Made by a program: the position numbers and the translations under genes. Below, one piece after another: positions 1 through 64,000 of a stretch of DNA of 64,000 bases. Origin of the DNA: an uncultured Solirubrobacterales bacterium (GTDB lineage Bacteria; Actinomycetota; Thermoleophilia; Solirubrobacterales; 70-9). How positions within the stretch are numbered: position 1 is the stretch's first letter; each line of letters starts with the position of its first letter. The notes below the pieces were generated by a model. The model was not told where the DNA came from. It ran no database searches and saw only the letters and a program-made list of their open reading frames with translations. The stretch spans positions 3,604-67,603 of the forward strand of contig CAVWYT010000012.1 of NCBI GenBank assembly GCA_963759295.1. The letters are read 5' to 3'.

Positions 1-672
1 GGGGACCATCGGCGCACGGCGGGCGTGGACGGTGTCGATGATCTCGGTGTTGTCGATGCCCTGGAGGTAGATCGAGGTGATGCCGAGGTTGGTGTGGCCG
101 AGCTGACGTTGGATGACGATCAGCGGCACGCCTTCGCGGGCCATTTCGACGGCGTGCGCGTGGCGCAGCTGGTGCGGCGCGAAGCGCCGACGCACCCCGG
201 CCTCGCGGGCGACGCGTCGCAGTTCTGAGCGGGCGGCGCCGGCTGTCCACGGCCGTCCGCGTGTCGGACCGTTGACGATGCAGAACAGCGGTCCGACCGG
301 CAGCTCGACCCGGACCTGGAGCCATGGTTGGAGCTGCTCCCACGCCCAGTCGTCCATCCCCACCTCGCGGCGCCGGCCGCCCTTACCGCGCCGCACCAGC
401 AGCGACCCGCGCCGCGGATCGAGGTCGGCCTCGGCGAGCGCGAGCGCCTCGCAGATCCGCAGGCCAGCGCGCCACAGCACGACGATCAACCCGCGCAGCC
501 GGTGGCCGTGGACACCGTCACCGGCGTGGCGCATCACGCTGACGATCTCCTCGATCGTCGGCGGATCCGCGGGGTAGCGCATCCCCTTGTTGCGCGGCGG
601 CCGCCCGGCGTGGAACTCCGGCAGGGTGGCGGGTGAGCGACGGCGGCCGGCGGCATCGAGCAGCTCGGACAT
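1..672 (-). CDS. Tyrosine recombinase / phage-type integrase (C-terminal end runs off the window edge)
   Basis: Absent from the ORF track because there is no in-window stop. Reverse translation from the ATG at 670-672 (GGAGG just upstream) gives MSELLDAAGRRR...GLRICEALAL...HQLRHAHAVEMAREGVPLIVIQRQLGHTNLGITSIYLQGID. This carries the R / HxxR / Y catalytic boxes of tyrosine recombinases. GC3 is high throughout. Confidence 0.8.
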   Translation of the reverse strand, partial: MSELLDAAGRRRSPATLPEFHAGRPPRNKGMRYPADPPTIEEIVSVMRHAGDGVHGHRLRGLIVVLWRAGLRICEALALAEADLDPRRGSLLVRRGKGGRRREVGMDDWAWEQLQPWLQVRVELPVGPLFCIVNGPTRGRPWTAGAARSELRRVAREAGVRRRFAPHQLRHAHAVEMAREGVPLIVIQRQLGHTNLGITSIYLQGIDNTEIIDTVHARRAPMVP

Positions 673-1098
673 AACCCCTCCTCGGGAATCGGAGACGCAC
701 CGAGCGTGCTCCCGCGCCAGCAGCCGTGCGTCCGGCGCCCGCCACCGCCGCCGCACGCGAGCCGGCACCTCGCTCGCGCACGACGTTGATTCGCGACCGC
801 CAGCCCAACGCAGCAGCGCGTTACCCGTGCGATCGAGGGACGCCGGGAGTTCTCGTGCGCATGGAAGTCGAGTAATCGAACCGGTCGCCGCCGCTTTTCG
901 CGGATGCAGAAGCGGCGCGGCGGTCCGATCGAGGGCCGCCAGGCGCCTGGTCCTCGGCCAGAGCAGGAGTCCCGCGTTCAACCTTGGTGGCGCTCGCTTG
1001 ACGATCGTCGCGTTCGCGGTGGTTGCCCGAAGGGCGCGCACGGCGTTGTTCCATGAGGGGCGGCGCGAGCTCTGCCTCGCGCAGCCGGACACGCTGAC

Positions 1099-1119
1099 GG
1101 CCCCGCGGTGCGCGGGGCC
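1099..1119 (-). terminator. Putative intrinsic terminator hairpin downstream of the 1153-1509 gene
   Basis: Perfect 9-bp stem ggccccgcg / cgcggggcc with a 3-nt loop, about 35 nt past the stop at 1153. There is no clear U-tract, which is common in high-GC actinobacteria. Confidence 0.35.
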
Positions 1120-1152
1120 GTCGGGTTCGAGCAGGGCCTGAGGCACAGACGG

Positions 1153-1509
1153 CTACGCCAGCCGGTGGCTGCGGCGGAAACGGGCCGCGGCCTTGCCGAC
1201 GGCCTGCATCAGCACGACGCCCAGCGGCACGCCGATGGCGAGCAGCAGCACGAGGCCGGTGGGGAAGCCGCCGCCGTCGTCGGAGGTGCCGTCAACGAGG
1301 GCCACCTCGGGCGCCGCCGCGGCGGCCTCCCACTGCTGCTGGGTGATCTGGTCGTGGTGGGCGGCGATGGTGGAGTGATCGCTCTTCTGAGCGGCGGCCG
1401 GCTTGCTCCAGCCGCCGGGCTGCTCGCCGGCGGGGCGGGCGGAGGCGGTCGGGGCGGCGATGGCCAGGACCGCGGCGGTGATGAGGATGAGGCGCTGGGT
1501 GGTCTTCAT
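1153..1509 (-). CDS. Small secreted / C-terminally anchored protein, unknown function
   Basis: Internal start MKTTQRLILITAAVLAIAAPTASA is a Sec-type signal peptide with GGAGG upstream. A C-terminal hydrophobic helix GLVLLLAIGVPLGVVLM is followed by a basic tail KAAARFRRSHR. The longer ORF-track start at 1641 is unlikely. Confidence 0.5.
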   Translation of the reverse strand: MKTTQRLILITAAVLAIAAPTASARPAGEQPGGWSKPAAAQKSDHSTIAAHHDQITQQQWEAAAAAPEVALVDGTSDDGGGFPTGLVLLLAIGVPLGVVLMQAVGKAAARFRRSHRLA

Positions 1510-1627
1510 GGGTGCAAGCCTCCGCGGGCGCCGTATCCGCGCCGTAACGGCCCCGTAACGGCTGTTGGCAGACGCCGTAACGGCCGCTTGCGAATCCGGT
1601 ACCGGCCGCTGGTAGGTTCGCGCCGAG

Positions 1628-3147
1628 GTGGACTTCCGCATCCTCGGGCCGCTGGAGGTGATCCACGACGGGCACGCCGTCCCGCTGCCTGGGGCCCGCC
1701 AGCGCGAGCCTGCTCGCGCTGCTGCTGCTCGACGCCGGCCGGGTCATCTCCGCCGAGCGGCTGATGGAGGATCTCTGGGGTGACGACCAGCCGTCGGCCG
1801 GCCGCACGGCGCTGCGGGTACGGGTCTCGCAGCTGCGCAAGGCACTCCCGGGCGGCGCCGAGCTGCTGGTCACGCGTCGCAGCGGTTACGCCCTGCAGGT
1901 CGAGCGCCCATGCGCTGGACCTGTGGCGGTTCGAGCGTCACCTGGCCGAGGGGGAGTGGGCGCTCGCAAGCGATCCGGAACGCGCGCTGCAATCCCTGAC
2001 GGCGGCGCTCGACGAGTGGCGGGGCCGCCCGCTCGACGACCTCGCATACGCGCCGTGGGCGCAGGCGCCGGTCGTGCGGCTCGAGGAGCTGCGCGCCGCC
2101 GCCCTCGAGTTGCGCGTCGAGGCCGCAGCTCGCGCTCGGGCGCCACGCCCGGCTGGTGGGCGAGCTGCAGGCGCTGGTCGCGCAGCACCCGCTGCGCGAG
2201 CGCCTTTGGGGGCAGCTGATGACCGCGCTCTACCGCGACGGCCGGCAGGCCGACGCGCTCGCCGCGTATCAACAGGCGCGGGGCCAGCTCGTGGAGGAGA
2301 TCGGTATCGAGCCGGGGCTGCAGCTGCAGGCGCTGGAGGCGCGGATCCTGGCGCAGGATCCGCAGCTGGATGGCGGCGCTGCGGCCACGGCGCGTCCGGC
2401 GCGCGCCGTGCTCGCCGTCTGCACGGACGATCCGTCGCCAGCGGCGCTGGCGAGCCGGCTGGCCGCCCACACCGCCTCCGAAGTCGTCGCGGTGGGACTG
2501 GTGCGAGACGGCGACGAGGTGGGCGCGGCAACGCGGCGGCTACGCGAAGTCGCCCCCGGGGGACGCGTGGCGGCGTTCACGTCCCGCGATCCGGCCGAGG
2601 ACACGGTACGGCTCGCCGCGGAACAGGACGCCGCGCTGCTCCTCGTGTCCTTGGCGCCCGACGGGAGCCTGGACGACGCGGTGCTCCGGGGCGCCGCCTG
2701 CGACGTGGCGCTCGTCGCGGGCGGCGCGCTGGGGGAGGGGCCGGTGCTCGTGCCGTTCTCGGGCCACGAGCACGACTGGACCGCCGCGGAGGTGGGTGCC
2801 TGGCTCGGCCGCGGCGCGGTGACCCTGCTCGGGGTACGCGAGGGCCGCGCCGGCCGCGACGCCAGCCGCATGCTCGCCAGCGCCTCGCTCGCCCTGCAGC
2901 GCGGCCTCGGCATCCAGGCCGAGACCCAGCTCGCTCCGGCGGGCGCGGCCGCGTGCTCCAGCACCCGGGCGCAGCCATCGTGGTCGGCCTCTCGGAACGC
3001 TGGATCAGCGAGGGCCTTGGCAAGGCGCGCCTGCAGCTCGTGCGCCAGGCGCCATGCCTCGTCCTACTCGTCCGGCGCGGCCTGCGCCCCGGCGGCCTCG
3101 CCCCACCGGAGGCGCTCACGCACTTCACCTGGTCGAGCGGCGGGTAA
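1628..3147 (+). pseudogene. SARP/AfsR-type regulator (winged-helix + BTAD) with a Usp-like C-terminal region; at least 4 frameshifts
   Basis: The reading frame must be followed through four shifts. (a) GTG 1628: VDFRILGPLEVIHDGHAVPLPG. (b) Shift near 1700: LLALLLLDAGRVISAERLMEDLWGDDQPSAGRTALRVRVSQLRKAL...YALQVE. (c) Shift near 1905: LDLWRFERHLAEGEWAL...LDDLAYAPWAQAPVVRLEELRAAALELRVEA. (d) Shift near 2120: LALGRHARLVGELQALVAQHPLRERLWGQLMTALYRDGRQADALAAYQQARGQLVEEIGIEPGLQLQALEARIL. (e) Shift near 2950: the tail ends at TAA 3145-3147. Confidence 0.75.
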
Positions 3148-6100
3148 TCAGCGCACCCACCACTGGTCCACGCTTGAGCCGAACAGGAGGTTGCTCTTGA
3201 AGTTGCCGACGCGCTCGGAGACGAAGTCGTGGTGGACGCCGTTGGTGAGCGGCACGGCCGCCGCCTGCTCGATCACCCGCGAGTCCGCGGCCGCCCACAG
3301 CCGGCTCGCCTCGGCCGGCCGGCTGATCTGGAGGTCCTGCGCCTGACGGATCAGGGCGTCGAGACGAGCGTCACAGTAATGCCCGACGTTCGTGGTCGCC
3401 GGTGGCCGGCCGCACTTGAACAAGGGCAGGAAGAAGTTCGAGGCCGCCGGGTAGTCGGCGAACCACCCGAACGGTCCGATGTCACCATCATGTCGCGGGC
3501 GCGTGAGGCCGCGGAAGAACTTGTCGATGGGCTGGGATCGGAACGTTGGGCGGTAGCCGATCTCCCGCAGCGTGTTCACGACCACCTTCATGACGCCGGT
3601 GAAGGCCGGGTGACCGCTGAGCACCGTCACGCGCATGCCGCGCGTCCCCGACTCGCGGACCAGGCGTCGCGCCGTGGCGAGATCGGGCCGGTCGGGATAG
3701 GGGCACGGACCGGTTTCGTGGCCTGCCAGGTCCGGCGGGATGATCCGGCAGGTCAGCCGCGCCGCGTCCGCACCGCCCTGCGCGCGCAGCACGGCACGGC
3801 GATCCAGCGCGTAGCCCACGGCGCGCCTCGCGTCTAACCGGTTGAAGGGCGGGGAGTCGACGTTGAACCACACCCACTGCAGGCCCGCGGGAACGTAGGC
3901 GTGCAGCCGGTCGCCATGCCGCCTTCGAAGCTCCGGCAGCAGGTCGGTCGCCTGCGCGACCAGCGGGAGGTCGACGTGGTCGGCGGCCCCGGTGGCGACG
4001 GCGCGGACCGCGGCTTCCGCCCTGTCGGTCTTCATGTACTTGACGACGATGGCGTCGGGGAATCCGTCCGGTCGCGCGGCGGCTGACCAGACCTTGAAGT
4101 AGGGGTTCCGCTCGAGGCGGAAGCCGCCCTTCGGGTCCAATTCCGCGAGGCGGTACGGCCCGGTCCCCGGGAGCACCCGCCGCGCCGGTGGCTTGCCCGA
4201 CCCGCGCGGCACGACCGAGCCGAAGGACGTCGCGAGCTTGAAGAGGATCTCGGGGTCCGGTCGGCTCAGCTCGACGGTGACCGTGCCGGCCGCGTCGTCG
4301 GCCTCCGCCCGCCGCACGGTGTCGAGCACCTGGGTCGCGAGCACCCCGGGTCCAACGGCGCGGTTGAGGCTGTCCGCGACGTCGCTCGGCCGCATCGCGC
4401 GGCCGTCAGAGAACCGGATGTCGCGGCGGATCGTGAACGTGTAGGTCCGTCCCGCGTCGGACACCTCCGGCAGCGTCGCCGCCAGGTTGGGGACGACAGC
4501 ACCGTATGGCCCTGACCCGTCCCGGCGGAATGCCATCAGGCCGTCGCGTGTCGCGCTCGTCAACGTCGGGTCGCCGTAGCTGGCCGCCGGGTCGGTGTCG
4601 GTGCCAAACAAGGGCGTGTTGCCGAGGCCCAGCTGTCGCAGCGTGCCACCGCGATGGGCGGCGCCGCTGCGGGTCACCGCGATCCACAACGCGCCGTCGA
4701 CGGTCGCGAGTCCACGCGGTGGATTGCCGAGCTTGAGCTTGCGCGCGCGTCCCGGCGCGATCCGGGCGACGGTCGCGCCCTGCAGGTTGGCCACCCAGAC
4801 ACCGCCGGCGCCGACGGCGATCTCGGAGGGCGCGTCCTCTTTTCCGACGGGGACGGTGGCTGTCACCACCCCGCGCTCCGGGTCGATGCGCGACACGATG
4901 CCGGTCAGGGGATTCGTGACCCACACGCCGTCGCCGGCTGCCAGGGCGCCGGCGCCGACGCCCACGTCGATCGTGCGGACCGCACGTGCCGACGTCGAAT
5001 TGATCTGGACGACACGACCCTCGGCCTCACTGCTCGCCCAGACAGCGCCCTCCCCGCACGCCAGCCGGTCGGGCTGCACTTCAAGCCGCACTGGTTTCCG
5101 GCGCGTGCCGTCGGAAGCGACCCTGAGCACCCGACGCGCCGCGGGTGCGGCGATCCAAACCGAGCCGCCGGCCAGGCAAACGTCCGACGGCGCGCTGGCG
5201 AGCTTCATCGGACCAGTCACGACCTCGTTGGTCGAGGCGGCGATCTGCAGCAGCGTGCCGTCCTGCCGGTTCGCCACCCACACGCCGTCGCGATCGGCCG
5301 CCAGGGCGCTCGGGCCGTGGCCGACCTGAGATCGTCTGCCGGACCGTGTGCGTCTCGGGGTCCAGGCGGGAGACCGTGCCGCGATCGTCGTCCGACACCC
5401 AGATCGCCTCGCCAGCGGCCGCCACCCGGCCAGGCGTGCCCTCGATATCGACCTGCCCCTGCAGCTTCCCGCCGGGGTCGACGACCGCCACCGCGTTGCT
5501 GCCCAAAGCGACGAGGGTCGCGCCGTCGTCGCCCCGAAGCAGCATCGCGCCTAGAACGGCCAGGGCGGCGACGGCCAGCGCCACCAGCAGATGGCGGCGT
5601 GGCAGCGCCCGGCGCCTGATGGCCGGCGCGGGGCCGGACGTCGAGTGCGGTACGGGCGGCGTCGACCAGTGCGGTGCAGGTCGGCCAGCGCGCGCTGGGA
5701 TCTTTGGCGAGTGCGCGCTGGATGACGGCGTCGAGCGCGCGCGGTAGGTCCGGCACGCGCTCGCTCGGCGCGGGCGGCGGCGTCTCGAGGTGGCCGTAGA
5801 TGACCGCCGCCTCGTTGGCGCCCTCGTAGGGGACGCGGCCGGTGAGGCATTCATAGAGCACGCAGCCGAGCGCGTACTGATCCGCGGCAGCGGTCGGTTC
5901 CTCGCCGCGGATGACCTCCGGCGCCATGTAGAGGACGGTGCCCATGACCTGCCCGGTGCCCGTCAGCGAGTGCGAGCCGGCGGATTTCGTCAGGCCGAAG
6001 TCGGCAAGGTAGACGTGCTCACGCCCGCTCTCGCGAGCGATCAGCGCGTTGCTGGGCTTGACGTCGCGGTGGATGAGGCCGCGCTCGTGGGCGGCGTCCA

Positions 6101-6513
6101 ACGCGCTCGGCGAGCTGGCCGACGAGCGCCAGCGCGCGCCCGGGCTCCAGCCGCCCCTCCCCGCGAAGGACCTCGGCGAGATCGCCGCCGTCGACATAGC
6201 GCATCGCCAAGAACAGCAACCCACCCGCCGATCCCGCCTCATAGACCGGAACGATGTGCGCGTGATCGATCGCCGCCGCCAGCCGCGACTCGCGCTCGAA
6301 GCGCGCGCGGAAGCTTTCGTCGCGGGAGAGCTCGTCCGACAGCAACTTCAACGCGACCGGCCGACCCAGCCGCACGTCCGTGGCCCGGTAGACGACGCCC
6401 ATGCCACCACGCCCGAGCAACCTCTCGATCGTGTACGACCTGAGCCGATCACCGACTCCGGGAATCGACCTGCTGGACACAGCGTTCTCCGGGAACGTGG
6501 GGAGACCGACCAT
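3148..6513 (-). pseudogene. Ser/Thr protein kinase - TM - NHL/beta-propeller repeats - family-5 solute-binding domain fusion; at least 3 frameshifts
   Basis: The N-lobe reads GRGGMGVVYRATD...VALKLL (frame of 6513). A shift near 6115 leads to HRDVKPSNALIA...DFGLTK...MAPE. A shift near 5640 leads to the TM helix LLVALAVAALAVLGAML and propeller repeats. A shift near 5330 leads to the 711-aa ORF, which has further NHL-like repeats (VWVANRQDGTLLQI, VWVTNPLTGIVSRI, VWVANLQGATVARI) and an SBP_bac_5-like body (TFTIRRDIRFSDGRAMRPSDVADSLNRAV). Confidence 0.75.
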
Positions 6514-6754
6514 ATACCGGCGGCCGAACCCTGAGCTAAAAGCACTCGCCCGATGAACGAGTCACAGCGAGCTCATTCGTCGACCCCGTAGCGGTAGTAC
6601 GCACGAAAGCCCGCCGAACGCCGCGAGGGTTCCGTCCGGCGATCCGTGATGGTGGCGGGGTGCTGAAGCCTGCCACGGGGCGCTTCTTTGCGAAGGCGCA
6701 TTCTGGCCCACCGCTGGCTTGCCGGCTCGCTCCTGAATCGGACGACGACCAAGA

Positions 6755-7663
6755 GTGCAGGGGCACACTTCTGCTTCTTGGCAGGCCGAACGGCTCGCGG
6801 CGGGCGCCGGCCCGGTAGCCGTCCGGCAGGCGCTCGATCTGCTGAGCACGCTGCTGCAGCGGGCAGTCGAGGGCGAGCGGATCCCGCCGAACCCCGTGCG
6901 GCTGGTGCGTCGCGCACCGCGGCCGCGACGGGAGGAGGTGCGGCCGCTGGCACCGCGCACCGTCGAGGCGATGCGCGCCGCGGCGTCGCCTCGCGACGCC
7001 ACCCTCCTGTCCGTACTCGCGTACGCCGGGCTCCGGCCGAGCGAGGCGCTCGCGCTCCACTGGAGCGACGTGCGGGCGCAGACGATCCTCGTGCAGCGCG
7101 CGCTCTCGCTCGGCGAGGACGCCGACACGAAGACGCACCAGCACCGCACCGTCCGGCTGCTCGCGCCGCTGCGCGATGACCTCGCGCGCTGGCGCCTATC
7201 GGCGCCGGGGAACAGGCTCGTGTTCCCCGGCCACGACGGTGAGCCGTGGTCGCTGCCGGCCTACCAGTCGTGGCGCCGGCGGGCCTTCAGGCGCGCCGTG
7301 CAGGCCGCCGGCATCGAGCACACGACGCCGTACGCGCTCAGGCACTCGTTCGCCTAGCTGCTGCTCCACGAGGGCCGCAGCGTGATCTACGTCGCGCGCC
7401 AGCTCGGCCACGACGCCCGCCTGACCCTGAGCCGCTACGGCCACGTCATCGACGAGCTCGACGAGCAGCCGCGAATCGACGCGGAGACGGCGATCCAGGA
7501 GGCTCGTGTTCCCTCTCAGTTCCCCGAGGCTCCGGGGAACGCCCTGCAGCCCGGACAGCAAAACGCCCGAAACCCGCGTAGAGGCCGCGAATTCCGGGCG
7601 ATGGAGCTAGGGGGACTCGAACCCCCGACCTCCTGGGTGCGATCCAGGCGCTCTCCCAACTGA
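6755..7663 (+). pseudogene. Tyrosine integrase remnant: 5'-truncated, in-frame TAG, 3' tail overlaps tRNA-Ala
   Basis: The sequence reads ...LAYAGLRPSEALALHWSDV...TKTHQHRTVRLL...YALRHSFA*LLLHEGRSVIYVARQLGHDARLTLSRYGHVIDEL. The TAG at 7355-7357 interrupts the RHSFAS/HxxR box in the same frame as ORF 7382-7663. The N-terminal SAM-like domain is missing or further shifted upstream. The ORF reads into the 3' end of the tRNA at 7602. Confidence 0.75.
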
Positions 7664-7674
7664 GCTATAGCCCC
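7602..7674 (-). tRNA. tRNA-Ala (anticodon CGC)
   Basis: The reverse complement is GGGGCTATAGCTCAGTTGGGAGAGCGCCTGGATCGCACCCAGGAGGTCGGGGGTTCGAGTCCCCCTAGCTCCA. The cloverleaf is canonical, with the G3:U70 Ala identity pair, anticodon loop AT-CGC-AC and TTCGAGT T-loop. CCA is not encoded. Confidence 0.9.
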
Positions 7675-7787
7675 GCAAGGGCGGCGGCAGGAATTCACCC
7701 GCGCGCCGTGAAACGCCGATTGTAGCCGGGGAGCCTGGCCTGGCGAACCCGCTCTGCGGCTAGATTGCCTGTCGCACCGCCGCTCGC

Positions 7788-9678
7788 ATGCGCCTTCGCA
7801 ACCTCTTCACGCCGTCCTTCCGCAATCGGCTGCGGCTGTTCTTCGTGGTCATCGTGGTGATCCCGATGATCGCCGTGGCGGCTGGTGCTGTTCCAGATCG
7901 TCACGCGCTCGGAGGAGAGCCAGACCGACGCCCAGCTGTCCGAGGCGCAGCGGGTCGCGACGAACCTCTACCGCGAGTCCGCCGGCCGCGCCAACGCCGC
8001 CGGGCGCGAGATCGTGGCCGACGAGCGGCTGCGCGAGGCGATCGCCGACGAGGACCCGGAGCGGATCGAGGCGCGGCTGGACGACGCCGCGCGCAAGGCC
8101 AGGGCGCGCCGCGTGCTGCTGCAGCTCGACGGGCCCGGGCAGTTCGAGTACGGCGACGAGCCGGGCGTCGCGCCCGCGCGCAACGCGATCGTCGACCAGG
8201 ACGGCGAGCCGCTCGGGCGGATCGTGACCGCCGTCGACACCGCGAGCGACGCTTCGCGAGCCGAGCTGCGAGGACATCGCCGAGGTCGGCGTCGTGGTCA
8301 AGCAGGGCGACCAGGTGCTGGGCGCCTCGCGGCCCGAGCTGGCCCGCGCCGAGCTGCCCGAGAGCGGCGACGCCGAGCTCGCCGGCGACGACATCCGCGT
8401 CAGCACGCTGCGCGTCGACGGCTTCGACGGCCGCGAGCTGTCGATGCTCGTGACCATGCCGGAGTCCTCGAGCGCCGGCTCGAGCACGTCGTGGGTCGTG
8501 ATCGGCGCGCTCGCCGGCTTCCTGCTGCTCGCGATCGCGTTCGCGATCACCGTCTCGCGCACGCTCCAGGCCGAGGTCCAGAGCCTGCTCGCGGCCGCCC
8601 GCGCGATCGGCCGCGGCGACTTCTCCAAGCGCGTCCCGACCGAGGGCAACGACGAGTTCGCCGCGCTCGGCAAGGAGTTCAACTCGATGGCCGAGGAGCT
8701 CGAGCAGCGGCTCGAGGAGCTCCAGCGCGAGCGCGCGCGCCTGGCCGAGGCGATCCGCCGCGTCGGCGAGTCGTTCACCAAGAGCCTCGACCGCGTCGGC
8801 CTGCTCGAGATCGTCGTCCAGACCGCGGTCGACGGCGTCGAGGCCGCATGCGGGCCGCGCGACGATCCGCCACGTCGGCGAGGACCGCCTCGCAGGAGGT
8901 CGCCGCCACCGGCGACCCGGACGCCTACGAGCGCGTCCTGCACGCCGCCGAGGCGGCCGCGCTCGACGCCGGCCAGATCGCGGAGATCGAGCTCGGCGGC
9001 GCCAGCGCGCTCGCGGCCCCGCTGGGCGGCGACGGCGGCGTGGGCATCGTCTCCGTCGCCCGCGGCGACCGCCGCTTCACCGCCGGCGAGCACGAGCTGT
9101 TCTCCTACCTCACCAACCAGGCCTCGGTCTCGGTCGAGAACGTCGACCTGCACGAGACGGTGCAGCGCCAGGCGGTGACGGACGAGCTGACCGGCCTCTT
9201 CAACCACCGCCGCTTCCAGGAGGTGATGACCCAGGAGGTCGAGCGCGCGCGCCGCTACCGCCAGGAGATGGGCCTGATCATGCTCGACATCGACAACTTC
9301 AAGCGCGTCAACGACACCTACGGCCACCTCCAGGGCGACATGGTCCTGCGCGAGGTCGCGCGCGTCCTGCGCCAGTCCTCGCGCGAGATCGACGAGCCCG
9401 CCCGCTACGGCGGCGAGGAGATGGCGGTCGCGCTGCCGCAGACCGACCTCGAGGGCGCCTACCGGTTCGCCGAGCGCGTGCGGCGGCGGATCGAGGCGCT
9501 CGACCTGCCGCTGCTCGACGGCGACGGGACGCTGAAGGTCACCGCCTCCTTCGGCGCGGCGTCGCTCGCAAAGAGCGCCAACGCGACCGACGGCAAGGAC
9601 GCGCTCGTCGCGGCCGCGGACGCTGCGCTGTACCGTGCGAAGCGGTCCGGGAAGAACCGCACGGTGCGGGCCGAGTAA
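7788..9678 (+). pseudogene. Membrane diguanylate cyclase (TM - periplasmic region - TM - HAMP - GAF-like - GGDEF); at least 3 frameshifts
   Basis: MRLRNLFTPSFRNRLRLFFVVIVVIPMIAVA shifts near 7873 to LVLFQIVTRSEESQTDAQL. A shift near 8260 leads to VVKQGDQVLG...TM WVVIGALAGFLLLAIAFAITV...HAMP RAIGRGDFSKRVPTEGNDEFAALGKEFNSMAEEL. Shifts near 8850-8900 lead to DELTGLFNHRRF...LDIDNFKRVNDTYGH..GD..L...RYGGEEMAV...SFGAAS. The active site is RYGGEEM. Confidence 0.8.
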
Positions 9679-9694
9679 CCTTCGGGGCCGGGGC

Positions 9695-10229
9695 ATGGGA
9701 CTGCTCGACGACGCAATCCGCGAGCATCTGGAGCTCAAGCGGCGCCACGGCGCCGATCCGGACGAGGTCACGCGCCAGGAGCGCGAGGCGCTCGGCGCGC
9801 CCGTGCGCGGCGAGTTCGCGAAGCCCGGCGCGAGCCGACGGCCGACGCGCCGGCCGAGGCCGGCGAGGAGCTCGAGGACGCCCCGGTCGACGAGGTCGCC
9901 GAGGTCCCGGAGATCGCCGAGCCGCCGGAGATGCCCGGCGAGCCGGAGCGCGAGCCCGAGCCGGTGGAGCCGCCGCCGGCCGCGCGCGAGCCCGAGCCTG
10001 AGCCGGAGCCCCAGCCCGGCACCGAGGAGGACCCGTGGCTGGTCGAGGAGCTCGCGGATCCCGAGCCGCCGCGGCGGCCCGAGCCCGGCGCCGCGCGCCG
10101 CCGCCCGAGCCCGCCGAGGAGGGCGAGGACGTGCTCGAGGAGACGCCCGAGTTCCTGCAGGAGACGCCCGAGCACGAGCGCCTCTGGTTCGAGCAGAAGC
10201 CGCCGCGCGACTTCGACTGGGACAAGTAG
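9695..10229 (+). pseudogene. Conserved acidic/Pro-rich protein of unknown function; 2 frameshifts
   Basis: The N-terminus MGLLDDAIREHLELKRRHGADPDEVTRQEREALG is in frame 2. The middle PGEPEREPEPVEPPPAAREPEPEPEPQPGTEEDPWLVEELADPEPP is in frame 1. The C-terminus EEGEDVLEETPEFLQETPEHERLWFEQKPPRDFDWDK* is in frame 0. The three pieces read as one protein only if two 1-nt shifts are allowed. Confidence 0.6.
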
Positions 10230-10404
10230 CCCGCCTGGACTTCTGACGGATGTTCGTCCAGGCGCGCTTGAGCGGCGCGCCGCGGCCGCCGATTCCTCCA
10301 CTCAGCCCCCGTTCACTCCCGGGCGGGGCTTGCCGGGCACAGGCGGGGACGGATTCTCCTGCCCCGGAACCTCCCCCCGTTCCCCCGGTACGGCTCGCTC
10401 GACG

Positions 10405-10434
10405 CGGGTCGCGCGGTTGCCGCCGCGCGACCCG
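10405..10434 (+). promoter_or_regulatory. Strong hairpin in the 5' leader of the CDF transporter gene
   Basis: A 12-bp perfect stem cgggtcgcgcgg / ccgcgcgacccg with a 6-nt loop ends 31 nt before the ATG at 10465. Two weaker hairpins lie upstream: cctggac...gtccagg at about 10232-10260, and gcgcgc...gcgcgc. Confidence 0.3.
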
Positions 10435-10464
10435 TGAGCCGACCACGCGCTAAGCATTAGGCAC

Positions 10465-11370
10465 ATGGAGCAGCGCCGGCTCTTCCGCCTGCTGTGGCTG
10501 TCGATCGCCGCGGCGGTGGCCACGATCTCGCTCAAGCTGACCGCCTGGGCGCTGACCGGCTCGGTCGGCCTGCTCTCCGACGCGGCGGAGTCCGTGGTCA
10601 ACCTCGTGGCCGCGCTGGTCGCGATGGCGGCGCTGCGCTGGGCGGTCAAGCCGGCCGACGAGGACCACGCCTACGGGCACGCCAAGGCCGAGTACTTCTC
10701 CGCGGGCGTCGAGGGCGCGCTGATCCTCGTCGCGGCGGCGGCCATCGCCGTCACGGCGGTCGAGCGGCTGCTCGACCCGCAGCCGCTCGAGTCGGTCGGC
10801 ATCGGCCTGCTCGTCACCGCCGCGGCCACGGCGATCAACCTGGCCGTCGGCCTCGCGCTGCTGCGGTCCGGCCGCCGCGCGCGCTCGATCGTCCTGGAGG
10901 CCGACGGCAAGCACCTGATCACCGACGTCTGGACCTCGATCGGCGTGATCATCGGCGTCGCGGGCGTCGCGATCACGGGCTGGGAGCGCCTGGACCCGAT
11001 CGTCGCGCTCGCGGTCGCGGCGAACATCCTCGTCGCCGGCGGCGGGCTCCTGCGCCGCTCCGCGGGCGGCCTGATGGACCGCGCGCTCGAGGAGCCCGAT
11101 CTGGAGGCGATCCGCGACGTGCTCGCGGAGTTCGAGCGCGACGGCGTCCGCTTCCACGCCCTGCGCACCCGGCAGGCGGGCTCGCGCCGCTTCATCTCGG
11201 TCCACGTCCTCGTCCCGGGCGCCTGGACCGTCCAGCGCGGCCACGACCTCGTCGAGCACGTCGAGGGCTCGCTCTGCTCCCGCCTGCCCGGCGCGAGCGT
11301 CTTCACGCACCTCGAGCCGGCCGAGGACCCGCGCTCGTTCGCCGACACGACCCTGGACCGCCCGCGCTGA
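10465..11370 (+). CDS. Cation diffusion facilitator (CDF) family metal efflux transporter
   Basis: The 301-aa ORF is intact, with six hydrophobic segments. CDF hallmarks are present: LLSDAAESVVN, DEDHAYGHAKAEYFS, EADGKHLITDVWTSIGV. The cytoplasmic C-terminal domain reads FHALRTRQAGSRRFISVHVLV. Confidence 0.9.
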   Translation: MEQRRLFRLLWLSIAAAVATISLKLTAWALTGSVGLLSDAAESVVNLVAALVAMAALRWAVKPADEDHAYGHAKAEYFSAGVEGALILVAAAAIAVTAVERLLDPQPLESVGIGLLVTAAATAINLAVGLALLRSGRRARSIVLEADGKHLITDVWTSIGVIIGVAGVAITGWERLDPIVALAVAANILVAGGGLLRRSAGGLMDRALEEPDLEAIRDVLAEFERDGVRFHALRTRQAGSRRFISVHVLVPGAWTVQRGHDLVEHVEGSLCSRLPGASVFTHLEPAEDPRSFADTTLDRPR

Positions 11371-11412
11371 ACGGCGACGCAGCGCCCGCGCGCGGTGTGA
11401 AAGCCTGCCGCG

Positions 11413-12165
11413 ATGCGATTGAAGGTCCCACAGGCGCTGCGCCGGGCCGTCGTCCCGCGCGTCGACGAGTTCGTCCTCCGCCGCCACCGTGCGCTGGCCG
11501 ACGCGGACCTCTCACGCGCCCGGCCGTCGGCCGCGGTCCGCCGTGCGGTCATCGAGCAGTTCCACCGGCTCTACTACCACTCGAGCAAGCAGACCTGGAA
11601 GAACACGGAGTTCCTCGGCGCGAGGGTCTGGAAGAACCCGATGGACCTCTGGCTCTACCAGGAGATGATCCACGAGTACCGCCCGGACGCGATCATCGAG
11701 GCGGGCACGAAGTTCGGCGGCAGCGCGTACTACTTCGCGCGGCTCTTCGACCTGGTCGGCCACGGGAAGGTCATCACGATCGACATCGAGGAGCAGCCGA
11801 ACCGCCCGGAGCACCCGCGGATCACCTACCTCACGGGCTCCTCGACGGACCCGGCGATCGCGGACTCCGTCGACGAGCTCGTCGGCGGCGGCAAGCCGCT
11901 GATCGTGCTCGACTCCTCGCACAATCGCGACCACGTGCTCGACGAGCTGCGGCTCTGGAGCCCGCGGGTTCCGGTGGGATGGCACATCGTCGTCGAGGAC
12001 ACCCACGCCGGCGGGCACCCGGTGACGACGAACCACCGCCGCGGCGGCCCGTGGTCGGCCGTCGAGCGGTTCCTCGCCGAGGACGACAGGTTCGTCGTCG
12101 ACGAGTCCATGCACAAGTTCTTCTTCACCTTCAACCCGCGCGGCTACCTCAAGCGGGTGCGGTGA
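11413..12165 (+). CDS. CmcI / cephalosporin-hydroxylase-family class I methyltransferase
   Basis: The 250-aa ORF is intact. It reads FHRLYYHSSKQTWKNTEFLGARVWKNPMDLWLYQEMIHEYRPDAIIEAGTKFGGSAYYFA...VLDSSH, typical of the CmcI fold family. Confidence 0.8.
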   Translation: MRLKVPQALRRAVVPRVDEFVLRRHRALADADLSRARPSAAVRRAVIEQFHRLYYHSSKQTWKNTEFLGARVWKNPMDLWLYQEMIHEYRPDAIIEAGTKFGGSAYYFARLFDLVGHGKVITIDIEEQPNRPEHPRITYLTGSSTDPAIADSVDELVGGGKPLIVLDSSHNRDHVLDELRLWSPRVPVGWHIVVEDTHAGGHPVTTNHRRGGPWSAVERFLAEDDRFVVDESMHKFFFTFNPRGYLKRVR

Positions 12166-12182
12166 TCGGACGGCGCGGACGA

Positions 12183-12254
12183 TGGAGGCGGGGGGAATCG
12201 AACCCCCACTTCAGGTATGCAAAACCTGCGTGCTCCCATTACCACTACGCCCCC
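12183..12254 (-). tRNA. tRNA with anticodon UGC (Ala by G3:U70), atypical D-arm
   Basis: The reverse complement is GGGGGCGTAGTGGTAATGGGAGCACGCAGGTTTTGCATACCTGAAGTGGGGGTTCGATTCCCCCCGCCTCCA. It has a 7-bp acceptor with G3:U70, a 5-bp anticodon stem CAGGT/ACCTG, loop TT-TGC-AT, and T-arm GGGGG-TTCGATT-CCCCC. The D-stem has a G13:G22 mismatch and position 14 is T rather than A. Confidence 0.7.
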
Positions 12255-12266
12255 AGGGAACTCCCG

Positions 12267-13165
12267 TCAGGGTAGACGGCGCGCCACCGCCGCCGCCGTG
12301 GCGGCGTTGATGTCGACCGTGTCGCGGACGTCCTCGGCGTAGCCGCCGGCCAGGACGACGCAGACGGCGGCGCCCGCCGCGCGCAAGCGGTCGAGGACGA
12401 GCTCGTCGCGGGTGCGCAGGCCCTCCTTGGTGAGCGCGAGGCGGCCGAGGCGGTCGCCCTCCCAGGGGTCGGCGCCGGCGAGGTAGAAGGCGAGGTCCGG
12501 CCGCGCGCCCGGGATCGCGACGTCGAGCGCCTCGTCGAGCGCCGCGAGGTAGTCGGCGTCCCCGGTGCCGGTCGCCAGGTCGACGTCCAGGTCGGAGGGG
12601 ATCCGCTGGAACGGGTAGTTGCGGGCGCCGTGCAGGGAGAGCGTGAAGGTCTCGGCGTCGCCGGCGAACAGCTGCGCGGTGCCGTCGCCCTGGTGGACGT
12701 CGCAGTCGACCACGAGCGCGCGCCGCGCCAGGCCTTCGGCGCGCAGCCGCGCGAGCGCGACGCCGACGTCGTTGAACAGGCAGTAGCCGCGGGCGAAGTC
12801 GCGGCCGGCGTGGTGGGTGCCGCCGCCGAGGTTCATCCCGAGCCCGTGCTCGACGGCGTGCCGCGCCGCCTCGACGCTGCCGGCGACCGCCCGCCGCCCC
12901 GCTCGACCAGCTCCGGCGACCACGGCAGCCCGAGCCCGCGCGACTCGCGCAGCGTCAGCTCGCCGTCGCGGATGCGCGCGACCAGCGCGCCGTCGTGCAC
13001 CGCCTCGATCCACGCCCACGGGACGGCCGGCGGCTCGAGCACGTCCGCGGCCGCCACGGTCCCGTCCGCGACCACGCGCTCGCGCAGCAGCGCGTACTTG
13101 TCGATCGGGAACCGGTGGCGCTCCGGCAATGGGAAGCGCCACCGGTCGTGGGTCCAGAGCAGCAT
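12267..13165 (-). pseudogene. Histone-deacetylase-family (acetoin utilisation/acetylpolyamine-type) deacetylase; 1 frameshift
   Basis: The N-terminus MLLWTHDRWRFPLPERHRFPIDKYALLRERV...LGLPWSPELVER is in the frame of ORF 12833-13996. A shift near 12900, in a G-run, leads to AVAGSVEAARHAVEHGLGMNLGGGTHHAGRDFARGYCLFNDVGVA...VVDCDVHQGDG...LAGADPWEGDRLGRL in the frame of ORF 12267-14066. Confidence 0.7.
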
Positions 13166-13197
13166 CGGCCCATGTCCGGCCGAGCCGCCGGCAGCGA

Positions 13198-13785
13198 TCA
13201 CGCCGCCGCGGCGTCCCTCGCCTGCGCGAACAGCTCGTCGGCGACCCGGTCGGCCGCGTCGCCGGTCCCGCCGAGCAGCCGCTTGGCGAGCTGCGCGCGG
13301 CGGAAGAACAGCGGCGCGTCGTGCTCCCAGGTCGCGCCGATCCCGCCGTGCACGGAGATCTGCGCGCGGGCGGCGTGGTCGTAGGCCTCGCTCGCGACGA
13401 GCCGGAACGCGGACGCCGCCACCGGCAGCTCCTCCGGCTTGTCGGCCGCCGCCCAGCCCGTGTAGTACATGAGCGAGCGGGCGTTCTCGAGCCGCCGCAG
13501 GATCTCGACCAGCTCGTGCTTGATCGCCTGGTAGGAGCCGATCGCGCGGCCGAACGTGAAACGCTCCTTGGCGTAGGCGACGCTCGTCTCGAGCGCCCGC
13601 TCGATCGCGCCGACCGCCTCGGCAGCCAGCAGCGCTTGCGCCACGTACCACGCGGTCGCGGCGGCCGACGGCGAGACGTCGAGCACCACGGCCGGGGCGT
13701 CGGAGAAGCGCACGTGGCCGAGCGAGCGGGTCGAGTCGTAGCCCTCGACCGCCTCGACCGAGGCGTCGGACGCCTGCTCGCCAAC
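13198..13785 (-). pseudogene. Acyl-CoA dehydrogenase, C-terminal fragment only (upper boundary approximate)
   Basis: The sequence reads ...DASVEAVEGYDSTRSLGHVRFSDAPAVVL...AEAVGAIERALETSVAYAKERFTFGRAIGSYQAIKHELVEI...AARAQISVHGGIGATWEHDAPLFFRRA. Only the middle-to-C-terminal part of an ACAD is present. No N-terminal domain exists upstream, because the sequence runs into a plus-strand YceI remnant. Confidence 0.7.
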
Positions 13786-14072
13786 ATCGAGCAGACGATC
13801 GACGACGAGGTGCTGAAGCGCCAGCGGATCGAATTCCGCTCGATCCGGTGGAGCCGCTCGGCGACGGTGGCCGGCTCGCGGTCGAGGGGGAGCTGACGCT
13901 CGTCGGCCGAACCAACCCGATCGCGTTCGAGCTCGAGGTCGGCGAGGACGGGGCCCTGAGCGCCGGCGCCGTGGTCACCCAGACGGCCTGGGGCATGAAG
14001 CCCTACTCGGCGCTGCTCGGCGCCCTCAAGGTCCAGGACGACGTCGAGGTCGGCCTCGACGGGCACCTCTAG
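13786..14072 (+). pseudogene. YceI-like polyisoprenoid-binding protein, C-terminal fragment with a frameshift (lower boundary approximate)
   Basis: ...IDDEVLKRQRIEFRSIR shifts near 13850 to EPLGDGGRLAVEGELTLVGRTNPIAFELEVGEDGALSAGAVVTQTAWGMKPYSALLGALKVQDDVEVGLDGHL*. This matches the YceI pattern F.S..v / G.LTl.G.t.pv. There is no N-terminus or signal peptide. Confidence 0.55.
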
Positions 14073-14076
14073 CGGC

Positions 14077-14514
14077 TCAGTCCCGGTACACGGCCTGCGC
14101 GTCCAGGCCGCCTTCGACGCCCGCCGGCAGCGGGCCGGTGCCGTGCGCGTAGAGCGCGATCTCCTCGATCGTCTTCACCCGCGCCGGGTCGCTGCCGTCG
14201 CCCGCGACCCAGGCGCCGTTGACCCACGAGAGAGTGTCCGGCTCGGCGTCCAGAGCGGCGCCCGCGAGCAGTCGCGCCTTCTCGCGGATCCGGCCGCTCG
14301 CGCTGGTGACCGCTGCGGTGGTCCCCTCGGAGGCGCTCGTGTTGTAGCCGTGCCCGACGCCGAAGCGGTCGGTGTCCGAGGGGACGACCTTGACATCGAG
14401 CGCCGGGACGCCGAGCGCTTGGGCGACGAGCTTCGCGTACTCGGCCTCCTTGCCGTCGGATTCGGTGGTCAGGCTCAGCACCATCTTGCCGGTCGGGTGA
14501 ACGCGCAGAAACAC
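14077..14514 (-). pseudogene. Internal fragment of a CoxL/xanthine-dehydrogenase-family molybdopterin subunit paralogue
   Basis: FLRVHPTGKMVLSLTTESDGKEAEYAKLVAQALGVPALDVKVVPSDTDRFGVGHGYNTSAS...GLDAQAVYRD* aligns by eye with CoxL residues LRLHPSGKAVVSISAQTQGQGHETTFAQIVAEELGIPPEDVEVRHGDTDRSPYGLGTYGSRS...GLDGQVIYDP of the intact gene at 18581-20971. About 145 of about 800 residues are retained, and conserved residues have degenerated. Confidence 0.75.
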
Positions 14515-14538
14515 CGCTCGATAGGCCTCGTTCCGCCA

Positions 14539-14724
14539 TCACTGATCCTCCTCGTCTTCGTCGGCTTTTGGCTCGGAGGCAAGGCGCTGACGCTCTTGGT
14601 GGGCGCTGAGCGCGTTGTGCTCCTCCAATTCGCAGAAGGCGGGCCGGGGTCCGCCGAGTGGATGTGGAGGCGCCGCCGGTCGGTCGCATCCCGGGTAGAT
14701 GCAGATGGCCTCTTCAGCCGTCAT
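14539..14724 (-). CDS. Small Cys-containing acidic protein, hypothetical (last ORF of the cox operon)
   Basis: The 61-aa product is MTAEEAICIYPGCDRPAAPPHPLGGPRPAFCELEEHNALSAHQ...DEDEEDQ. The start overlaps the coxE stop by 11 nt. GC3 is only moderate, so coding status is uncertain. Confidence 0.3.
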   Translation of the reverse strand: MTAEEAICIYPGCDRPAAPPHPLGGPRPAFCELEEHNALSAHQERQRLASEPKADEDEEDQ

Positions 14725-16117
14725 CGGTCACCCAACCCGGCGTCGTCTTGCCCCTGCTCGGCCCGTGGCCGCTCGGCATCGCAACCGAGCTGCCGGGCAC
14801 CGGCGTGGCGCTCGCCCAGGGCTCGTCGTCCTCGCCCTCCGAATCGGGGGTCGTCGCCCGAAGGCTTGGCGCCGTTGGATCCCCGAGCCCGCCCGGCGGC
14901 GCCCCAATCGCCTCGACGACCTCGCCCAGCGCCTCGTAGCTATGGCCGCTGACCAGGGCGTCGCAGTGCTCGAGGGCGGCGACCATCCCGCCGGCCCGAA
15001 CCGAGAACTCCCTCGCGCCGACCCGGGGGTTGACCCAGACGATCCGGTGAGCCAGGCGCGCGAGGCGCGCCATCTCGCGGCCGACGAGCGCCGGGTCGCC
15101 CCGCTCCCAGCCGTCGGAGAGGATCACGACGACGGCACCGCGGGCCATCCCGCGGCGGCCGTGGCGGTCGTTGAACTCCTTCAGCGCATCGCCGATTCGG
15201 GTTCCGCTGGACCAGTCCGGAGCCGTGGCCGCGGCACGCTGAATCGCCCACTCCGGCCGGCGGGAGGCGAGCGCCCGGGTGAGGCGAGTGAGCCGCGTGG
15301 CGAACACGAATGCCTCCGAGCGCCGGCCGCTCCCCGCCGCGCAGGTCAAGAACTGCAGGTAGGCGCGCGCGTAGGGCTCCATCGAGCCGGAGATGTCGCA
15401 CAGCAGCACGAGCCGGCGCGGGGCGATCCGCCGCCGCCGCCGAGCGAGCCGGATCGGGTCCCCTCCGCTGCGAAGGCTGGCCCGCAGGGTGCGGCGCACG
15501 TCGACGCGTCGGCCGTGGTGGGCATCCTCGAAGCGACGGGTGCGCCGCACGGGGGTCGCGAGCTCGAGGCGGGACATCAGCCGGTAGAGCCGGGCGAGCT
15601 CGTCGGGATCCAGAGCGTCGAAGCTCTTGCCGGCCAGCCGCTCCTCGTCGCTCGCAATCGCACGCGGGATGTCGACCGCCGCCCGATCCTCCTCGCCGTC
15701 GCGGGTCCGTGAGGGCGAGCTCGCCACGTTCGCGCGCCCGCCCTCTCGGGGCGACTCCGCGGAAGCGGGAGAGCGATCGGAGCTCGGCCGCTCGTCGGGC
15801 GGCGCGGCCGTGGTCGGGGCGTCATCGGGGCGCGGGCTCTCGGCCGCGGCGCCCCCGCCGAAGGTCGCCGCGAACACCGCGTCGAAGGCGGCGGCGTGGG
15901 CGCGATCGGAGACGAACATCGAGCGCGCGGTCCAGTAGAGGCGCCCGCGGCTTTCCGGGCGGACGAGCGTCAGCGCGCGGGCGAAATCCGCGGAGCGCTC
16001 GGGCGTCACCGGAACGCCCGCCTCGCGCAGGCGCTGGCCAAGCGTGCCGGCGAGCGGCGGCAGGTCGAGGTGGATCGTCTCGACCCCGAACGACCGCTCG
16101 GGGGCGCGCTCAGCCAC
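14714..16117 (-). CDS. coxE: CoxE-type VWA-domain CODH maturation protein
   Basis: The 467-aa product has a VWA/MIDAS motif LVLLCDISGSMEPYARAY, followed by VVILSDGWERGD and RIVWVNP. It sits immediately downstream of the MoxR-type coxD with an 8-nt overlap. Confidence 0.85.
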   Translation of the reverse strand: MAERAPERSFGVETIHLDLPPLAGTLGQRLREAGVPVTPERSADFARALTLVRPESRGRLYWTARSMFVSDRAHAAAFDAVFAATFGGGAAAESPRPDDAPTTAAPPDERPSSDRSPASAESPREGGRANVASSPSRTRDGEEDRAAVDIPRAIASDEERLAGKSFDALDPDELARLYRLMSRLELATPVRRTRRFEDAHHGRRVDVRRTLRASLRSGGDPIRLARRRRRIAPRRLVLLCDISGSMEPYARAYLQFLTCAAGSGRRSEAFVFATRLTRLTRALASRRPEWAIQRAAATAPDWSSGTRIGDALKEFNDRHGRRGMARGAVVVILSDGWERGDPALVGREMARLARLAHRIVWVNPRVGAREFSVRAGGMVAALEHCDALVSGHSYEALGEVVEAIGAPPGGLGDPTAPSLRATTPDSEGEDDEPWASATPVPGSSVAMPSGHGPSRGKTTPGWVTDDG

Positions 16118-17042
16118 GGCTGGACACGAGCCGGTCGAGGCCGGCCGCGCGGATCACCTGCTGATCCTCGTCGTACTTGAGCGCCGATCCGAGGGTGAGG
16201 TCGACCGCCTCGGCGTCGAGGGTCTCGATCCCGAGCACCTCGAGCGCGGCCAGCCAATCGATCGCCTCGGCGATCCCGGGAGGCTTCTGCACGTCGCTGT
16301 CGCGCATCTGCGAGACGGCGTCCGCGACCTGGACCGCGAGCGTCTCCGAGGCACCCTTGACCCGGCGGCGAACGATCTCCACCTCGCGCTCCGGCGTCGG
16401 ATAGTCGATCCAGCGGTAAAGGCACCGGCGCTTCACGGCGTCGTGCAGATCGCGGGTGCGGTTAGAGGTCAGGACGATGATCGGCGGGTGGGTGGCGCGG
16501 ATCGTGCCCAGCTCGGGGATCGTCACGCCGGCCCCCGCCAGCAGCTCGAGCAGGAACGCCTCGAAGTCGTCGTCGGCGCGATCGATCTCGTCGATCAGCA
16601 GCACCGCCGGGCGCGGGCCGGGATGCTCGAGCGCGCGCAGCAGCGGACGCCGGATCAGATACTCGGAGCCGAACAGCCGCTCCTCGTCCAGCGACTCTCC
16701 CCCCGATTCCGCGAGCCGGATGCTGAGCAGCTGCCGGGGGTAGTTCCACTCGTACAGCGCCTCCGCCGCGTCGATCCCCTCGTAGCACTGCAGCCGGATC
16801 AACGGCGTCTCGAGCACGGCCGCCAGCGCCAAGGCGGCCTCGGTCTTGCCGACGCCGGCCTCACCTTCGAGCAACAGCGGCTGCGGCAGCCGGAGGCTGA
16901 GGAACATCGACGTCGCCAGACCCTCGTCGACGAGATAGTCGACGGCGGCGAGCCGCCGGGCCAGGGTCTCGACGTCGGGAACGAGCCGGCGGATCTCCTC
17001 GGCCGCCTCGCCCATCACCTGCTCCGACTCGGCGCCGCTCAT
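16110..17042 (-). CDS. coxD: CoxD-type MoxR AAA+ ATPase (CODH maturation)
   Basis: The internal start MSGAESEQ overlaps the upstream stop as ATGA. Walker A is LLEGEAGVGKT and Walker B is VLLIDEIDRAD. The MoxR-like body includes IVLTSNRTRDLHDAVKRRCLY. Confidence 0.9.
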   Translation of the reverse strand: MSGAESEQVMGEAAEEIRRLVPDVETLARRLAAVDYLVDEGLATSMFLSLRLPQPLLLEGEAGVGKTEAALALAAVLETPLIRLQCYEGIDAAEALYEWNYPRQLLSIRLAESGGESLDEERLFGSEYLIRRPLLRALEHPGPRPAVLLIDEIDRADDDFEAFLLELLAGAGVTIPELGTIRATHPPIIVLTSNRTRDLHDAVKRRCLYRWIDYPTPEREVEIVRRRVKGASETLAVQVADAVSQMRDSDVQKPPGIAEAIDWLAALEVLGIETLDAEAVDLTLGSALKYDEDQQVIRAAGLDRLVSSRG

Positions 17043-17653
17043 CTGGGGGCCAGCTCGTCGAGCACGGCTCGGTAATCGTCGGGTGTGTCGACGTCGCGCG
17101 GGATCGGACCCGCGATCATCACCTCGGCTACCTCGTCGGGGCGCCCCTCGAGCAGCCGCCACACTCCCTTGTCGCCGTGGAGGTCGGCGAGCGCGCCGAA
17201 CACGCCGGGCGCGAACGCGATCGGGTGCCCCCTTCCGTCGTCGTAGCGACACACCGCGAGCGGCGCCTCGCCACGACCGGCCAGCAACGTCGCGACGGTC
17301 TCCGCGCTGACGCCCGGCTGGTCGCCGAGCATCAGGACCAGGACGTCGCAGCGCGGATCGACGACCGCGAGGGCCGCGGCGATCGACGACGAGCAGCCGA
17401 CCCCGTAGCCGCGGTTGACGACCACCTCCGTGCCATCGAGGTCGACGCCCTCGCGAACCTGCTCGGCAGCTCCCCCGATTGCCACGATCGTCTGCTCGAA
17501 GCGGCATTCGCGGGCGACGCCGACGACGTGACCGAGCAGCGTGCCGTCTCCGTAGTCGAGGAGCTGCTTCGGGCGCCCGAGGCGCTGCGAGCCGCCGGCC
17601 GCGAGCACCAGCCCGGTAACGAAGCGGTCGGGGTCAGCCGGCGAGCGAGGCAT
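17039..17653 (-). CDS. MobA/MocA-like nucleotidyltransferase (molybdenum cofactor cytidylyl/guanylyl-transferase family)
   Basis: The 204-aa product reads GLVLAAGGSQRLGRPKQLL...VLVLMLGDQPGVS...RGHPIAF. This is the NTP_transf_3 pattern typical of MCD-cofactor maturation genes in cox/xdh clusters. Confidence 0.85.
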   Translation of the reverse strand: MPRSPADPDRFVTGLVLAAGGSQRLGRPKQLLDYGDGTLLGHVVGVARECRFEQTIVAIGGAAEQVREGVDLDGTEVVVNRGYGVGCSSSIAAALAVVDPRCDVLVLMLGDQPGVSAETVATLLAGRGEAPLAVCRYDDGRGHPIAFAPGVFGALADLHGDKGVWRLLEGRPDEVAEVMIAGPIPRDVDTPDDYRAVLDELAPR

Positions 17654-18580
17654 GCTCTCCCTGCGCCTCGAACTCGGCCTTGCAGCCCTCGCTGCAGAAG
17701 TAGACGGTCTCGCCGTCGTTCTGCACCGAGGGAGTGCTCTGCACTGCCGCTACGGTCATCCCGCAGATCGGATCGATCGCCAGCGAGCCGGTGCCGGCCG
17801 TCGTGCGCCCCGTCGCCACCGCGGCGGCGGGCGCGGCTCGCCGAGCCGAGACGATCTTGGCGAGGATCGATACGGCGGTCTCGGCCGGGGTATGCGAGCC
17901 GATCGGGATACCCGCGGGGACGTCGATCCGCTCGAGCAGTGGATCGTCGACACCATCGACTCGCAGCTCGTCGAGCACGCCCGCGCCTCGCCGCTCGCTG
18001 GCGACGAGGCCGACGTAGGGCACGCCCGCCTCGAGGCCGCGGCGCAGCGCATGCAGCTCGTCGCGCCCGTGGGCGGCGACGACGAGTGCGAGATCGCCGC
18101 CGGCCGGCTCCGGATCGTGGCCGGCAGAGGAAACCATCTCGAGGTCGAGCTGCTCTCCGATCCGCACCAGGGCGTCGGCGATCGGCGTCTCACCCACGAC
18201 CAGGACTCGCGGCGGAGGCGGGGCCGGCTCGAGGAAGACCTCGATCGCCCCACCCGACAGGCACGGGTTCCTGACCGTGACCGACCCCTCCTCGCTCGCG
18301 ACCTCGGCGCCCTCGGGCCCCGCGTCGCCCGCCACCGGATCGGGCAGGATCCGCAGCAGAACCGGCTCGCCGCTCTCCAGCGCCGCCAGCGCGTACGCCT
18401 TCACGCTCTGCTCCGCGCAGACGCCGCCGACGAATCCCTCGAGCGTCCCGTCGCCGAGGACGAGAGCGACGCTCCCGGGCTGCACGCTCGTCGGGTGCTG
18501 CACCCGGACCACGGTCGCGGTCACGAACGGCTCGCGGGCGGCCGCCAGCTCCCGCGATCGCCGCGCCAGCTCCGAAGTGA

Positions 18581-18584
<4 letters not shown>
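17634..18584 (-). CDS. XdhC/CoxF/CoxI-family chaperone fused to a C-terminal YHS/TRASH metal-binding domain
   Basis: The start MITSELARR overlaps the coxL stop as ATGA. The XdhC_CoxI N-domain reads FVTATVVRVQHPTSVQPGSVALVL..G...G.VGG.C. The Rossmann-like C-domain reads VLVVGETPIADAL. The tail is IDPICGMTVAAVQSTPSVQNDGETVYFCSEGCKAEFEAQ, a YHS signature. Confidence 0.85.
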
Positions 18585-20967
<2,383 letters not shown>

Positions 20968-20971
<4 letters not shown>

Positions 20972-21447
20972 GCCTCCTGTCTCACGCCGGCCTCGTGCTC
21001 GGCTGCCCACCTGACGGCGGCGACGATGTTCTTGTAGCCCGTGCACCTGCAGATCGAACCCGAGATCGCCGTTCGGATCTCCTCCTCGCTGGGGTCAGGG
21101 TTCGAGTCCAGCAGCGCCCGCGCGGTCATCTGCATACCTGGCGTGCAGAAGCCGCACTGCAGCGCGTGGAGCTCGTGAAATCCCCGCTGGACCGGATCGA
21201 GCTCACCGTCGACCTCGAGCGACTCGACCGTCCGGATCTCGTGCCCGTCGCACATCGCCGCCAGCACCGTGCACGACTTCACCGGCCGGCCGTCCATCAA
21301 CACCACGCAGGCGCCGCAGTTGGAGGTGTCGCAGCCCCAGTGCGTGCCCTTCAGGCCGAGGGTCTCGCGAATGAAGTGGACGAGCAACAGGCGCGGCTCG
21401 ATCTCGCGGGAGACACGCTCGCCGTTGACCGTCATCGAGACGTCCAT
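20968..21447 (-). CDS. coxS: CO dehydrogenase small [2Fe-2S] subunit
   Basis: The 159-aa product has two [2Fe-2S] cysteine clusters, [11 protein letters not shown]...C and [10 protein letters not shown]...ICRCTGY. AGGAGG lies upstream. Confidence 0.95.
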
Positions 21448-21449
21448 GA

Positions 21450-22325
21450 TCAGGTCTCCTCCTTCAGGGCACGGGCCGTCGCGCGGCGCAGCGCTCGCCG
21501 GGTGAGCACACCGGCGAGGTGGCGCTTGTACTCGACCGGTCCGCGACCGTCGGCGCTCGGCGAGCAGTCGGCGGAGGCGATCTCTCCCGCCTCGGCGAAC
21601 AGCTCATCCGATGGCGACTTGCCGCGCAGCGTCTCCTCGGCCCGAGACAGGTGGACCGTCGTCATGCCGACGGCGCTGAGCGCGATCCCGGCGTCGGCGA
21701 TCGTGCCGCCATCGATCCAAACGGCCGCCGAAGCCGCGGCGATCGCCCAATCGCCGGCGCGGCGCTCGACCTTCTCGTGCGCGCTGCCCGCCCCGGGCCG
21801 CACCGGGACGCGGACCTCGGTCAGCAGCTCGCCGGCGCCGACCGCGGTCATGTAGGGGCCGATGTGGAAGTCCTCCATGCCGACCACCCGCTCGCCGTCG
21901 GCTCCGCGGATCACGACCCGAGCCTTGGCGGCCGAGCAGACGGCCGAGAGGTCCTCCGCCGCGTCGGCCTGGCAGAGAGAGCCGCCGATCGTGCCGCGGT
22001 TGCGGACGACGGGGTCGGCGATCACGGTCTCCGCGTCGGCGAACAGCGGCAGGCGCTCGGCGAGCAGCTCCGACTCGAGCAGATCAACGTGCCGTGTCAG
22101 CGCGCCGATCCTGACCTCGCCGTCGGCCTCGCGGATGTAGGAGAGCTCGGCGAGCTCGTTGATGTCGACGAGGTGCGAGGGACTCGCCAGTCGCAGCTTC
22201 ATCATCGGCAGCAGGCTGTGGCCACCGGCGATCACCCGGGCGCCCGAGCCGAGCCGCCCGAGCGCCTCGATCGCGCCCTCGACGCTCCTCGCGCGCTCGT
22301 AATCGAATGGCGCCGGCGTCTGCAA
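21450..22325 (-). CDS. coxM: CO dehydrogenase medium FAD-binding subunit
   Basis: The 291-aa product has an FAD_binding_5 pattern [18 protein letters not shown] and a CO_deh_flav_C tail. It uses a TTG start at 22323-22325, 3 nt after the upstream stop. Confidence 0.9.
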
Positions 22326-22328
22326 CCG

Positions 22329-22967
22329 CTACCCCTCTGGGCTCGAATCGCGGACCGGAAGCCGCCTGCGAGGCGCACCAACGTCCTCGCGCTGCTCGTA
22401 CTGGACGGGGGAATCGGTGCCGATCACCGGCGATCGCGGCAGGTTCGGTGGGCTCTCGTGACGGACGGACGGGTACAGCTCGCGCGCAGCCAGGCTGCCC
22501 CCCTCGACGTTCCTCAGCACCTCGCCCGGTGTCGGGCTGGCGGCGGCGATCGGCGCCTCGCGGCCGAGCCGCGCGAGGGTCAGCGTGCCCTTCGTGTAGA
22601 CCTCGCCGATCCGCGGCGGGATGACCTCGGTGCTGTCCGGGAAATTGCGCAATCCCGCCGCGGCGGCCCCGGGATACAGGCCTTCGATCAGGCCGACCGC
22701 GTCGCCGAGGCCCGCCTTCTTCACCAGCAGCCCCTCGAGCAGGTCGACGCCGGCGTCGAGTTGCTGGTTGATCGCGACCACGACGTCGTTGACCGGCGCG
22801 GTCTTGGAGACGATCTCACCGACTGCAGAGATCACCTCGTCGAGGCCCGCCGTGATCCTGCGCAGCGCGATGATCGTCGAGACGAGGTAGTAGACGAGCG
22901 CGAGCACGATCAGCACGACCGCGACGATCATCACCACCGCCGGCGCGACGACCCCGATGACGAGCAT
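22329..22967 (-). CDS. Membrane-anchored protein P4 (N-terminal TM + helical region + Pro-rich tail), unknown function
   Basis: The 212-aa product has a TM segment VVAPAVVMIVAVVLIVLALVYYLVSTIIAL, followed by RRITAGLDEVISAVGEIVSKTAPVNDVVVAINQQLDAGVDLLEGLL. It ends 3 nt before the coxM start. Confidence 0.6.
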   Translation of the reverse strand: MLVIGVVAPAVVMIVAVVLIVLALVYYLVSTIIALRRITAGLDEVISAVGEIVSKTAPVNDVVVAINQQLDAGVDLLEGLLVKKAGLGDAVGLIEGLYPGAAAAGLRNFPDSTEVIPPRIGEVYTKGTLTLARLGREAPIAAASPTPGEVLRNVEGGSLAARELYPSVRHESPPNLPRSPVIGTDSPVQYEQREDVGAPRRRLPVRDSSPEG

Positions 22968-22974
22968 GCTCGGG

Positions 22975-23241
22975 CTACTCCTTCTCCGCGTCGTCGACGA
23001 TCACGTCGAGCGAGCCGCCGTAGTCCGCGACTCCGGCGACCGTCTGCGCAACCTGCTCGCGGGTGGTCAGCAGCAGGGCCGTGGCGTCGAGGTCCTTCGA
23101 GCCCGCTCTTGCGACGCTCGCAATCGTCTCGACCGTGGGGACGATGCTCTGCGCCGCGGCGAGGACGCCACGAAGCAGATAGACGACCACGGGGAGGATC
23201 GCGACGAGCAGGACGATGCTCCCGATCCACCACAGGGTCAT
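22975..23241 (-). CDS. Small membrane protein P3 (TM + amphipathic helix), unknown function
   Basis: The 88-aa product is MTLWWIGSIVLLVAILPVVVYLLRGVLAAAQSIVPTVETIASVARAG.... The start overlaps the P2 stop as ATGA. Confidence 0.6.
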   Translation of the reverse strand: MTLWWIGSIVLLVAILPVVVYLLRGVLAAAQSIVPTVETIASVARAGSKDLDATALLLTTREQVAQTVAGVADYGGSLDVIVDDAEKE

Positions 23242-23807
23242 CGCGGCCTCCTCTCGGCGACGACCGCGGCCTTGCGCGCGATCCCCGGGAGCGCGGAGAG
23301 GATCACCTCGAACTGAGCGTTGATCGCCTTCACCGCGGGCTCGAGCGGACGCAGGTGCTGTGTCTCGACATCGCCAAGCGCGGTGGCGAGGGTCCCCAGG
23401 CCCTCCGAGATCGCCTCGAGGCCGCGGCGAATCAGGATCAGCGCGATCGCGAGCACCGCGACGACGACCAGAGCGAGCACGACGCTGAGCACGATCTGGA
23501 GGTCGGTGCTCATCGTCTGCGCCTGCTCGGAGAAGCCGTCGGTGAGCGCGTTCATGTAGCCGTCCTGGATCACGGCCTCGTCGACGATCTGGGCGAGGAC
23601 GGGCGCGGTCGCCTCGAGCTGCGGGATGTTCGCCGTGTTCGCGCCGACCTCACCGGCGATCTGAAGCAAGCCGTCGACCGAGCGCTTGATCCGGCCGACC
23701 TGCATCAGCAGCATCACCAACAGGGCCGCGACCACGAGCGCGGCGACCAGCCCGATGACCAACGCGATCGTCCAGTAGGTCGTGCCCGAGATCGCGACGA
23801 GGATCAT
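23238..23807 (-). CDS. Membrane protein P2 (two tandem TM + helix modules), unknown function
   Basis: The 189-aa product starts at the internal MILVAISGTTYW. TM1 is TIALVIGLVAALVVAALLVMLLM, followed by QVGRIKRSVDGLLQIAGEV. TM2 is IVLSVVLALVVVAVLAIALILI, followed by RRGLEAISEGLGTLATAL. The start overlaps the P1 stop as ATGA. Confidence 0.6.
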   Translation of the reverse strand: MILVAISGTTYWTIALVIGLVAALVVAALLVMLLMQVGRIKRSVDGLLQIAGEVGANTANIPQLEATAPVLAQIVDEAVIQDGYMNALTDGFSEQAQTMSTDLQIVLSVVLALVVVAVLAIALILIRRGLEAISEGLGTLATALGDVETQHLRPLEPAVKAINAQFEVILSALPGIARKAAVVAERRPR

Positions 23808-24061
23808 TTCCCGACCGCCACCTTTCGAAGAGCGCGAGCGGCGTGCAGGATCCTGATGCCCGAGTCGTTGATCCGCTCGATGCCGCCGAGCTCGGCGGTC
23901 TGCCGGCGCACCGCGCCGACCCCCTCCTCGGCGGTTCTCGCCTGACCGGCGATCCTCGTCGCCAGCGCCACGATCGTGATCACGATCACCGCGGCGACCG
24001 CGATCACGACAACTCCGAGGATGATCCCCACCACCCATCCGGTGGATGCCGCCGTCAGCAT
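23804..24061 (-). CDS. Small membrane protein P1 (TM + helix), unknown function; first gene of the cox operon
   Basis: The 85-aa product starts at the internal MLTAASTGWVVGIILGVVVIAVAAVIVITIVALATRIAGQARTAEEGVGAV.... The longer ORF-track start at 24142 adds an Arg/Gly-rich leader that is unlikely to be real. Confidence 0.55.
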   Translation of the reverse strand: MLTAASTGWVVGIILGVVVIAVAAVIVITIVALATRIAGQARTAEEGVGAVRRQTAELGGIERINDSGIRILHAARALRKVAVGK

Positions 24062-24203
24062 CGAGGGACCTCGAAGAGACCCGGGGAGACTGCGATCACC
24101 TGCTCCTGCTGCACTCCGCTCCTCCGCTGCCAACCCTAGCAACGATGTGCACCACGTCCCGGGCAGCGGTCGAGGGGCGTTAGCCTGAGAAACGGAGCAG
24201 CAC

Positions 24204-25358
24204 GTGAGCGCCTTGTCGAGTTCCGAGCGGACCGCGGTCGAGTGGCTGCGCCAGGGGCGGCGGGTCGTCAGCGCCGCGCTCGTCGACCGTATCGGCTCGG
24301 CGCCGCTCGACCCCGGGGCTCAGATGCTGATCGACGACCGCGGCAACATCGAGGGATCGGTGACCGGCGGCTGCGTGGAGGCCGCGCTCGTCGAGGAGGC
24401 GCAGCGGATCCTCGCCGGCGGCGAGGCCAGGGTCGTGACCTACGGCGTCTCCGACGAGGAGGCCCTCGGAGTCGGGCTCATGTGTGGGGGCACGGTCCGC
24501 GTGTTCGTGCACGAATACGACGAGGATGCGGTCGAGACGCTCGAGGCTGCGGCCGTCGCCCGCGCCGCCGACCGGCCGGTGGCCAGGGCCACGCTCCTCG
24601 ACGGAGATCGCGCCGGGGCCTCGATCTCGATCCTCGAAGACCGCGTTCTGGGCAGCCTCGGGATCGCCGACCTGCTCGATCGCTCGGTGGCGCGCGACGC
24701 GCGCGGACAGCTCGACGAGGGGGTTTCGCGCATCCGCCGCTACGGCGCGGGGGGCGAGGTGATGGGCTCCGAGCTGGCGGTCTACATTCAGGCGTTCGCG
24801 ACCCCGCCCCGGATGGTCATCTTCGGTGCGATCGACTTCTCCGCGGAGACGGCCAACGTCGCCGCCGACATCGGCTACAGGGTCACGATCTGCGATGCCC
24901 GCGAGCCGTTCGTCAAGAGCCCACGGTTCACGCGCAACGCGGAGGTCGTCGTCGACTGGCCCGACCGCTACCTGAGCGGGCAGGAGCTCGGGCCGCGCGA
25001 CGTGGTCCTGGTCTTCACCCACGATCCGAAGTTCGACGAGCCCGCGTTGACCGCCGCGCTGGCCACCGAGGTCGGATACATCGGCGCGCTCGGCAGTCGC
25101 CGCACCCAAGAACGACGGCTCGAGCGCCTGCGCGATGCCGGCCTCGACGAGCGGTCGATCGCCAGGCTCCACGCGCCCTGCGGGCTCGACGTCGGCGCCC
25201 GCACCCCGGCGGAGACCGCTGTCTCGATCCTCGCCGAGGTGATCGCCGTCCGCACCGGCCGCACGGGCGAGAGCCTGCGGGAGACGAGCGGCCCGATCCA
25301 TCCCGAGACCGCCTCACAGGAGGGCCGCTCGACGCCTGCCGCCGACGCGGTCGGCTGA
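24204..25358 (+). CDS. XdhC/CoxF-family molybdoenzyme maturation protein (divergent from the cox operon)
   Basis: The 384-aa product uses a GTG start with GGAG upstream. It reads ALVDRIGSAPLDPGAQMLIDDRGNIEGSVTGGCVEAALVEEA...MCGGTVRVFV, then MVIFGAIDFSAETANVA...YIGALGSRRT...LHAPCGLDVGARTPAETAVSILAEV. Confidence 0.9.
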   Translation: MSALSSSERTAVEWLRQGRRVVSAALVDRIGSAPLDPGAQMLIDDRGNIEGSVTGGCVEAALVEEAQRILAGGEARVVTYGVSDEEALGVGLMCGGTVRVFVHEYDEDAVETLEAAAVARAADRPVARATLLDGDRAGASISILEDRVLGSLGIADLLDRSVARDARGQLDEGVSRIRRYGAGGEVMGSELAVYIQAFATPPRMVIFGAIDFSAETANVAADIGYRVTICDAREPFVKSPRFTRNAEVVVDWPDRYLSGQELGPRDVVLVFTHDPKFDEPALTAALATEVGYIGALGSRRTQERRLERLRDAGLDERSIARLHAPCGLDVGARTPAETAVSILAEVIAVRTGRTGESLRETSGPIHPETASQEGRSTPAADAVG

Positions 25359-25417
25359 GCGAAACCTCGACCGGGCCGGGGCCGCAATTCTCGGGGGAGC
25401 TACCCGAAGCTCGATTC

Positions 25418-28400
25418 TCAGCCGAACAGTTCGGCCGGGGCCGCCTCGAGCGCGGCCTCGGTCGCCCGACGGCCCGCTTCGACCGCCGCGTCCATCTGGT
25501 GGAACTCGAGCAGGCCGACCCCGGGGGCGCGGGGCTCGATGACGAGGTTCGCGTACTTGCGCGAGGCCTGCGCGGTGTTGCTGCTCGCCAGCAAAAAGAG
25601 CCGGCCCAGGGTCTCGCCGAGCCCCGGCGGTGGGCGATCGGTGAAGCCGGCTGCGGCGACCTCGGGCAGGCCGTTTCCAGCCTCCTGATGCGTCCGAGAC
25701 GATGATCCGTTGCTGGCGCGGATGTCGACCGCGATCACGGGCCCCTCGCCGAGCTCCGCCATCGTCGCGACGGGGAGGTTGTCGATCAGGCCGCCGTCGA
25801 CGAGCAGCCGCTCGCCGCGGATCTGCGGCGGGGCAAGGACGGGCAGGCACATGCTGGTGCCGATGTGGTCCACCAGCCGCCCGTTGCGGTGGACGACCAA
25901 CTCGGAGCGGCGCAGATCGGCGCTCGCGCAAAAGAAGGAGCGCTCGATCTCCTCGAAGCGCACCTCCCCGAACACGCCCTGCAGCATCTCGAGGAAGCGC
26001 TGACCCCTGATCATCGCGTGGCGAGGGAACCGCCAGTCGTTGAGCGGGTAGCGGCGGACCCAGCTCTCATACGCGATCGCGTCGATCTCCTCGGGGTCGA
26101 GCCCCGCCGCGTAAAGACCGCCGAGGAATGCCCCCATGCTCACGCCCGCGACCCGATCGACGACGATCCCCGCCGCCTCGAGCTGCTCGATCACGCCGAT
26201 GTGCGCGAACGCCCTGGCGCCGCCGCCGGAGAGCACCAGCCCGACGGAACGACCGCAGAGCCGACGAGCCAACCTGCCGACGTCGGCGGCGCGGTCCTCG
26301 ACACGGAGCAGGTGATGCTCGATCGGCTCGAGCATCTCGACCAGCTCCGCAAGCGCCCCTGAGCCCTGCTGGACGTCGCAGGCCACGAGATCGGCCCCGT
26401 GCAGCGCCGGATCGATCTCACCGTCGATCGCGTCGCCCGGTCCCGCGATCACGAGGATGCGGTCCGCCTGCTGGACGCAGAACCGCCGCCAGTCCGGCGA
26501 GGAATCGGGCCCCACCGGCAGGACGACGACACCTGCCTCGGCCTCGGCACGATCGAGATGCGGTCCGAACGCCGCCACGTCCCCGTCCCCGCCGCGAGTG
26601 TGGGCCTCGGGCAGGCGGGCGGCGGGCGCGAACTGGCGCAGGGATTCGGTCAGGTCGGCGGCCAGTTCGTCGGCCCGATCGGCGTCGCCCAGGGCGAGGA
26701 GCGTGATCGTTGCGGCCACCGGCCGGGCTGCGAACTTGACGCCCTCCGACTCCGCCAGTTGCCGCGCGAGCTGCAGGTTCAAGGCCCGCGAGAGCTCGAG
26801 CGAGGAATCGAGCAGGCGCTGGAAGCTCCGCTCTCCGATCTCGACCAGCTCACAGTCACGCGCTGCCCTGATCGAGGCGGCACGCGGCTCACCGGTGATC
26901 AGCGCCAGCTCGCCGAGTGCCGCGCCCCTGCCCAGCTCGCGAAACACCTCTCCGTCCTGATCGACGATCTCGATTCGGCCCGCCCGGACCACGTACATGG
27001 CGTCGCCCGCATCACCCTCCTTGAACAGCCAGTCGCCGGCCGGGAGCCGGATCTCGTTCGCCGTTGCGGCGACCTCCTCCAGCAGGCTCGAGTCCAGGGT
27101 CGAAAACAGTGGCACCCGGGCGAGGAAGTCGGCCAGCGACTCGTGGATCGGGCCGGCGTCGCCCGGCTGCACGGACAGCGGCAGCTCGGCGACCGGGGCG
27201 GCCTTGGCCTGGAAGCTGCTCACGTGGGGTGGGGCGAGCGCGACCCGCATCGCGTCGGCCAGCGCCGGTACCCGCGCCGCCGCCTGCGCCGGACTGACCC
27301 CGCCCATGGCGAGGCCGCCGATGCCGGCGGTGAGCAGGCAACCGGCGGCGAACAGCCAGGCGTCGTCGAACGCCGCCACGGCGTCCTCGAGGGTCTCGGG
27401 AGTGCCGAGGATGGCGACCACCATCGCGACGCCGACCGCAGCTCCAACCTGACGTACGACCGAGGAAACGCCGGTCGCGGTCGCGAAGCTCTCACCCGGC
27501 GCCGAAGCGACGGCCGCGGAGCTCACGTTCGGGAAGGTGATCCCGGCGCCGAGGCCGAGGAGGATCACCCCCGGCAGCCATTCCGCCAGGTACGCGGGCT
27601 CGGGCCCGACCCTCAGAACCAGCCACATCACCCCGCCGGCCCAGATCAGTCCCCCGATCGCGACCACCGGCCGGTAGCCGATCCGCAGCGCGAGCCGGCT
27701 GAAAGGCCCGGCGATCGCGGCGGCGACGAACGGGCCGGGCGTGATCGCGAGGCCGGCCTGCAGGACCGTGTAATCCCACACGCCGGTGAGGAAGAGGACG
27801 TTGAGCAGCGTGTAGCCGAAGAAGCCGGCGGCGCCGATCACGCTGACTGCGTTGGCGACCGAGAAGGTCCGGTTGGCGAACAGCCGAGTGTCAACGACCG
27901 GCGCCCGGTGCCGTCGCGACCTGGCGACGAACGCCGCCAGGCAGAGCGCCGACACGCTGACGCAGGCGATCACGCCGGCGGAGGTCCAACCCCAGTCGCC
28001 GCCGTTGACGATCGCGACCACGAGGATCGCCACGGCGAACGCAAACAGCGCCGCGCCGGGCATATCCGGAAGCCGCCTGCGTCCCGCCTCGCGGCTCTCG
28101 ACCAGCTCCCGAGAGGCGAGCACGTACGCCGCGGCTCCGATCGGCAGGTTGATCACGAACACGAGCCGCCAGTCGGCGAGCGCGATCAAGAAACCACCGA
28201 TCGCGGGGCCGAGCCCGGCCGCGAGGGCGCCGATCGCGGAGATCAGCGCCACCGCGTGCGAGCGCTGCTCGACCTCGAAGCCGTGCAGCACCAGCGCCAG
28301 CCCGGCGGGGACCATCGCGGCGGCCCCGAGTGCCTGGATGACGCGGAAGGCGACCAGCACCTCGACCGACCAGGAGGTCGCGCACAGCAGGGACCCGAGG

Positions 28401-28702
28401 CCGAAGACCGCGAGTCCAACCAAAAAGACCCGCTTGCGGCCGATGACGTCGGCGAGTCGCCCGAACGGAAGCAGGAACGCCGCGAAGACGACGTTGTAGC
28501 CGTTGAGAATCCAGGAGAGCCCGCCGATGCTGGTTTCCGGGAACGACCGGGCAATGTCGGGAAAGGCGATATTGACGATCGTCGCGTCGAGAAATGCGAG
28601 AAAGAAACCGAGCGACGCGATCCCCAGGACCGATCGCGATGACGGCACCGAGCGCGCGCGCAGGCTGCGACGCTCGATTGCGGATCCCCCGGTTTGGGTC
28701 AT
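25418..28702 (-). CDS. Tri-domain protein: 14-TM MFS (DHA2-like) transporter + cyclic-nucleotide-binding domain + patatin-like phospholipase (NTE-like)
   Basis: The 1094-aa ORF is intact. The MFS N-half reads LDATIVNIAFPDIA...GRLADVIGRKRVF. The cNMP domain reads FKEGDAGDAMYVVRAGRIEIV...GRGAALGELALITGEPRAASIRA. The patatin domain has GLVLSGGGARAFAHIG (oxyanion), GVSMGA (GxSxG) and LVDGGLIDNLPV (catalytic Asp). Confidence 0.9.
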   Translation of the reverse strand: MTQTGGSAIERRSLRARSVPSSRSVLGIASLGFFLAFLDATIVNIAFPDIARSFPETSIGGLSWILNGYNVVFAAFLLPFGRLADVIGRKRVFLVGLAVFGLGSLLCATSWSVEVLVAFRVIQALGAAAMVPAGLALVLHGFEVEQRSHAVALISAIGALAAGLGPAIGGFLIALADWRLVFVINLPIGAAAYVLASRELVESREAGRRRLPDMPGAALFAFAVAILVVAIVNGGDWGWTSAGVIACVSVSALCLAAFVARSRRHRAPVVDTRLFANRTFSVANAVSVIGAAGFFGYTLLNVLFLTGVWDYTVLQAGLAITPGPFVAAAIAGPFSRLALRIGYRPVVAIGGLIWAGGVMWLVLRVGPEPAYLAEWLPGVILLGLGAGITFPNVSSAAVASAPGESFATATGVSSVVRQVGAAVGVAMVVAILGTPETLEDAVAAFDDAWLFAAGCLLTAGIGGLAMGGVSPAQAAARVPALADAMRVALAPPHVSSFQAKAAPVAELPLSVQPGDAGPIHESLADFLARVPLFSTLDSSLLEEVAATANEIRLPAGDWLFKEGDAGDAMYVVRAGRIEIVDQDGEVFRELGRGAALGELALITGEPRAASIRAARDCELVEIGERSFQRLLDSSLELSRALNLQLARQLAESEGVKFAARPVAATITLLALGDADRADELAADLTESLRQFAPAARLPEAHTRGGDGDVAAFGPHLDRAEAEAGVVVLPVGPDSSPDWRRFCVQQADRILVIAGPGDAIDGEIDPALHGADLVACDVQQGSGALAELVEMLEPIEHHLLRVEDRAADVGRLARRLCGRSVGLVLSGGGARAFAHIGVIEQLEAAGIVVDRVAGVSMGAFLGGLYAAGLDPEEIDAIAYESWVRRYPLNDWRFPRHAMIRGQRFLEMLQGVFGEVRFEEIERSFFCASADLRRSELVVHRNGRLVDHIGTSMCLPVLAPPQIRGERLLVDGGLIDNLPVATMAELGEGPVIAVDIRASNGSSSRTHQEAGNGLPEVAAAGFTDRPPPGLGETLGRLFLLASSNTAQASRKYANLVIEPRAPGVGLLEFHQMDAAVEAGRRATEAALEAAPAELFG

Positions 28703-28891
28703 GACTGCAACAAAGGGATGTGGCTCAGGCTACGTGCTACGTGAACGCCAGCCACGCTACCGCGTCGCGTCCCGTCGACCAATACGTGACACGAAAGATG
28801 CGACCAGGGCCGGAGGGATCCAGCCTCTTCCCCATGCCCGGAGCGCACGGCACCGCGCGCCCGGGCGATCGCGACCCTCTCGGCAGTCGGC

Positions 28892-29071
28892 CTACTTGCG
28901 CAGCGCGTCTCGCAGGTGTCCGCGCTTCTTTCGCGCCGACCCCTTCGCCTGGCGACCCTGACCCTTCGCCTTGCTTCGCTCACGGCCGGACAGGGCTCCG
29001 GCCGCCTCCTTGACCCGGCCGCGCACCTTGTCGAAGGTGCCTCCGGCCTTGTCGCGTCCTCTGCTTCTCAT
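28892..29071 (-). CDS. CsbD-like small general-stress protein
   Basis: Not in the track because it is only 59 aa. The product is MRSRGRDKAGGTFDKVRGRVKEAAGALSGRERSKAKGQGRQAKGSARKKRGHLRDALRK*. GGAAGGAG lies upstream. The pattern G..dk.kGk.KE..G......l...G...q..G matches the CsbD family. Confidence 0.65.
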   Translation of the reverse strand: MRSRGRDKAGGTFDKVRGRVKEAAGALSGRERSKAKGQGRQAKGSARKKRGHLRDALRK

Positions 29072-29164
29072 CGTCGACTCCTTCCCGCCGCGGGCGAGGT
29101 GTCACTCGCCCACGGGACTCGTATTAGCGATGTCGAGGGCGCCGCGTGCGGCGCCGATGCGCGG

Positions 29165-30115
29165 TCAGGAGGCGGTCTTTGCCTTCGAGCCGTTCTCGGC
29201 ACGGGAGCCATTGCGGCTCGTCCGACGCGAGGAGCCGCGCGACTTGGAGCTCGATCCCGAGCTGCGCGCCTTCTTCACCTTGCCCTCCTCGATCGTGCCG
29301 CGCCACCCCTCCTCGGGCTCGTGATCGAGCTCGACATAGGCCTTGAACCGGTGCAGGTCACCGCGCACCGCGCGCTTGACGAACCGCATTCCCCGGCTCG
29401 CCTTGTCGATGATGTTCGACGGCTGCACGTCGAGCGTCAGGTCGACCCGGGTCAGGTTCTCCGACAGCTGATGGAAGGTGACCAGACCGGTGTGGGCATA
29501 GCCCTCGGTCACGTTCCACTCGATGCGCTCGTCGGGCCGTTGCTCGAAGATGTCGGCCTCGAAGCGCTTGTTGATGCCCCAGATCTTCGCGTGGAAGGAG
29601 ACCGTCGCATCGTCGACCTGCTCGGCGCTCTCGATCCGGTGCATGAACTCCGGCCAATCCTCGAACCGGGTCCAATGGTCGTAGACGACCGATACCGGAA
29701 CCGCGACGTCGATCGCCTGCTGGATCGGCATCCGGCGCCCGCTTCCGTGACCGGGCGCGGCGCGGCCCTCGGAGTCGTCCTCGTCGCCGGCGTCCTTGCT
29801 GCCGCCGCCGAACAGTCCCTTCAGGCGTCCGCCGCCGAGCAGCTCGCTCGGTGAGTCCGGCGTCGCCTGCTTGACCGTGTCCTGAACCTGTGACTTGGCC
29901 TTCTCCTTGGCCTGGTCGCCGAGCTCGGAGACCTTGCCGGACACCTTCGGAAGCCCGACTTTCGCCAGCCCCTGCGCCGCCAGCGGCACCGCCGCCAGCG
30001 CCACTCCCGCCACCGCGAGCCGCTTCGGGTCGCTGACCACGCTGTCGCTGCTCGCGACGCGCTGCGCCGCCTGCTTGGCGCCCTTGCCCACCTTCTCGAT
30101 TCCCGTGCCTGCCAT
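29165..30115 (-). CDS. SRPBCC (polyketide cyclase/dehydrase-like, START-fold) protein with disordered N-region and Ser/Arg/Lys-rich C-tail
   Basis: The 316-aa product has the core IQQAIDVAVPVSVVYDHWTRFEDWPEFMHRIESAEQVDDATVSFHAKIWGINKRFEADIFEQRPDERIEWNVTEGYAHTGLVTFHQLSENLTRVDLTLDV. The tail is KKARSSGSSSKSRGSSRRTSRNGSRAENGSKAKTAS. Confidence 0.8.
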   Translation of the reverse strand: MAGTGIEKVGKGAKQAAQRVASSDSVVSDPKRLAVAGVALAAVPLAAQGLAKVGLPKVSGKVSELGDQAKEKAKSQVQDTVKQATPDSPSELLGGGRLKGLFGGGSKDAGDEDDSEGRAAPGHGSGRRMPIQQAIDVAVPVSVVYDHWTRFEDWPEFMHRIESAEQVDDATVSFHAKIWGINKRFEADIFEQRPDERIEWNVTEGYAHTGLVTFHQLSENLTRVDLTLDVQPSNIIDKASRGMRFVKRAVRGDLHRFKAYVELDHEPEEGWRGTIEEGKVKKARSSGSSSKSRGSSRRTSRNGSRAENGSKAKTAS

Positions 30116-30135
30116 CGCTCTCCTCAGTTCATCGT

Positions 30136-30309
30136 TTAGTTGCCGTCGGCCTCACCGCCGCCGCGAAGCAGCCGGAAGACCACGATCCCGGTCACCGCGC
30201 CCGCCACCGTCGCCCCCGCGGCCGCGCCAACCGGCCCGGGCCGGTCGCCGTGCATACGCTGGGCAACCGGACGGACAACGGCGTCGCGGGCCTTTTCCTT
30301 GACACTCAA
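30136..30309 (-). CDS. Small single-TM protein (57 aa), hypothetical; missed by the ORF track
   Basis: A TTG start overlaps the putative upstream stop (cTTGAg). The product is (M)SVKEKARDAVVRPVAQRMHGDRPGPVGAAAGATVAGAVTGIVVFRLLRGGGEADGN*. GC3 is much higher in this frame than in the overlapping tail of track ORF 30152-30607. GAGGAG for the next gene follows. Confidence 0.4.
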   Translation of the reverse strand: MSVKEKARDAVVRPVAQRMHGDRPGPVGAAAGATVAGAVTGIVVFRLLRGGGEADGN

Positions 30310-30607
30310 GCTTCGTCCTCGTCCTCGTCTCGTCGTCCAAGGCCTCGGCGAGCTCGGGCGACACCTCGGTCCGCACGGCGGCCTCGGCGCGCCAGCGAAT
30401 CTTCGCGTCGCGGTAGGTGACGCCAGGCTCGATCTCGTCGGGCAGGTTCTCCCGCTCGGTGTGGGAGCCGGAGCGCCGCTCGTCGGAGCCCGGGAAGCTC
30501 ACCTCGGTCTCGGGCACCTCGTCGAAGCGGATCGCCTTCATCTTCGCCACCGCGCCGATTTCGACATCGGCAAGCGGCTCCTTGTCCGTGCGCTTCTTGG
30601 CGCTCAC
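30306..30607 (-). CDS. Acidic ~100-aa protein, unknown function (apparent 1-nt frameshift 8 codons before the natural stop)
   Basis: A GTG start overlaps the upstream stop (GTGA). The product is SAKKRTDKEPLADVEIGAVAKMKAIRFDEVPETEVSFPGSDERRSGSHTERENLPDEIEPGVTYRDAKIRWRAEAAVRTEVSPELAEALDDE. After gacgacgag the track frame switches to rare AGG codons and low GC3. Restoring one G gives ...DDEDEDEDEA* with the stop at 30306-30308. Confidence 0.5.
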
Positions 30608-32220
30608 GATCGCTGCGCCTTCTGCACGTCTCGCAGGGTCACGCGACCGTCGGCTCCCGTGCCCTCGATCTGCTCGACGTCCAGCCCGGCATCGGCCGCC
30701 TCGCGCAGCGCGGCCGCGGTCGCGTTGTGCTTGTCGGCCCCGTTGTGCTTGTCGGCCCGCTTCTCGCGGCGGCGCTCGCCCATCTCCATCACCTTGCGCG
30801 TCGCGGCCAGGCTGAGGTCCTTCGCCTCGTCGGACGCGGCGCTGCCGAGCTGCTTGGCGGCGACCTTGACCGCTTCCTTGGCCAGTTGGGGAGCACTGAT
30901 TCCGGGCAGCCCGCCTCCGTCGCCTCCGCCGTTGCTCTCGGAGCCGCCGTCGCCGCTGCCGCCGCCGCCGCCGAGCAGGCCTCCTGCCGCCCCACCGACA
31001 ACCCCTCCGGCCGCGTCGCCGACGCCCTGGCCGACGCCGCCGACCGCCTGGCCGGCCGCGTCGCCGACGCCCTGGCCGAGATCGCCTACGCCCTGGCCGA
31101 CGCCGCCGACCGCCTGGCCGGCGCCCTCCCCGAGCCCGCCGACCGCCTCACCGGCACCCTCACCGACCTGGCCCACCGTCTGCCCGAGATTGCCGACCGT
31201 CTGGTCGAGATTCCCGACCGCCTGCCCGGCGCCCTCGCCGACGCCCTCGACCGCCTGGCCGGCTCCCTGGCCGACGCCCTCGACCGCCTGGCCGGCTCCC
31301 TGGCCGACGCCCTCGACGGCCTGGCCGGCTCCCTGGCCGACGCCCTCGACGGCCTGTCCGGCGCCCTCGCCGACGCCCTCGACCGCCTGGCCGGCTCCCT
31401 GGCCGACGCCCTCGACGGCCTCTCCGGCGCCTTCGCCGACGCTCTCGACGGCCTGGCCGGCGCCCTGGCCGACGCCCTCGACCGCCTGGCCGGCGCCCTC
31501 GCCGACCTCGCCGACCGCCTGCTTGGCACCCTCGCCCACGTGCTCGGCTCCCTCGCCGGTCTCATCGATGGCCTCGCCGGCGCCCGAGCCGATGTGTTCG
31601 ACGGCGGCGCTGAGGTTCTCGACCAGCTCCGGGTTGCGGTCGACCGCGGTCAGGACCCGGTCGATCATCGCCGCAACGTGGTCGAGCCGCACCTTGGCGA
31701 GTGCTTGCGCCTCGACGCCCTCGATGTCGATCCGCAGCTTGCCGAGGTGGACGTCGACCCCGACCGTGAGGTTCAGGAGGTCGAGCACCTTCGCCTTGAC
31801 CGCGACGTGCGCGTCCAGCTGGTCGAGCTCGAGATGGATCCGGTCGACCTTGACGACCGGCACCGCGAGCAGGAGATCGGGATTGGTGATCTCGCCGTCG
31901 CCGGTCGCGTACGAGCGGTACTCGCGTTCGGCGCGGGTCAACTGGCCCTCGACGTTTTGCGCGAACCGGTACTTCTCGGTCTTCTGGGACGCCGAGCGGC
32001 CGTCGCCGTCGGAGCTCTTGGAGCTCTTCGCCGGAGAGCTCTTGGTCTGGCGCGCGAGCGCTCGCTTGGTCCTGGCGGGCGCGCTGCTCTTCTTCGAGGA
32101 GGCGCCGTGATCGTTCTTTGCGGAGGTGCGGGTGCGCCGACGCGCCGGGGTCGACGTGCTCTGACCGTTCTTCGACCCCCGTGAACGTGTGCTTGATCGG
32201 CTGTTCGACTTTCGCGCCAT
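30604..32220 (-). CDS. Repeat protein C: basic Ser/Arg/Lys-rich N-tail + conserved unknown domain + ~200 aa of 11-residue G/Q/A/V/E repeats + Gly-rich linker + PSBD(E3-binding)-like C-terminal domain
   Basis: The 538-aa ORF is intact. Residues 116-203 are paralogous to residues 46-133 of the next gene. The repeats read VGEGAGQAVEGVGQGAGQAVEG.... The C-terminus is TAAALREAADAGLDVEQIEGTGADGRVTLRDVQKAQ. Confidence 0.75.
   Translation of the reverse strand: MARKSNSRSSTRSRGSKNGQSTSTPARRRTRTSAKNDHGASSKKSSAPARTKRALARQTKSSPAKSSKSSDGDGRSASQKTEKYRFAQNVEGQLTRAEREYRSYATGDGEITNPDLLLAVPVVKVDRIHLELDQLDAHVAVKAKVLDLLNLTVGVDVHLGKLRIDIEGVEAQALAKVRLDHVAAMIDRVLTAVDRNPELVENLSAAVEHIGSGAGEAIDETGEGAEHVGEGAKQAVGEVGEGAGQAVEGVGQGAGQAVESVGEGAGEAVEGVGQGAGQAVEGVGEGAGQAVEGVGQGAGQAVEGVGQGAGQAVEGVGQGAGQAVEGVGEGAGQAVGNLDQTVGNLGQTVGQVGEGAGEAVGGLGEGAGQAVGGVGQGVGDLGQGVGDAAGQAVGGVGQGVGDAAGGVVGGAAGGLLGGGGGSGDGGSESNGGGDGGGLPGISAPQLAKEAVKVAAKQLGSAASDEAKDLSLAATRKVMEMGERRREKRADKHNGADKHNATAAALREAADAGLDVEQIEGTGADGRVTLRDVQKAQRS
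30990..31590 (-). repeat. 33-bp (11-codon) tandem repeat array inside repeat protein C
   Basis: The core holds eight near-identical units gccgacgccctcgaccgcctggccggctccctg at 31237-31500, each 33 nt with 0-5 substitutions. More degenerate 33-nt units flank the core on both sides. Confidence 0.85.
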
Positions 32221-32229
32221 GCCCTCTCC

Positions 32230-33162
32230 TCAGCCTTTGCCCTGCTGGCCGCCGCCCGATCCCTGCTGGGCCGGTTGGCGCTGCTGTCCCTGCTGGGCCG
32301 GTTGGCCCTGTTGGCCCTGCTGGCCCTGCTGAGCCGGTTGGCCCTGCTGGCCGGCCAGGTTGCCGAGGCCTTGCCCGGCCCCCTGCCCCACCTGGCCCAG
32401 GCCCTGGCCAACTCCCTGCCCGGCCTGTCCGACGCCCTGTCCGACGCCTTGCCCGGCCTCGCCGAGGCCCTGGCCGACCCCTTGCCCGGCCTCGCCGAGG
32501 CCCTGGCCGGCGCCCTCGCCGAGCTTGCCGACGCCCTGCCCGACCCCCTGCCCGGCCTCGCCGAGGCCCTGGCCTGCGCCCTCGCCGAGCTTGCCGACGC
32601 CCTTGCCGGCACCCTGGCCGACGTCCGAAAGCGCCTGGTTGGCGCCCTTGCCGATCTGCGGAAGCGCCATCTCGGCGCCCTCGCCGACGTCCTCGGCGAC
32701 ATCTCCGGCGGATCCGAGCAGCTCCCCGGTTCCGGCGCCTGTGTCCTCGACGGCTCGTCCGATTCCCGCCAGCAGCTCCGGGTTTCGATCGAGCGTCAGG
32801 GCGACCCGATCGACGATCGCTTGCACGGTGTCGAGGCGCGCATTGAGAAGGGCCTGGGCCTCCACTCCCTCGATCTCGAGCAGGACCTTCTCGAGCCGCA
32901 CGTCGGCGCCGACGCTGAGCTGGGCCAGCCTGCGTACCTCGGCGGCAACCGCCACCTGAGCGCGCAGGTCGTCGACCTCGACCTCGAGCTTGTCGACCTT
33001 GACCACCGGTACGTCGACGATCACATCCGAGCCCGGTTCGATCTTGCTCGGATCGACGATCGCGTAGTCGTCGTACTTCGGCTGCGACTTCGCCTGCTTA
33101 CGCTGCGCCTCCCGGCGCTTTGCGTTGCGTTCCCGGCGCTTGTCTGTGTTCTCGTCGGCCAC
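32230..33162 (-). CDS. Repeat protein B: basic N-tail + the same conserved unknown domain + G/Q/A/V/L 11-residue repeats ending in a Gln/Gly-rich tail
   Basis: The 310-aa ORF is intact. The shared domain reads VPVVKVDKLEVEVDDLRAQVAVAAEVRRLAQLSVGADVRLEKVLLEIEGVEAQALLNARLDTVQAIVDRVALTLDRNPELL. The repeats read GEGAGQGLGEAGQGVGQGVGKL..., then QQGQPAQQGQQGQQGQPAQQGQQ. Confidence 0.75.
   Translation of the reverse strand: MADENTDKRRERNAKRREAQRKQAKSQPKYDDYAIVDPSKIEPGSDVIVDVPVVKVDKLEVEVDDLRAQVAVAAEVRRLAQLSVGADVRLEKVLLEIEGVEAQALLNARLDTVQAIVDRVALTLDRNPELLAGIGRAVEDTGAGTGELLGSAGDVAEDVGEGAEMALPQIGKGANQALSDVGQGAGKGVGKLGEGAGQGLGEAGQGVGQGVGKLGEGAGQGLGEAGQGVGQGLGEAGQGVGQGVGQAGQGVGQGLGQVGQGAGQGLGNLAGQQGQPAQQGQQGQQGQPAQQGQQRQPAQQGSGGGQQGKG
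32233..32742 (-). repeat. 33/66-bp periodic coding repeats inside repeat protein B
   Basis: The segment ttgcccggcctcgccgaggccctggcc recurs at about 32449, 32482 and 32548. The segment gcgccctcgccgagcttgccgacgccct recurs at about 32509 and 32575 (66-bp spacing). CAG/CCA-type Gln-Pro repeats lie at 32240-32340. Confidence 0.75.
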
Positions 33163-33168
33163 GCTCGA

Positions 33169-33798
33169 TCAGCCTCGCTTCGAGTTGTTGATCGCGTCGC
33201 TCGCCTTCTGGACCTGGGAGGCGACCTGACCGACCTGCTCGCTTCGCTGCGCGACCTCGCCCGCGGCGTGGCCGATCGCCTTCAACGCCGAGTCGGGCTT
33301 CGGCATGCTGACGTTCGGCGCCTTGATCTTCGGCATGCTGACCTTCGGCGCCTTGACCTTGGGCATCTTCACGTTCGGCTTTCCGATCCGCCCGAGGACT
33401 CCCTTGCGCCGCTGGCTGCGGCTCAGTGCCAGTCCGCCCGCGAGCCCGACCAGCGCGGCCCCGCCGGCTGCGGCGGGCGCCTTCGCCTTCTCGGCGAACG
33501 CAGCGAGCTTCGACTTCTCGGCGCCGTTGCCCTTCGCCGCCGCCCCGAGCTGCCTTCGCCGCCGCGCCCGAGCTTGACTGCTTGGAGGCTCGCTGCCCCG
33601 CGCTCGGGGAGCGACGCTGACTCGACGAGCGCTGAGTCGACGAACGCTTGCGCTCGAGGCGCTGCTGCTGCTGGTGCTTCGTGAGCCGCCCGAGGACGTG
33701 CGCTTGCTTTGCGCGCTCGCACCGTTGCCGCTCTTCGAACCTGCCGACCGGCTCTTGGAACTCTTCGACCGCGTGCTGCCCGTCTTCGTCTGGGCCAT
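33169..33798 (-). CDS. Protein A: ~100-aa Ser/Arg/Lys-rich disordered N-region + one TM helix + MPKVKAP-type short repeats + helical tail
   Basis: The 209-aa product starts MAQTKTGSTRSKSSKSRSAGSKSGNGASAQSKRTSSGGSRSTSSSS. The TM helix is AAAGGAALVGLAGGLAL. The short repeats read GKPNVKMPKVKAPKVSMPKIKAPNVSMPKP. The stop lies 6 nt before the start of gene B. Confidence 0.6.
   Translation of the reverse strand: MAQTKTGSTRSKSSKSRSAGSKSGNGASAQSKRTSSGGSRSTSSSSASSASVRRLSARRVSVAPRARGSEPPSSQARARRRRQLGAAAKGNGAEKSKLAAFAEKAKAPAAAGGAALVGLAGGLALSRSQRRKGVLGRIGKPNVKMPKVKAPKVSMPKIKAPNVSMPKPDSALKAIGHAAGEVAQRSEQVGQVASQVQKASDAINNSKRG
33301..33379 (-). repeat. 30-bp tandem repeat (2.6 copies) encoding the MPKVKAPKVS motif
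   Basis: The three units are cggcatgctgacgttcggcgccttgatctt, cggcatgctgaccttcggcgccttgacctt and gggcatcttcacgttcggc. Confidence 0.8.
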
Positions 33799-33932
33799 CA
33801 GAAGGCCTCCTTGCTCGCTTCGGGTGCCCGGGAAACCTCCCGGCCCTCGCGCTTCGTTCTACCCCCGGCCAGGCCCGTCAATCTCGGATCGACGCCAAAC
33901 GCCCCGCTAAGGCCACAAATCATTCGGACGGT

Positions 33933-33959
33933 GGGGGCCCGGTCATCCGGTCGGCCCCC
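33933..33959 (-). terminator. Putative terminator hairpin between the ArsM-like gene and the repeat-protein operon
   Basis: The hairpin gggggcccgg-tcat-ccgg(tc)ggccccc has a 10-11 bp stem with a 2-nt bulge. It lies about 105 nt downstream of the stop at 34067 and about 135 nt upstream of the start at 33798. Confidence 0.4.
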
Positions 33960-34066
33960 CGGCCTACTGGTGCGCCCGGTCGCGGCGGTCGCGATCTTGC
34001 ACCGCCCGCCTTCGTCAGCTCGAGCTACGCCACCGAGGCCGGCGCGATCGCGATGCGGCGAGGTCG

Positions 34067-34897
34067 CTACTCGCGCACGGCGAGGATCGAGATGCTCTCG
34101 ATCTCGTAGGTGCTACAGGCGTCGAGCGCGCGATCGGAGACGAACTCGTACGGGTTCGCCTGCGTGCGGCGCACCTGGAACCCCGCCGCTTCGACCGTCT
34201 CGAGGTAGCTGCGGCGCGGGATTGCTCCGGCGACGCACGCCGCCCAGAGGTCGACGTTGCGACGCGTCGTCTCGCGCAGCGGCCGGCCGCTGACGATGTC
34301 GGAGATCGCGAGCCGTCCCCCCGGCCGCAGCACCCTGGCCGCCTCCTCGAAGACGCGATCCTTGCGCAGCGAGAGGTTGATGACGCCGTTCGAGATCACG
34401 CAATCGAAGCTCTGCGCGTCGAGCGGCAGTTCCTCGATCGTCGACCGATGAAACTCGACCTGCTCGAACCCGTGGCGATCTCGCAGCCGCTCGGCCTTGG
34501 CGACCTGCGCTTCGGTGAAGTCGACGCCCGCGACCATGCCGTCCGTCCCGACGGCGAGCGCCGCGTAGAAGACATCGGTCCCGGAACCCGAGCCGAGGTC
34601 GAGGACCCGCTCGCCCGGTCGCAGCGCGGCGAGCTCGAAGTGGTGCCCGACGCCCGCGAACGAGGCGAGGGCATCTGCCGGTAGGTCGTCGAGCCGTTCG
34701 GGGTCGTAGCCGAGCCGCTCGGCGAGACCGCGGCCGGTCTCGAAGTGCAGTTCGCCGCTCTCCTCGCGGGCGACGTGCCCGTACATCTCCTTGACCGCTG
34801 ACTCGAGCCGTTGGCCGTCGACCAGCGATGTGGCGTCCGCCTGCGGCAGCTGCCCGGCGACGGCCATCTCCTGCTCGCGGGCGCTCGTCTCGCTCAA
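34067..34897 (-). CDS. ArsM-like class I SAM-dependent methyltransferase
   Basis: The 276-aa product reads VKEMYGHVAREE...FETGRGLAERLGY...VLDLGSGSGTDVFYAA...VAGVDFT..Q...A...VISNGVINLS.DK..VF.EA.RVLRPGGRLAISDIV. This is the pattern of arsenite / generic small-molecule methyltransferases. Confidence 0.75.
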   Translation of the reverse strand: MSETSAREQEMAVAGQLPQADATSLVDGQRLESAVKEMYGHVAREESGELHFETGRGLAERLGYDPERLDDLPADALASFAGVGHHFELAALRPGERVLDLGSGSGTDVFYAALAVGTDGMVAGVDFTEAQVAKAERLRDRHGFEQVEFHRSTIEELPLDAQSFDCVISNGVINLSLRKDRVFEEAARVLRPGGRLAISDIVSGRPLRETTRRNVDLWAACVAGAIPRRSYLETVEAAGFQVRRTQANPYEFVSDRALDACSTYEIESISILAVRE

Positions 34898-34952
34898 TCT
34901 CGGCCTCGCTCAGCTCGATCCCGGACCCCGGACAAGCGGCCGCCGGGCGAGC

Positions 34953-35297
34953 TCATGCCCGACGACGACCGAGCCCGGCGTCCAGCCGCTGCGCCTCGGT
35001 CTGGCACCACTCGGCCAACGCGCGCAGCCACTCGCTCTCGGCTCGAGTGCGGACGGCGACGTAGCCGGTGAACTCCCCCGCAAGCTCCTCGGCCTCGCTG
35101 ACGCTGAGCGTGCGCGTTCGTCCCTCGAGCTCGTCGTGGCGTCGCCACTCGACCCCGCCACCGTCACCCGGCTCGAGCACCAACCGGGTGCCGTCGCTGA
35201 GCACGAGCTCGCGCGGGGCGTCGCCCCGCAGCCAGGCGCCGCGGGCGCGATCGTTGTCGATGCCCCTCGCCGTCGCGGTTCGGGTCCCTGCTTCCAT
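34953..35297 (-). CDS. Hypothetical protein (114 aa)
   Basis: The internal start MEAGTRTATARGIDNDRARGAWLRGDAPRELVLSDGTRLVLEPGDGGGVEWRRHDELEGR... has AGGAGG upstream. GC3 is high and no family was recognised. Confidence 0.45.
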   Translation of the reverse strand: MEAGTRTATARGIDNDRARGAWLRGDAPRELVLSDGTRLVLEPGDGGGVEWRRHDELEGRTRTLSVSEAEELAGEFTGYVAVRTRAESEWLRALAEWCQTEAQRLDAGLGRRRA

Positions 35298-35470
35298 CTC
35301 GCTCTCCTCCTTTCGCCATCCGATTCGGGATGACATCGCTTGCGAGAGAGGAGACGACGTTAGCGAGATCGGCGCGGCGCTTGGGTAAGAGTTCCGTAAA
35401 AGCTGTTGGACGCTGTGCTGATCGGGTAACGCGTCAGCAAGCGCCGCCCGGAGAGCGATCGGAGTTAGGG

Positions 35471-35671
35471 ATGAAGGCAACTGAGCTTGGTCAGACAGCA
35501 CTGGTCGGTTGGCGCGAGAAGGCCGCCGCCGGGGTCGCCGGGCCGGTGTCCGAGCGGACCAGCCTGGCGGACGAGCAGGTGCGTGCCTTGGTCGGCGCGC
35601 TCTTCTTCGTCCTCGCCCTCTATTACGTCGTCGGGACCTTGCGACGGGCGCTGACGGGCGCCGGAACCTGA
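35471..35671 (+). CDS. Small membrane protein (66 aa), hypothetical
   Basis: An ATG with GGAG upstream opens MKATELGQTALVGWREKAAAGVAGPVSERTSLADEQVRALVGALFFVLALYYVVGTLRRAL. There is one C-terminal TM helix. Confidence 0.4.
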   Translation: MKATELGQTALVGWREKAAAGVAGPVSERTSLADEQVRALVGALFFVLALYYVVGTLRRALTGAGT

Positions 35672-35672
35672 C

Positions 35673-36749
35673 CTACTTGGTCCCGACGACCATCGAGTCG
35701 GGCCCGACGAGATGTTCGACGCGGCTTTCGCGGAAGCCCGTCTCCTGCATCCAGGCCCGGCAGTCGGCGCCCGTGTAGTCGAAGCCCCCGGGCGTCTCGA
35801 TCAGCATGTTCAGGCTCATCAGCAGGCCGAAGGCGTTGGCGCGCCGCTCGTCGTCGATGATCGCCTCGTAGACGATCAATGCGCCGCCCTCGGGCAGGGC
35901 GTCGTAGGCCTTTTTAAGGAGCAGCCGCTTCTCGTCGAGGTCGAAGTCATGCAGGATGTGGCCCATCACCAGCACATCCGCCTTCGGCAGCGGGTCTGAG
36001 AAGAAGTCCCCGGCGGTGAAGCTGAGGCGTTCGCCGAGCCCGAAGCGGGCGACGTTCGCCTCGAAGAGCGGCTCGACCGGGGGTAGGTCGAATCCGCCGC
36101 CGGTGATGTGCTCGTGCGCGAGCGCGATCTGAACCGGCACGGCGCCCTCGGCGCAGCCGACGTCGATCACGCTGGCGTGGTCGCGCCAGGGAAACCTGGC
36201 GGCGATCGCCTGCGCCGCGCCTGTGCTCACGGCGCTCATCGCGCGCGCGAACTGGGCGAGCCGCGCCGGATCGGCGTAGAGGGCCTCGAAGAAGCTCCCG
36301 CCGCCCTTTGCCTCGTTCTGCGGGGTTCCGGTGCGAAGCCCCTCCGTCAGCGATCCCCAAAAACCATAGAGGCGGGCGTTCGCCATCTCCAGCATGCCGC
36401 CGATGTACGAGGGCTTGGCCCGATCGAGAAACAGCTCGGTGGCCGGGGTGTTGGCATAGCGGCCGTCATCGCGCTCGAGCATGCCCAGCGCGACTAACGC
36501 GTCGAAGAAGTCCGTCGCGCTTCGCGGGTGCAGGCCCAGGCGCTCGCGCAGCGTCTCGCTGTCGAGCGCGCCGGCGTCCGCCAGCTCTGAGAAGACCCCG
36601 AGCTCGACGGCGCTCAGAAGCGCCTTCGAGCCCCAGAACCCGAACCCCAGCTGCATGATCGCATCGGGCGTCGCCTGCGGCGTGCGCTCGACGTCGGTCT
36701 GTGGTCCGTTCATCGACGCAGTCCTTTCGAAGAAACCAAGCCCGGCCAA
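35673..36749 (-). CDS. Family-2 O-methyltransferase (dimerisation + Methyltransf_2 domains)
   Basis: The sequence reads [26 protein letters not shown]...[16 protein letters not shown]...GGFDLPPV...[28 protein letters not shown]....[18 protein letters not shown]. The true start may be the MNGPQ codon at 36713. Confidence 0.85.
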
Positions 36750-36785
36750 CCTACACGGCGGCCCGCATGACCACGATCCGGGCCA

Positions 36786-37193
36786 CTACTTCGCCGCTTC
36801 GACCGGCAACTGCGCGGCTCGCCAAGCCTGAAAGCCGCCGACGAGGTCGGTGGCACGAAGCCCGAGGCGAACGAGCGTGGCCGCGGCGAGGCTCGACTGA
36901 TACCCCTCGTCACAGATCAGGACGATGAGTCGGTCACGGCACGCGACCGCATCGTCTCTGTCCGCGGAGGCCGGATCACAACGCCATTCGAGAACGTTGC
37001 GCGGAATGAACACCGCCCCCGGAATGAAGCCGTCTCGTCGGCGCTGGCTCTCGGAGCGGATGTCGACCAGGGTCGCCCCGGCGGCGCTCGCGGCCCTCGC
37101 CTCCAACGGCGACAGGCGTTCCAATCCTGCTCGCGCCTCGGCCAGCAGGCCATCCACCGTGTCATGGTTCTCGAGCGATCCGACCACGAGCAC
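36786..37193 (-). CDS. Rhodanese-domain sulfurtransferase-like protein
   Basis: The 135-aa product reads LVDIRSESQRRRDGFIPGAVFIPRNVLEWR...LIVLICDEGYQSSLAAATLVRLGL..ATDLVGGFQAW. The active-site loop is CDEGYQS. Confidence 0.8.
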   Translation of the reverse strand: MLVVGSLENHDTVDGLLAEARAGLERLSPLEARAASAAGATLVDIRSESQRRRDGFIPGAVFIPRNVLEWRCDPASADRDDAVACRDRLIVLICDEGYQSSLAAATLVRLGLRATDLVGGFQAWRAAQLPVEAAK

Positions 37194-37203
37194 TCCGGTT
37201 CGA

Positions 37204-38610
37204 TTACTGGTCCGGCGGGATGTTCTGGTTGAGACGGAAGAAGTTGTCGGGGTCGTACTTGCGCTTCAGCGCCTGGAGGCGGTCGTACTTCTGGCGCCCG
37301 TAGGCCTCGCGGACGCGCTCCTGACCCTCGTCCATGAGGAAGTTGACGTAGACGCTCGTGTGGTGGGGCTCGAGCGCCGACCAGAAGTTCCTGACCCACT
37401 CGCGCTCGGCGTCGAAGCCGTCGGCTGTCGCCGTCACGCCGGTGATGTTGAAGGTGTGTCCGGCGTCGCGGCCGTTGAACGCCGTCGCGTCCTCGGGCAC
37501 TCGGGAAACCGCTCCCCCCAGCTGCCAGATCGGGAAAGCGGTCAGCGGCGAGCGAATTCCAAGCGAATGCTCGACGGCGACGTCGACGACATCGTCGTTG
37601 AGAGTCGCGACGTCGCAGGAGCGCATGTAGTACCAGCGGTCGTGGGGGAAGGACGGATCGAACATCGCCTGATGGGCGACATAGGGCTTCGGCTCGCAGA
37701 GGTCGAGCACCGGCGAATCGAACGCCTTCAGGGGTCGGATCGCTGCCTCCCCGTCCTCGACCGGGCCGGCATAACAGCAGACGACGCTGACGACCGGCTC
37801 CCCGTGGAGCTCCGAGGGCACAAACGGAAGCGGCGGCGCTTTTCGTAGGACGACGATCGTCATCAGCTCGTCTTGCGCCTCGGCGCTCCACTCGCGATAG
37901 AAGCGCAGCACGGCGGGAGCCTTGGTCATCGGCCAGAAGATCGGGCCGGCGAAGACGATCGGGCCGACCGGGTGCAGACGGAACTCGAACTCGGTGACGA
38001 TCCCGAAGTTGCCGCCGCCGCCGCGCAGCCCCCAGAAGAGGTCGGGGTTCTCGGTCTCACTGGCCTTCACGAACTCGCCCTCGGCGGTGACCAGGTCCAC
38101 CGAGATCAGCTGGTCGATCGTCAGGCCGTGCTTTCGCTGAAGCCAGCCGATGCCTCCGCCGAGGGTCAGTCCCGCGACCCCGGTGTGGGTGACGATCCCG
38201 CCGGTGGTCGCGAGCCCGAACGCCTGCGTCTCGCGATCGAGCTCGCCCCAGAGGACGCCGGCCTGTGCCCTCGCCGTTCGTGCTTCGGGGTCGACCCGGA
38301 TTCCCTTCATCAGCCCCAGGTCGATGACGATGCCGCCCTCGCAGATCGACAGGCCCGGGAAGCTGTGGCCTCCGCTGCGGACGGCGACAGGGAGGCTCGC
38401 CTTCCTCGCGTAGCTGATCGCCGCGATCACATCCGCGACGCCGGCGCAACGCGCGATCAGCGCCGGGGACCGATCGATGGAGCCGTTCCAGACCTTGCGC
38501 TGGTCGTCGTAGTCGGAGGCGTCGCGGGCGACCAGGCGCCCACGAAACGATCGCTGCAACTCATGCAGTCCGGCTTCGTCCAACTTGCTGTCGGTGGCGA
38601 GCGTGTTCAT
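37204..38610 (-). CDS. FAD-linked oxidase, BBE/vanillyl-alcohol-oxidase family
   Basis: The 468-aa product has FAD_binding_4 (VAVRSGGHSFPGLS...GGIVTHTGVAGLTLGGGIGWL...LRGGGGNFGIVTEFEF) and a BBE-type C-terminus (YVNFL...RLQALKRKYDPDNFFRLNQNIPP). Confidence 0.9.
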   Translation of the reverse strand: MNTLATDSKLDEAGLHELQRSFRGRLVARDASDYDDQRKVWNGSIDRSPALIARCAGVADVIAAISYARKASLPVAVRSGGHSFPGLSICEGGIVIDLGLMKGIRVDPEARTARAQAGVLWGELDRETQAFGLATTGGIVTHTGVAGLTLGGGIGWLQRKHGLTIDQLISVDLVTAEGEFVKASETENPDLFWGLRGGGGNFGIVTEFEFRLHPVGPIVFAGPIFWPMTKAPAVLRFYREWSAEAQDELMTIVVLRKAPPLPFVPSELHGEPVVSVVCCYAGPVEDGEAAIRPLKAFDSPVLDLCEPKPYVAHQAMFDPSFPHDRWYYMRSCDVATLNDDVVDVAVEHSLGIRSPLTAFPIWQLGGAVSRVPEDATAFNGRDAGHTFNITGVTATADGFDAEREWVRNFWSALEPHHTSVYVNFLMDEGQERVREAYGRQKYDRLQALKRKYDPDNFFRLNQNIPPDQ

Positions 38611-38654
38611 GTGGCTGAGATCCGAGCCTTGGGCACCGTCCGGGCGACCGGAAC

Positions 38655-39515
38655 CTAGGTTCGTCCGACCGCCATCAAGGCGAGATTCCGGAGTCTCACC
38701 GCGCCGTCATCCGCGGCCTGACGTCTGATCGCCTCGGTTATCGCCGCCCACGTCTCCTCCTGCACGTCGGGGTGATGAGGATCGATGATCGCGCGGATCG
38801 GCGGGGCGATCTCCTTGACGAAGGTGGTGAACTCCTCGGCAGAATCCCACTCGAAGTCGACTTCGATCTCCTCGACCTCCACCTCAGAGAACCCGGCGGC
38901 ACCGAGCAGTCCGCCCAGCGCGTCGGCGCTCGGTCTCGACAGCGGGCCGGGCGTCCCCGGCGGCGGTGGCGGCACGTCGAGCTGGCGGATCGCGGTTTGC
39001 ATCGGGATCGCGATGAACGGCACGCGCTCCGGCGCTCCCCAGGAGGCGATCGCCATCCGCGAGCCCGGCTTCAAGAAGCCACGGACGCGGCCTGCGGCAG
39101 CCTCCGCGTCGGGCTCGAAGATGATTCCCCAGCGAGAGAGGGCGGCATCGAAGCTCGCCTCCGGGAAGCTTAAGGACGCCGCGGCAGCCTCGACGAACTC
39201 GATGTTGTCCAGGCCGGCGGCCTCGGCCCGGGCGCGGCCGAAGGCGAGCATCTCGGCCGAGATATCGGTCGCGACGACCTCGCCTTCGGGTCCGACGGCC
39301 CGACCCGCCGTCAGCGACGGCTCGCCGTAGCCGGCCGCCACGTCGAGCACGCGGCTCCCGCGTTTGATGCCGGCCAGCTCGACCAGCCGCCGACTGACGG
39401 CGCCTGCCGCGCTATCGATCAGTTCCGACCACTTGCGCCAGCCGCCGGCGGCCACGTTCCATTGCTGGCGCTGCCCCTCCCGGAACTCGACGGGATCCAG
39501 CTGCTGAACTTCCAT
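38655..39515 (-). CDS. Class I SAM-dependent methyltransferase
   Basis: The start is at the internal MEVQQLDPVEF. Motif I is RVLDVAAGYGEPSL, followed by EVVATDIS..ML and FDAALSRWGIIF. The product is 286 aa. Confidence 0.8.
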   Translation of the reverse strand: MEVQQLDPVEFREGQRQQWNVAAGGWRKWSELIDSAAGAVSRRLVELAGIKRGSRVLDVAAGYGEPSLTAGRAVGPEGEVVATDISAEMLAFGRARAEAAGLDNIEFVEAAAASLSFPEASFDAALSRWGIIFEPDAEAAAGRVRGFLKPGSRMAIASWGAPERVPFIAIPMQTAIRQLDVPPPPPGTPGPLSRPSADALGGLLGAAGFSEVEVEEIEVDFEWDSAEEFTTFVKEIAPPIRAIIDPHHPDVQEETWAAITEAIRRQAADDGAVRLRNLALMAVGRT

Positions 39516-39714
39516 GTCCGCTCCTTCCTCGCCCTGGCGATGCCGAACGTATGCGATCGCGGCGGGCGGGTCAAGGGACCTTCCAGCCAAGACGAATAGC
39601 GGCAGCCCGAGCGGGAATACACGCCTCGAGGATGCGGCAGTGCGGGACCGCAACCTGCTCCATCCTCGGTAGTTCTAGTCAGGGGACCATCGATTCGATT
39701 CGAGGAGGCGGGAA

Positions 39715-40521
39715 ATGCAGAGCAGACAGAAGCGCCGGTTGGGATTGGGCGTCTTGCCGTTGTTGGTGATCGCGATGCTGATACCGGCGACCGCCCAGGC
39801 GGCCACGGCCGACCTGGCGATCAGCAAGTCCGCTCGGCCCAATCCGGTCACCGAGGGGGCGGCGCTCACCTACACGATCACCGTCAGCAACCTCGGCCCG
39901 GGAACGGCCGGCAACGCGACCGTGACCGACCAGCTCCCACAGCACGTCGAGTTCGTCTCGGCGGAGCCGGGGTCGTGCGAGTTGAGTGGAAAGAAGGTCA
40001 CCTGTGCGCTGGTCCCGCTCGCCGCTGACGAGGAGGCGACGGTGACGATCACCGTGAGGCCGACGAAGGCCGGGGAGCTGACCAACTCGGCGTCGGTGGC
40101 AGTCGGCGAGGGAGACACCGACCCCGTCGGTGCCAACGACACCGACACCGAGACGACGACCGTGGTCGCGGCCGGCGGCGGCGGCGGTGGTGGCGGTGGC
40201 GGCGGTGGCGCCACCTGCGCCGGACTGGCGGCGACAATCGTCGGCACCGGCGCCGCCGACACGCTCGTCGGTACGACCGCACGCGACGTGATCAAGGCCC
40301 GCGGCGGCAACGACCTCATCCGCGGCCTGGCGTCCAACGACGTCGTCTGCGCCGGCGGCGGCAACGACACCGTCAAGGGCGGGTCTGGCAACGACCGCCT
40401 GAAGGGCGGCTCGGGCAAGGACCTGCTCAAGGGCGGTGGCGGCAACGACGACCTCCTCGGAGGCCCGGGTCGCGACACCTGCCGCGGCGGGTCCGGAGAC
40501 GATACGAAGCGGAGCTGTTAG
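39715..40521 (+). CDS. Secreted protein: signal peptide + DUF11-type Ig-like domain + 12-Gly linker + hemolysin-type Ca-binding (beta-roll) repeats
   Basis: The signal peptide is LGVLPLLVIAMLIPATAQA. The DUF11 pattern reads DLAISKSARPNPVTEGAALTYTITVSNLGPGTAGNATVTDQLP. A GGGGGGGGGGGG run lies at 40174-40209. The GGxGxD-like nonamers read GGNDLIRG, GGGNDTVKGGSGNDRLKGGSGKDLLKGGGGNDDLLGGPGRD. Confidence 0.8.
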   Translation: MQSRQKRRLGLGVLPLLVIAMLIPATAQAATADLAISKSARPNPVTEGAALTYTITVSNLGPGTAGNATVTDQLPQHVEFVSAEPGSCELSGKKVTCALVPLAADEEATVTITVRPTKAGELTNSASVAVGEGDTDPVGANDTDTETTTVVAAGGGGGGGGGGGGATCAGLAATIVGTGAADTLVGTTARDVIKARGGNDLIRGLASNDVVCAGGGNDTVKGGSGNDRLKGGSGKDLLKGGGGNDDLLGGPGRDTCRGGSGDDTKRSC

Positions 40522-40535
40522 TCAACTGCCGAGCT

Positions 40536-40566
40536 GCGCCCCCGGCTCGAGCCGGGCCGGGGGCGC
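40536..40566 (+). terminator. Intrinsic terminator-like hairpin after the DUF11/beta-roll gene
   Basis: An 11-bp perfect stem gcgcccccggc / gccgggggcgc with a 9-nt loop starts 15 nt after the stop at 40521. Confidence 0.5.
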
Positions 40567-40627
40567 CGGGGTAAGCAGCCCACGGGCCGGGTAGTCCCGA
40601 GTCACGATTCGTCCGCTCCGCTTCTAC

Positions 40628-42217
40628 GTGACCCTCTCCGGGGGAGCCTCGCTGGGCGCCTACGAGGCCGGCGCCGCCGCCGGCCTGGTTCTCGCCGCGC
40701 GCTACCTCGACGCCGAGGAGGGTCAGGAGACCACCGTCGACGCAATCGGCGGGGCTTCGGCCGGCGCGCTCGTGAGCTTCTTCACCGCCCACGCACTGCT
40801 CGACGGACTCGATCCGGAGGCGCTCCTGCATGAGACCTGGGTCGAGCGCGTAACCCTGCCACTGCTGCGCGGCAGCGACTCGAAGGCGCTGCTCACCTTC
40901 GACGAGCTTCGCGAGCGCGTACCGGAGGTGCTCGCCGCTGACGGGCCGGCGCGAGCCGACCCGGACGGCATCGACTTTCGTCAGCAGCGCTCGCTGGCGC
41001 TCCACGTGCAGATCACCGGCCTGCGCGGGCTCACGTATCCGATTCGTGGCCTGCGCCGCGACTCGCCGGTGAGCGGCGCGACCTACGCCGATTGGGGGCG
41101 CTTCGAGCTCGAGCCGGGCGGCGGCGTGGAGCAGATGCTCGCGCCCGCCGGCCGCTCGCCCCTCGACTTCGTCCTCGCCTCCGCCGCAAGCCCGGGCGGC
41201 TTCGCTCCGCAGCTGCTCGACCGCCGCCCCGACGCCGAGGCCTACGAGCGCCACGGGATCGAGAACTTTCCCGAGTCCGGTCATCTCTGGTACACCGACG
41301 GGGGGCTGCTCGGCGCACAACCGCTCGGACGGGTCATCTCCGCCGCGAGGGCGCTGCATGGCGCGGGCGAGGGCTCCAAGGGCCTTCATGTCCTCATCGA
41401 TCCGCGATCCGAGAACGCCTCGCTGGACAGGTGGAGTGATCCGGACGCCGACCCGAGCTGGCAGACCGGCGCCTCGCGCGCGCTCGCGATCCTCTCCGAG
41501 CAGAGCCTCTTCGACGACATGCGCCGGATCGAGAAGGACAACTCGAGGATCGAGTGGGCCGAGCGGCTCGCCGATCGGCTCGCGGAGGACCTCGACGACA
41601 AGGCCGCGTCCAGCTTGCGGGAGTTCGTCGCGGAGGTGGGATCCGAGCGCGCGGGCATGCGCGCCGACGAGCGTCACCGTGGCCGCGACGACACGGACGC
41701 GGCGGACGGCGAGCTGACCGAGCTGCTGCGCCGGGCACTGTGTGAGATCGGCGGCCTGGTCGGCAAGGAGCGCGTCGCGATCGACGTGATCTCCCCGCTG
41801 GTACTTGCCGACGGCTCCGACGACGACGTCGGCAGCCTGCTGGCAGGCGAGTTCATGGGCGACTTCGGCGGCTTTCTCAGCCACGAGCTGCGCGCCAGCG
41901 ACTTCGCGCTCGGCTACCAGAGCACGATCGCCTGGCTCGAGCAGGGCCTGTCCGCGTGCGAGCTCGACGACGAAATCGTCCGCCGCACGGTGTCCTTCGT
42001 CGAGTCCAAGCGCCGATACGACATCGACGAGGTCCGTAGCGGTGACGCCGAGCTCTCGGACCTCTCGATCGCCGATCGGTTCGAGCTCGTCCGCCTCGGC
42101 GCCCACCTCGCCAGGGTTCTCGGCGCCGGCGCCCTCGACCTACGCTCGCGGATCCCGGACGGACTCGGCCGCGCAATCGAGCGAAGCCGCCAGCGGTTGC
42201 CGGGGGGCGGGGACTAG
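40628..42217 (+). CDS. Patatin-like phospholipase with DUF3376-like C-terminal domain
   Basis: The 529-aa product uses a GTG start. It has LSGGASLGAYEAG (Gly-rich oxyanion loop), GGASAGA (GxSxG) and WYTDGGLLGAQPL (catalytic Asp). The C-terminal half reads FMGDFGGFLSHELRASDFALGYQ, reminiscent of the actinobacterial DUF3376 extension. Confidence 0.8.
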   Translation: MTLSGGASLGAYEAGAAAGLVLAARYLDAEEGQETTVDAIGGASAGALVSFFTAHALLDGLDPEALLHETWVERVTLPLLRGSDSKALLTFDELRERVPEVLAADGPARADPDGIDFRQQRSLALHVQITGLRGLTYPIRGLRRDSPVSGATYADWGRFELEPGGGVEQMLAPAGRSPLDFVLASAASPGGFAPQLLDRRPDAEAYERHGIENFPESGHLWYTDGGLLGAQPLGRVISAARALHGAGEGSKGLHVLIDPRSENASLDRWSDPDADPSWQTGASRALAILSEQSLFDDMRRIEKDNSRIEWAERLADRLAEDLDDKAASSLREFVAEVGSERAGMRADERHRGRDDTDAADGELTELLRRALCEIGGLVGKERVAIDVISPLVLADGSDDDVGSLLAGEFMGDFGGFLSHELRASDFALGYQSTIAWLEQGLSACELDDEIVRRTVSFVESKRRYDIDEVRSGDAELSDLSIADRFELVRLGAHLARVLGAGALDLRSRIPDGLGRAIERSRQRLPGGGD

Positions 42218-42253
42218 GGCGAGGTCGAGCTCAGCGCTCCCGGCTGACCGGCG

Positions 42254-42895
42254 TCAGTCGCCCGCGGACGAGTAGGCGAAGCTCGACTCGTAGCCGCAGA
42301 CGGCCTCGAACTCGAACCCGAGGCCGGCTTCCTCGACCTCGATCAGGTCGGCGTGGAGCTCGCGGCCGGCGCGGTGGTGGCCCGGGATGATGCAGGTGAC
42401 CGTCGCCTTGCCTTCGACGGGTGCGCGGATCCGCACCGTGACGGTATCCGCCGCTCGAAGCCAGCCCCTGCCGGGCGTATGGTCGATCTCGATCGGGACG
42501 GTGTGGACCCCGAGCAGGTCGCTCGCCTTCCACACCCATGGGAACTGTTCTTCCGGGGTGCCGCCGAGGCGCCCGAGGAAGATCTCGCGGAGCGCTTCGC
42601 GCTGGCGATCGGCGCCGCGCTCGTCGAGGTAGAGGTGAAAGCTCCAGGGAGAACCCGGCTCGTCGTCGTCGTATCTGAGGGCGAGCGCGATATTGAGCCC
42701 GGCGAGCTCCACGCCGCCCGCCTTCCCGCGCTCGACCCGCCACGAGAGCACCCCCATGCAGATCCCGTGCGTGGAGCGACCGCCCGCGGCTCCGTCGATC
42801 CTTCGGCAGGGACAGATCGGGTCGCAGTTGCAGGCCTCGAGGTAGGTGCCCGAGATCTCCCAGGGAAGGTAGCCCGTGATCGCGGCAGCGTACAA
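42254..42895 (-). CDS. DUF1326-family protein
   Basis: A TTG start at 42893-42895 gives (M)[31 protein letters not shown].... The W.l.G.y.E.CNC...CPC signature of DUF1326 is present. The longer track ORF to 43066 is an unlikely extension. Confidence 0.7.
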
Positions 42896-44309
42896 GGTAG
42901 GTTCCGGGGCGGCACCCGTGCGAGAACTCCCCGATTCACCGCTCTCGCTGTGGCTCGCCGAGTACGGCGAGTACGTACCCGAGGCGCCGCTTGCCGGGGA
43001 GGTCGACGTCGATGTCGCCGTCATCGGCGGCGGCTTGACCGGGATGGCGGCCGCGATCGCGCTCAAGCGCCGCGATCCATCGCTCGACGTCGCCGTGCTC
43101 GAGGCGAGAACCGTGGGCTACGGCGCCAGCGGCCGCAACGGGTCCTTCGCGATGACCGTGATCGGACTCGGCTTCGGCACGACGGCGTTGATGCGCGGCA
43201 AGCGGTTCCTCCAGCGTGCCCACTCCTACATGGAGAGCTGCGTCGACCGACTGGAGGAGTTCATCGACGAGGCCGGGCTGGAGTGCGACAAGGTTCGCCC
43301 CGGCTTTCTGCGCGTGGCGACCGCCCCGAGCTACGTCAGGCGATTGCAGAAGCAGGTCGAGCTGATGGACTCGCTCGGGTTCGAAGGAATCAGCTGGATC
43401 GATGCCGCGTCGACGCGCGCGATGGTCGGCTCCGAGCGCTATTTGGGGGCGATGTGGGAGCCGCGCCTGGTGCTCGTCAACCCCGCCCGGTTGGTCCGCG
43501 AGGAGAGGCGGCACGCGATCGACCAAGGGGTTCGGGTCTTCGAGCGCTCACCGGTCCTCGCCCTCGCGCGGACCCACGCCGTGGCAGGCCGCGGCCGCGC
43601 CTATCGCCTGCTCACCCCCGAGGGTTCGATGACTTCGCGAAAGCTGGTCTTCGCCACCAACGCCTACTCGCATCTGTTCACCGAGCTCGCCCCCCTGCAG
43701 GTGCCGGCGTTCACCTACATGATCGCCACCGAGCCGCTGACCGACGACCAGCTCGGGCCGATCGGCTGGGAGGGCGGTCAGGGGGTCGAGGACGCTCGCA
43801 ACCTCATCCACTACTACCGGCTGACACCGGACAGGCGGATCGTGATCGGCGGAGGCCCGGTCGGCTTGACCGCGGGCGGCGGCCTCGACCGCGATCGCGA
43901 CGAGCGGGCGTGGCGACACCTCGAGCACCACGTCCACTGGCTCTGGCCGCATCTTTCCGAGGTGGCGATCACACATCGCTGGGGTGGCCCGTTCTCGGTG
44001 ACGGCCGACCTCACCCCGGCGCTCGGGTACGTCGGCGACGACCACAACGCGGTCTACGGCCTCGGTTGCATCGGGCACGGGGTCTCGATGAGCTACCGCA
44101 ACGGCGAGCTGCTGGCGGAGCTGCTGCTCGGCGACGGCGAAGGGCCGGCACGAGAATGCCCGTTCGTGAACCGGCGGGTGATCCCATGGCCCGGCGAGCC
44201 GCTGGCGAGCGCGGCCAAGCATGCGCTCCGCGGCTATCTGCAGGCCGAGGACGCCTTCCACGAGAAGGTCCTGGCCACACCCGCGGCGCGTAGGCTCGGG
44301 CTCACGTGA
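42876..44309 (+). CDS. FAD-dependent oxidoreductase (DAO/glycine-oxidase-like family)
   Basis: The sequence reads [45 protein letters not shown]...GPVGL...[10 protein letters not shown]. The true start is probably the GTG near 42918, which would remove the overlap with the divergent DUF1326 gene. Confidence 0.8.
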
Positions 44310-45205
44310 GCGCCTCCGCCGACGCTCGAACGACCGGCTCGCGGACGGGTGTCGCGGTGGTGACCGACAGCACGTCCTACCTGCCCCGGGAGCTGGTCGA
44401 GCGCTGGGCGATTCGCGAGGTCAGCTTGTACGTCGGCTGGGGCGGCGACCTGCGGCCCGAGCACGAGTACGACGACCTCGATGCCTTCTACGCGCGGTTG
44501 CGCGAATCCGCGGTGTTGCCGACGACCTCGCAGCCGTCGGTCGGAGACTTCCTCGCCGCCTTTGAGCCGCTCACCGGCGCGGGCCGCGACGTGATCTCGG
44601 TCCACATCGCCGGCGGCATCTCCGGCACCTGCGAGAGCGCAGCGCAGGCAGCGCGGATCGTGGCCGACAAGGGGCACCCCGGGCGGGTCGAGGTCGTTGA
44701 CGGCCAGACCGGGGCCGGCGGTCTGGGCTGCCTCGTCCTGGCCGCCGCGCGGGCCGCCGAAGAAGGCGCGGAGCTGAACGCCGTGGTCGCGGCCGCCCGC
44801 GACGCCCGCAAGCGCCTCGAGCTCTGGTTCTGTCTCGATACGCTGGAGTACCTTCGCCGCGGTGGGCGCATCGGCGCCGCGCGGGCGATGCTCGGGACCG
44901 CGCTGAGCGTCAAGCCGATCCTCACCTTCGGGACCGAGATCACCCCAGTCGGGCGGGTGCGGACGCGGCGCCGGGCGCTCGAGCGGATGGCTGCCTACCT
45001 CGAGGAGCTTCGCGACCGCGGCGCCACGGCATGGATCGTCCAGCACGCCCAAGCTGCCGAGGACGCCGAGACTCTGGTCTCTGAGGGTGCGGCGATCTTC
45101 GGCGTCGCGCCGCTGTTCTGCACGCAGGTGGGCCCGGTGCTCGGCACCCACCTCGGCTCCGGAGTGCTGGTTGGAGGAATCGTGGGCGCCTCGAGGGAGA
45201 GCTGA
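44306..45205 (+). CDS. DegV-family fatty-acid-binding protein
   Basis: The 299-aa product reads [12 protein letters not shown]...[15 protein letters not shown]...[17 protein letters not shown]...[15 protein letters not shown]...LSVKPIL. The start overlaps the upstream stop (GTGA). Confidence 0.9.
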
Positions 45206-45319
45206 CCCGAAACTTGCACGACCCGCCGAGGCACAGGTTAGGGTTGCGGTGGTGCTGTCCGAGGCCATTGGGCGCACCCTCGATCGCAGAACGCGGTCGA
45301 GCACAGAAGGGAGGCACAG

Positions 45320-45721
45320 GTGAGAGGTGCAGGTCGGGTTGTGTTCGCAGCCATCGTGCTGCTGGTCGTGGGCACGATCAACATCATCTACGGCATCGGC
45401 GCGCTCGACGATGCGAACATCTTCGTCAACGACACGAGGTTCATCCTCTCGAACCTGAACACCCTGGGCTGGGTGCTGATCATCCTCGGGGTGCTCCAGC
45501 TGACCGGGGGATTCTCCCTCATGGCCGGCAACACCTATGGCCGGGTGATCGGGATCGTCGCCGGCACCCTCGGCGCGATCGGCGCCCTGCTGTCGATCGG
45601 CCAGGGCAACCCGTGGTGGTCGCTCGCCGTCTTTGCCCTCTGCGTCTACGTCGTCTACGGCATCTTGGTCTTCGGCGAGGATGATCGGACCACGGCGAGA
45701 GGAGACCGAGGAGCGCTGTAG
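45320..45721 (+). CDS. Integral membrane protein (4 predicted TM helices), unknown function
   Basis: The 133-aa product uses a GTG start with GGGAGG upstream. The hydrophobic segments are VVFAAIVLLVVGTINIIYGIGAL, LGWVLIILGVLQLTGGFSLM, VIGIVAGTLGAIGALLSI and WWSLAVFALCVYVVYGILVF. Confidence 0.65.
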   Translation: MRGAGRVVFAAIVLLVVGTINIIYGIGALDDANIFVNDTRFILSNLNTLGWVLIILGVLQLTGGFSLMAGNTYGRVIGIVAGTLGAIGALLSIGQGNPWWSLAVFALCVYVVYGILVFGEDDRTTARGDRGAL

Positions 45722-45809
45722 TTGACGTCGCGGGAGCCCGGCCCACCGCCGGGCTCCCCGCCTCGGTCATCTTCGGACCTGATCGTCGACGCGGCGGCAC
45801 CGCCCAGGC

Positions 45810-47150
45810 ATGAACACCCAGCAGGCAACCGAGAAGGGCCGGCGTCGCGCGCTGCCGATCATGCTCATCGTCCTCGCGACGATCATCGGCATCGTCTCGG
45901 TGTTCGGGCTGTGGGCCAAGCGCCAGCTGCTCGAAACCGAGACCTGGACCACGACCAGCGAGCGGCTGATCCAAGACTCCGACATCCAGGCCGCGGTCTC
46001 CAACTTCGCCGTCACCGCGATCTACGACAACGTCGATGTTCAGGCGGCGCTCGCCGAGCGCCTGCCACCAGAGGTCGCGCCGCTCGCCGGCCCGATTGCA
46101 GGGGCGCTTCGCAGCGCCGCCGGCGACGTCGCCCTGAAGGCGCTCGATCAGCCGAAGGTCCAGCAGCTCTGGGTGCAGGCGACCGCAGCGGCGCAGAGCA
46201 AGCTGATCGCCCTGATCGACGACGAGGGGGAGTTCGTCTCGACCACCGGCGGGGTGGTGACGCTCGACCTCAAATCGCTGCTCGAGTCGGTGACCGCGCA
46301 ACTCGGCCTCCCAGGGGCGCTGGTGGCGAAGCTTCCGGAGTCGGCGACCTCGATCGAGGTGATGAAGTCGAGCGAGCTCGACGCAGCGCAGAAGGGCCTC
46401 AAACTCTTAAAGACCGCGGGCTACGTCCTCACGGCGATCACGCTGCTGCTCTACGCGGCTGCGATCGCGCTCGCGCGCGGCCGGCGCCGCGAGACGCTGC
46501 GCGCCGTCGGCTTCTCCTTCATCGTGATCGGCGCCGCCGTCCTGTTCGCCCGTAGCGCCGGGGGCGACGCCGTCGTCAGTTCGCTCAGCGGGGCTGCCTC
46601 CTCCGATGACGCCGTCAGAGCCGCGTTCACGGTCGGCACCTCGCTGATGCTCGAGACCGGGCAGTCAATCGTCGCCTACGGGATCGTGATCGTGCTCGCG
46701 GCCTGGCTCGCGGGGCCGACCGCGTTGGCGACCTCGGTCCGCCGGGGGATGACCCCTTACCTGCGCCAGCCGCGGTTCGCCTACGGCGGGCTCGCGGTGC
46801 TGCTGGTGCTGCTCTTCTGGTGGGACCCGGTGATCGCCACCCACCGGCTCGTGCCGTCGCTGCTGCTGATCGCCTTCGCGGCGCTCGGGACCGAGCTCCT
46901 GCGTCGCCAGGTGATCCGTGAGTTTCCGGACCTCGTCACCGCGCGCTCGCCCGCCGCGGTCGCACAGGCGATCGCCGAGCGGATGCGCACCGCGCGCGAG
47001 CGCCGGGTTGGCGCAGCCGCTGCCCCCGCCGCCGCGCCGGCGGGCGAGGAGCGGGTCGCCGCCCTGGAGCGGCTCGCTCGACTGCGCGACACCAACGTGC
47101 TCAGCGAGCAGGAGTTCGCGACCGAGAAGGCGCGGATTCTCGCCGGCTGA
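45810..47150 (+). CDS. Multi-pass membrane protein with C-terminal SHOCT domain
   Basis: The 446-aa product has an N-terminal TM helix LPIMLIVLATIIGIVSVFGLW and several later TM helices. The terminal ERVAALERLARLRDTNVLSEQEFATEKARILAG is the SHOCT short oligomerisation motif. Confidence 0.7.
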   Translation: MNTQQATEKGRRRALPIMLIVLATIIGIVSVFGLWAKRQLLETETWTTTSERLIQDSDIQAAVSNFAVTAIYDNVDVQAALAERLPPEVAPLAGPIAGALRSAAGDVALKALDQPKVQQLWVQATAAAQSKLIALIDDEGEFVSTTGGVVTLDLKSLLESVTAQLGLPGALVAKLPESATSIEVMKSSELDAAQKGLKLLKTAGYVLTAITLLLYAAAIALARGRRRETLRAVGFSFIVIGAAVLFARSAGGDAVVSSLSGAASSDDAVRAAFTVGTSLMLETGQSIVAYGIVIVLAAWLAGPTALATSVRRGMTPYLRQPRFAYGGLAVLLVLLFWWDPVIATHRLVPSLLLIAFAALGTELLRRQVIREFPDLVTARSPAAVAQAIAERMRTARERRVGAAAAPAAAPAGEERVAALERLARLRDTNVLSEQEFATEKARILAG

Positions 47151-47201
47151 GGTCGACGGGCGCCCGCTTAGAGTCGCGTCCATGCGGGTACGTCCCGACC
47201 C

Positions 47202-47444
47202 ATGACCATCGCGATCATCGTCGTCGTCTGCATCGTCCTCCTGGTGCTCGCCTTCCTCCTGCCGCGGCTCTCGCGTCATCCTCAGCGGGGCGTGGATCGC
47301 ACGCTCGGCACCGGGCAGAGTGCCGCCTCCACCGCGCCCGGGAAGCTCGGCCAATGGCTTCAAAAGCCATTTTCGAGCTCACGCAAGGCGACCAACAAGA
47401 GCGCCGCCAAGGGACGCGAGGGTCGCGAGAAGGCGCCCTTCTAG
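47202..47444 (+). CDS. Small membrane protein (80 aa), hypothetical
   Basis: The product MTIAIIVVVCIVLLVLAFLLPRLSRHPQRGVDR... has one N-terminal TM helix and a basic tail. Confidence 0.5.
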   Translation: MTIAIIVVVCIVLLVLAFLLPRLSRHPQRGVDRTLGTGQSAASTAPGKLGQWLQKPFSSSRKATNKSAAKGREGREKAPF

Positions 47445-47546
47445 GCGACGCCCGCCCCGGTGAAGCCTGCATCGACGGGCTGGGTTTCGATCCGCCTCAT
47501 CCCCATGTGAGCAGGTGCGGAGCCGTAGGATCCCCCTGCGGACTCC

Positions 47547-50500
47547 ATGGCCGGCTACCAACTCGAGATTCGCCTACTCGGCGGGTTCGTCGTCTTTTTA
47601 GGGGGGCGCCCCGTATCCGATGGCGCATGGCGACTGCGCAAGGCCAAGGGCGTGGTCAAGCTGCTCGCGCTCACCCCTGAGCATCGCCTTCATCGCGATC
47701 GGGTGGCCGAGCTGCTCTGGCCCGATCGTGATTCCGCCTCCGCCGCGAACAACCTGCACCAGGCCCTCCATGCGGCGCGCAGAGCGCTGAAGACGGCCGC
47801 TGCGGATGCTGACCGATGGCTTCAGTTGCGCGACGAGGCGCTCTCACTCGGCGACGGCGATAAGCCGCTGATCGACCTCGAGGCCTTCGAGGCGGCTGCC
47901 GAGCGTGCCCGGACGACCGGCACCGCCGACGCGTACCGCGAGGCGCTGGCGCTCTACAGAGGCGAGCTGCTGCCGGAAGACCGCTACGAGGATTGGACGG
48001 CGGGAGCGCGCGAGACGGTCCGCGAGCTCCGCCTCGGGCTGTTGGTGGAGCTGGCCGAGGTTCACGGCGCGTCGGGTGAGGGCGGGACAGCGATCGACGT
48101 GCTCCAGAAGGTGGTGGCGGAGGACCCCCTCCATGAGGGTGCGCAGCGCCGGCTGATGGAGCTCTTCGCCGAGGGCGGACGGCGCCAGCAGGCGCTGGGG
48201 CAGTTCCAGCAGCTGCGTCAGACGCTGCGCCGCGAGCTCGAGGCCGATCCCGAGCCGCAGACGCGCGAGCTGTACCAGGACATCCTGGCCGGGCGCTTCT
48301 TGCCGGCCCAGGGCGCCCGTGCCGCTGCGCCCGACCGCGGGCCCGCCGCCCGCCGCCAGGGTGCGGCGGTGAAGCGGCGGCTGCACAACCTCCCGCTGCA
48401 GCTGACGAGCTTCATCGGCCGCCGGCGCGAGCTCGAGGACGTGCGCGGGGCGCTGGGCCGCACCCGCCTGCTCACCCTCACGGGCCCCGGTGGTTGCGGG
48501 AAGACGCGCCTGGCCCTCGAGATCGCCGAGGGAGCGGTTGGCGACTTCGAGGACGGCGTCTGGGTGATCGAGCTGGCCTCCGTCTTCGACCCGGCCCTCG
48601 TCGTCCAGGAGACCGCGGCGGTCCTCGAGCTGCTGGTGCGCAGCTCTGAGCACGCGGCCGACGTCCTGGCCGGACAGATTGGCGACCGGGAGCTGATGTT
48701 GGTGGTCGACAACTGTGAGCATCTGATCGATGCCTGCGCAGAGCTCGCCGGGTCGCTGCTGCGGGCCTGTCCGAACCTGAGGATCCTCGCCACCAGTCGG
48801 GAGCCGCTGCGGGTCTCGGGTGAGGTCACCTGGCGGGTGCCGTCGCTGGCCCTGCCGGCCGCCGCCTTGGCCCCCGACCCCGATGTGCTCGACGCCTACG
48901 CGGCCGTGCGCCTGTTCGGCGAGCGTGCCTCGGACGTCGTCGCCGGGTTCAGCCTCGACGACGAGAACGCCGCGGCGGTGGCCGAGATCTGCCGTCGTCT
49001 CGACGGGATGCCGCTTGCGATCGAGCTGGCGGCCGCACGAATCGCGCTTCTCTCGCCGATCCAGATCGCCGAGCGCCTGCGCGAGTCGCTCGCGGTGCTC
49101 GGTGACAGCAGAACGGGCCCGACCCGCCAGCAGACGCTCACCGCGACGCTGCAGTGGAGCCACGATCTCCTCGACGCCGACGAGCGTGCCCTGTTCCGCA
49201 GGCTTGCCGTGTTCGCGGGATCTTTTCGCCTCGACGCGGCCGAGACGGTCTGCACAGGCGCCGACATCGACTCGGGCCGGATCCTGCAACTGCTCGGACA
49301 GCTGGTGGACAAGTCCCTGGTCGGCACCGAGGAGGAGGCCGGCGAGAATCGCTACCGGATGCTGGAGACGATCCGCCAGTACGCACGCGAGCGCCTCCGG
49401 GAAGCCCGCGAGGAGGAGCTCGTGGAGGCGGCCCAGCGGCAATGGTGCCTCACCTTTGCCGAGGAGGCCGAGCGGGAAGCGCAGGCGGATGCCGGGCCTG
49501 TCTATGTGAGGCTCGAGCTCGAACACGACAATCTGCGTGCGGCGCTTGCCTCGGCGCTCGAGCACGACCCGCCCGCCGCCCTCCGGCTCGCCGTCGCCCT
49601 GTGGGAGTTCTGGCGCGCGCAGGGTGACTTCGCCGAGGGCTCGCGCTGGCTCGACGACGCCCTCGCCCGCAATCCCGAGCGCTCGGCGCTGCGCGCCCGA
49701 GCGCTGTTCGCGGCGGAGGCCTTCGACGTGCGCCGCGGGCGCGTCGATCGGATCGTGGACCTGGGTGAGGAATGCGTCGCCATCTATCGCGAGCTCGGTG
49801 ATCGCAGCGCCGCCGCCGAGGCCCTGCACATCGCGGGCTTCATCCAGCACTCGGGGTTCATGCGCTGGAACCGGACCTCTCCCCCCGGGTCGCGCCTCGA
49901 GGGCGCGGACGGCTACCGGTCCGCGCAGCGCGCCTATGAGGAGAGCATGGCGATCGCCGCGGAGGAGGACGATCCCACGATCGCCGCGGCGGTGCACCAC
50001 GCCCAGGGCATCGAGGCACATTGTCGTGGCGATGACGAGGCGGCGATCCGCAAGATGCGCGAGAGCGTCGAGCTGGCCGAGTCCGTCACCGGCGAGAACG
50101 GCGCCGGCGTCTGGGTCGTGACGATCGGCCTGCCCCTCGACCGCGACCGGCACGGGCGGCTGCGGCTGTACTTCGAGGAGACCGTGCTTCTGTTCCAGCA
50201 CGTTCCGGCCGCGGTGGCCGCGGGCTACTTCCTCTGCAGCCTGAGCCTCGTCGCCCGCACTCGGCAGGACCACGAGCTGGCCGGAACGGCCCTCGACGAC
50301 GCGCTCTCACGGTTCAACGCGAGTGGCGACAGGTTCGGGGCCGCCGTGGCGCTCACCCTCATGGGCGGCCTGGCTCGTTCCACCGAGCAGTTCGAGCTGG
50401 GACGGGACTGGCTCGACGAGGCGCTGGAGATCAGGCGGTCCCTGGGGGACCGGCGCGAGATCGCGCTGACCCTGTGCAACCGTGCCCTGCTGGAGGGTCG

Positions 50501-50897
50501 CGCCGGCGAGCCAGAGCGAGGTCGTGAGCTGATCGAACGGTCCTTCAGGATCATGCGGGAGACCGAGGACGTGCCCGGTGCCGCGGGCGTGACCCTCAAT
50601 CTCGCCAACCTCGAGCTCGAGGCCGGGAACCACGCGCGAGCGATGTCATTGCTCTCGGAATCTGCGGAGCTGTTTCGCGCGAACTGGTATCTGCGACCCG
50701 TTGCCTGGCCCCTTCTGGTCCTCGCCGAGACCTTGATCGAGGCGGGCGTGAACGGCGATTCGGCCACCCGTGCCCGCGACGCCCTGGCGGATGCCCGCAG
50801 GCTGTTCACCGAGGCGCGGGATGCGCGGGGCATCGGCTGCCTGGAGCGGGCGGAGGCGCAATTGGAGGCGGCGGCGCCAGGCGTCGGTGTGCGTTGA
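47547..50897 (+). CDS. AfsR-like large regulator: SARP winged-helix + BTAD + NB-ARC/AAA ATPase + TPR repeats
   Basis: The 1116-aa ORF is intact. It reads EIRLLGGFVVFLGGRPV...RLRKAKGVVKLLAL...LWPD, then BTAD (YRGELLPEDRYEDWT...DPLHEGAQRRLMELFAEGGRRQQALGQFQQLRQTLRRELEADPEPQTRELYQDIL). The P-loop is LTGPGGCGKTRLALE and Walker B is LMLVVDNCEH. The C-terminus is TPR-like. Confidence 0.85.
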   Translation: MAGYQLEIRLLGGFVVFLGGRPVSDGAWRLRKAKGVVKLLALTPEHRLHRDRVAELLWPDRDSASAANNLHQALHAARRALKTAAADADRWLQLRDEALSLGDGDKPLIDLEAFEAAAERARTTGTADAYREALALYRGELLPEDRYEDWTAGARETVRELRLGLLVELAEVHGASGEGGTAIDVLQKVVAEDPLHEGAQRRLMELFAEGGRRQQALGQFQQLRQTLRRELEADPEPQTRELYQDILAGRFLPAQGARAAAPDRGPAARRQGAAVKRRLHNLPLQLTSFIGRRRELEDVRGALGRTRLLTLTGPGGCGKTRLALEIAEGAVGDFEDGVWVIELASVFDPALVVQETAAVLELLVRSSEHAADVLAGQIGDRELMLVVDNCEHLIDACAELAGSLLRACPNLRILATSREPLRVSGEVTWRVPSLALPAAALAPDPDVLDAYAAVRLFGERASDVVAGFSLDDENAAAVAEICRRLDGMPLAIELAAARIALLSPIQIAERLRESLAVLGDSRTGPTRQQTLTATLQWSHDLLDADERALFRRLAVFAGSFRLDAAETVCTGADIDSGRILQLLGQLVDKSLVGTEEEAGENRYRMLETIRQYARERLREAREEELVEAAQRQWCLTFAEEAEREAQADAGPVYVRLELEHDNLRAALASALEHDPPAALRLAVALWEFWRAQGDFAEGSRWLDDALARNPERSALRARALFAAEAFDVRRGRVDRIVDLGEECVAIYRELGDRSAAAEALHIAGFIQHSGFMRWNRTSPPGSRLEGADGYRSAQRAYEESMAIAAEEDDPTIAAAVHHAQGIEAHCRGDDEAAIRKMRESVELAESVTGENGAGVWVVTIGLPLDRDRHGRLRLYFEETVLLFQHVPAAVAAGYFLCSLSLVARTRQDHELAGTALDDALSRFNASGDRFGAAVALTLMGGLARSTEQFELGRDWLDEALEIRRSLGDRREIALTLCNRALLEGRAGEPERGRELIERSFRIMRETEDVPGAAGVTLNLANLELEAGNHARAMSLLSESAELFRANWYLRPVAWPLLVLAETLIEAGVNGDSATRARDALADARRLFTEARDARGIGCLERAEAQLEAAAPGVGVR

Positions 50898-50969
50898 GTC
50901 GCCGCTAAGACGACGCTAAGAGCGGCCGGCGTAGGTTGGCGTCATCGAAGCCAACCAAAGGGGATCGAG

Positions 50970-52382
50970 ATGGCAACCGAGGAAATCAGCCGCACCGCGC
51001 TCGGTGAGGCAACCGTCGCAGAGCTCGAGCAGACGCTGGCCGGCGAGCTGATCCGACCGGGCGACGAGGCCTACGACGAGGCCCGCAAGATCTGGAACGG
51101 CGCCCACGACAAGCGTCCCGCGTTGATCGTGCGCTGCGCCGACACGGCCGATGTCGTGCGGGCGGTCGAGCTCGCTCGCAGCGAGGGCCTGCTCGTCGCG
51201 GTCCGCGGCGGCGGCCACTCGATCCCCGGCTTCTCCACCTGCGATGACGGGATCGTGATCGACCTCACACCGATGAAGGCCGTCGATGTCGATCCGGACG
51301 CCCGCAGCGCCCGGGCGGGCGGCGGCGTCACCTGGGCGGAGTTCGATGCGGCAACCCAGGCCCACGGACTCGCCACCACCGGAGGACTCGTCTCGACCAC
51401 CGGCCTCGGCGGCTTCACGACGGGCGGCGGGGTCGGCTGGCTGATGCGTGCGCACGGGCTGGCCTGCGACAACCTGCTCTCGGCGGAGGTCGTGACGGCC
51501 GACGGTCAGGTCGTGACCGCCAGCGCCGACGAGAACACCGACCTCTACTGGGGCATCCGCGGCGGTGGCGGCAACTTCGGCATCCTGACATCGCTCGAGT
51601 ACCGGCTGCATCCCGTCGGCCCGACGGTGGCCGCGGGACCGATCTTCTATCCGGGCGATCGCGCGGAGGAGGTCCTGCGCTTCTTCCGCGACTTCGCCGA
51701 GCAGGTCCCGGACCAGCTGTCGCTCCTCGCCAACGTGCTCACCGCGCCCCCCGCCCCATTCCTTCCCGAGGAGTGGCACGGCAAGCGCCTCGTCGCCCTC
51801 ATCGGCTGCTACGCGGGCGACGTGGATGCGGGCCTCGAGGCGATGCAGCCGATGCGCGAGCTCGGCGATCCGGTCGCGGACCTGATCGGTGAGATGCCGT
51901 ACGTGGAGATGCAGGCCCTGGTCGACGCGCTCTATCCGCGCGGCGCCCGGGCCTACTTCAAGGCGGGTTACCTGTCCGCGCTCGACGACGACGCGATCGA
52001 GACCTTGGGGCGCTACCACCAGACGGCGGCACCCGCGGCGGAGATCCACATCCACCACTTCGGCGGCGCGGTCGCTCGGGTGAAGGACGACGCCACCGCC
52101 TACGGCGAGCGCCAGGCGCCATACGTCCTCAACATCATCGCCTTGTCGCACCAACCGGAGGGCTTCGACGAAAACGTCGAGTGGGCGCAGCGGCTCTATG
52201 CCGACATCGAGCCCTCGCTCACCGGCGGGGCCTACATCAACTACCTCTCCGCCGAAGGTGCCGACCGCGTCCGGGCCGCCTACGGGGAGGAGAAGTTCGC
52301 CCGGCTCCAGGCTCTGAAGGACCGGTATGACCCCACGAACCTGTTCCGGCTGAACCAGAACATCCCGCCCAGCGCCGGCTGA
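50970..52382 (+). CDS. FAD-linked oxidase, BBE family (paralogue of 37204-38610)
   Basis: The 470-aa product reads VAVRGGGHSIPGFS...GGLVSTTGLGGFTTGGGVGWL...IRGGGGNFGILTSLEY...YINYL...RLQALKDRYDPTNLFRLNQNIPP. It is collinear with the other BBE gene and more than half identical by eye. Confidence 0.9.
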   Translation: MATEEISRTALGEATVAELEQTLAGELIRPGDEAYDEARKIWNGAHDKRPALIVRCADTADVVRAVELARSEGLLVAVRGGGHSIPGFSTCDDGIVIDLTPMKAVDVDPDARSARAGGGVTWAEFDAATQAHGLATTGGLVSTTGLGGFTTGGGVGWLMRAHGLACDNLLSAEVVTADGQVVTASADENTDLYWGIRGGGGNFGILTSLEYRLHPVGPTVAAGPIFYPGDRAEEVLRFFRDFAEQVPDQLSLLANVLTAPPAPFLPEEWHGKRLVALIGCYAGDVDAGLEAMQPMRELGDPVADLIGEMPYVEMQALVDALYPRGARAYFKAGYLSALDDDAIETLGRYHQTAAPAAEIHIHHFGGAVARVKDDATAYGERQAPYVLNIIALSHQPEGFDENVEWAQRLYADIEPSLTGGAYINYLSAEGADRVRAAYGEEKFARLQALKDRYDPTNLFRLNQNIPPSAG

Positions 52383-52446
52383 GCACCGGCGAGGCCCAAG
52401 CCACCTCCCCGGTCCGGCCGACCACGAGACCCGGGCCGGGGACTCC

Positions 52447-54138
52447 CTATTCGGTCGTTGAACTGCCGGCTTCGGAAGCCGTCCCGGCCGCCTGCAGCAG
52501 GCGAGAATCGACCAGCTCTTCGGTCAGCTGATGACTTCGCGGATATCCGGTCACCGCGGAGATGAACTGGTCGCGCTCGAGGGCGAACAGCGTCGTCGGG
52601 CTGATTGTGCGAACCGTGGCCGTGCGAGGTACGTCGCGGATCAGCGCGATCTCACCGAACGATTCTCCGCTGTAGTGGCTGTTGCAGCGAACCCCATCCC
52701 GGAAGATCGCCACCTCGCCCGCGGCGATCATGTAGAAGCGGTCGCCTCGGTCGCCCTGCGTGATCACCTCCACCCCGTCGCCGACCTCGAGGGCCGTCAT
52801 GTCATGGCAGAGGCGCTCGAGCGTCGCCACGGGGAGTGGCTGGAAGATCGCGTTGTTACGCAGCAGCGCGTAGCGGCCGTGATCCACCGAGGCCCCCGTC
52901 TCGAACGCGTGCAGCGTCTTCCAGCGCACGGCCGCGAACAGCGGCACGACCGCGGAGGCGGCCAACAGCGCCCCCCTGGTGCCGAGCAGGGCGACGAGCA
53001 GCGGGGCCACGATCGACCCGAGCGCCGCGGCCATCAGCCGCGACGTCTCCTGAAACCCGAACACCCTCGCGAGCACCTCGTCGGATGCGAGTCGCTGCAG
53101 GAAGGTCTTCCCGGCGACCTCGACGAGCGTGTAGCCGACCCCGAAGAGCGCCAGGGCGGCGTACGCGGCGCCGGCGACCGGCCAGCCGGCGATCAGGGCG
53201 CCCGCGGCGCCGATGACGAGAGCACCGCCGCCGATGCCCAGCGCGAGCTTTCCGCGGTGAAGAAGCACGGCGCACCCGGCGCCCGCGGCCAGAGCGCCGA
53301 TTCCCCAGGCCGCGTTCAGATACCCGACGCTGCTCTCCTGGAGGTCGAGGAGGTCGAGCGCCGCGACCACGACGAGCACGTCGATCATGCCCTCGAAGAA
53401 GACCAGGATCGTCAGCGTGGCCACCAGCAGCCGCAGCCCGCGGTCGGCGGTGATCGCCGAGGCGCCCGAAAGCGTCTGCCGGATCACCTGCGCGGCGGGC
53501 ACTGCATGGACGTAGGCGGGGCGCACGTCCGGCGTCAGCCGAAGCAGCAGCAACGCGGCGCCCGCGGCGGTTGCGGCAGCGAGTGCGAACACGATCGCGG
53601 GCCCCTCGAGGGCAAGCAGGACGCCGGCGCCGATTGCACCGGCGAGAAAGCCGCCGTTGTCCATGGCGCTGAGCGCGACGTTCGCGGCGGACAGCTCCTG
53701 CGGAGTGCGTGCCAGTTGGGGCAGCAGTGCCGACTGCACCGGTAGATAGGCGGCCGTGGCCAGCGCGAACGCGATCGCGGCGCAGAAGACGATCGCAGGC
53801 GCGCCGTCGGCTGCGGTTACCACGGCAGATGCGGCGAGTACGACCGTGGCGGCCCCGGCGCTCGCGATCAGGACCGCCCTGCGAGAGTGCGTGTCGCCGA
53901 CGAGCCCGGCGAACGGCGCCGCGAGCGCTCCGGGCATGAGCCGAAGCACCGCCACCAGCCCGACCCCGGCCGCGCCGCTGATGTCGAACGCGTAGACGGC
54001 GATCGCGATCGCGTACGACCAGGTCGCGAACGACATCGCGGCCCAGGCGAGCTGCGCGCGGCGCAGATCGGGATTCTCGAACACGGCGAGCGGCGTCTTC
54101 AGCGACGCGAGGAACCCGCCGACATCCTTGTCGAGCAC
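52447..54138 (-). CDS. MFS transporter fused to a C-terminal cyclic-nucleotide-binding domain
   Basis: The 563-aa product has about 12 hydrophobic helices. The cNMP domain then reads FQPLPVATLERLCHDMTALEVGDGVEVITQGDRGDRFYMIAAGEVAIF...GESFGEIALIRDVPRTATVRT. Confidence 0.85.
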   Translation of the reverse strand: MLDKDVGGFLASLKTPLAVFENPDLRRAQLAWAAMSFATWSYAIAIAVYAFDISGAAGVGLVAVLRLMPGALAAPFAGLVGDTHSRRAVLIASAGAATVVLAASAVVTAADGAPAIVFCAAIAFALATAAYLPVQSALLPQLARTPQELSAANVALSAMDNGGFLAGAIGAGVLLALEGPAIVFALAAATAAGAALLLLRLTPDVRPAYVHAVPAAQVIRQTLSGASAITADRGLRLLVATLTILVFFEGMIDVLVVVAALDLLDLQESSVGYLNAAWGIGALAAGAGCAVLLHRGKLALGIGGGALVIGAAGALIAGWPVAGAAYAALALFGVGYTLVEVAGKTFLQRLASDEVLARVFGFQETSRLMAAALGSIVAPLLVALLGTRGALLAASAVVPLFAAVRWKTLHAFETGASVDHGRYALLRNNAIFQPLPVATLERLCHDMTALEVGDGVEVITQGDRGDRFYMIAAGEVAIFRDGVRCNSHYSGESFGEIALIRDVPRTATVRTISPTTLFALERDQFISAVTGYPRSHQLTEELVDSRLLQAAGTASEAGSSTTE

Positions 54139-54426
54139 CCGCCGACCCTATCCGAAGCCCGCAGCGTGAGAACGGTCACACGCCCGAGCGAATCTGGTTA
54201 ACCCCCGTCAATCACGCTAGACTCGCCTGGCTTTCCTATTGGGGCTTCCACCACTGCCGCCCTATTGAGCCGATTGTTCCACGGACGGAAGCACGAACCG
54301 GCCTCGCTACGCCGGACCATGCGCCTAGAAAGGAATCAGGATGACCCCGAACTCGCCCGCCGTCGCCGCGGCGCCTACCGCGCCGCCGGTGCGCTTTGCG
54401 AGGCCGAGCTCCGCAGGGGGGCGCCG

Positions 54427-55621
54427 GTGAAGCGGGTCCTCACCCTCGCAGGTTGCGCGGCCGCGCTGCTAGGCCTCCCATCAACTGCGGCAAGCGCCAC
54501 GACCGACGGGACCTGGTCCTACGAGCCGGCTCCGAGCGCCACCGCGCCGGACGTCGTCTTCGCGTCGTATCAGTCCGGGTTCCCGGCCTCCTCGTCGGCG
54601 AGATTCACTCCCGACCCCCCGCTCACGTGGAGCGGCCTGACCGAGCTGAGCGCGATCTACGACCTGACGGTCGGGGATTGCTACGGCGGCTCGTTGCGCT
54701 GGTCAGTGAACTTCGACGTCAACGGCACGCCGACGAACCCGAGCGACGACCCGTCCATCTTCGTCTACTACGGGACCCCGCCGCAGTTCGGCACCGGAGG
54801 GGTCGGCGGTTGCGACGATTCATCGACTCCTCCAAATCCCCAGAGCGGCGTCAACCTGCTCGCGCTCGGCGACCGACGCTTCGACACCCGGCAGCTGAAT
54901 GGCGACTCCGCCTTCCACACATACGAGGAGACCCGTGACGCTCGTCGGCGCCACCCCGATCACCGCCGCCTCACTGGTCTTGGACTCGGGCCGGCTTGGT
55001 GACCAGGTCGGCGAGCTGACCAGCGCCACGGTGAACGAGAACGCGTTCAGCCCGGCGCCGTTCACCCCAGCGTCGCTGCCGCCTCCGGTGCTGCACGAGA
55101 GCGCGAACCTCTACCCGCAAACCGGCGAGGTGCTGGTCAAGCAAGTGGGCGCCGAAGGGTTTCAGCCGCTGACCGAGCCCGAGCAGGTTTCGCTGGGCGC
55201 CGTCATCGACGCAAGCGGCGGTCACGTCGACGTCGCCACGGCCCGAAACGAGTCCGGCGTCGTGCAGAGCGCCGAGTTCTGGGCGGGGGTGTTCAAGGTG
55301 ACGCAGACGAACGGCGAGAAGGTGCTCACCGACCTGAAGCTGGTCGGCTCCGGCTCGGCGAGCGGACGTCCGGGCCAGGCTCTGAAGCGGCGGGGCCGCA
55401 ATCGTCTCTGGGGCCGGGGGCACTGCAAGTGCCGCTCGGGGGGCCGTCACAGCGCGGGGACCGCTCGCGGGACCTGGTGGCTGACCGAGGAGTTGCCGAA
55501 GGGGACCCTGACCAAGGTCAAGAGGGGCAGCGTCAAGGTGCGGGACTTCGGGACGCACAAGAACGTGGTGGTGAAGGCGGGCCAGAGGTACCTGGCGCGT
55601 GCCAACCCACGGTCGCGCTGA
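54427..55621 (+). pseudogene. Secreted FecR-domain-like protein; 1 frameshift
   Basis: A GTG start opens the signal peptide VKRVLTLAGCAAALLGLPSTAASA. The N-part runs to ...NGDSAFHTYEET in the frame of ORF 54265-55002. A shift near 54935 leads to VTLVGATPITAASLVLDSG...GEVLVKQVGAEGFQPLTEPEQVSLGAVIDASGGHVDVATA...AGVFKVTQ in the frame of ORF 54899-55621. It lies directly upstream of a CHASE2 cyclase, a known pairing. Confidence 0.6.
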
Positions 55622-57455
55622 GCGGCGCGGGCGGCTGAGCGCCGTCCGCCTGTCGCGCATCCGCGGGCGGCTTCGTTGGCAGCTCGCGGCCGTCGCGGTG
55701 ATCTCGGCGGCGCTCGGGATCACCGCCTGGGCGCTCGACGCCTTCGACGGGCAGGAGCTCAACACGATCGACACCCGGTTCGCGATCCGCGGCGCGGAGC
55801 CGGCGCCTGACGACATCGTCGTCGTCGGGATCAACGCGTCGACGCTTCGCCATCCGGGGCTGAGCAGGTGGCCGATCTCGCGCCAGTTCCACGCCGACGC
55901 GATCGACGCGCTGAGCCGAGACGGCGCCGCGGTGATCGCCTACGACATCCAGTTCACCGAGCCGAGCGGTGACCCGGCGGCCGACAACGCCCTGATCAGG
56001 GCGGTTGGCCGCGCCGGCGGCGTCGTCCTCTCGACGACCGAGGTTGGGCCGAACGGATCGACCAACGTCTTCGGCGGCGACCGGGTCGTGCGCTCCCTCG
56101 GTGCGGAGGCCGCGAGCACGGTGCTGCCGGGCGAGTCCGACGGGGTGATCCGCAAGGTCCCCTACGAGGATCGGGGCCTGGCGAGCTTCGCCGCCGCAAC
56201 GGTGGCGCAGTGGCGCGGGCGGCCCGTCGACGCGAGCTCGTTCGAGCAGGGATCCGCCTGGATCGACTTCCGCGGCCCGCCCGGGACGATCGAGTCGATT
56301 CCCTTCTGGCGGGTCGCGACCGGCCGGTTCGCCCCGGGGACCTTCCGCGACAAGGTGGTCGTCGTCGGTACCACGGCGCCGTCGCTTCAGGACCTGCACT
56401 CGACCTCGGTCACGGGCGATGCGCTGATGTCGGGACCCGAGATCCAGGCGAACGCGATCTCGAGCATCGATCGCGGCAACCCGCTCTCGAGCTCACCCGA
56501 CGCGCTGACGATCGCGCTCATCATCCTGCTCGCGGCGCTGCCGGCGATCGCCAGTGCCCTCACATCTCCCGCGCGCGGGATGCTGATCGCGCTGGCTGTG
56601 GCGCTCGTCTATCTCGTCGCGCTCCAGCTCGCCTTCGGCGTGGGCCTGATCCTGCCCGCGGTCTATCCGCTCGGGACGCTCGCCGTCGCGACGACGGGCG
56701 CCCTGGCGGTGCAGTACCTCGCGACCGCCTTCGAGCGCCGGCGCGTGCACGACCTCTTTGCCCGCTTCGTCCCGGAACGGGTCGTCGACCAGGTGCTCGC
56801 GCGGACCGATGACGACCTGCGGCTCGGCGGCGTCCGGATCGAGGGGACGATCCTGTTCAGCGACATCCGCGGCTTCACGAGCTTCTCGGAGAGCCAACCC
56901 GCCGAGCAAGTGATCGAGATCCTCAACCGCTACCTGTCCGCGATGAGCGATGCGATCCTCGACCAGGGGGGCACGATCACGACCTACATCGGCGACGGGA
57001 TCATGGCGCTGTTCGGAGCGCCCCTGCCCGAGCCCGATCACGCCGACCGCGCCGTGGCCGCCGCGCGGGAGATGCTCGAGGAGAAGCTCCCCTCCTTCAA
57101 CGCCTGGCTGCGCGAGCAGGGTCTGGAGGAGTTCAGCATGGGGATCGGCCTCAACACCGGTCCGGTGATGGCCGGCAACGTCGGCTCGGACCGGCGGCTC
57201 GAGTACACGGCGATCGGCGACACCGTCAACACCGCCTCCCGGCTCGAGTCGATGACCAAAGATTCCGGCCATCAGGTCTTCATCGCCGACTCGACGCGTG
57301 AGGCGCTGCGCGAGCCCGATGTGCCGCTCGTCTTCGTCGACGAGGTCCCCGTGCGCGGCAGGCGCGCCACGGTCAGGGTCTGGTCACTGCCCCAGGCCGA
57401 TGAGGACGGCGGTGCCCGCTCGGCCTCTCAAACCCGATTGCGGGAGCTGATGTAG
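55599..57455 (+). CDS. CHASE2 sensor - TM - class III adenylate/guanylate cyclase
   Basis: The 618-aa product has an N-terminal TM helix, then CHASE2 (IVVVGINASTL...WPISRQFHADAIDAL...GAAVIAYDIQF), three TM helices, and the cyclase domain (ILFSDIRGFTSFSE...GDGIMALFGAP...GLNTGPVMAGNVGS..R.EYTAIGDTVNTASRLES). The exact start is uncertain. Confidence 0.9.
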   Translation: MPTHGRAERRGRLSAVRLSRIRGRLRWQLAAVAVISAALGITAWALDAFDGQELNTIDTRFAIRGAEPAPDDIVVVGINASTLRHPGLSRWPISRQFHADAIDALSRDGAAVIAYDIQFTEPSGDPAADNALIRAVGRAGGVVLSTTEVGPNGSTNVFGGDRVVRSLGAEAASTVLPGESDGVIRKVPYEDRGLASFAAATVAQWRGRPVDASSFEQGSAWIDFRGPPGTIESIPFWRVATGRFAPGTFRDKVVVVGTTAPSLQDLHSTSVTGDALMSGPEIQANAISSIDRGNPLSSSPDALTIALIILLAALPAIASALTSPARGMLIALAVALVYLVALQLAFGVGLILPAVYPLGTLAVATTGALAVQYLATAFERRRVHDLFARFVPERVVDQVLARTDDDLRLGGVRIEGTILFSDIRGFTSFSESQPAEQVIEILNRYLSAMSDAILDQGGTITTYIGDGIMALFGAPLPEPDHADRAVAAAREMLEEKLPSFNAWLREQGLEEFSMGIGLNTGPVMAGNVGSDRRLEYTAIGDTVNTASRLESMTKDSGHQVFIADSTREALREPDVPLVFVDEVPVRGRRATVRVWSLPQADEDGGARSASQTRLRELM

Positions 57456-57473
57456 CCGCTAGGGCTTGACTCA

Positions 57474-57749
57474 ATGACGCTACACGGCGACGGCGATTGG
57501 GTTGGAGTCCGCGAGCTTCACGACCGGCTGAGCGAGTACCTCGACCGCGTCGAGCGCGGATCCGACGTCGTCGTCACCCGGCGAGGTCGGCCGATCGCCC
57601 GCCTGTCCTCGGTCAAAGGCGGTGACGCGCTCGAGGAGCTCGTCCGACGCGGGCTGGTAACGCCACCGGCAGCACCCCGGCGGGCGAAGCGACCGCGGGT
57701 GAAGGCGCGAGGCTCGGTCTCCGAGCTCGTCGTCGAGCAACGGCGCTGA
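57474..57749 (+). CDS. Phd/YefM-family type II antitoxin-like protein (no cognate toxin adjacent)
   Basis: The 91-aa product is VGVRELHDRLSEYLDRVERGSDVVVTRRGRPIARLSSV, followed by a basic tail. This is the typical antitoxin N-terminal fold signature. Confidence 0.7.
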   Translation: MTLHGDGDWVGVRELHDRLSEYLDRVERGSDVVVTRRGRPIARLSSVKGGDALEELVRRGLVTPPAAPRRAKRPRVKARGSVSELVVEQRR

Positions 57750-58253
57750 ATGCAAGGATCTGAGAGCATGGCTGCGGAGAACGGGCGCCCCTTCGAGTCG
57801 GTCTGGGACTACCCGCGCCCGCCGCGGATCGAGCCGCTGAACCGGCGGGTGCGTATCGAGCTCGGGGGCGAGGTGATCGCGGAGTCCGACCGCGCGGTGC
57901 GCGTTCTGGAGACGGCCGGCGCGCCGACCGTCTATCTGCCGCGCGAGGACGTGCGGACCGACAGGCTGCGTCCGGCGAAGGGAACGACCGAATGCGAGTG
58001 GAAGGGCACCGCGTCCTACTTCGACGCGATCGTCGGGCAGAAGGTCCGCCCGCGCGCGGCCTGGAGCTATCCGAAGCCGAAGCCGGCCTTCGAGGCGCTG
58101 CGCGACTGGATCGCCTTCTATGCGGGCCGGGTGGACGCCGCCTATCTCGACGACGAGCGCGTCGAGCCGCAGCCCGGCGGCTTCTACGGCGGCTGGGTCA
58201 CCGCCGAGATCCAGGGCCCGATCAAGGGCGAGCCGGGCAGCGAGGCCTGGTAG
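57750..58253 (+). CDS. DUF427-domain protein
   Basis: The 167-aa product reads ESVWDYPRPPRIEPLNRRVRIELGGEVIAESDRAVRVLETAGAPTVYLPREDV...CEWKGTASYFD...AWSYP.P...L...IAFY. The ATG abuts the antitoxin TGA (TGAATG). Confidence 0.8.
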   Translation: MQGSESMAAENGRPFESVWDYPRPPRIEPLNRRVRIELGGEVIAESDRAVRVLETAGAPTVYLPREDVRTDRLRPAKGTTECEWKGTASYFDAIVGQKVRPRAAWSYPKPKPAFEALRDWIAFYAGRVDAAYLDDERVEPQPGGFYGGWVTAEIQGPIKGEPGSEAW

Positions 58254-58472
58254 GCGCGCCGACCAGTCTGAGCTGCGCCCCCTATTTCGAGACTCGACCG
58301 GAGACCCGGGCCGGAGCGCGCCGACGACGGAGTTCGCCACCCGGTCTCCGCCACGAATCGAGCAACAGTCGTATGTAGACCACGGCGGCGCCGAGGCCAA
58401 GCGCGCCGGGCAGAAGGGCCTCCTCGAACGGAATGCCGAGCAGGTGGGCGACTGGCGGCTCGACGGGCACCA

Positions 58473-59876
58473 CTAGTCGACGAAGCAATACGAGTCGCTC
58501 GACGCGTCCCCGGCCTGGAGGCGGGTCTGGTGCACCCGCAGGCCGCGGAAGTCGTCGCCGTGCGGGAAGAAGCGCTGGTCGAGGCTCATGCCGCCGGACT
58601 CGATGTCGGCATCGAAGCGGGCCATCCAGGCGCCCACGCCGTCCGGATAGAAGATCTCATCCCAGGACGCGTAGAGCGAATTGGTCGCGTACACCCGCCG
58701 CCCGTCGCGGCTGACCTCGATCATCTGAGGCGCGCCCCGCAGCTCCAGCTCGGGGGCCGCCGGATGGCGCGTGCGGCCGACGATGCCACCCAGGCGCACC
58801 GATCCCGTCTCCTTGGGGTTATGCGGGTCGCTGACGTCGTACTGCTTCAGCTCTCCGGTCCCCCAGCACGACACGTAGAGCCAGCGATCGTCGACCGACA
58901 GGTCGATGTCGGTGACCAGCGGTGGAACCGCGCCGAAGGGCTGCAGGGCGGGCGGCAGCTGGTCGGCCTCGGCCGGCTCGGCGGGGATCGTGATCGCCTT
59001 CTTCGCCGTCCAGCGGTCGTCGTCGCGATACCACAGCCACACGGACGCGGACAGGTCCTCGACGCTGATCACCACGCAGACGAAGCCCCAGGTCTTGCGG
59101 GGGTCGTGAGCGGGCCTCACCTCGAGCACCATCTGCTGCTCGTCGCCCAGGTCGACGCGCTGGATCAGCTTCCCCTCGGAAAGGCTCCAGAAGTCGAGAT
59201 GGTGCCCGAACCGCTTCCCGAGGAGGTCTTCGGGGTTGAGGCCGTCCTCGATCATCGCCGGCGTCGCCCACTCGGAGGTCACTGCCACGTCGTCGTTCAG
59301 GTGCCACCAGAGGTCGTAGGCGAAGTACTGCTCGCCACGGTCGGTCTCCCAGGCGCCGGTGACCTCGAAGGTATCGTGGTCGATCAGCGCCACCCCGCCC
59401 GGTCCGTCGTCGCCGTTGGCGGCGCCGAGGTTGGACATGAAGATGCCGCCCGGTCCACAGTGCACGGTGTGGGGTCGCGAGTAGCCGGCCTTGGCGGCGA
59501 GCTCCTCGGGCTCGATCGTGCGCACGACCCGCGGCTGCCGTGGGTCCGGCCCTGTGTCGAGCACGTGGGTGCGCGAGGATCGCAGGCCCGGCACGATCAG
59601 ATAGCGACGCTCGAGCGCGCCATCGTGACCCTCGTGGCAGAGCGCGCTGGAGCAGGCGTTCCAGCCGAAGTGATGCAGCTCGTTGCCCGCTGTCAGCTCC
59701 GTCCACCCGACCACCTGTCCGTAGCTGGACGATTCCGCGTCGCAATCGACCACCGTCATTGCGTCGCGTTGCTCGCGGGCCGGGTCGAACGCCGCGACGT
59801 AGGCGAGGCTTTCCGGCGGCGCCGCCATGGCGGCCTCCGGCGAGCGATAGAACGTGGGATCCGTGGTCTCGGGCAT
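58473..59876 (-). CDS. Selenium-binding protein (SBP56) family protein; methanethiol-oxidase homologue
   Basis: The 467-aa ORF is intact. It reads PTFYRSPEAAMAAPPE.LAYVAAFDP...NELHHFGWNACSSALCH...RRYLIVPGLRSSR..VLDT.PDPR.P...SRPHTVHCGP.GIFMS.LG...GPGG..L.D...F.V.G.WE. This is highly characteristic of SBP56. Confidence 0.9.
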   Translation of the reverse strand: MPETTDPTFYRSPEAAMAAPPESLAYVAAFDPAREQRDAMTVVDCDAESSSYGQVVGWTELTAGNELHHFGWNACSSALCHEGHDGALERRYLIVPGLRSSRTHVLDTGPDPRQPRVVRTIEPEELAAKAGYSRPHTVHCGPGGIFMSNLGAANGDDGPGGVALIDHDTFEVTGAWETDRGEQYFAYDLWWHLNDDVAVTSEWATPAMIEDGLNPEDLLGKRFGHHLDFWSLSEGKLIQRVDLGDEQQMVLEVRPAHDPRKTWGFVCVVISVEDLSASVWLWYRDDDRWTAKKAITIPAEPAEADQLPPALQPFGAVPPLVTDIDLSVDDRWLYVSCWGTGELKQYDVSDPHNPKETGSVRLGGIVGRTRHPAAPELELRGAPQMIEVSRDGRRVYATNSLYASWDEIFYPDGVGAWMARFDADIESGGMSLDQRFFPHGDDFRGLRVHQTRLQAGDASSDSYCFVD

Positions 59877-59963
59877 CGAAGCTCCCCTCGCCGCATTTGA
59901 GTGTGAGCTCCGACCGTATCCCAGGCGGGCGCCGATGGCAACCGACGCGGAATACGCGCATCC

Positions 59964-61136
59964 TCAGAGTCGCCTGTTGCGCGAGACGTCGTAGCGGCAG
60001 CCGGAGCCGCCGTCGACCTGGGCGAAGTAGCGGCCGGACCTCAGCGAGCGTCTGATCGTCCACCTGCCGCGGTCGTTCGTTTTCGTCGTCGCCACCAATC
60101 CGGTGATGAAACCTTCGTAGCGCTGAAGCCGGATCTTCCGGTCCGCGCCCTCGCACCCGGTGCTCGCCGAGGTCACCTTTCCCTTGGCGCCGCTGGTGCG
60201 CAGCGCCGTCAGCTTGATCCGGGACTTGACGCGGCGCTCGCCGCGCTTGAGCCGCGGGCGGTTCTCGACCCGCTCGCAGGACGGGTCGAACTTGTCGTCC
60301 GGGAGGTCGTGAGCGCCGCCGTCGCAGACGTCTCCGCCGCTGCCGCCGTCGAGGAAGTCGAAGCCCTTGCCGGCGTTGAGGCGGTCGTCGCCGCCCTCGC
60401 CGAAGAGCCGGTCGTCGTTGCCCGCCCCGAGGATCAGGTCGTCGCCGAGGCTGCCGAAGACCCTGTCCCTGCCCTCGCCACCGATCAGCGTGTCGGCGAG
60501 GTCGGAGCCGATGATCGTGTCGTTGTTGCCCTCGCCGTCCATCACCCTCGGCGCGATCTCGGGCGTCCGGGTGAACAACAGGTCGGAGTGGTTGTGCCCG
60601 TAGAGCAGGTCGGCGCCTCCGGCCTGGAGCACGTCGTCGTGATGGCCACCGTTGAGGATGTCGATCCCGTCCTCGGTGTAGGCGCCATCCTCCATCCCCC
60701 AGCCGAGGATCCGGTCGTCGCCGGCGCTGCCGAGCACCTTGTCGTCGCCGGCGCCGGGGAAGACGGTGTCGTTCTCCTCCTCGCCGTAGATGATGTCGTC
60801 GCCGGGGCCGCCGTAGAGCTTGTCGGCGCTGCGCCCGCCGCAGAGGACGTCGTCGCCCTGGCCGCCCTCGACGACGTCGTTGTCGCGCCCACCGTTGAGC
60901 AGGTCAGCGCCGTGACGACCGTAGAGGTGGTCCTTGCCGCGCAGGCCGCTGACGCTGTCGCCGTGGTTGGCCCCGATCCAGTTGTTGCGATCGTCGTCGA
61001 GCTTCTTCTGGACCTTGACGCAGATCGGCGCCTCCTGGGCCCCCGCGGGCGATGCCACCAACGCGCCCGCCGCGAGCAGTCCCGCCACGAGGATCATCAA
61101 ACGGCGCAAGTCGCCCCCTTTCATTCCCGACGCCAC
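59964..61136 (-). CDS. Secreted hemolysin-type Ca-binding (beta-roll) repeat protein with a distinct C-terminal domain
   Basis: The signal peptide is LMILVAGLLAAGALVASPAGAQE. There are many GxxGxD nonamers, including GGRDNDVVEGGQGDDVLCGGRSADKLYGGPGDDIIYG and GGEGRDRVFGSLGDDLILGAGNDDRLFGEGGDDRL. The C-terminal ~100 aa is basic and beta-rich. Confidence 0.8.
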   Translation of the reverse strand: MASGMKGGDLRRLMILVAGLLAAGALVASPAGAQEAPICVKVQKKLDDDRNNWIGANHGDSVSGLRGKDHLYGRHGADLLNGGRDNDVVEGGQGDDVLCGGRSADKLYGGPGDDIIYGEEENDTVFPGAGDDKVLGSAGDDRILGWGMEDGAYTEDGIDILNGGHHDDVLQAGGADLLYGHNHSDLLFTRTPEIAPRVMDGEGNNDTIIGSDLADTLIGGEGRDRVFGSLGDDLILGAGNDDRLFGEGGDDRLNAGKGFDFLDGGSGGDVCDGGAHDLPDDKFDPSCERVENRPRLKRGERRVKSRIKLTALRTSGAKGKVTSASTGCEGADRKIRLQRYEGFITGLVATTKTNDRGRWTIRRSLRSGRYFAQVDGGSGCRYDVSRNRRL

Positions 61137-61280
61137 GCGCGAAACGCACGGCGTGTCTACTTCCCTTGCCGGACGGATGTCGCCGCGGGCGGCGCGCGCC
61201 GCGTCGGGTCCGCCGGGAATCGCGGCTCAGCAGACTACGAAAGCGCGTCCGTCCGCGCAGGCGCGGCCTATCCTCCTTCG

Positions 61281-62039
61281 GTGCTGCGGCTCGTCACGAT
61301 CCCGATCAGCCACTACTGCGAGAAGGCGCGCTGGGCCCTCGAGCGCGCCGGGATCCCATATCGCGAGGAGCGCCACGTTCAGGCCATCCACCGCATCGCG
61401 GCCCGGCGGGCGGGCGGCGGGACCACGGTCCCGGTTCTGGTGACACCGCAGGGCGCGCTCGGCGAGTCGGAGGAGATCCTCGTCTGGGTCGATGAGCGCA
61501 CGGCGCCCGAGCACCGGCTGTTTCCGGATCGGCCCCCGGAGCGCGCCGAGGTCGAGCGTTTGTGCCGGCGGTTCGACGACGGACTCGGGCCGACGGGTCG
61601 GCGGCTGATGTACATCCACATGCTTGCCCAGCGCAAGCTGATGCTGCGCTTCAACAACCAGGGCGTGCCGGCTTGGGAGGATCGTGCCCTCCGCCTCGCG
61701 TGGCCGCTCGCCGTGCACTGGGCGCGGCGCGAGCTTGCCATCCGCCGGGGGATCGAGGCCGACGACGAGGCCGCGGTCTGGCGCGAGCTGGACTTCGTCG
61801 CCGAGCTGCTCGCCGATGGCCGCAAGCACCTGTGCGGCGAGCGCTTCGGCGCCGCCGACCTCACCTTCGCGTCGCTCTCGGCCTCGGTCGTCGTGCCGCC
61901 GGTGTATGGCGTCTCGCTCCCCCAGCCCGACGTCCTGCCCGCCCACACGGCCGCGCTCGTCTCGCGCATGCGCGCGCACCCCGCCGGAGGCTACGCGCTC
62001 GCGCTCTTCGCCAAGCACCGCCGCGAAACGGTCGCCTGA
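61281..62039 (+). CDS. Glutathione S-transferase-like protein (thioredoxin-fold N-domain)
   Basis: A GTG start gives LRLVTIPISHYCEKARWALERAGIPYREE.......VPVLVTPQG.L.ES.EIL.W.D. The helical C-domain reads GERFGAADLTFASL. The long upstream part of track ORF 60309-62039 is antisense to the beta-roll gene and was rejected. Confidence 0.7.
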   Translation: MLRLVTIPISHYCEKARWALERAGIPYREERHVQAIHRIAARRAGGGTTVPVLVTPQGALGESEEILVWVDERTAPEHRLFPDRPPERAEVERLCRRFDDGLGPTGRRLMYIHMLAQRKLMLRFNNQGVPAWEDRALRLAWPLAVHWARRELAIRRGIEADDEAAVWRELDFVAELLADGRKHLCGERFGAADLTFASLSASVVVPPVYGVSLPQPDVLPAHTAALVSRMRAHPAGGYALALFAKHRRETVA

Positions 62040-62216
62040 CGCCAAACGTATGGCCGGCCGGCGCCTGGCGGCCGACGGCGGTCGCGGCCTCGGCGGCTGA
62101 TCGCCGAGCGCCGGTTCCGATCGCGGGAAGGACTGGGGGGTTGTGGGCGTCTTAGCCCTTAGACGCACTCGATCGCGATTCAGCGGTCGACAACCACAAT
62201 CCGGAGGTGCTTTCAA

Positions 62217-63266
62217 ATGCATACCGACTCACGGCCCACGCGGCCACTCCACCTGATTGCAACAGCAACGATCGCCCTCGCGCTCGCGGCGCTCGCGGCG
62301 CTCGCTGTTCCGACTCATTCGAGCGCGAGCTCCGACCAGGTCGACGGCCTGCGGGCCGCGATCAATCGCGGCACGCTCGAGGTCAGGGGCGGCGATCAGA
62401 ACGACGCGCTCGCGCTTCGTCTCAAGGCCGGCGACCCGAGCACGATCCAGGTCGACGCCGGCGACGACGGCTCGGCCGACCTCTCGTTCGCGCGCGGCGA
62501 CGTCGAGGCGATCAGGGTCAAGACCGGCGACGGCAACGATTCCGCCCGCATCGACGATGCGAACGGCGCCTTCACCGACGCGATCCCGACCACGATCGCG
62601 GGCGGCGAAGGCAACGACTCGCTGCAGGGCGGCCAGGTTCAAATCGCAGCCGAGAATGAGAAGTTCATTGGCGGCGACGGCAACGATCTGGTCGACGGCG
62701 GCAAGGGCAACGACAGCGCCCGCCTCGGCGGGGGGAACGACACCTTCCGTTGGGACAATGGCGAGGGCAGCGACGTGATCGAGGGCCAGGACGGCACCGA
62801 CACGATGGTGTTCAACGGCGCGGCGGGGCCCGAGACTGTGACGATCTCGGCGAACGAAGGACGGCTGACGTTCTTCCGCGCGCAGGGCAACGTCACGATG
62901 GACACCGACGGAGTCGAGATCGTCGATGACAACGCGCTCGGTGGGGCCGACAGCATCACCGTCAACGACCTCACGGGCACCGACGTCACCCAGACCAACC
63001 TCGACCTGGCCGGGACGCTCGGCGGCAGCGCCGGCGACGGGGCCATCGACAGCGTGGTCGTCAACGCCACGAATGGCGACGACGACATCAACATCGACGG
63101 CAACGGGTCCGGTGCGGATGTGACCGGGCTGGCCACGGCCGTGTCGGTCAAGCACGCGGAGTCAACCGACGGACTCTCGGTCAACACCCTCGCGGGCACG
63201 GACAACGTGGTCGCGAACGGTGTCGCCGGAGTGCTGCAGGTTCTGGTCGACGGCGCGTCCGTCTAA
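62217..63266 (+). CDS. Secreted Ca-binding beta-roll-like repeat protein
   Basis: The signal peptide is LIATATIALALAALAALAVPTHSSA. The repeats are Gly/Asp/Asn-rich: GGDQNDAL, GDGNDSARIDD, GGEGNDSLQGG, GGDGNDLVDGGKGNDSARLGGGNDTF and GEGSDVIEGQDGTDTMVF. Confidence 0.75.
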   Translation: MHTDSRPTRPLHLIATATIALALAALAALAVPTHSSASSDQVDGLRAAINRGTLEVRGGDQNDALALRLKAGDPSTIQVDAGDDGSADLSFARGDVEAIRVKTGDGNDSARIDDANGAFTDAIPTTIAGGEGNDSLQGGQVQIAAENEKFIGGDGNDLVDGGKGNDSARLGGGNDTFRWDNGEGSDVIEGQDGTDTMVFNGAAGPETVTISANEGRLTFFRAQGNVTMDTDGVEIVDDNALGGADSITVNDLTGTDVTQTNLDLAGTLGGSAGDGAIDSVVVNATNGDDDINIDGNGSGADVTGLATAVSVKHAESTDGLSVNTLAGTDNVVANGVAGVLQVLVDGASV

Positions 63267-63447
63267 GACCGTCCGGAGCGGGCGGGCGCCGGCTCACTGA
63301 GCCGGGGCCCGTCCTCCGGGTCGGGCGATGGCGATTCCGAGAGGATTGAGATGTTCGACGTTCGCGCCGGCTTCTACGAGGCGAGCTCGGGCTGGCTCGA
63401 ACGGTGCTCGGCGCATTACGCTCGGCATCGTGACGGCCGGCGATCGG

Positions 63448-63942
63448 ATGCTCGATCCCAACACCCTGGGCGATCACATCGATCGCCTGTTTCGCGCTGC
63501 GTGGGCGCTGTCCGGTTCGCGCGCCGAGGCCGAGGACCTCGTGCAGGAGACGTTCGCCCGCGTGCTCGCCAAGCCGCGGAGGATCCGGAACGAAGATGAT
63601 CTCGGCTATCTGCTCCAGGTCCTGCGCAACACCTTCATCAGCTCGCGCCGCGCGGCCGCCCGGCGGCTGGCGCCCGAGGCGCTGGATGACAGGTTCGAGC
63701 CGGTCGACCCGAGGTCGGCCACCAGGCCCGAGCAGGCCGCCGAGGCGCGGGAGGTGTTCGCGGTGATCGCTCGCCTCTCGGAGCCGTTTCGCGACGCCCT
63801 CGTCGCGGTCGACGTGGCCGGCCTCAGCTACGCGGAGGCGGCCGACCTACTCGGTACCAAGGAGGCGACAATCACCTCGAGGCTGTTCCGGGCGCGGGCG
63901 CAGGTGGCCCGCGGGATGAGATCGTCCCCGCAGGGCGTCTGA
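63448..63942 (+). CDS. ECF-type RNA polymerase sigma-70 factor
   Basis: Region 2 reads LFRAAWALSGSRAEAEDLVQETFARVL. Region 4 reads LSEPFRDALVAVDVAGLSYAEAADLLGTKEATITSRLFRARAQV. The start is at the internal MLDPN. Confidence 0.85.
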   Translation: MLDPNTLGDHIDRLFRAAWALSGSRAEAEDLVQETFARVLAKPRRIRNEDDLGYLLQVLRNTFISSRRAAARRLAPEALDDRFEPVDPRSATRPEQAAEAREVFAVIARLSEPFRDALVAVDVAGLSYAEAADLLGTKEATITSRLFRARAQVARGMRSSPQGV

Positions 63943-63961
63943 ATGGGTAGAGGCTGAACCG

Positions 63962-64000
63962 ATGACCGACGAAAACGACACCCCGCTCACCGAAGAGGAA
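63962..64000 (+). CDS. 5' end of a gene downstream of the ECF sigma factor (possible anti-sigma factor; truncated by the window)
   Basis: An ATG at 63962 gives MTDENDTPLTEEE... 20 nt after the sigma stop. Position is the only evidence. Confidence 0.25.
   Translation, partial: MTDENDTPLTEEE

Follow-up and report, generated by a model that had tools for sequence, protein, structure and literature searches.

The transfer of electrons from soluble high-affinity CO dehydrogenases (CODH) and hydrogenases to the membrane is only partly solved. The known answers are CoxG in mycobacteria and HucM for the hydrogenase Huc; the HylTM proteins of group 1l are so far predicted anchors only. In M. smegmatis, the HucM stalk of Huc is said, after Grinter et al. 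in 2023, to be a helical membrane-associated scaffold leading to menaquinone. The cox cluster of Oligotropha (Afipia) carboxidovorans encodes CoxB, CoxC, CoxH and CoxK, which are larger polytopic membrane proteins, with MHYT-type sensor repeats in CoxC and CoxH. CoxG of M. smegmatis has a C-terminal linker and transmembrane (TM) helix (PMC12202499). In group 1l [NiFe]-hydrogenase clusters, five short predicted TM proteins, HylTM1-5, lie between HylS and HylL (Ortiz et al., bioRxiv 10.1101/2020.08.06.239558), giving the gene layout hydS, five small TM genes, hydL (bioRxiv 10.1101/2020.08.06.239558; PMC9561532). [quoted passage not shown] Small single-TM proteins of 82-92 aa are also encoded in group 1m [NiFe]-hydrogenase clusters (PMC9561532).

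The locus described here lies in a stretch of 64,000 nucleotides, which as a whole is referred to as the window, and consists of four small genes, P1 to P4, immediately upstream of coxMSL (Table 1). Recomputation on the window bore out the position and tight junctions that the earlier note had reported, with all genes on the minus strand. P1 and P2 share an ATGA overlap (23804-23807), as do P2 and P3 (23238-23241), P3 and P4 are spaced by 7 nt (22968-22974), and the P4 stop ends at 22329, 3 nt from the TTG start of coxM at 22325. As judged from these junctions, P1-P4 are translationally coupled to one another and to form I coxMSL. The form I status of coxL, claimed in the same note, holds as well: the protein's TIGR02416 score of 1213 bits exceeds the cut-off of 991, and its active-site loop, AYRCSFR, fits the AYXCSFR pattern. 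The proposed common architecture was likewise found: in every module Arg/Lys follows a helix of high hydrophobicity, whose Kyte-Doolittle mean over 19 residues is 2.7-3.4, and there is one TM helix in each of P1, P3 and P4 and one per module in P2. GC3 of P1-P4 is 0.87-0.95 versus 0.92 in coxM, dN/dS against relatives is 0.13-0.35, and the order P1-P2a-P2b-P3-P4 is fixed in all 80 Thermoleophilia species genomes, which represent Solirubrobacterales, Thermoleophilaceae, Gaiellales, Miltoncostaeaceae and Conexibacteraceae. Therefore, P1-P4 are not chance open reading frames but genuine genes under purifying selection.

Table 1. Coordinates of the cassette, its modules and the neighboring genes in the window
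Feature	Position	Strand	Description
P1	23804-24061	minus	85 aa; class-A module
P2	23238-23807	minus	189 aa; two modules, P2a and P2b
P2a module	23514-23807	minus	P2 residues 1-98; class A
P2b module	23238-23513	minus	P2 residues 99-189; class B
P3	22975-23241	minus	88 aa; class-A module
P4	22329-22967	minus	212 aa; class-B module plus C-terminal extension
P4 N-terminal part	22677-22967	minus	Residues 1-97; class B
P4 C-terminal extension	22329-22676	minus	Residues 98-212 plus stop
P1-xdhC intergenic region	24062-24203		142 bp, divergent; presumed promoter region of the P1-P4-coxMSL operon
XdhC/CoxI-family accessory gene	24204-25358	plus	Divergently transcribed
coxM	21450-22325	minus	FAD-binding subunit; TTG start
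coxS	20968-21447	minus	[2Fe-2S] subunit
coxL	18581-20971	minus	Form I Mo-Cu CODH large subunit
Downstream maturation genes	14077-18584	minus	XdhC::YHS (coxF-like), MobA-like, coxD-like AAA, coxE-like VWA, CoxL-fragment protein

A consensus scan of 18000-25500 found no promoter-like or terminator-like sites, including between P4 and coxM, where either would have counted against the operon proposed in the earlier note. The scan likewise found no sigma-70 consensus in the region between P1 and the divergent accessory gene, GAGG is located about 9 nt 5' of the P1 ATG, and nothing real was matched in an Rfam scan of 21300-24400. Divergent orientation of an XdhC/CoxI-type gene is shared by 11 of 80 related loci. 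At the other end of the operon, the maturation genes are followed by a tail-less coxG in relatives, and in the window by gene fragments and no coxG. The CoxL-fragment protein encoded there is a stand-alone protein of 145 aa (MoCoBD_2). Elsewhere in the genome of the window, a P2a profile search found no second cassette copy, and the single gene for a [NiFe]-hydrogenase large subunit lies on a different contig.

That the set comprises four proteins is true of the window but is exceptional. Of 93 other loci, 90 encode P2a and P2b separately and three as a fusion, indicating that the cassette normally consists of five genes, P1, P2a, P2b, P3 and P4, and that a fused P2 is rare. The in-frame ATG of P2b is retained within the fused P2 of the window (23511-23513), where the fusion may be either real or an assembly error.

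In order of modules, P1 has an N-terminal TM helix, then Arg and a helix that ends in the conserved motif INDSG(I/V)RILH(A/S)ARALRK. AlphaFold2 (AF2) gives P2a a TM segment plus helix spanning H8-58, then a loop of conserved sequence ANTANIPQLEATAPVL and, in a short helix, the invariant QDGYMNALTDG. P2b is modeled as a single unbroken helix of 86 residues, in which the TM segment passes into a cytoplasmic extension. P3 is conserved at both ends, with MTLWWIG at the N-terminus and YGGSLDVIVDDA at the C-terminus. The TM segment of P4 also continues as one long helix (H2-85; block-mean pLDDT 85-98 from residue 11), such that P4 and P2b are each predicted to form a single helix of about 85 residues in what are models of monomers with pTM of 0.37-0.38. 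AF2 confidence in the extension of P4 is low from about residue 120, despite many invariant residues, including R119, I120, E122, Y124 and T125, then G135, R136, E137, A138 and P139, and Y190. The extension is restricted to the Thermoleophilia CODH-linked set and is absent from hydrogenase-linked and other CODH-linked counterparts; it is a candidate enzyme-docking segment. The earlier note had raised a common ancestry of all five modules. Comparison by hhalign sustains this within two paralogue classes, with P1, P2a and P3 forming class A and P2b and P4 class B, but scores across the classes are weak.

All five modules are predicted to be N-out/C-in with long cytoplasmic helices, a topology prediction, called for in that note, that rests on Lys plus Arg counts of 0.1-0.9 in the N-terminal flank versus 1.7-2.7 in the C-terminal flank of all five families. 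The fused P2 sits uneasily with such an all-parallel arrangement, unless P2b starts at its own ATG or the window is misassembled at this point. The position of the cassette as the first genes of the operon, along with its membrane location, would fit a sensing module, as had also been suggested, or a regulatory one, detecting CO, redox or quinone state and adjusting cox expression or activity. We give this very little credence and have rejected it: the proteins have no sensor, kinase, HAMP, MHYT or DNA-binding domain and thus neither sensory input nor output, no regulator partner is present in the loci examined, the external parts are just a few residues, and the same cassette serves enzymes of different substrates.

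Searches of Pfam and NCBIfam with P1-P4 returned sub-threshold noise only, as did those with the hydrogenase-linked homologues. Neither the COXG domain (PF06240, Pfam) nor MHYT or any other sensor domain (Pfam, NCBIfam) was matched in P1-P4, in agreement with the initial view that they are not CoxB, CoxC, CoxH, CoxK or CoxG. They resemble the Oligotropha proteins in being membrane proteins of a cox cluster, but differ in being single-pass and without MHYT. Sub-threshold matches recur to DUF948, a family of bitopic coiled-coil proteins of mostly Gram-positive bacteria in which, likewise, helical segments come after an N-terminal TM helix. P4 itself scores 12.3 bits; of 72 P4 homologues, 43 match below threshold, at best with E 0.0022, as do two hydrogenase-linked members. 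We know of no link between DUF948 and CODH or hydrogenase.

Linkage of the cassette to form I CODH is extensive, although the counts that follow are not independent events because the Thermoleophilia genomes are kin: of 40 relatives, 15 have a form I-type coxL and P4 was found in 14 of them, against none of the 25 that have no form I coxL, and cox genes lie downstream of the cassette in 77 of 78 assessable loci of the 80 species genomes. In the one genome with coxL where P4 was not found, coxL begins at base 2 of the contig. Conservation beside form I cox genes, which the earlier note had proposed to survey, is therefore observed well beyond the window, and the stop of P4 and the start of coxM are mostly spaced by -1 to +30 nt. 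In some Thermoleophilia P4 and coxM are set apart by 2-6 kb of other genes, and at one locus the cassette is located after the operon. A second linkage to CODH occurs in two other actinobacterial families, in the order coxMSL-coxF-coxG-P3-P4-P1-P2a-P2b, and in a P2a tree these copies fall apart from the Thermoleophilia clan. Within the stretches fetched, the second and third copies of one genome and the copy at one further locus have no enzyme genes. Such orphan copies, the DUF948 matches and a putative stress-type operon near the cassette in the window would suit general membrane or stress proteins, that is, DUF948-like bitopic coiled coils induced by starvation together with trace-gas enzymes, protecting or remodeling the membrane without contacting CODH. 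This is improbable in our estimation, as the DUF948 cut-off of 37.2 bits is never reached (12-17 bits in the members shown), P4 was found in none of the 25 relatives that lack form I coxL, the genes are elsewhere interposed between hydS and hydL, and the P4 extension, besides being conserved, occurs in the Thermoleophilia CODH-linked set only.

The P2a profile also detects weaker matches in other Actinomycetota. Fourteen of 20 such loci contain hydS and/or hydL, three have CooC-type ATPases only, two are cox clusters and one is an orphan. Three of the loci show the arrangement hydS - five small TM genes - hydL, as published for group 1l, and seven 1m-like loci have adjacent hydS and hydL, CooC-type ATPases and divergent small TM genes, with assignment to 1l and 1m resting on gene layout. 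HMMs of the five CODH-linked families match the hydrogenase-cluster proteins in collinear order. In the three loci with the 1l layout and one other, TM1 is the counterpart of P1 (E about 1e-7), TM2 of P2a (E about 1e-14), TM4 of P3 (E about 1e-5) and the N-terminal part of P4 that of TM5 (E about 1e-7), while the link between TM3 and P2b runs solely via 1m-type sequences (38-40% identity, E 1e-15). Along the diagonal, hhalign probabilities between CODH-linked and hydrogenase-linked families are 98.3-99.4%, which is partly built in because the groups were assigned by best HMM, and gene order constitutes the independent evidence. The connection to HylTM1-5 is made via actinobacterial loci with the published layout and not via the reference sequences of Hymenobacter roseosalivarius. 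Given these collinear homologues in [NiFe]-hydrogenase clusters, the cassette is a hydrogenase-type membrane cassette attached to Mo-CODH. What is new is that profiles tie the five CODH-linked proteins to collinear [NiFe]-hydrogenase-cluster homologues elsewhere in Actinomycetota.

Accessory genes adjoin the cassettes in both settings, with XdhC-family genes in cox clusters and CooC-type ATPases in hydrogenase clusters, and one could envisage a maturation or assembly factor, a membrane-proximal platform for insertion of metal (Mo/Cu in CODH, Ni in hydrogenase) that is no part of the working enzyme. However, translational coupling to coxM and a place between or directly before structural subunits fit stoichiometric partners better than catalytic helpers. 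Furthermore, Cys and His are scarce across the five families, which have no metal-binding motifs, and CODH and hydrogenase have unrelated cofactors and maturation pathways. We therefore hold a maturation role to be quite unlikely.

Replacement of CoxG by the cassette was considered and rejected, as most relatives have coxG inside the cox cluster, and in three genomes it immediately precedes P1. Measurement of the tail of CoxG led to a refined form. The cluster CoxG of Thermoleophilia relatives is 132-145 aa and has no tail (10 of 10), and the complete cluster CoxG of cassette-less Actinomycetota has an Ala/Pro linker of 49-180 aa and a hydrophobic or amphipathic end (5 of 5), like the CoxG known from M. 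smegmatis (PMC12202499); the contrast is not absolute, because CoxG keeps an amphipathic tail of 54-57 aa in the two CODH-linked cases outside Thermoleophilia. Thus, it is probably the tail of CoxG that the cassette replaces. The genome of the window, a 91%-complete assembly, contains no bona fide CoxG, and for its sole PF06240 match (22.5 bits) generic Polyketide_cyc2 gives the higher score. A cassette without CoxG is what might be expected of a quinone conduit, in which the five helices would form a hydrophobic tube, akin in function to the HucM stalk, that lifts menaquinone from the bilayer to the electron exit of the enzyme, and the cassette would be a quinone-coupling device in its own right and more than a tether. 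Amphipathic helices rich in Ile/Val/Ala/Gly do extend from the TM segments in the AF2 models, and the HylTM1-5 model is tube-like with a suggested transfer to the quinone pool (PMC13554262). However, most relatives retain the quinone-binding domain of CoxG in the cluster, which argues against the cassette carrying quinone itself, and a search with the P4 profile retrieved neither HucM nor any other PDB chain at E≤1. We regard a conduit as unlikely.

Membrane anchor or scaffold is the best-supported reading; homologous TM proteins of hydrogenase clusters have been proposed for the same role (bioRxiv 10.1101/2020.08.06.239558; PMC13554262). The alternative anchor envisaged in the earlier note stands to this extent, but it is not a simple alternative to CoxG, since coxG co-occurs. 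On balance, and by a little, we favor P1-P4 as the Thermoleophilia CODH-linked form of a five-member bitopic cassette that would dock CODH to the membrane, and whose other known home appears to be high-affinity [NiFe]-hydrogenase clusters, as HylTM1-5 of 1l and the small TM proteins of 1m-like clusters. The five modules, CoxM, CoxS and CoxL would be translated together from a single transcript, and each module would be inserted into the membrane with the N-terminus facing out, leaving the C-terminus cytoplasmic. The long cytoplasmic helices could then bundle into a hetero-oligomeric stalk that keeps soluble CoxMSL at the inner face of the membrane, allowing electrons from CO to reach menaquinone. 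Contact with the enzyme would likely be made by the P4 extension, which is confined to the Thermoleophilia set. In relatives, the tail-less CoxG, a quinone-binding SRPBCC domain, probably works beside the cassette, which would supply the membrane tether that in mycobacteria comes from the linker and TM helix of CoxG itself.

A broader proposal, which we advance as possible rather than probable, is that the cassette is an enzyme-agnostic, exchangeable module for membrane docking and quinone access of soluble trace-gas oxidoreductases, passed from hydrogenase clusters to Mo-CODH on two or more occasions, with the P4 extension as an enzyme-specific CODH adaptor and with the tethering by the CoxG tail taken over in Thermoleophilia. 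If true, it would supply the missing physical connection by which oxidation of atmospheric CO or H2 feeds the respiratory chain of certain soil Actinomycetota that rank among the most abundant. One homologous five-protein cassette common to [NiFe]-hydrogenase and Mo-Cu CODH points to a shared modular docking solution, and in Thermoleophilia, a dominant soil class, the cassette travels with a CoxG that lost its membrane tail. The work defines a concrete, testable complex, P1-P4 with CoxMSL and with or without CoxG, whose study would bear on the annotation of 'hypothetical' genes in thousands of soil genomes and on models of atmospheric CO and H2 uptake.

Among known systems, the CoxG tail of M. 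smegmatis tethers the electron-transfer machinery of CODH to the membrane, as the cassette would, but CoxG is an SRPBCC quinone carrier that has no sequence relationship to the cassette. The HucM stalk possibly works alike, linking a soluble trace-gas enzyme to menaquinone, although HucM is a single protein that forms a homo-oligomer whereas the cassette comprises five bitopic proteins. Group 1m clusters have clear homologues of P1, P2a and P2b (HMM E about 1e-7 for P1 to 1e-18 for P2a), but only these three types were found there and they lie beside hydrogenase and not CODH. The closest likeness is to HylTM1-5 of group 1l. Both sets are encoded by five tandem overlapping genes for proteins of about 80-110 aa in collinear order, each protein begins with a single TM helix, after which come Arg/Lys and long helices, and the partner is a soluble, oxygen-tolerant trace-gas oxidoreductase without a membrane subunit of its own. 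They differ in that the partner is a hydrogenase there and Mo-Cu CODH here, that the HylTM genes are sited between the small- and large-subunit genes whereas P1-P4 lie upstream of coxM, that TM5 is without the conserved extension of about 115 residues seen in P4, and that a CoxG domain protein co-occurs with the CODH-linked cassette. Taken on homology and gene order, the cassette is a variant of the published hydrogenase-associated set and not a CODH-specific invention.

The four small ORFs P1-P4, which encode TM-plus-helix membrane proteins, lie head to tail on one strand at the front of the cox operon. Their junctions are as tight as the earlier note had claimed: read from the window, P1/P2 and P2/P3 are ATGA overlaps, P3/P4 is a 7-nt gap, and 3 nt separate the P4 stop from the coxM TTG. 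The enzyme is also of the type proposed, since CoxL reaches 1213 bits with TIGR02416, above the cut-off of 991, and contains AYRCSFR, marking a form I Mo-Cu CODH. Genes for XdhC::YHS, MobA-like, MoxR-type AAA and VWA/CoxE proteins and a CoxL-fragment protein lie 3' of coxL, and 142 bp separate P1 from a divergent XdhC-family gene on its 5' side. A consensus scan of 18000-25500 found no sigma-70-like promoter or intrinsic terminator, and no Rfam family was found within 21300-24400. GC3 is 0.87-0.95 in the P1-P4 ORFs and 0.92 in coxM, and dN/dS against six relatives is 0.13-0.35, from which P1-P4 appear to be genuine genes. A 1094-aa ORF two genes upstream of the cassette has, by eye, an MFS-transporter-like hydrophobic start and a GxSxG patatin-like end.

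Coordinates of the cassette, the cox genes and associated features (in the window unless a genome and contig are named)
Feature	Position	Strand	Remark
P1	23804-24061	minus	ORF, 85 aa
P2	23238-23807	minus	ORF, 189 aa
P3	22975-23241	minus	ORF, 88 aa
P4	22329-22967	minus	ORF, 212 aa
coxM	21450-22325	minus	TTG start
coxS	20968-21447	minus	3' of coxM
coxL	18581-20971	minus	form I Mo-Cu CODH large subunit
P2a/P2b junction	23480-23560	minus	in frame
CoxL-fragment ORF	14077-14514	minus	145 aa, stand-alone
Acyl-CoA dehydrogenase fragment	13198-14066	minus	C-terminal part
MFS/patatin-like ORF	25418-28702	minus	1094 aa
Hydrogenase large subunit, G000 C6 (L119/L120)	25661-27437		window's own genome
L122 (G039:C91)	10750-16330		insert; haemoglobin-like ORF 14463-14837
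L123 (G335:C97)	5050-7400		insert; MoaD/MoaE-like ORF 5152-5817
L124 (G035:C3)	1774-3249		second cassette copy
L125 (G035:C1)	3942-4755		third cassette copy
Two coxL, G031 C9	294257-302598		both above TIGR02416 cut-off

No known cox-cluster family had been recognised in these proteins, and database searches agree: for P1-P4 Pfam and NCBIfam gave no above-threshold match, with sub-threshold matches to DUF948 in 43 of 72 P4 homologues (best E 0.0022) and to DUF6755 in 15 of 72, and the P4 profile matched no PDB sequence at E<=1. Against 1.84 billion representative proteins the P4 profile matched 505 clusters at E<=1e-3 (105 at E<=1e-30), and a P2 search of a 5.8-billion-protein set gave at least 479 relatives, the named ones mostly 'hypothetical protein'. 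The earlier description of a four-protein set is correct for the window, but five genes are usual, as P2 is divided into P2a (~104-113 aa) and P2b (~90 aa) in 90 of 93 other loci and fused in three, two of which are one contig. The window P2 keeps the P2b ATG in frame at residue 99 (23511-23513), behind the short linker DGFSEQAQT-MSTD. Because several database P2 'fusions' contain frameshift-type garbage, the window fusion may stem from misassembly or may be a real but rare variant.

Within Thermoleophilia the cassette is strongly linked to CODH. Among 40 relatives, 15 have a form I-type coxL, intact or frameshift-split, and all 14 genomes with P4 fall within these; in the fifteenth, coxL starts at contig base 2 and the upstream DNA is missing. 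P4 is absent from 25 of 25 relatives without form I coxL. A survey of synteny upstream of coxM, as the earlier note had advised, gave the order P1-P2(a,b)-P3-P4-coxM in 14 of 14 loci (11 from relatives, 3 others). A scan of one genome per species found a P2a relative in at least 460 genomes, and the best 80 of these, taken for gene order, were by their record titles all Thermoleophilia (Solirubrobacterales, Thermoleophilaceae, Gaiellales, Miltoncostaeaceae, Conexibacteraceae), one being labelled an 'Acidobacteriota' MAG and probably mis-binned. Gene order was invariant in all 80, and cox genes came next in 77 of the 78 with a continuing contig. Since these genomes are kin, the counts show strong linkage within one clade, not many independent events. 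It seems improbable to us that the cassette is a co-regulated set of general membrane or stress proteins. Across related loci coxM mostly starts -1 to +30 nt from the P4 stop; other genes occupy this interval in G039 (5.6 kb) and G335 (2.3 kb), where the inserts include, by eye, a truncated-haemoglobin-like and a MoaD/MoaE-like ORF, respectively. At locus L070 coxE and the gene for the CoxL fragment precede the cassette, and a hydantoinase-like gene comes after it. Genome G035 carries two further cassette copies, one of five genes and one of P1/P2a/P2b only, the 8 kb fetched containing neither cox nor hydrogenase genes. In G031 two form I coxL lie ~6 kb apart, the cassette preceding the first, with coxG and the CoxL-fragment gene between them.

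The key result, judged from profile matches, is that the cassette also resides in [NiFe]-hydrogenase clusters. The P2a profile matched 27 of 400 sampled Actinomycetota genomes, the window's own included, and the 20 weaker matches, all outside Thermoleophilia, formed the locus set. Within the stretch, hydS and/or hydL were found in 14 of these 20, CooC-type ATPases alone in three, and form I cox clusters in two; one was an orphan. Three loci (L105, L109, L110) run from hydS through five overlapping small TM genes to hydL, and L115 starts likewise before its contig ends. This layout is the published hallmark of group 1l [NiFe]-hydrogenases, whose small TM proteins are HylTM1-5 (bioRxiv 10.1101/2020.08.06.239558; PMC9561532); the likeness is one of gene layout at these actinobacterial loci. 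At L099-L101, L104 and L106-L108, hydS sits directly beside hydL, and the neighbourhood includes CooC-type ATPases and small proteins with a single TM helix, fitting the published description of group 1m clusters (PMC9561532).

HMMs built solely from the Thermoleophilia CODH-linked families match the hydrogenase-cluster TM proteins in collinear order, with E-values at L113 of 4e-14 (P1), 3e-13 (P2a), 2e-9 (P2b), 4e-10 (P3) and 2e-16 (P4), and at L109 with TM1 matching P1, TM2 P2a, TM4 P3 and TM5 P4. Profile-profile comparison of CODH-side with hydrogenase-side families gave diagonal values of 98.3-99.4%, partly built in because membership of the hydrogenase-side groups was decided by best HMM; the independent support for homology is the conserved gene order. 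Off-diagonal values define two paralogue classes, A (P1, P2a, P3) and B (P2b, P4); common ancestry of all five modules, which the earlier note had proposed to test, finds partial support. Beside the hydrogenase-linked cassettes at L103 and L105-L115 (L116 excepted) lie one or two genes for CooC-type P-loop ATPases, and such genes also occur at three cassette loci with no hydrogenase gene in the stretch fetched. In the window's own genome a [NiFe]-hydrogenase large-subunit gene is in two pieces abutting at ~26533, and therefore carries a frameshift or assembly error; its product shares 38-44% identity with the HydL of L108, which is 1m-like. The P2a profile matched no further cassette in this genome.

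A second CODH linkage occurs in two further actinobacterial families, represented by G417 and G247, whose form I cluster reads coxM-coxS-coxL(AYRCSFR)-coxF-coxG-P3-P4-P1-P2a-P2b, again with overlapping small genes. In an unrooted P2a tree from a short alignment, the Thermoleophilia copies group as a single clan (93/96) and those of G417/G247 fall among hydrogenase-linked copies, a pattern that fits at least two recruitments of the cassette to CODH. Of 83 sampled Actinomycetota with above-cut-off CoxL, nine have the cassette near form I coxL: all seven Thermoleophilia plus G417 and G247.

In all five families Lys+Arg counts are 0.1-0.9 before the hydrophobic helix and 1.7-2.7 in the 15 residues after it, which by the positive-inside rule predicts N-out/C-in proteins whose helical parts would be cytoplasmic, where CODH is. 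The P2 fusion clashes with this parallel topology, except if translation of P2b begins at its own ATG. From family alignments, AF2 models residues 2-85 of P4 as one helix (from residue 11 on, block-mean pLDDT is 85-98), followed by a short helix to residue 97 and low confidence from ~120 to 212; for P2 it gives helix 8-58, a loop, helix 71-84, a linker of low confidence and one helix of 86 residues corresponding to P2b; pTM values of 0.37-0.38 are uninformative on packing. Across 72 sequences the P4 extension is invariant at dozens of positions, yet its AF2 confidence is low. A conserved but poorly predicted fold is typical of a segment ordering on a partner. Hydrogenase-linked TM5 (93 aa) and G417 P4 (78 aa) lack the extension, and we take it to be the candidate segment that adapts the Thermoleophilia cassette to CODH. 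On balance we lean towards the cassette being a hetero-oligomeric dock or stalk for CODH at the membrane, its assembly and enzyme contact being, like its topology, predictions. An assembly platform is a doubtful alternative, and a sensor a very improbable one.

Mycobacterial CoxG takes up menaquinone and hands it to Mo-CODH (Kropp et al.; PMC12202499), and bears a C-terminal TM helix (PMC12202499). For the cassette any electron or quinone role would be conjectural, and we think it unlikely to be a quinone tube. In relatives a PF06240 gene is retained within the cox cluster, mostly 3' of the CoxL-fragment gene and, in G003, G013 and G021, directly upstream of P1, which rules out replacement of CoxG by the cassette. 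These cluster CoxG are 132-145 aa and end 3-6 residues past the domain (10/10), none of the ten having a hydrophobic segment. In cassette-less Actinomycetota, five cluster CoxG have an Ala/Pro-rich linker of 49-180 aa and an end that is hydrophobic or amphipathic, and a sixth is truncated by a contig end; in the two non-Thermoleophilia cassette clusters the CoxG tail is 54-57 aa, amphipathic and without a TM helix. From the difference between tail-less CoxG in relatives and tailed CoxG in cassette-less Actinomycetota, cassette presence in Thermoleophilia accompanies loss of the CoxG membrane tail; the association is suggestive but counts as a single evolutionary event. Tail-less CoxG might then act beside the dock. 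In the window's genome (91% complete assembly) a bona fide CoxG is lacking; PF06240 has a single hit there, on another contig (C6), which scores better as Polyketide_cyc2, a generic SRPBCC. The distal end of the window's cox operon adjoins gene fragments, the acyl-CoA dehydrogenase fragment lying where relatives hold tail-less coxG. The 145-aa ORF at that end matches the CoxL middle segment only (MoCoBD_2, TIGR02416 positions ~477-620); the same gene recurs at this position in 13 relatives and is therefore a conserved small protein, not debris.

Both the HylTM cassette and the small TM proteins of 1m clusters are already in the literature as predicted entities. Full-text literature searches returned no paper tying such proteins to Mo-CODH, and a 2026 survey of Mo-CODH contexts treats coxG only. 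The putative CODH dock would be homologous to, and act like, the HylTM scaffold predicted for group 1l hydrogenases (PMC13554262).

Follow-up and report, generated by a model that had tools for sequence, protein, structure and literature searches.

In the window analysed here, a stretch of 64,000 nucleotides from an uncultured soil bacterium of the Solirubrobacterales, a minus-strand cluster of seven genes (A to G) encodes products that are for the most part previously undescribed, and this cluster is conserved across the whole class Thermoleophilia. Undescribed non-enzymatic proteins, class-wide conservation and a stress-promoter signature together make a protective structure the most likely function, and we tentatively propose that the cluster may specify a sigB/sigF-type-controlled, non-enzymatic structural or protective assembly on the cytoplasmic side.

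Gene layout and candidate transcription signals

The positions that a preliminary description had given for A (33169..33798; 209 aa, pI 12), B (32230..33162; 310 aa), C (30604..32220; 538 aa), E (30136..30309; 57 aa, TTG start), F (29165..30115; 316 aa) and the CsbD-like G (28892..29071; 59 aa, pI 12), all on the minus strand, held up in our ORF listing and sequence check, as did the junctions of the cluster except that between D and E (see below). The gaps between A and B and between B and C measure 6 nt and 9 nt, respectively, C and D overlap as GTGA, the 20-nt spacer between E and F contains GAGGAG, and 93 nt separate F from G. Shine-Dalgarno-like AGGAGG, GAGGAG or AAGGAG sequences lie upstream of A, C, F and G.

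High GC content yields many long spurious ORFs, several of which overlap the region on the plus strand, and the repeat tracts of the cluster are of low complexity, so that spurious ORFs in GC-rich repetitive DNA or an accidental juxtaposition of small unrelated genes had to be considered. Against this stand a high-GC3 coding pattern in the codon composition of all seven genes, homologues for each of the seven that are co-localised across at least 50 genomes, and D and B/C families with hundreds to thousands of members; synteny and homologue counts refute this explanation, to which we give next to no probability.

Upstream of A, about 85 nt from its start codon, lies a candidate sigB/sigF-type promoter (33859..33883, minus strand) composed of GATTGA (-35), a 13-nt spacer and GGGTAG (-10). 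It was found with the loose pattern G.TT-N13-18-GGGTA, which is based on the published SigB-type consensus (PMC8346170), and the motif upstream of A agrees with that consensus. The GGGTA element recurs at the same distance in four other loci (L005, L004, L002 and L051), and the motif is present in 51 of 183 cluster-unit upstream regions versus 1.5% of random 250-mers. Compared with other intergenic upstream regions, it is likewise enriched (28/149 versus 32/667; OR 4.6, p=1e-7) against a background that is inflated by neighbouring stress genes, while among definable candidate unit starts only 19-28% are preceded by it. The motif upstream of A and of the relatives' cluster units fits the stress-type role suggested earlier and points to possible induction under stress. 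Within the predicted 5' leader of A, RNA folding gave a stem-loop, GGCCGGGAGGTTTCCCGGGC (33826..33845, minus strand); the leaders of L002 and L051 form similar hairpins from other stem sequences, and neither a consensus structure across seven divergent leaders nor an Rfam match was found.

Further hairpins flank and interrupt the cluster. The one at 33933..33959 (minus strand) has the methyltransferase gene upstream of the cluster on one side and the candidate A promoter on the other. It folds at -23 kcal/mol, in line with its earlier description as a separator from the upstream gene, and is probably the terminator of that gene. Directly 3' of the F stop codon lies a GC-rich hairpin, GGCGCCGCACGCGGCGCC (29138..29155, minus strand), followed by a second one in the F-G spacer (29072-29164; RNA fold -45.9 kcal/mol). 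This region may act as an internal attenuator or terminator, which makes co-transcription of G with the other genes uncertain, and since G is also sited elsewhere in many relatives, A-G may not form one single operon. Another strong hairpin 3' of G (28836..28865, minus strand; RNA fold of 28800-28895, -54 kcal/mol) is a candidate unit terminator.

The paralogues B and C

An alignment over 266 aa with 51% identity (E=2e-68) marks B and C as paralogues. As had been recognised from the outset, they share a novel domain, which has no Pfam or NCBIfam match and no PDB sequence or fold match. The shared architecture is a predicted amphipathic beta-hairpin of ~30+30 residues that leads into 11-residue repeats. 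B begins with a short basic N-terminus, followed by the hairpin domain and a helix (~aa 38-150; 33051-32713) and by Gly-rich 11-residue repeats (~aa 137-279; 32754-32326); its tail is of the Gln/Gly type. In C, a basic N-terminus of Ser/Arg/Lys type (aa 1-80) and the motif EKYRFAQNV precede the hairpin domain (~aa 113-205; 31884-31606). Its 11-residue repeats (~aa 206-400; 31605-31021) are connected by a Gly-rich linker to a peripheral-subunit-binding domain at the C-terminus (PSBD; aa 503-533; 30714-30622). AlphaFold2 models of B/C contain two strands of ~30 residues each plus helices, with a mean pLDDT of 60 that rises to 66-80 in the hairpin region and falls to ~40-47 in the repeats. Along the B/C alignment, hydrophobicity alternates within the strands with a period of ~2, and the repeats show a periodicity maximum at 3.67 residues. 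The long repeats already noted in these proteins follow a 33-nt period in the DNA (9.9 copies at 31215-31540 in C, 7.8 copies at 32362-32620 in B) on which 99-nt super-repeats are superimposed, and they cover ~195 aa of C and ~130 aa of B.

The predicted long amphipathic beta-hairpin and the 11/3-periodic repeats are elements of a type that builds assemblies, and sub-threshold Apolipoprotein and Chlorosome_CsmC matches add to this picture. In the proposed structure, B and C would be the building blocks, each hairpin pairing or stacking with others through one hydrophobic and one charged face, and the repeats, with an 11/3 helical amphipathic periodicity like that of LEA group 3 proteins and apolipoproteins, might spread over hydrophobic surfaces such as that of a membrane. 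Tandem 11-residue repeats, the 3.67-residue hydrophobic periodicity and a stress-linked context are shared with group 3 LEA proteins, exchangeable apolipoproteins and alpha-synuclein; B/C further resemble the LEA3 11-mer pattern in their E/Q positions and in the apolar positions 1, 2, 5 and 9, and a weak Apolipoprotein match in Pfam adds to the likeness with exchangeable apolipoproteins. However, B/C score far under the cut-offs of these families, have Gly at positions that are Lys in LEA3 and apolipoproteins (~4 Gly per 11 residues, unfavourable for a helix), and join the repeats to an ordered beta-hairpin domain that these families lack.

Alternatively, the same features could belong to proteins that enclose a hydrophobic inclusion, for example a lipid droplet, a wax/PHA granule or a gas-filled body, as its coat or shell. 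There, the hydrophobic hairpin faces would tile the non-aqueous surface in the manner of GvpA, the 11-/33-residue repeats would lie above them like GvpC, apolipoproteins or CsmC, and the SRPBCC protein F would handle lipid cargo. The strictly amphipathic hairpin pattern, the 33-nt period with its 99-nt super-repeats, recurrent sub-threshold Apolipoprotein and Chlorosome_CsmC matches, and the linkage of the SRPBCC gene (39 of 51 loci, perhaps adjacent in Streptomyces too) are consistent with this idea, and B/C indeed resemble GvpA in their helix-flanked amphipathic beta-hairpin and GvpC in a repeat region built on multiples of 33 residues. We nevertheless consider an inclusion coat unlikely: B/C show no sequence or profile similarity to these proteins (no Gas_vesicle match in Pfam; hhalign probability 0.3% against GvpA sequences), their predicted strands are ~3x longer than those of GvpA, and both elements are combined in one polypeptide. 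The Apolipoprotein match reaches 25.7 bits, far under the cut-off of 90, and gvp accessory genes (gvpF, gvpL, gvpN, gvpJ, gvpK), WS/DGAT genes and PHA genes are not recurrent neighbours. The top Foldseek neighbours of the B/C domain were the aerolysin, lysenin and anthrax-PA pores and the FliF ring collar, which likewise have long two-stranded amphipathic hairpins and function only as oligomers, but these hits are non-significant (E >=1, probability <=0.16), and B/C are cytoplasmic proteins without signal peptide or pre-pore domains.

C had been reported to match nothing, but its C-terminus turned out to be a genuine E3_binding domain (PF02817, 29.7 bits versus a cut-off of 23.7): about 35 residues match this model and 30 PDB PSBD sequences (best E=1.4e-3), including the signature GTGxxGR[IV]xxxDV. 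Such domains are familiar from E2 acyltransferases, but C has neither a lipoyl domain nor a catalytic core, and a PSBD attached to a repeat-rich structural protein is an unusual architecture. Within the proposed assembly, it would dock a putative partner; the presence of a PSBD is explained neither by the assembly model nor by the earlier idea of a matrix. An alternative that starts from this domain sees the cluster as a scaffold on which a component of a 2-oxoacid dehydrogenase docks: the PSBD would bind E3 (dihydrolipoamide dehydrogenase) or E1, and the assembly would sequester or relocate this enzyme under stress as a metabolic switch. The bona fide PSBD and its conservation (49 of 51 Thermoleophilia loci and some Streptomyces-group homologues) speak for such a scaffold, yet we regard it as rather improbable, because genes for E1 or E3 are not recurrent in the 80 neighbourhoods, the E2 domains are absent and D or some other product of the cluster is just as possible as the docked partner. 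Moreover, B and fused hairpin-D proteins do without a PSBD, which is thus not needed for the core function.

Products of D, A, E, F and G

D had been described as a very acidic small protein (30607-30306), but these 302 nt are not a multiple of 3 and form no open frame. In this sequence, the frame is open from GTG 30607 to a first stop only at 30152 (30152..30607, minus strand; conserved part 30607-30329), crosses E out of frame and encodes 151 aa with a pI of 9.5. This extension arises because one nucleotide that is present in a contig of 98% identity (P0122/L086) is missing here between 30330 and 30329, in a GAC-repeat run; the contig encodes an acidic D of 100 aa. The reported TTGA overlap of D with E is therefore found in that contig, whereas the D frame of the window runs past it; the ancestral stop, TGA 30308-30306, lies within the overlap, and codon composition in the D tail is that of non-coding DNA, with GC fractions of 0.75/0.83/0.61 at positions 1/2/3. 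AlphaFold2 folds the 100-aa form into three long strands and a C-terminal helix (pLDDT 74), and D, without a match in Pfam, NCBIfam or PDB, might be a small beta-sheet partner of B/C.

The N-terminal half of A is rich in Ser/Lys/Arg; the rest comprises a hydrophobic Ala/Gly-rich segment (aa 107-125), MPKxK 10-residue repeats (30-nt repeat at 33298-33379) and a helical C-terminal region. The protein has no Pfam, NCBIfam or PADLOC match and no meaningful PHROG match. E contains a Gly/Ala-rich hydrophobic segment (aa 27-45) and has conserved homologues (e.g., MSVKDKAQG...YRLLR) in L002, L003, L004 and elsewhere. In F, an N-terminal hydrophobic segment (aa 33-51) and a Gly-rich linker precede an SRPBCC domain (aa 131-262; 29725-29330), and the C-terminal tail is basic and of Ser/Arg/Lys type. 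Pfam supports the earlier family assignments of F (PF03364, 57 bits, 2.8e-15; PF10604, 5.7e-11; no close PDB sequence) and of G as CsbD (PF05532, 42 bits versus a cut-off of 40, 8.6e-11). The view of A and E as single-TM proteins was not confirmed, since their Ala/Gly-rich segments, like that of F, are borderline for membrane helices (Kyte-Doolittle 1.6-1.9). In the assembly that we favour, A, E and F would supply Gly/Ala-rich hydrophobic anchors that could associate it with a membrane or other surface, F would add an SRPBCC pocket in which a hydrophobic ligand could bind, and G would be a CsbD-type small stress protein. Pfam and NCBIfam profile searches detected no catalytic or enzyme domain in any product of the cluster, which agrees with the initial impression that this is not an enzyme pathway.

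Basic composition is another recurrent trait: A and G have a pI of 12, and the N-terminus of C and the C-terminus of F are basic and rich in S, R and K. Such Ser/Arg/Lys-rich tails, carried by A, C, F and G, could bind RNA, DNA or polyphosphate and drive a stress-granule-like phase separation, and low-complexity tails are indeed kept in homologues. We consider a condensate of this kind very doubtful, given that no nucleic-acid-binding domain was detected, that conservation resides in the ordered hairpin and D domains while the tails vary greatly in length and sequence, and that the N-termini of many homologues in the Streptomyces group are acidic.

Conservation and genomic neighbourhood

Linkage was assessed in 51 loci from Thermoleophilia, each of which extends 5 kb or more to either side of the hairpin gene. 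D, which adjoins C, is present in 50 of them and the PSBD-bearing C in 49, followed by F (39), A and E (38 each) and G (23), whose position is variable among relatives. The reading of the genes as a conserved functional module is thus supported, with B-C-D in nearly all loci examined and A/E/F in about three quarters; proteins in which hairpin and D are fused support it as well. Neighbours are kept together in this set, but their order varies by lineage (including FEBCDG, A'BCDEGF, FABCDG and AEFBCD), so that it is proximity and not one inherited arrangement that is conserved. Nonomuraea and two other lineages encode hairpin, repeats and D domain in one polypeptide, and Streptomyces and its allies contribute over 2,600 homologues, none of which carries an annotation other than hypothetical; the one Streptomyces homologue that we examined is solitary save for a sub-threshold SRPBCC neighbour.

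CsbD is a known sigB-regulon family. With the SigB-dependent stress proteins of Firmicutes and Actinobacteria (CsbD, YtxH and GsiB-type), the cluster shares, besides G and the SigB-type motif, products that are small, hydrophilic and non-enzymatic, some with one hydrophobic anchor. In contrast, nothing in the described SigB regulons corresponds to the B-C-D core, and we infer the sigma-factor dependence of the cluster from the motif only. Consistent with stress control, genes that recur nearby in our neighbourhood survey encode STAS, RsbW-like, SigB/F-like sigma, Usp and MscS-type proteins.

Gene order and conservation of the cluster

Open reading frames A (33798-33169), B (33162-32230), C (32220-30604), E (30309-30136), F (30115-29165), and G (29071-28892) were all found on the minus strand where the preliminary description had placed them, and all show the GC3-rich coding pattern typical of this 70% GC genome. 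The junctions were also as described, with gaps of 6 nt between A and B and of 9 nt between B and C, a GTGA overlap of C with D, and spacers of 20 nt containing GAGGAG ahead of F and of 93 nt ahead of G. The same-strand arrangement with short or overlapping junctions from A through F (6, 9, -4, and 20 nt, with a TTGA overlap of the ancestral D and E genes) is what would be expected of an operon. Two GC-rich hairpins (-45.9 kcal/mol in total) directly follow the F stop codon in the F-G spacer (29072-29164, minus strand) and may form an internal terminator or attenuator; given these hairpins, and with G lying at different places in relatives, its inclusion in one A-G transcript is uncertain. A very strong hairpin is also predicted 3' of G, and for the proposed hairpin ahead of A the folding energy is -23 kcal/mol. 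Very long plus-strand antisense frames of 656, 485, 469, and 242 aa opposite the B/C repeat regions (30140-32846) are Pro/Ala/Arg-rich, and we read them as artefacts of GC-rich repeats rather than as genes.

Gene D had to be redrawn, since its proposed span of 302 nt (30607-30306) cannot be an open reading frame. The frame starting at GTG 30607 stays open to 30152 and encodes 151 aa, traversing all of E in another frame. GC content at codon positions 1/2/3 follows a non-coding pattern in this extra tail (0.75/0.83/0.61), while this stretch read in the E frame looks coding (0.81/0.55/0.83). Database proteins include both the window's own 151-aa product (P0121) and a 98%-identical D protein of 100 aa (P0122) with the C-terminal end ...ALDDDDEDEDEA. 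The environmental contig encoding the shorter protein (L086) is 98% identical to the window DNA, which is short by exactly one base between 30330 and 30329, in the GACGACGA(C)GACGAG run at the 3' end of D (minus strand). In L086, the stop codon of D is the TGA within a TTGA that it shares with E, and in the next closest loci (L004, L035, and L030) its stop lies within a TGATG or ATGA overlap with the E start codon. Given this one-base difference and these stops, the preliminary description fits the ancestral gene but not the window's sequence, which is frameshifted in the 98%-identity comparison. The frameshift lies eight codons ahead of the natural stop, leaves the conserved 92-residue core intact, and may be either a real mutation or an assembly error; the closest relatives all come from metagenome-assembled genomes. 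Programmed frameshifting at the D/E junction was rejected because there is no slippery heptamer and the 98%-identical contig is simply one base longer.

Searches with the hairpin domain of B, a predicted beta-hairpin domain that B and C share ahead of their 11-residue repeats, returned hundreds of hypothetical proteins of ~200 aa from Solirubrobacterales metagenomes, none of them with a Pfam domain. When one genome per GTDB species was scanned, 355 relatives emerged, and the best 80 of these are all from Thermoleophilia (Solirubrobacterales, Thermoleophilaceae, Conexibacter, and Paraconexibacteraceae). On three long contigs, B, D, and a C gene with a peripheral subunit-binding domain (PSBD; see below) are found together, while A-, E-, SRPBCC-, and CsbD-like genes lie nearby in differing orders. 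Linkage was counted with per-family iterative profile searches (jackhmmer) on six-frame ORFs of 51 Thermoleophilia loci that extend for 5 kb or more to either side of the hairpin gene; these counts replaced an all-against-all clustering of neighboring ORFs that was partly confounded by low-complexity matches (its component 0 comprised A, B, C, D, and F). D is present in 50/51 loci and PSBD-bearing C in 49/51, followed by F (39/51), A and E (38/51 each), and G (23/51). An eighth small gene, "H" (e.g., L003 6976-7206), recurs in 16/51 loci and is thus part of the module in many relatives, but no counterpart turned up among the seven genes of the window; its product has 76-78 aa and a single hydrophobic segment rich in Gly.

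The members of the cluster thus stay close to each other in relatives but their order differs between lineages, with FEBCDG (7 loci), A'BCDEGF (5), FABCDG (3), and AEFBCD (3) as examples besides ABCDEF(G) in the window. Closeness retained through such rearrangements argues for a functional link among the cluster genes. The preliminary description would have taken a loss of gene order as a sign of accidental juxtaposition; with cluster neighbors kept across loci, this explanation is effectively refuted, and we give it next to no credence.

Beyond Thermoleophilia, an exhaustive HMM search of 1.84 billion representative proteins with the hairpin family yielded 1,359 clusters at 50% identity (E<=1e-3). 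Some of these proteins join hairpin, repeats, and a D-type domain in a single chain, as do P0352 (from a Nonomuraea metagenome-assembled genome, L084 5299-6273), P0359, and P0375, and the fusion gene of L084 is followed by that of a conserved 150-aa Gly/Ala-rich hydrophobic protein. By the Rosetta-stone argument, such fusions suggest that D works together with the hairpin proteins. Searching with a Streptomyces member retrieved >2,600 homologues, which are spread over Streptomyces, Actinomadura, Nocardiopsis, and Spirillospora and almost always annotated as "hypothetical protein". In the sole Streptomyces locus that we viewed (L083, Streptomyces sp. NPDC048584), the hairpin-repeat gene is solitary apart from a divergently adjacent, sub-threshold SRPBCC-like gene (9180-9662; PF10604, E=6e-4), which hints that the hairpin-SRPBCC link may extend beyond Thermoleophilia.

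Protein families encoded by the cluster

The assignments of F as an SRPBCC protein and G as a CsbD protein held up, as both score above the Pfam gathering cut-offs: F matches PF03364 with 57.1 bits (cut-off 23.4) and PF10604 with 43.3 bits (cut-off 27.4) over aa 131-262, and G matches CsbD PF05532 with 42.0 bits (cut-off 40; E=8.6e-11) over model positions 1-52 of 53. The further claim that A through E resemble no known family stands for A, B, D, and E, which are without Pfam or NCBIfam match, but not for C. Its last ~35 residues form an E3_binding domain or PSBD (PF02817, 29.7 bits, cut-off 23.7) that matches 30 solved PSBD sequences and carries the GTGxxGRVxxxDV signature. Pfam gave no Biotin_lipoyl or 2-oxoacid_dh match in C at E<=1, and NCBIfam E2 models reach 15-25 bits against cut-offs >400, in the PSBD region alone. 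With neither a lipoyl domain nor a catalytic core, C is therefore not an E2 acyltransferase and presents a case of a PSBD used outside an E2 enzyme.

The presence of a PSBD implies a specific docking interaction of C, possibly with D or with an E3- or E1-like enzyme. The whole cluster might be an enzyme-docking scaffold mediated by this domain, an explanation that we consider quite unlikely. In the seven products, scans with Pfam, NCBIfam, PADLOC, and PHROGs detected nothing beyond SRPBCC, CsbD, and PSBD; PADLOC and PHROGs matches to ZorA and tape-measure proteins were weak and fell into the low-complexity repeat region. Exact look-up of the window's F and D proteins in the contig index gave no record, and literature searches on microaggregate-binding protein, on Solirubrobacterales and CsbD, on CsbD with SigF and desiccation, and on PSBD scaffolds returned no description of these proteins.

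B and C proved to be paralogues as proposed, with 51% identity over 266 residues (E=2e-68), and the 11-residue repeats reported for them were recovered by Tandem Repeats Finder as a 33-nt period, which runs for 9.9 copies in C (31215-31540) and for 7.8 copies in B (32362-32620); a repeat of 30 nt was also detected in A. From an alignment of 42 sequences, AlphaFold2 predicts that the hairpin domain consists of two ~30-residue strands (query residues 22-52 and 56-85) forming one long hairpin that is followed by helices, with pLDDT of 66-80 in the domain and of about 40-47 in the repeats. Alignment-averaged hydrophobicity alternates by residue along both predicted strands, giving one apolar and one charged face, and in the repeats its power is maximal at 3.67 residues, a value that matches amphipathic hendecad helices (11/3 periodicity). 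LEA group 3 and Apolipoprotein A1/A4/E proteins likewise have 11-residue units in tandem with the periodicity of an amphipathic helix, but the score for Apolipoprotein PF01442 is 25.7 bits against a cut-off of 90, and Pfam gave no LEA family at E<=1. Proteins with such faces and repeats might form the coat of a hydrophobic inclusion, which we regard as an unlikely identity for the cluster as a whole. Basic tails could also drive a nucleic-acid or polyP condensate, and this possibility appears very unlikely to us.

For D, AlphaFold2 predicts three long strands and a C-terminal helix (pLDDT 74). Foldseek found no match with E<0.4 for the hairpin and D models in the PDB or for the hairpin model in BFVD, and PDB profile searches with the hairpin domain and D as well as PDB sequence searches with F and C returned nothing, including no close solved relative of F. 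The best, non-significant Foldseek neighbors of the hairpin are pore and ring hairpins, which function only as oligomers. An aerolysin/lysenin-type beta-barrel pore former was nevertheless rejected (best Foldseek E=1.0 at probability 0.16, and no evident signal peptide), as was homology of the hairpin domain to D (profile-profile probability 0.5%) or to GvpA (hhalign probability 0.3%, with manually entered GvpA sequences). Pfam showed no match of B, C, or their homologues to GvpA/J/M PF00741 at E<=1, and no gvp assembly genes (gvpF/L, gvpN, gvpK, or others) were seen among the neighboring Pfam families of L001-L003 or the recurrent neighbor clusters.

Candidate stress promoter and proposed function

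The sequence GATTGA-N13-GGGTAG (33883-33859), located some 85 nt ahead of the start codon of A, is a candidate SigB/SigF-type promoter as judged by its -35 element (GTTT/GNNT), spacer (12-16 nt), and -10 element (GGG(T/A)A), and a GGGTA element is found at the same distance in the related loci L005, L004, L002, and L051. The pattern G.TT-N13-18-GGGTA occurs upstream of 51/183 candidate transcription-unit starts in the clusters, including separate starts before F and before B where the gene order leaves a gap, compared to 1.5% of 250-mers drawn at random from these loci. Other intergenic upstream regions of these loci are a fairer background and gave a ratio of 28/149 vs 32/667 (OR 4.6, p=1e-7). 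The motif fits the consensus published for B. subtilis SigB (GTTTAA-N12-14-GGG[A/T]A[A/T]) and for the nine SigB homologues of S. coelicolor (PMC8346170). Genes for STAS, RsbW-like, SigB/F-like sigma, Usp, and MscS-type proteins are recurrent neighbors, each seen less than 10 kb from the cluster in 4-10 loci. The predicted 5' leader of A would form a stem-loop at 33826-33845 (minus strand; GGCCGGGAGGTTTCCCGGGC) that contains GGAGG. Hairpins also occupy this position in the A leaders of L002, L051, L005, and L004, although their stems differ in sequence; seven divergent A leaders gave no consensus structure in RNAalifold, and Rfam showed no known RNA within 28000-35000.

Our preferred reading, which we hold tentatively and at somewhat less than even confidence, is a general-stress-controlled, non-enzymatic structural or protective module, whose assembly, localization, induction, and phenotype we infer. 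It retains from the preliminary description the non-enzymatic module and adds its conservation and the stress promoter signature. In such a module, B and C would be the building blocks, with the amphipathic hairpin for self-association and the hendecad repeats to cover a surface, and D would be their obligate partner. A, E, and F would carry Gly/Ala-rich hydrophobic anchors, F with a putative lipid-type pocket in addition, and G would contribute a CsbD-type small stress protein. A more specific and rather speculative version of this module, to which we attach modest weight, is that B, C, and D build a new cytoplasmic protein lattice or coat in which amphipathic beta-hairpins of ~10 nm tile a membrane or hydrophobic inclusion, hendecad repeats lie over it, and the PSBD recruits a client enzyme. 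If true, this would be a new stress-induced bacterial ultrastructure that is widespread in Actinomycetota including Streptomyces.

At the system level, this is a known kind of stress cluster, of SigB type and coding for CsbD, SRPBCC, and LEA-like repeat proteins. What is new is the B-C-D core. It comprises two uncharacterized families that have no Pfam or PDB relatives, one formed by the proteins with hairpin and hendecad repeats and the other by D; the PSBD sits in an unusual architecture, and Rosetta-stone fusions occur. Should these proteins assemble as proposed, they would represent a new protein class with a protective or structural role. In dry and arid soils, Thermoleophilia (Solirubrobacterales and their relatives) rank among the most common actinobacteria; to our knowledge, they are almost entirely uncultured, and their ways of surviving drought are very poorly understood. 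The cluster is among their most consistently conserved "hypothetical" gene blocks and bears a stress-promoter signature, and its proteins are tractable because Streptomyces homologues are open to genetics. An ecologically important and poorly studied lineage thereby offers a module that is widespread, well conserved, and experimentally approachable.

Flanking genes

Upstream of the cluster, the minus-strand gene at 34067-34897 encodes a class-I SAM methyltransferase (Methyltransf_31/25/11) that had been described as ArsM-like. Its SNCVINL-type motif reads SNGVINL, which makes the ArsM identity doubtful. Further upstream, an O-methyltransferase with a dimerization domain is encoded at 35673-36749 (minus). 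Right downstream of G, a 1094-aa protein (25418-28702, minus) fuses an MFS transporter to a cyclic-nucleotide-binding domain and a patatin-like phospholipase in an unusual architecture, and MFS-like genes recur beside the cluster in about 12 loci.

Follow-up and report, generated by a model that had tools for sequence, protein, structure and literature searches.

A large protein family joining a predicted long beta-hairpin head to glycine-rich, LEA-like 11-residue repeats, present as an adjacent paralogous pair in a Solirubrobacterales bacterium

The window analyzed here, a 64-kb stretch of DNA, carries five consecutive minus-strand genes that we term A, B, C, D and SRPBCC. Gene A (33169-33798, 209 aa), characterized from the ORF list and its charge profile, encodes a low-complexity and very basic protein (net charge +36). 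The N-terminus of this protein is rich in Ser, Arg and Lys, and it also has a single hydrophobic Ala/Gly/Leu segment and short repeats of the PKVxM type. Gene A is followed by genes B (32230-33162, 310 aa) and C (30604-32220, 538 aa), and the coordinates given for this pair in an earlier, sequence-only reading are exactly those of the two ORFs. Directly downstream of C lies gene D (30152-30607), a 151-aa ORF with the motif PDVEIGA-VKAK-LRF ... SERENLPDEVEPGVTYRDVRVRWRAAA, whose conserved part comprises residues 1-95 (30323-30607); the ORF has probably been lengthened by a 1-nt indel near 30330, and the corrected stop would fall at 30306-30308. The last gene (29165-30115) encodes a 316-aa SRPBCC (Polyketide_cyc) protein (Pfam PF03364, E=2.8e-15) with a hydrophobic segment towards its N-terminus and a Ser/Arg/Lys-rich C-terminal tail. 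Neither A nor D has a Pfam or NCBIfam match. A gene of the MFS-cNMP-patatin lipase-like type adjoins the module in this window and lies near it in six loci.

The B, C, D and SRPBCC genes keep their synteny from genome to genome. D is directly downstream of a C-type gene in 72 of 80 related loci, and an SRPBCC gene adjoins the module, either upstream or downstream, in 54; gene A was found in nine by tblastn, a search limited by its low-complexity filter. The Streptomyces homologue also has a D-like ORF next in line. Stress genes, namely CsbD, PRC+DUF2382, an MscS-type channel, a SpoIIE phosphatase and Usp, occur near the module in other genomes. At 33860-33883 (minus strand), 62 bp ahead of the start codon of gene A, we found a GATT-N15-GGGTA(G) motif resembling the sigmaB/sigmaF-type promoter consensus (PMC8346170, PMC4694148). 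The strict motif has no match in the window, the -35 element here being GATT and not GTTT, and the gene A motif is one of only six matches to GNNT-N14-16-GGGTA on both strands of the window. The closest relatives, L001 and L002, carry GATTCA-N-GGGTAG at the same place. G(G/T)TTT-N14-16-GGGTA is present upstream of the module in 57 of the 80 loci, and in that region it is enriched about 12-fold over the minus-strand background. A second peak of 21 matches lies 1.5-2.0 kb past the C-domain start and, in the locus where this was checked (L022), falls between D and the downstream SRPBCC gene. We read the five genes as one operon, most likely transcribed from a general-stress promoter of the sigmaB/sigmaF type.

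BLASTP aligns B and C over their full lengths with 50% identity (E=3e-34). Their shared head domains, residues 46-134 of B (32761-33027) and 116-203 of C (31612-31875), align alone without gaps at 52% identity (E=1.7e-23). In the gapless register of C116-203 on B47-134, 47 of 88 residues (53%) are identical, and this drops to 4/88 when C116 is set on B46. The domain strings quoted in the sequence-only reading were right in sequence, but the B string has 89 residues (46-134) and the register had slipped. The proposal that the two are paralogues is borne out by the BLASTP similarity. In 64 two-copy genomes, all 128 domains find their best match in the same positional type of another genome. Sequence comparison hence points to an ancient, conserved duplication with a fixed B-then-C order.

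Outside the head and repeats the two proteins differ. Residues 1-79 of C (31984-32220) form a basic, disordered Ser/Arg/Lys-rich tail carrying about +20, whose composition is kept in orthologues. Residues 80-115 (31876-31983) hold a conserved C-type-specific motif, SASQKTEKYRFAQNVEG, together with an AEREY segment; the KYRF motif is found in most C-type orthologues and is missing from B and from B-type orthologues. Residues 416-495 of C (30736-30975) comprise a Gly-rich linker and then a Lys/Glu/Ala-rich segment (LAKEAVKVAAKQLGSAASDEAKDLSLAATRKV...) that we read from its sequence as helical; this region is conserved in P0032, P0076, P0079 and L001. C ends with a peripheral-subunit-binding domain (PSBD; Pfam E3_binding, PF02817) at residues 503-533 (30622-30714); its score of 29.7 bits exceeds the gathering cut-off (23.7), and B has no such domain. 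E3_binding is matched in 12 of 150 family members (best E=5.3e-13), and by tblastn the C-terminal 98 residues, covering the helical segment and PSBD, are matched in most C-type and zero B-type orthologues. The translation of B ends in a Gln/Gly/Pro-rich tail at residues 271-310 (32233-32352), as had been noted before with the suggestion that it may be prion-like, and similar Q-rich tails recur in the L001 orthologue, the one closest to B, and in two other family members, P0061 and P0064.

AlphaFold2, run with a 150-sequence alignment, gave pLDDT values of 68-94 across B residues 41-140 (10-residue block means). The predicted anatomy is a short strand (47-50), a long beta-hairpin (54-76/80-102), a second short strand (105-108) and a helix (110-126), with a D-R-N-P motif closing the domain; transferred to C by alignment, the hairpin spans approximately 123-145/149-171 and the helix 179-195. 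The hydrophobic moment of the B head peaks at 158-160 degrees and its apolar face is conserved (entropy 0.91 bits) whereas the polar face is variable (2.06 bits). In the model, a helix comes after a single, very long and amphipathic beta-hairpin. The head had been described as unrecognized, and database comparison upholds this. It matches nothing in Pfam or NCBIfam in B or C and nothing in Pfam in 150 family members; 45 domain-only sequences gave nothing consistent even at E<=5; sequence and profile searches of the PDB reached E=0.58-0.93 at best; and Foldseek with the predicted head returned nothing below E=1.5 in the PDB or 0.03 in BFVD.

The conserved apolar face of the hairpin could not be satisfied in a monomer, from which we infer that the heads assemble as homo- or B/C hetero-oligomers. 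In a rival reading, the hairpins would pack side by side into a large oligomeric beta-barrel, ring or shell, giving a pore or compartment-like structure that is fringed by the repeats and to which the PSBD recruits 2-oxoacid dehydrogenase components such as E3. Two 23-residue amphipathic strands with a conserved apolar face would be unstable alone, the B/C pair is fixed and C-type proteins conserve a bona fide PSBD. The top Foldseek matches, which also take in ribosomal proteins and a phage tailspike chaperone, include the oligomeric barrel or ring hairpins of the aerolysin pore, the FliF S-ring and TraT; however, these are non-significant, every match having E>=1.5. Strands of about 75 Å exceed a simple transmembrane barrel, signal peptides occur in only 2 of 188 members, and the module has no linked gene for E3, E1 or a cargo. 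We therefore regard such an architecture as quite improbable.

In both proteins the head is followed by tandem 11-residue units: about 12 in B (residues 135-270, 32353-32760; consensus GLGEAGQGVGQ / VGKLGEGAGQG) and about 19 in C (residues 204-415, 30976-31611; VGEGAGQAVEG), the C array having a net charge of about -30. The periodicity claimed earlier is confirmed by Tandem Repeats Finder, with a 33-bp period in C (31215-31540, 9.9 copies, 88% matches) and B (32362-32620, 7.8 copies, 76% matches), and by lag-11 self-identities of 0.58 (C) and 0.51 (B), compared with 0.01-0.34 at lags that are not multiples of 11. The 98.2-degree harmonic holds 72-94% of the harmonic hydrophobicity power of the repeats on three scales, a fraction reached by 6/5000 (C) and 13/5000 (B) register permutations, and the hydrophobicity peak lies at 90-110 degrees in 150 of 154 family members. 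A signal of this kind is what marks a 3-11 amphipathic helix. Across 1,516 family repeat units, positions 8, 1, 5 and 9 (A, V, A, V) share one arc, glycines at positions 4, 2 and 6 border it, and four variable polar positions, acidic or amide in character, lie opposite; aromatic residues make up 0.05%. The arrays are approximately 40% Gly, net acidic and nearly Lys-free. Glycine at about 40% works against helix formation in solution. The fold of the repeats had been left as an open question, and it is settled in part: the sequence pattern encodes a 3-11 amphipathic helix, but AlphaFold2 confidence is low past the first few repeats, with pLDDT <50 over most of the array.

The arrays might instead come from a simple repeat that was collapsed or expanded during assembly, or from GC-rich, non-coding repeat DNA mistaken for genes, given that long ORFs overlap on both strands and that truncations or frameshifts within the repeats affect many homologues in the databases. 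GC3 in the minus-strand frame, however, is 0.90 for C and 0.85 for B, compared with 0.80 in the shadow ORF that lies over C on the plus strand. The head domain defines a large family of 1,487 protein clusters and 289 genomic loci, and orthologues come from independent assemblies, many based on long reads, and keep these arrays in frame with the amphipathic register conserved. Compared with the closest relative, C shows indels within the array, most plainly a 22-residue (two-unit) gap in its perfect-repeat block, and B shows an 11-residue gap. An artefact, the outcome that the sequence-only reading had allowed for, is refuted by these data and can be set aside with near certainty.

Family members occur in Thermoleophilia, Rubrobacter, Streptomyces and Deinococcus, and the family is represented in soil and desert taxa that tolerate desiccation, Deinococcus deserti among them. 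The reading that we prefer, tentatively and with a probability of roughly 0.4, is that B and C build a stress-induced, LEA-like or perilipin-like protective coat on membranes, neutral lipid or client proteins, assembled through the hairpin heads. Both would be cytoplasmic structural proteins rather than enzymes, each with two working parts: a head formed by an approximately 46-residue amphipathic beta-hairpin plus helix, and a tail of 12-19 or more units. D, a small Arg-rich beta protein, may supply extra strands to the head assembly. The tail is expected to be disordered in dilute solution and, on water loss or at a polar/apolar interface, would turn into an unbroken 3-11 amphipathic helix with a narrow Val/Ala stripe bordered by glycines and its acidic/amide face outward. 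Tails bundled by the heads would then lie on membranes, neutral-lipid surfaces or client proteins under osmotic or desiccation stress, acting by analogy with group-3 LEA proteins and perilipin-type helices. One point against this is that anionic membranes would be bound weakly, since the polar face is acidic and has none of the interfacial lysines seen in LEA3, synuclein and apolipoproteins. SRPBCC, as a lipid-binding partner, may co-assemble with the acidic arrays, and so may the strongly basic Ser/Arg/Lys tails that A, C and SRPBCC carry; the PSBD of C may serve to dock another protein.

The same distribution of charge could support a somewhat less probable account, in which B and C scaffold a polyampholyte condensate or "molecular shield" that binds no interface. 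The repeats would stay mostly disordered, complex coacervation of the acidic arrays with the basic tails on A, C and SRPBCC, perhaps joined by nucleic acid or polyphosphate, would form a protective gel or glass within the cytoplasm during stress, and the head would merely set valency. Charge is indeed segregated into blocks (about +20 at the N-terminus of C, about -30 in its array, +36 for A, and a basic SRPBCC tail), orthologues share Ser/Arg-rich tails, AlphaFold2 confidence in the arrays is low, and the promoter motif and stress context fit equally well. A purely disordered polyampholyte, however, needs no family-wide 98-degree pattern, V/A stripe or variable polar arc. Nor is the charge layout conserved, since among 188 members the N-terminal tails are acidic in 70 (including P0043 and P0047) and basic in only 33, and Streptomyces members combine acidic N-termini with Arg-containing repeats.

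The Pfam searches found no LEA_4, Perilipin or Apolipoprotein membership in B, C or 150 family members. The sub-threshold HMM matches of the repeats are to lipid-surface families only (Apolipoprotein, ApoLp-III, CsmC and Senescence); these weak matches may be mere composition effects. They fit the preferred reading, and would also fit a specific neutral-lipid droplet or membrane coat, a bacterial perilipin/apolipoprotein analogue for managing storage lipid rather than for general protection, in which the beta-hairpin anchors irreversibly, like apoB beta regions, the 3-11 helices spread over the lipid surface and SRPBCC handles lipid. The weakly hydrophobic, aromatic-free, Gly-rich helix, as in Plin4, the co-transcribed or co-regulated partner with a lipid-binding fold and the neighboring patatin lipase-like gene are all in keeping with this. 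Yet lipid-storage genes show no consistent linkage to the module, known lipid-droplet helices do not share the acidic polar face and the SRPBCC fold accommodates diverse ligands, so we consider this specialized role unlikely.

Comparison with known systems places the protective-coat reading in context. Aerolysin-type pores, the FliF S-ring, TraT and apolipoprotein B beta regions resemble the head in having two long strands that alternate apolar and polar residues with a conserved apolar face, but the structural similarity is non-significant, the B/C strands are about twice membrane-spanning length and nearly all members are without a signal peptide. The C-terminal 31 residues of C resemble the PSBD of 2-oxoacid dehydrogenase E2 above the gathering threshold and are conserved in C-type orthologues, whereas C has no lipoyl or catalytic acyltransferase domain and its PSBD ends a repeat protein. 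Synuclein, apolipoproteins and perilipins form 3-11 helices from 11-residue repeats, and the Plin4 helix is Gly-rich without bulky residues (PMC8064757). With perilipin 4, alpha-synuclein and exchangeable apolipoproteins the arrays share the period, a dominant 98-degree moment and a very long repetitive helix, in the case of Plin4 also weakly hydrophobic, without aromatics and with many glycines. These families are nevertheless not homologous to B and C (Apolipoprotein match, 25.7 bits against a cut-off of 90); the B/C polar face is acidic without a Lys/Asp pattern, and B and C are bacterial and presumably cytoplasmic.

The likeness suggested earlier, to group-3 LEA proteins (Pfam LEA_4; Deinococcus radiodurans DR_1172, C. 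elegans LEA-1), as well as to apolipoproteins and synucleins, is supported and sharpened by the 98.2-degree harmonic and by the LEA3 motif. Group-3 LEA proteins and the B/C arrays share tandem 11-residue units, the same four apolar register positions, a narrow apolar stripe on a 3-11/alpha helix, overall hydrophilicity and a stress or desiccation context, and LEA 11-mers by themselves protect bacteria against desiccation (PMC8670023). The polarity pattern of the LEA3 motif TAQAAKEKAGE (PMC6559209) matches, position by position, that of the B/C unit when framed as AVEGVGQGAGQ, with K6 and K8 replaced by G. B and C differ in lacking a LEA_4 HMM match, in their Gly-rich, acidic, almost Lys-free arrays with Gly for the two interfacial Lys, in forming a fixed paralogue pair in an operon and in carrying a folded, conserved beta-hairpin head absent from LEA proteins. 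Sequence and structural models together indicate a large, unnamed family in which a new, predicted beta-hairpin head is joined to a Gly-rich, LEA-like 11-residue repeat tail.

We identified five closely packed ORFs on the minus strand that form an apparent operon, namely A (33798-33169), B (33162-32230), C (32220-30604), D (30607-30152, overlapping C by 4 bp) and a gene for an SRPBCC protein (30115-29165). The span 30604-33162, which the sequence-only reading had assigned to a paralogous pair, corresponds exactly to C plus B. The window has a G+C content of about 71%, and GC3 is 0.85-0.91 for B, C and the SRPBCC gene on the minus strand. Pro/Ala/Leu-rich ORFs also occur on the plus strand at 30140-32184 and 32275-33684 (656, 485 and 469 aa). 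These were rejected as genes because GC3 of the long plus-strand ORF over C is lower, at 0.80, and because the homologues lie on the opposite strand; they merely mirror the repeat arrays in B and C. A Ser/Arg/Lys/Gly-rich disordered tail is common to three of the operon proteins, at the N-termini of C (31984-32220) and A (33544-33798) and at the C-terminus of the SRPBCC protein (29165-29275), and exceeds 100 residues in SRPBCC orthologues at two related loci (L082, 5727-6998; L083, 7754-9217). These tails could act as an electrostatic co-assembly tag, as a nucleic-acid or polyphosphate-binding tag, or as a phosphorylation target.

B and C are indeed paralogous, aligning over their full length with 50% identity (E=3e-34). 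The ~90-residue domain that they share (here called the head) aligns on its own at 52% identity (E=1.7e-23). The proposed gapless alignment held, with C residues 116-203 identical to B at 47 of 88 positions, but the range given for B was one residue off and should be 47-134. In both proteins the head is followed by an array of 11-residue repeats encoded in 33-bp tandem units, with a lag-11 self-identity of 0.58 in C and 0.51 in B. Such arrays might be suspected of being an assembly artefact, but they are genuine: orthologues from independent assemblies, many of them long-read, preserve them in frame, and a relative 91% identical differs from C and B by indels inside them, most clearly a 22-residue gap in the perfect-repeat block of C and an 11-residue gap in B. 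We consider an artefact hardly credible. Across species the length after the head ranges from 63 to about 600 residues.

The head was expected to be an unrecognised domain, and our searches bear this out. The heads of B and C matched nothing in Pfam or NCBIfam, and those of 150 diverse family members nothing in Pfam. When 45 domain-only sequences were compared with Pfam at E<=5 only scattered noise was returned, the commonest being RIP_P131-like (7/45, E>=0.043), and the best E values from PDB, searched with sequences and with a profile of the domain only, were 0.58-0.93. All 75 close homologues are labelled "hypothetical", as are the members in RefSeq Streptomyces and Deinococcus deserti. Clustering at 50% identity divides the family (E<=1e-3) into at least 1,487 clusters, 530 of them at E<=1e-30, and a search of 185,579 species genomes gave 289 loci. 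The best 80 of these 289 are named as Thermoleophilia (Solirubrobacterales, Thermoleophilaceae and Conexibacter), Rubrobacter, unclassified Actinomycetota and one Acidimicrobiales MAG. Plasmids of Deinococcus deserti and D. taeanensis also carry members, as do cultured Streptomyces thermoviolaceus and, in a plasmid collection, records from Streptomyces and Nonomuraea. The S. thermoviolaceus protein is WP_189427589.1, and a D. deserti gene is DEIDE_RS18140. The head and protein D are both families that carry no annotation, and the head is a candidate new Pfam family. We also observed a minority subtype (P0073, P0204 and P0182; L085 5788-6675 on Deinococcus deserti plasmid 1), with signal peptides in 2/188 members and with Thr/Asn/Val/Gln-rich repeats (VANTALQPGGVVSEAVQTVGS) nearer to perilipin-4 in composition; one of its members carries a C-terminal 3-keto-disaccharide hydrolase (DUF1080-type) domain.

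A first AlphaFold2 model, of the head alone from a 54-sequence alignment, was unusable (pLDDT 47). A second, of full-length B from a 150-sequence alignment, was confident over the head, with pLDDT 68-94 for residues 41-140 (means of 10-residue blocks). The predicted fold is one very long β-hairpin (strands 54-76 and 80-102), two short strands and a helix (110-126) that ends in a near-invariant D-x-N-P motif. The head strands are amphipathic, with a hydrophobic moment maximum at 158-160 degrees; 22 of their columns are apolar and conserved (0.91 bits) while 24 are polar, variable (2.06 bits) and net acidic. A two-stranded hairpin of about 75 Å whose apolar face is conserved would probably not be stable on its own, and we therefore infer that the head forms oligomers. 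The two halves of the hairpin align with each other at hhalign E=0.0012 (probability 19%, 23 columns), a weak match that is only suggestive of internal duplication. Comparison of the second model with PDB and BFVD using Foldseek gave no significant relative, and the non-significant best matches include long-hairpin oligomers (aerolysin pore, FliF S-ring and TraT). These matches bear on a reading in which the proteins build an oligomeric barrel, ring or shell that recruits partners through a docking domain at the C-terminus of C, which we regard as improbable. The Gas_vesicle family (GvpA/J/M) is a helix-hairpin-helix of about 70 aa, and GvpA differs in that its strands are shorter than the ~23-residue strands of the head hairpin; no Pfam match to Gas_vesicle was found in B, C, D or 150 family members.

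The docking domain is a peripheral-subunit-binding domain (PSBD; Pfam E3_binding, PF02817) at C residues 503-533, whose score of 29.7 bits exceeds the cut-off of 23.7; in the best family member it reaches E=5.3e-13. C has no Pfam match to Biotin_lipoyl or 2-oxoacid_dh, and NCBIfam E2 models give 15-25 bits over the linker and PSBD region only, against cut-offs above 400.

Among the best 80 of the 289 loci the order B-type, C-type, D is fixed and co-directional in about 70, and an SRPBCC gene lies upstream or downstream of this module in 54. C-type genes encode an N-terminal SASQKxEKYRFAQNV motif and a C-terminal region matching the last 98 residues of C, which consist of a putative helical segment plus the PSBD, whereas B-type genes have neither the KYRF motif nor the PSBD. 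In 64 genomes with two copies, the best cross-genome match of every domain (128/128) was of the same positional type, with a mean head identity of 0.77 within and 0.59 between types. The pair therefore goes back to an ancient duplication and has been retained as two copies, which suggests that B and C may form a heteromer. Only one copy is present at Rubrobacter and some Thermoleophilaceae loci, where the arrays are very long, and in Streptomyces, where a D-like ORF comes after it.

Protein D has 85-110 residues and the motif PDVEIGA..KAKRLRF...SERENLPDEVEPGVTYRDVRVRWRAAA, and no annotation was found for it. Because D and the head both start with PDV-hydrophobic, we asked whether D might be a truncated version of the head; this was rejected at an hhalign probability of 0.3%. 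D of the window is 151 aa with an Arg/Gly-rich tail, the near-identical P0228 and P0229 end in ...ELAEALDDDDEDEDEA at 99-100 aa, and the +1 frame of the window (30300-30340, minus strand) reaches a stop directly after ...DEDEDEA. The D ORF is therefore lengthened by a 1-nt indel near 30330, either real or a sequencing error, and correcting this indel places the stop at 30306-30308.

We then examined the helix encoded by the arrays. Harmonics at multiples of 32.7 degrees arise in every sequence of period 11, and what is informative is which of them holds the hydrophobicity signal; the one at 98.2 degrees corresponds to the 11/3 ("3-11") α-helix. In B and C 72-94% of the hydrophobicity power lies at 98.2 degrees on three scales, a fraction reached by only 6/5000 register permutations for C and 13/5000 for B, and a peak at 90-110 degrees is seen in 150 of 154 family members. 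A β-solenoid or silk-like reading of the GxGxG repeats was set aside because the 163.6-degree β harmonic is 10-20 times weaker. With 1,516 family units placed in helical-wheel order, A8, V1, A5 and V9 form one arc, Gly at positions 4, 2 and 6 lies on either side of it, and the side facing away from the arc is made up of the four variable positions (E, Q, D, K, S); aromatics make up 0.05% of residues. The 100% Gly at the two positions that correspond to K6 and K8 of the group-3 LEA motif is true by construction, as the regular expression used to select units fixed them, but Gly can also be read at these positions in the stacked repeats of C and B themselves. The SRPBCC protein starts (30070-30115, minus strand) with IEKVGKGAKQAAQ, which matches the C repeat EHVGEGAKQAV at 8/11 positions, and its orthologue in L082 has similar units of the form VGKGVKDAVGE; the segment may co-assemble with the arrays.

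AlphaFold2 predicts helix in the first three or four units only (pLDDT 50-67), with the remainder below 50. Low pLDDT of this kind is compatible with disorder and with conditional folding and would prove neither. It has to be weighed, together with the amphipathic 98.2-degree signal, in judging whether the operon proteins instead make a non-interfacial polyampholyte condensate, an explanation that we find possible though doubtful.

Immediately upstream of the module we found a G(G/T)TTT-N14-16-GGGTA motif on the coding strand in 57 of the best 80 loci, at a density of 0.72 per kb (81 matches) compared with 0.058 per kb on the opposite strand. Consensus sequences of the GTTT-N12-19-GGGTA type are those of SigB in Bacillus and Streptomyces and SigF in mycobacteria (PMC8346170, PMC4694148). 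The window has GATT-N15-GGGTAG at 33883-33860, separated by 62 bp from the A start codon, and the closest relatives share this motif. The site upstream of the operon resembles the SigB/SigF type, with GATT at -35 rather than strict GTTT; the strict GTTT-N13-19-GGGTA pattern has no match in the window, and the relaxed GNNT form, which is that used for Streptomyces SigB, has six in 64 kb including this site. No sigma-70 sites were found in 28600-34400. A second peak of 21 matches falls 1.5-2.0 kb downstream of the C-domain start, an interval which at locus L022 lies between D and the downstream SRPBCC gene, and this suggests that an SRPBCC gene so placed may have its own promoter of the GTTT-N-GGGTA class.

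Neighbours of the module in other genomes include CsbD, PRC+DUF2382, an MscS-type channel, a TetR-SpoIIE phosphatase and Usp, and in Streptomyces DUF2795 and ChaB. The methyltransferases, BBE/FAD oxidase and XdhC/CO-dehydrogenase-type genes of the window are not conserved with it. Directly downstream of the operon (25418-28702, minus strand) lies a 1,094-aa fusion of an MFS transporter, a cyclic-nucleotide-binding domain and a patatin-like phospholipase, and a similar gene occurs within 8 kb of the module in 6/80 loci. The region 18581-25358 holds a molybdopterin CO-dehydrogenase or xanthine-dehydrogenase-type cluster (large subunit, FAD subunit and XdhC accessory protein) and two ORFs without Pfam matches (22329-22967 and 23238-24038); this cluster is unrelated to the module.

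The best-supported reading, to which we give a probability of roughly 0.4, is a general-stress operon encoding a LEA-like or perilipin-like protective coat. To the observed anatomy, periodicity, conservation, synteny and promoter motif it adds oligomerisation, conditional folding, a target and a physiological role that we infer. The heads would join through the conserved apolar face of the hairpin, perhaps as a B/C heteromer and possibly with D. When water is lost, or at a polar/apolar interface, the glycine-flanked acidic arrays would take up the 3-11 amphipathic helix. The SRPBCC protein, which has a lipid-binding fold, would co-assemble, as would its own basic Ser/Arg/Lys tail and those of A and C, and the PSBD of C would dock a partner. 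A bolder version, which we hold to be a long shot, is a cytoplasmic stress assembly of B, C and D in Actinomycetota and Deinococcota. Here the long amphipathic β-hairpins would build hetero-oligomeric rings or sheets, from which acidic, glycine-zippered 3-11 helices would project as a brush that orders into a coat or shell on drying, recruiting the basic-tailed SRPBCC protein and A and docking a metabolic enzyme (e.g. dihydrolipoamide dehydrogenase) through the PSBD. If true, the assembly would count as a bacterial protective organelle or lattice of a new type, beyond another LEA-like protein.

Group-3 LEA proteins and the 3-11 helices of perilipin and synuclein type are central to surviving drying and to coating lipid surfaces. 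Few bacterial examples of such proteins and helices are known, and nearly all were recognised through Pfam LEA_4. The lineages that carry the present family include Solirubrobacterales, Thermoleophilia and Rubrobacter, which are dominant in soil and whose stress biology is little known. By profile the arrays fall outside LEA_4, Apolipoprotein and Perilipin. LEA_4 (PF02987) is absent from the Pfam matches of B and C (E<=1) and of 150 members (E<=0.001), the Apolipoprotein profile (PF01442) reaches 25.7 bits against a gathering cut-off of 90, with weak matches in 18/150 members, and Perilipin has no Pfam match in B, C or the 150 members. 3-11 helices are found in synuclein, apolipoproteins and perilipins, and the Plin4 helix is Gly-rich and lacks bulky residues (PMC8064757). 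The likeness of the arrays to perilipins is confined to helix type and composition, and it is beside this and the lipid-binding fold of the SRPBCC protein that a dedicated coat of lipid droplets or membranes is to be placed, which we judge unlikely.

The arrays do have the tandem 11-residue amphipathic helix with a narrow apolar stripe that characterises group 3, and the view of the sequence-only reading that an 11-residue period is a hallmark of the LEA3/apolipoprotein/synuclein type is upheld by the power at 98.2 degrees and by the polarity pattern. Framed as AVEGVGQGAGQ, the family unit equals the canonical group-3 LEA motif TAQAAKEKAGE (PMC6559209) in polarity at each position, but the interfacial Lys residues K6 and K8 are replaced by Gly and the polar face is acidic. 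The array would thus represent a new variant of the LEA3-type 3-11 amphipathic helix. LEA 11-mers suffice by themselves for desiccation protection (PMC8670023). With its interfacial Gly in place of Lys and its acidic polar face, the family offers a natural experiment on which 11-mer features matter. In the literature and family libraries searched we found no description of a head, array and PSBD combined in a fixed pair of paralogues behind a stress promoter. Compared with a 2-oxoacid dehydrogenase E2, C has the PSBD without the lipoyl or catalytic acyltransferase domains. In this family the array is coupled to a new folded, putative assembly domain, a fixed paralogue pair, a PSBD docking module and a recognisable stress promoter.
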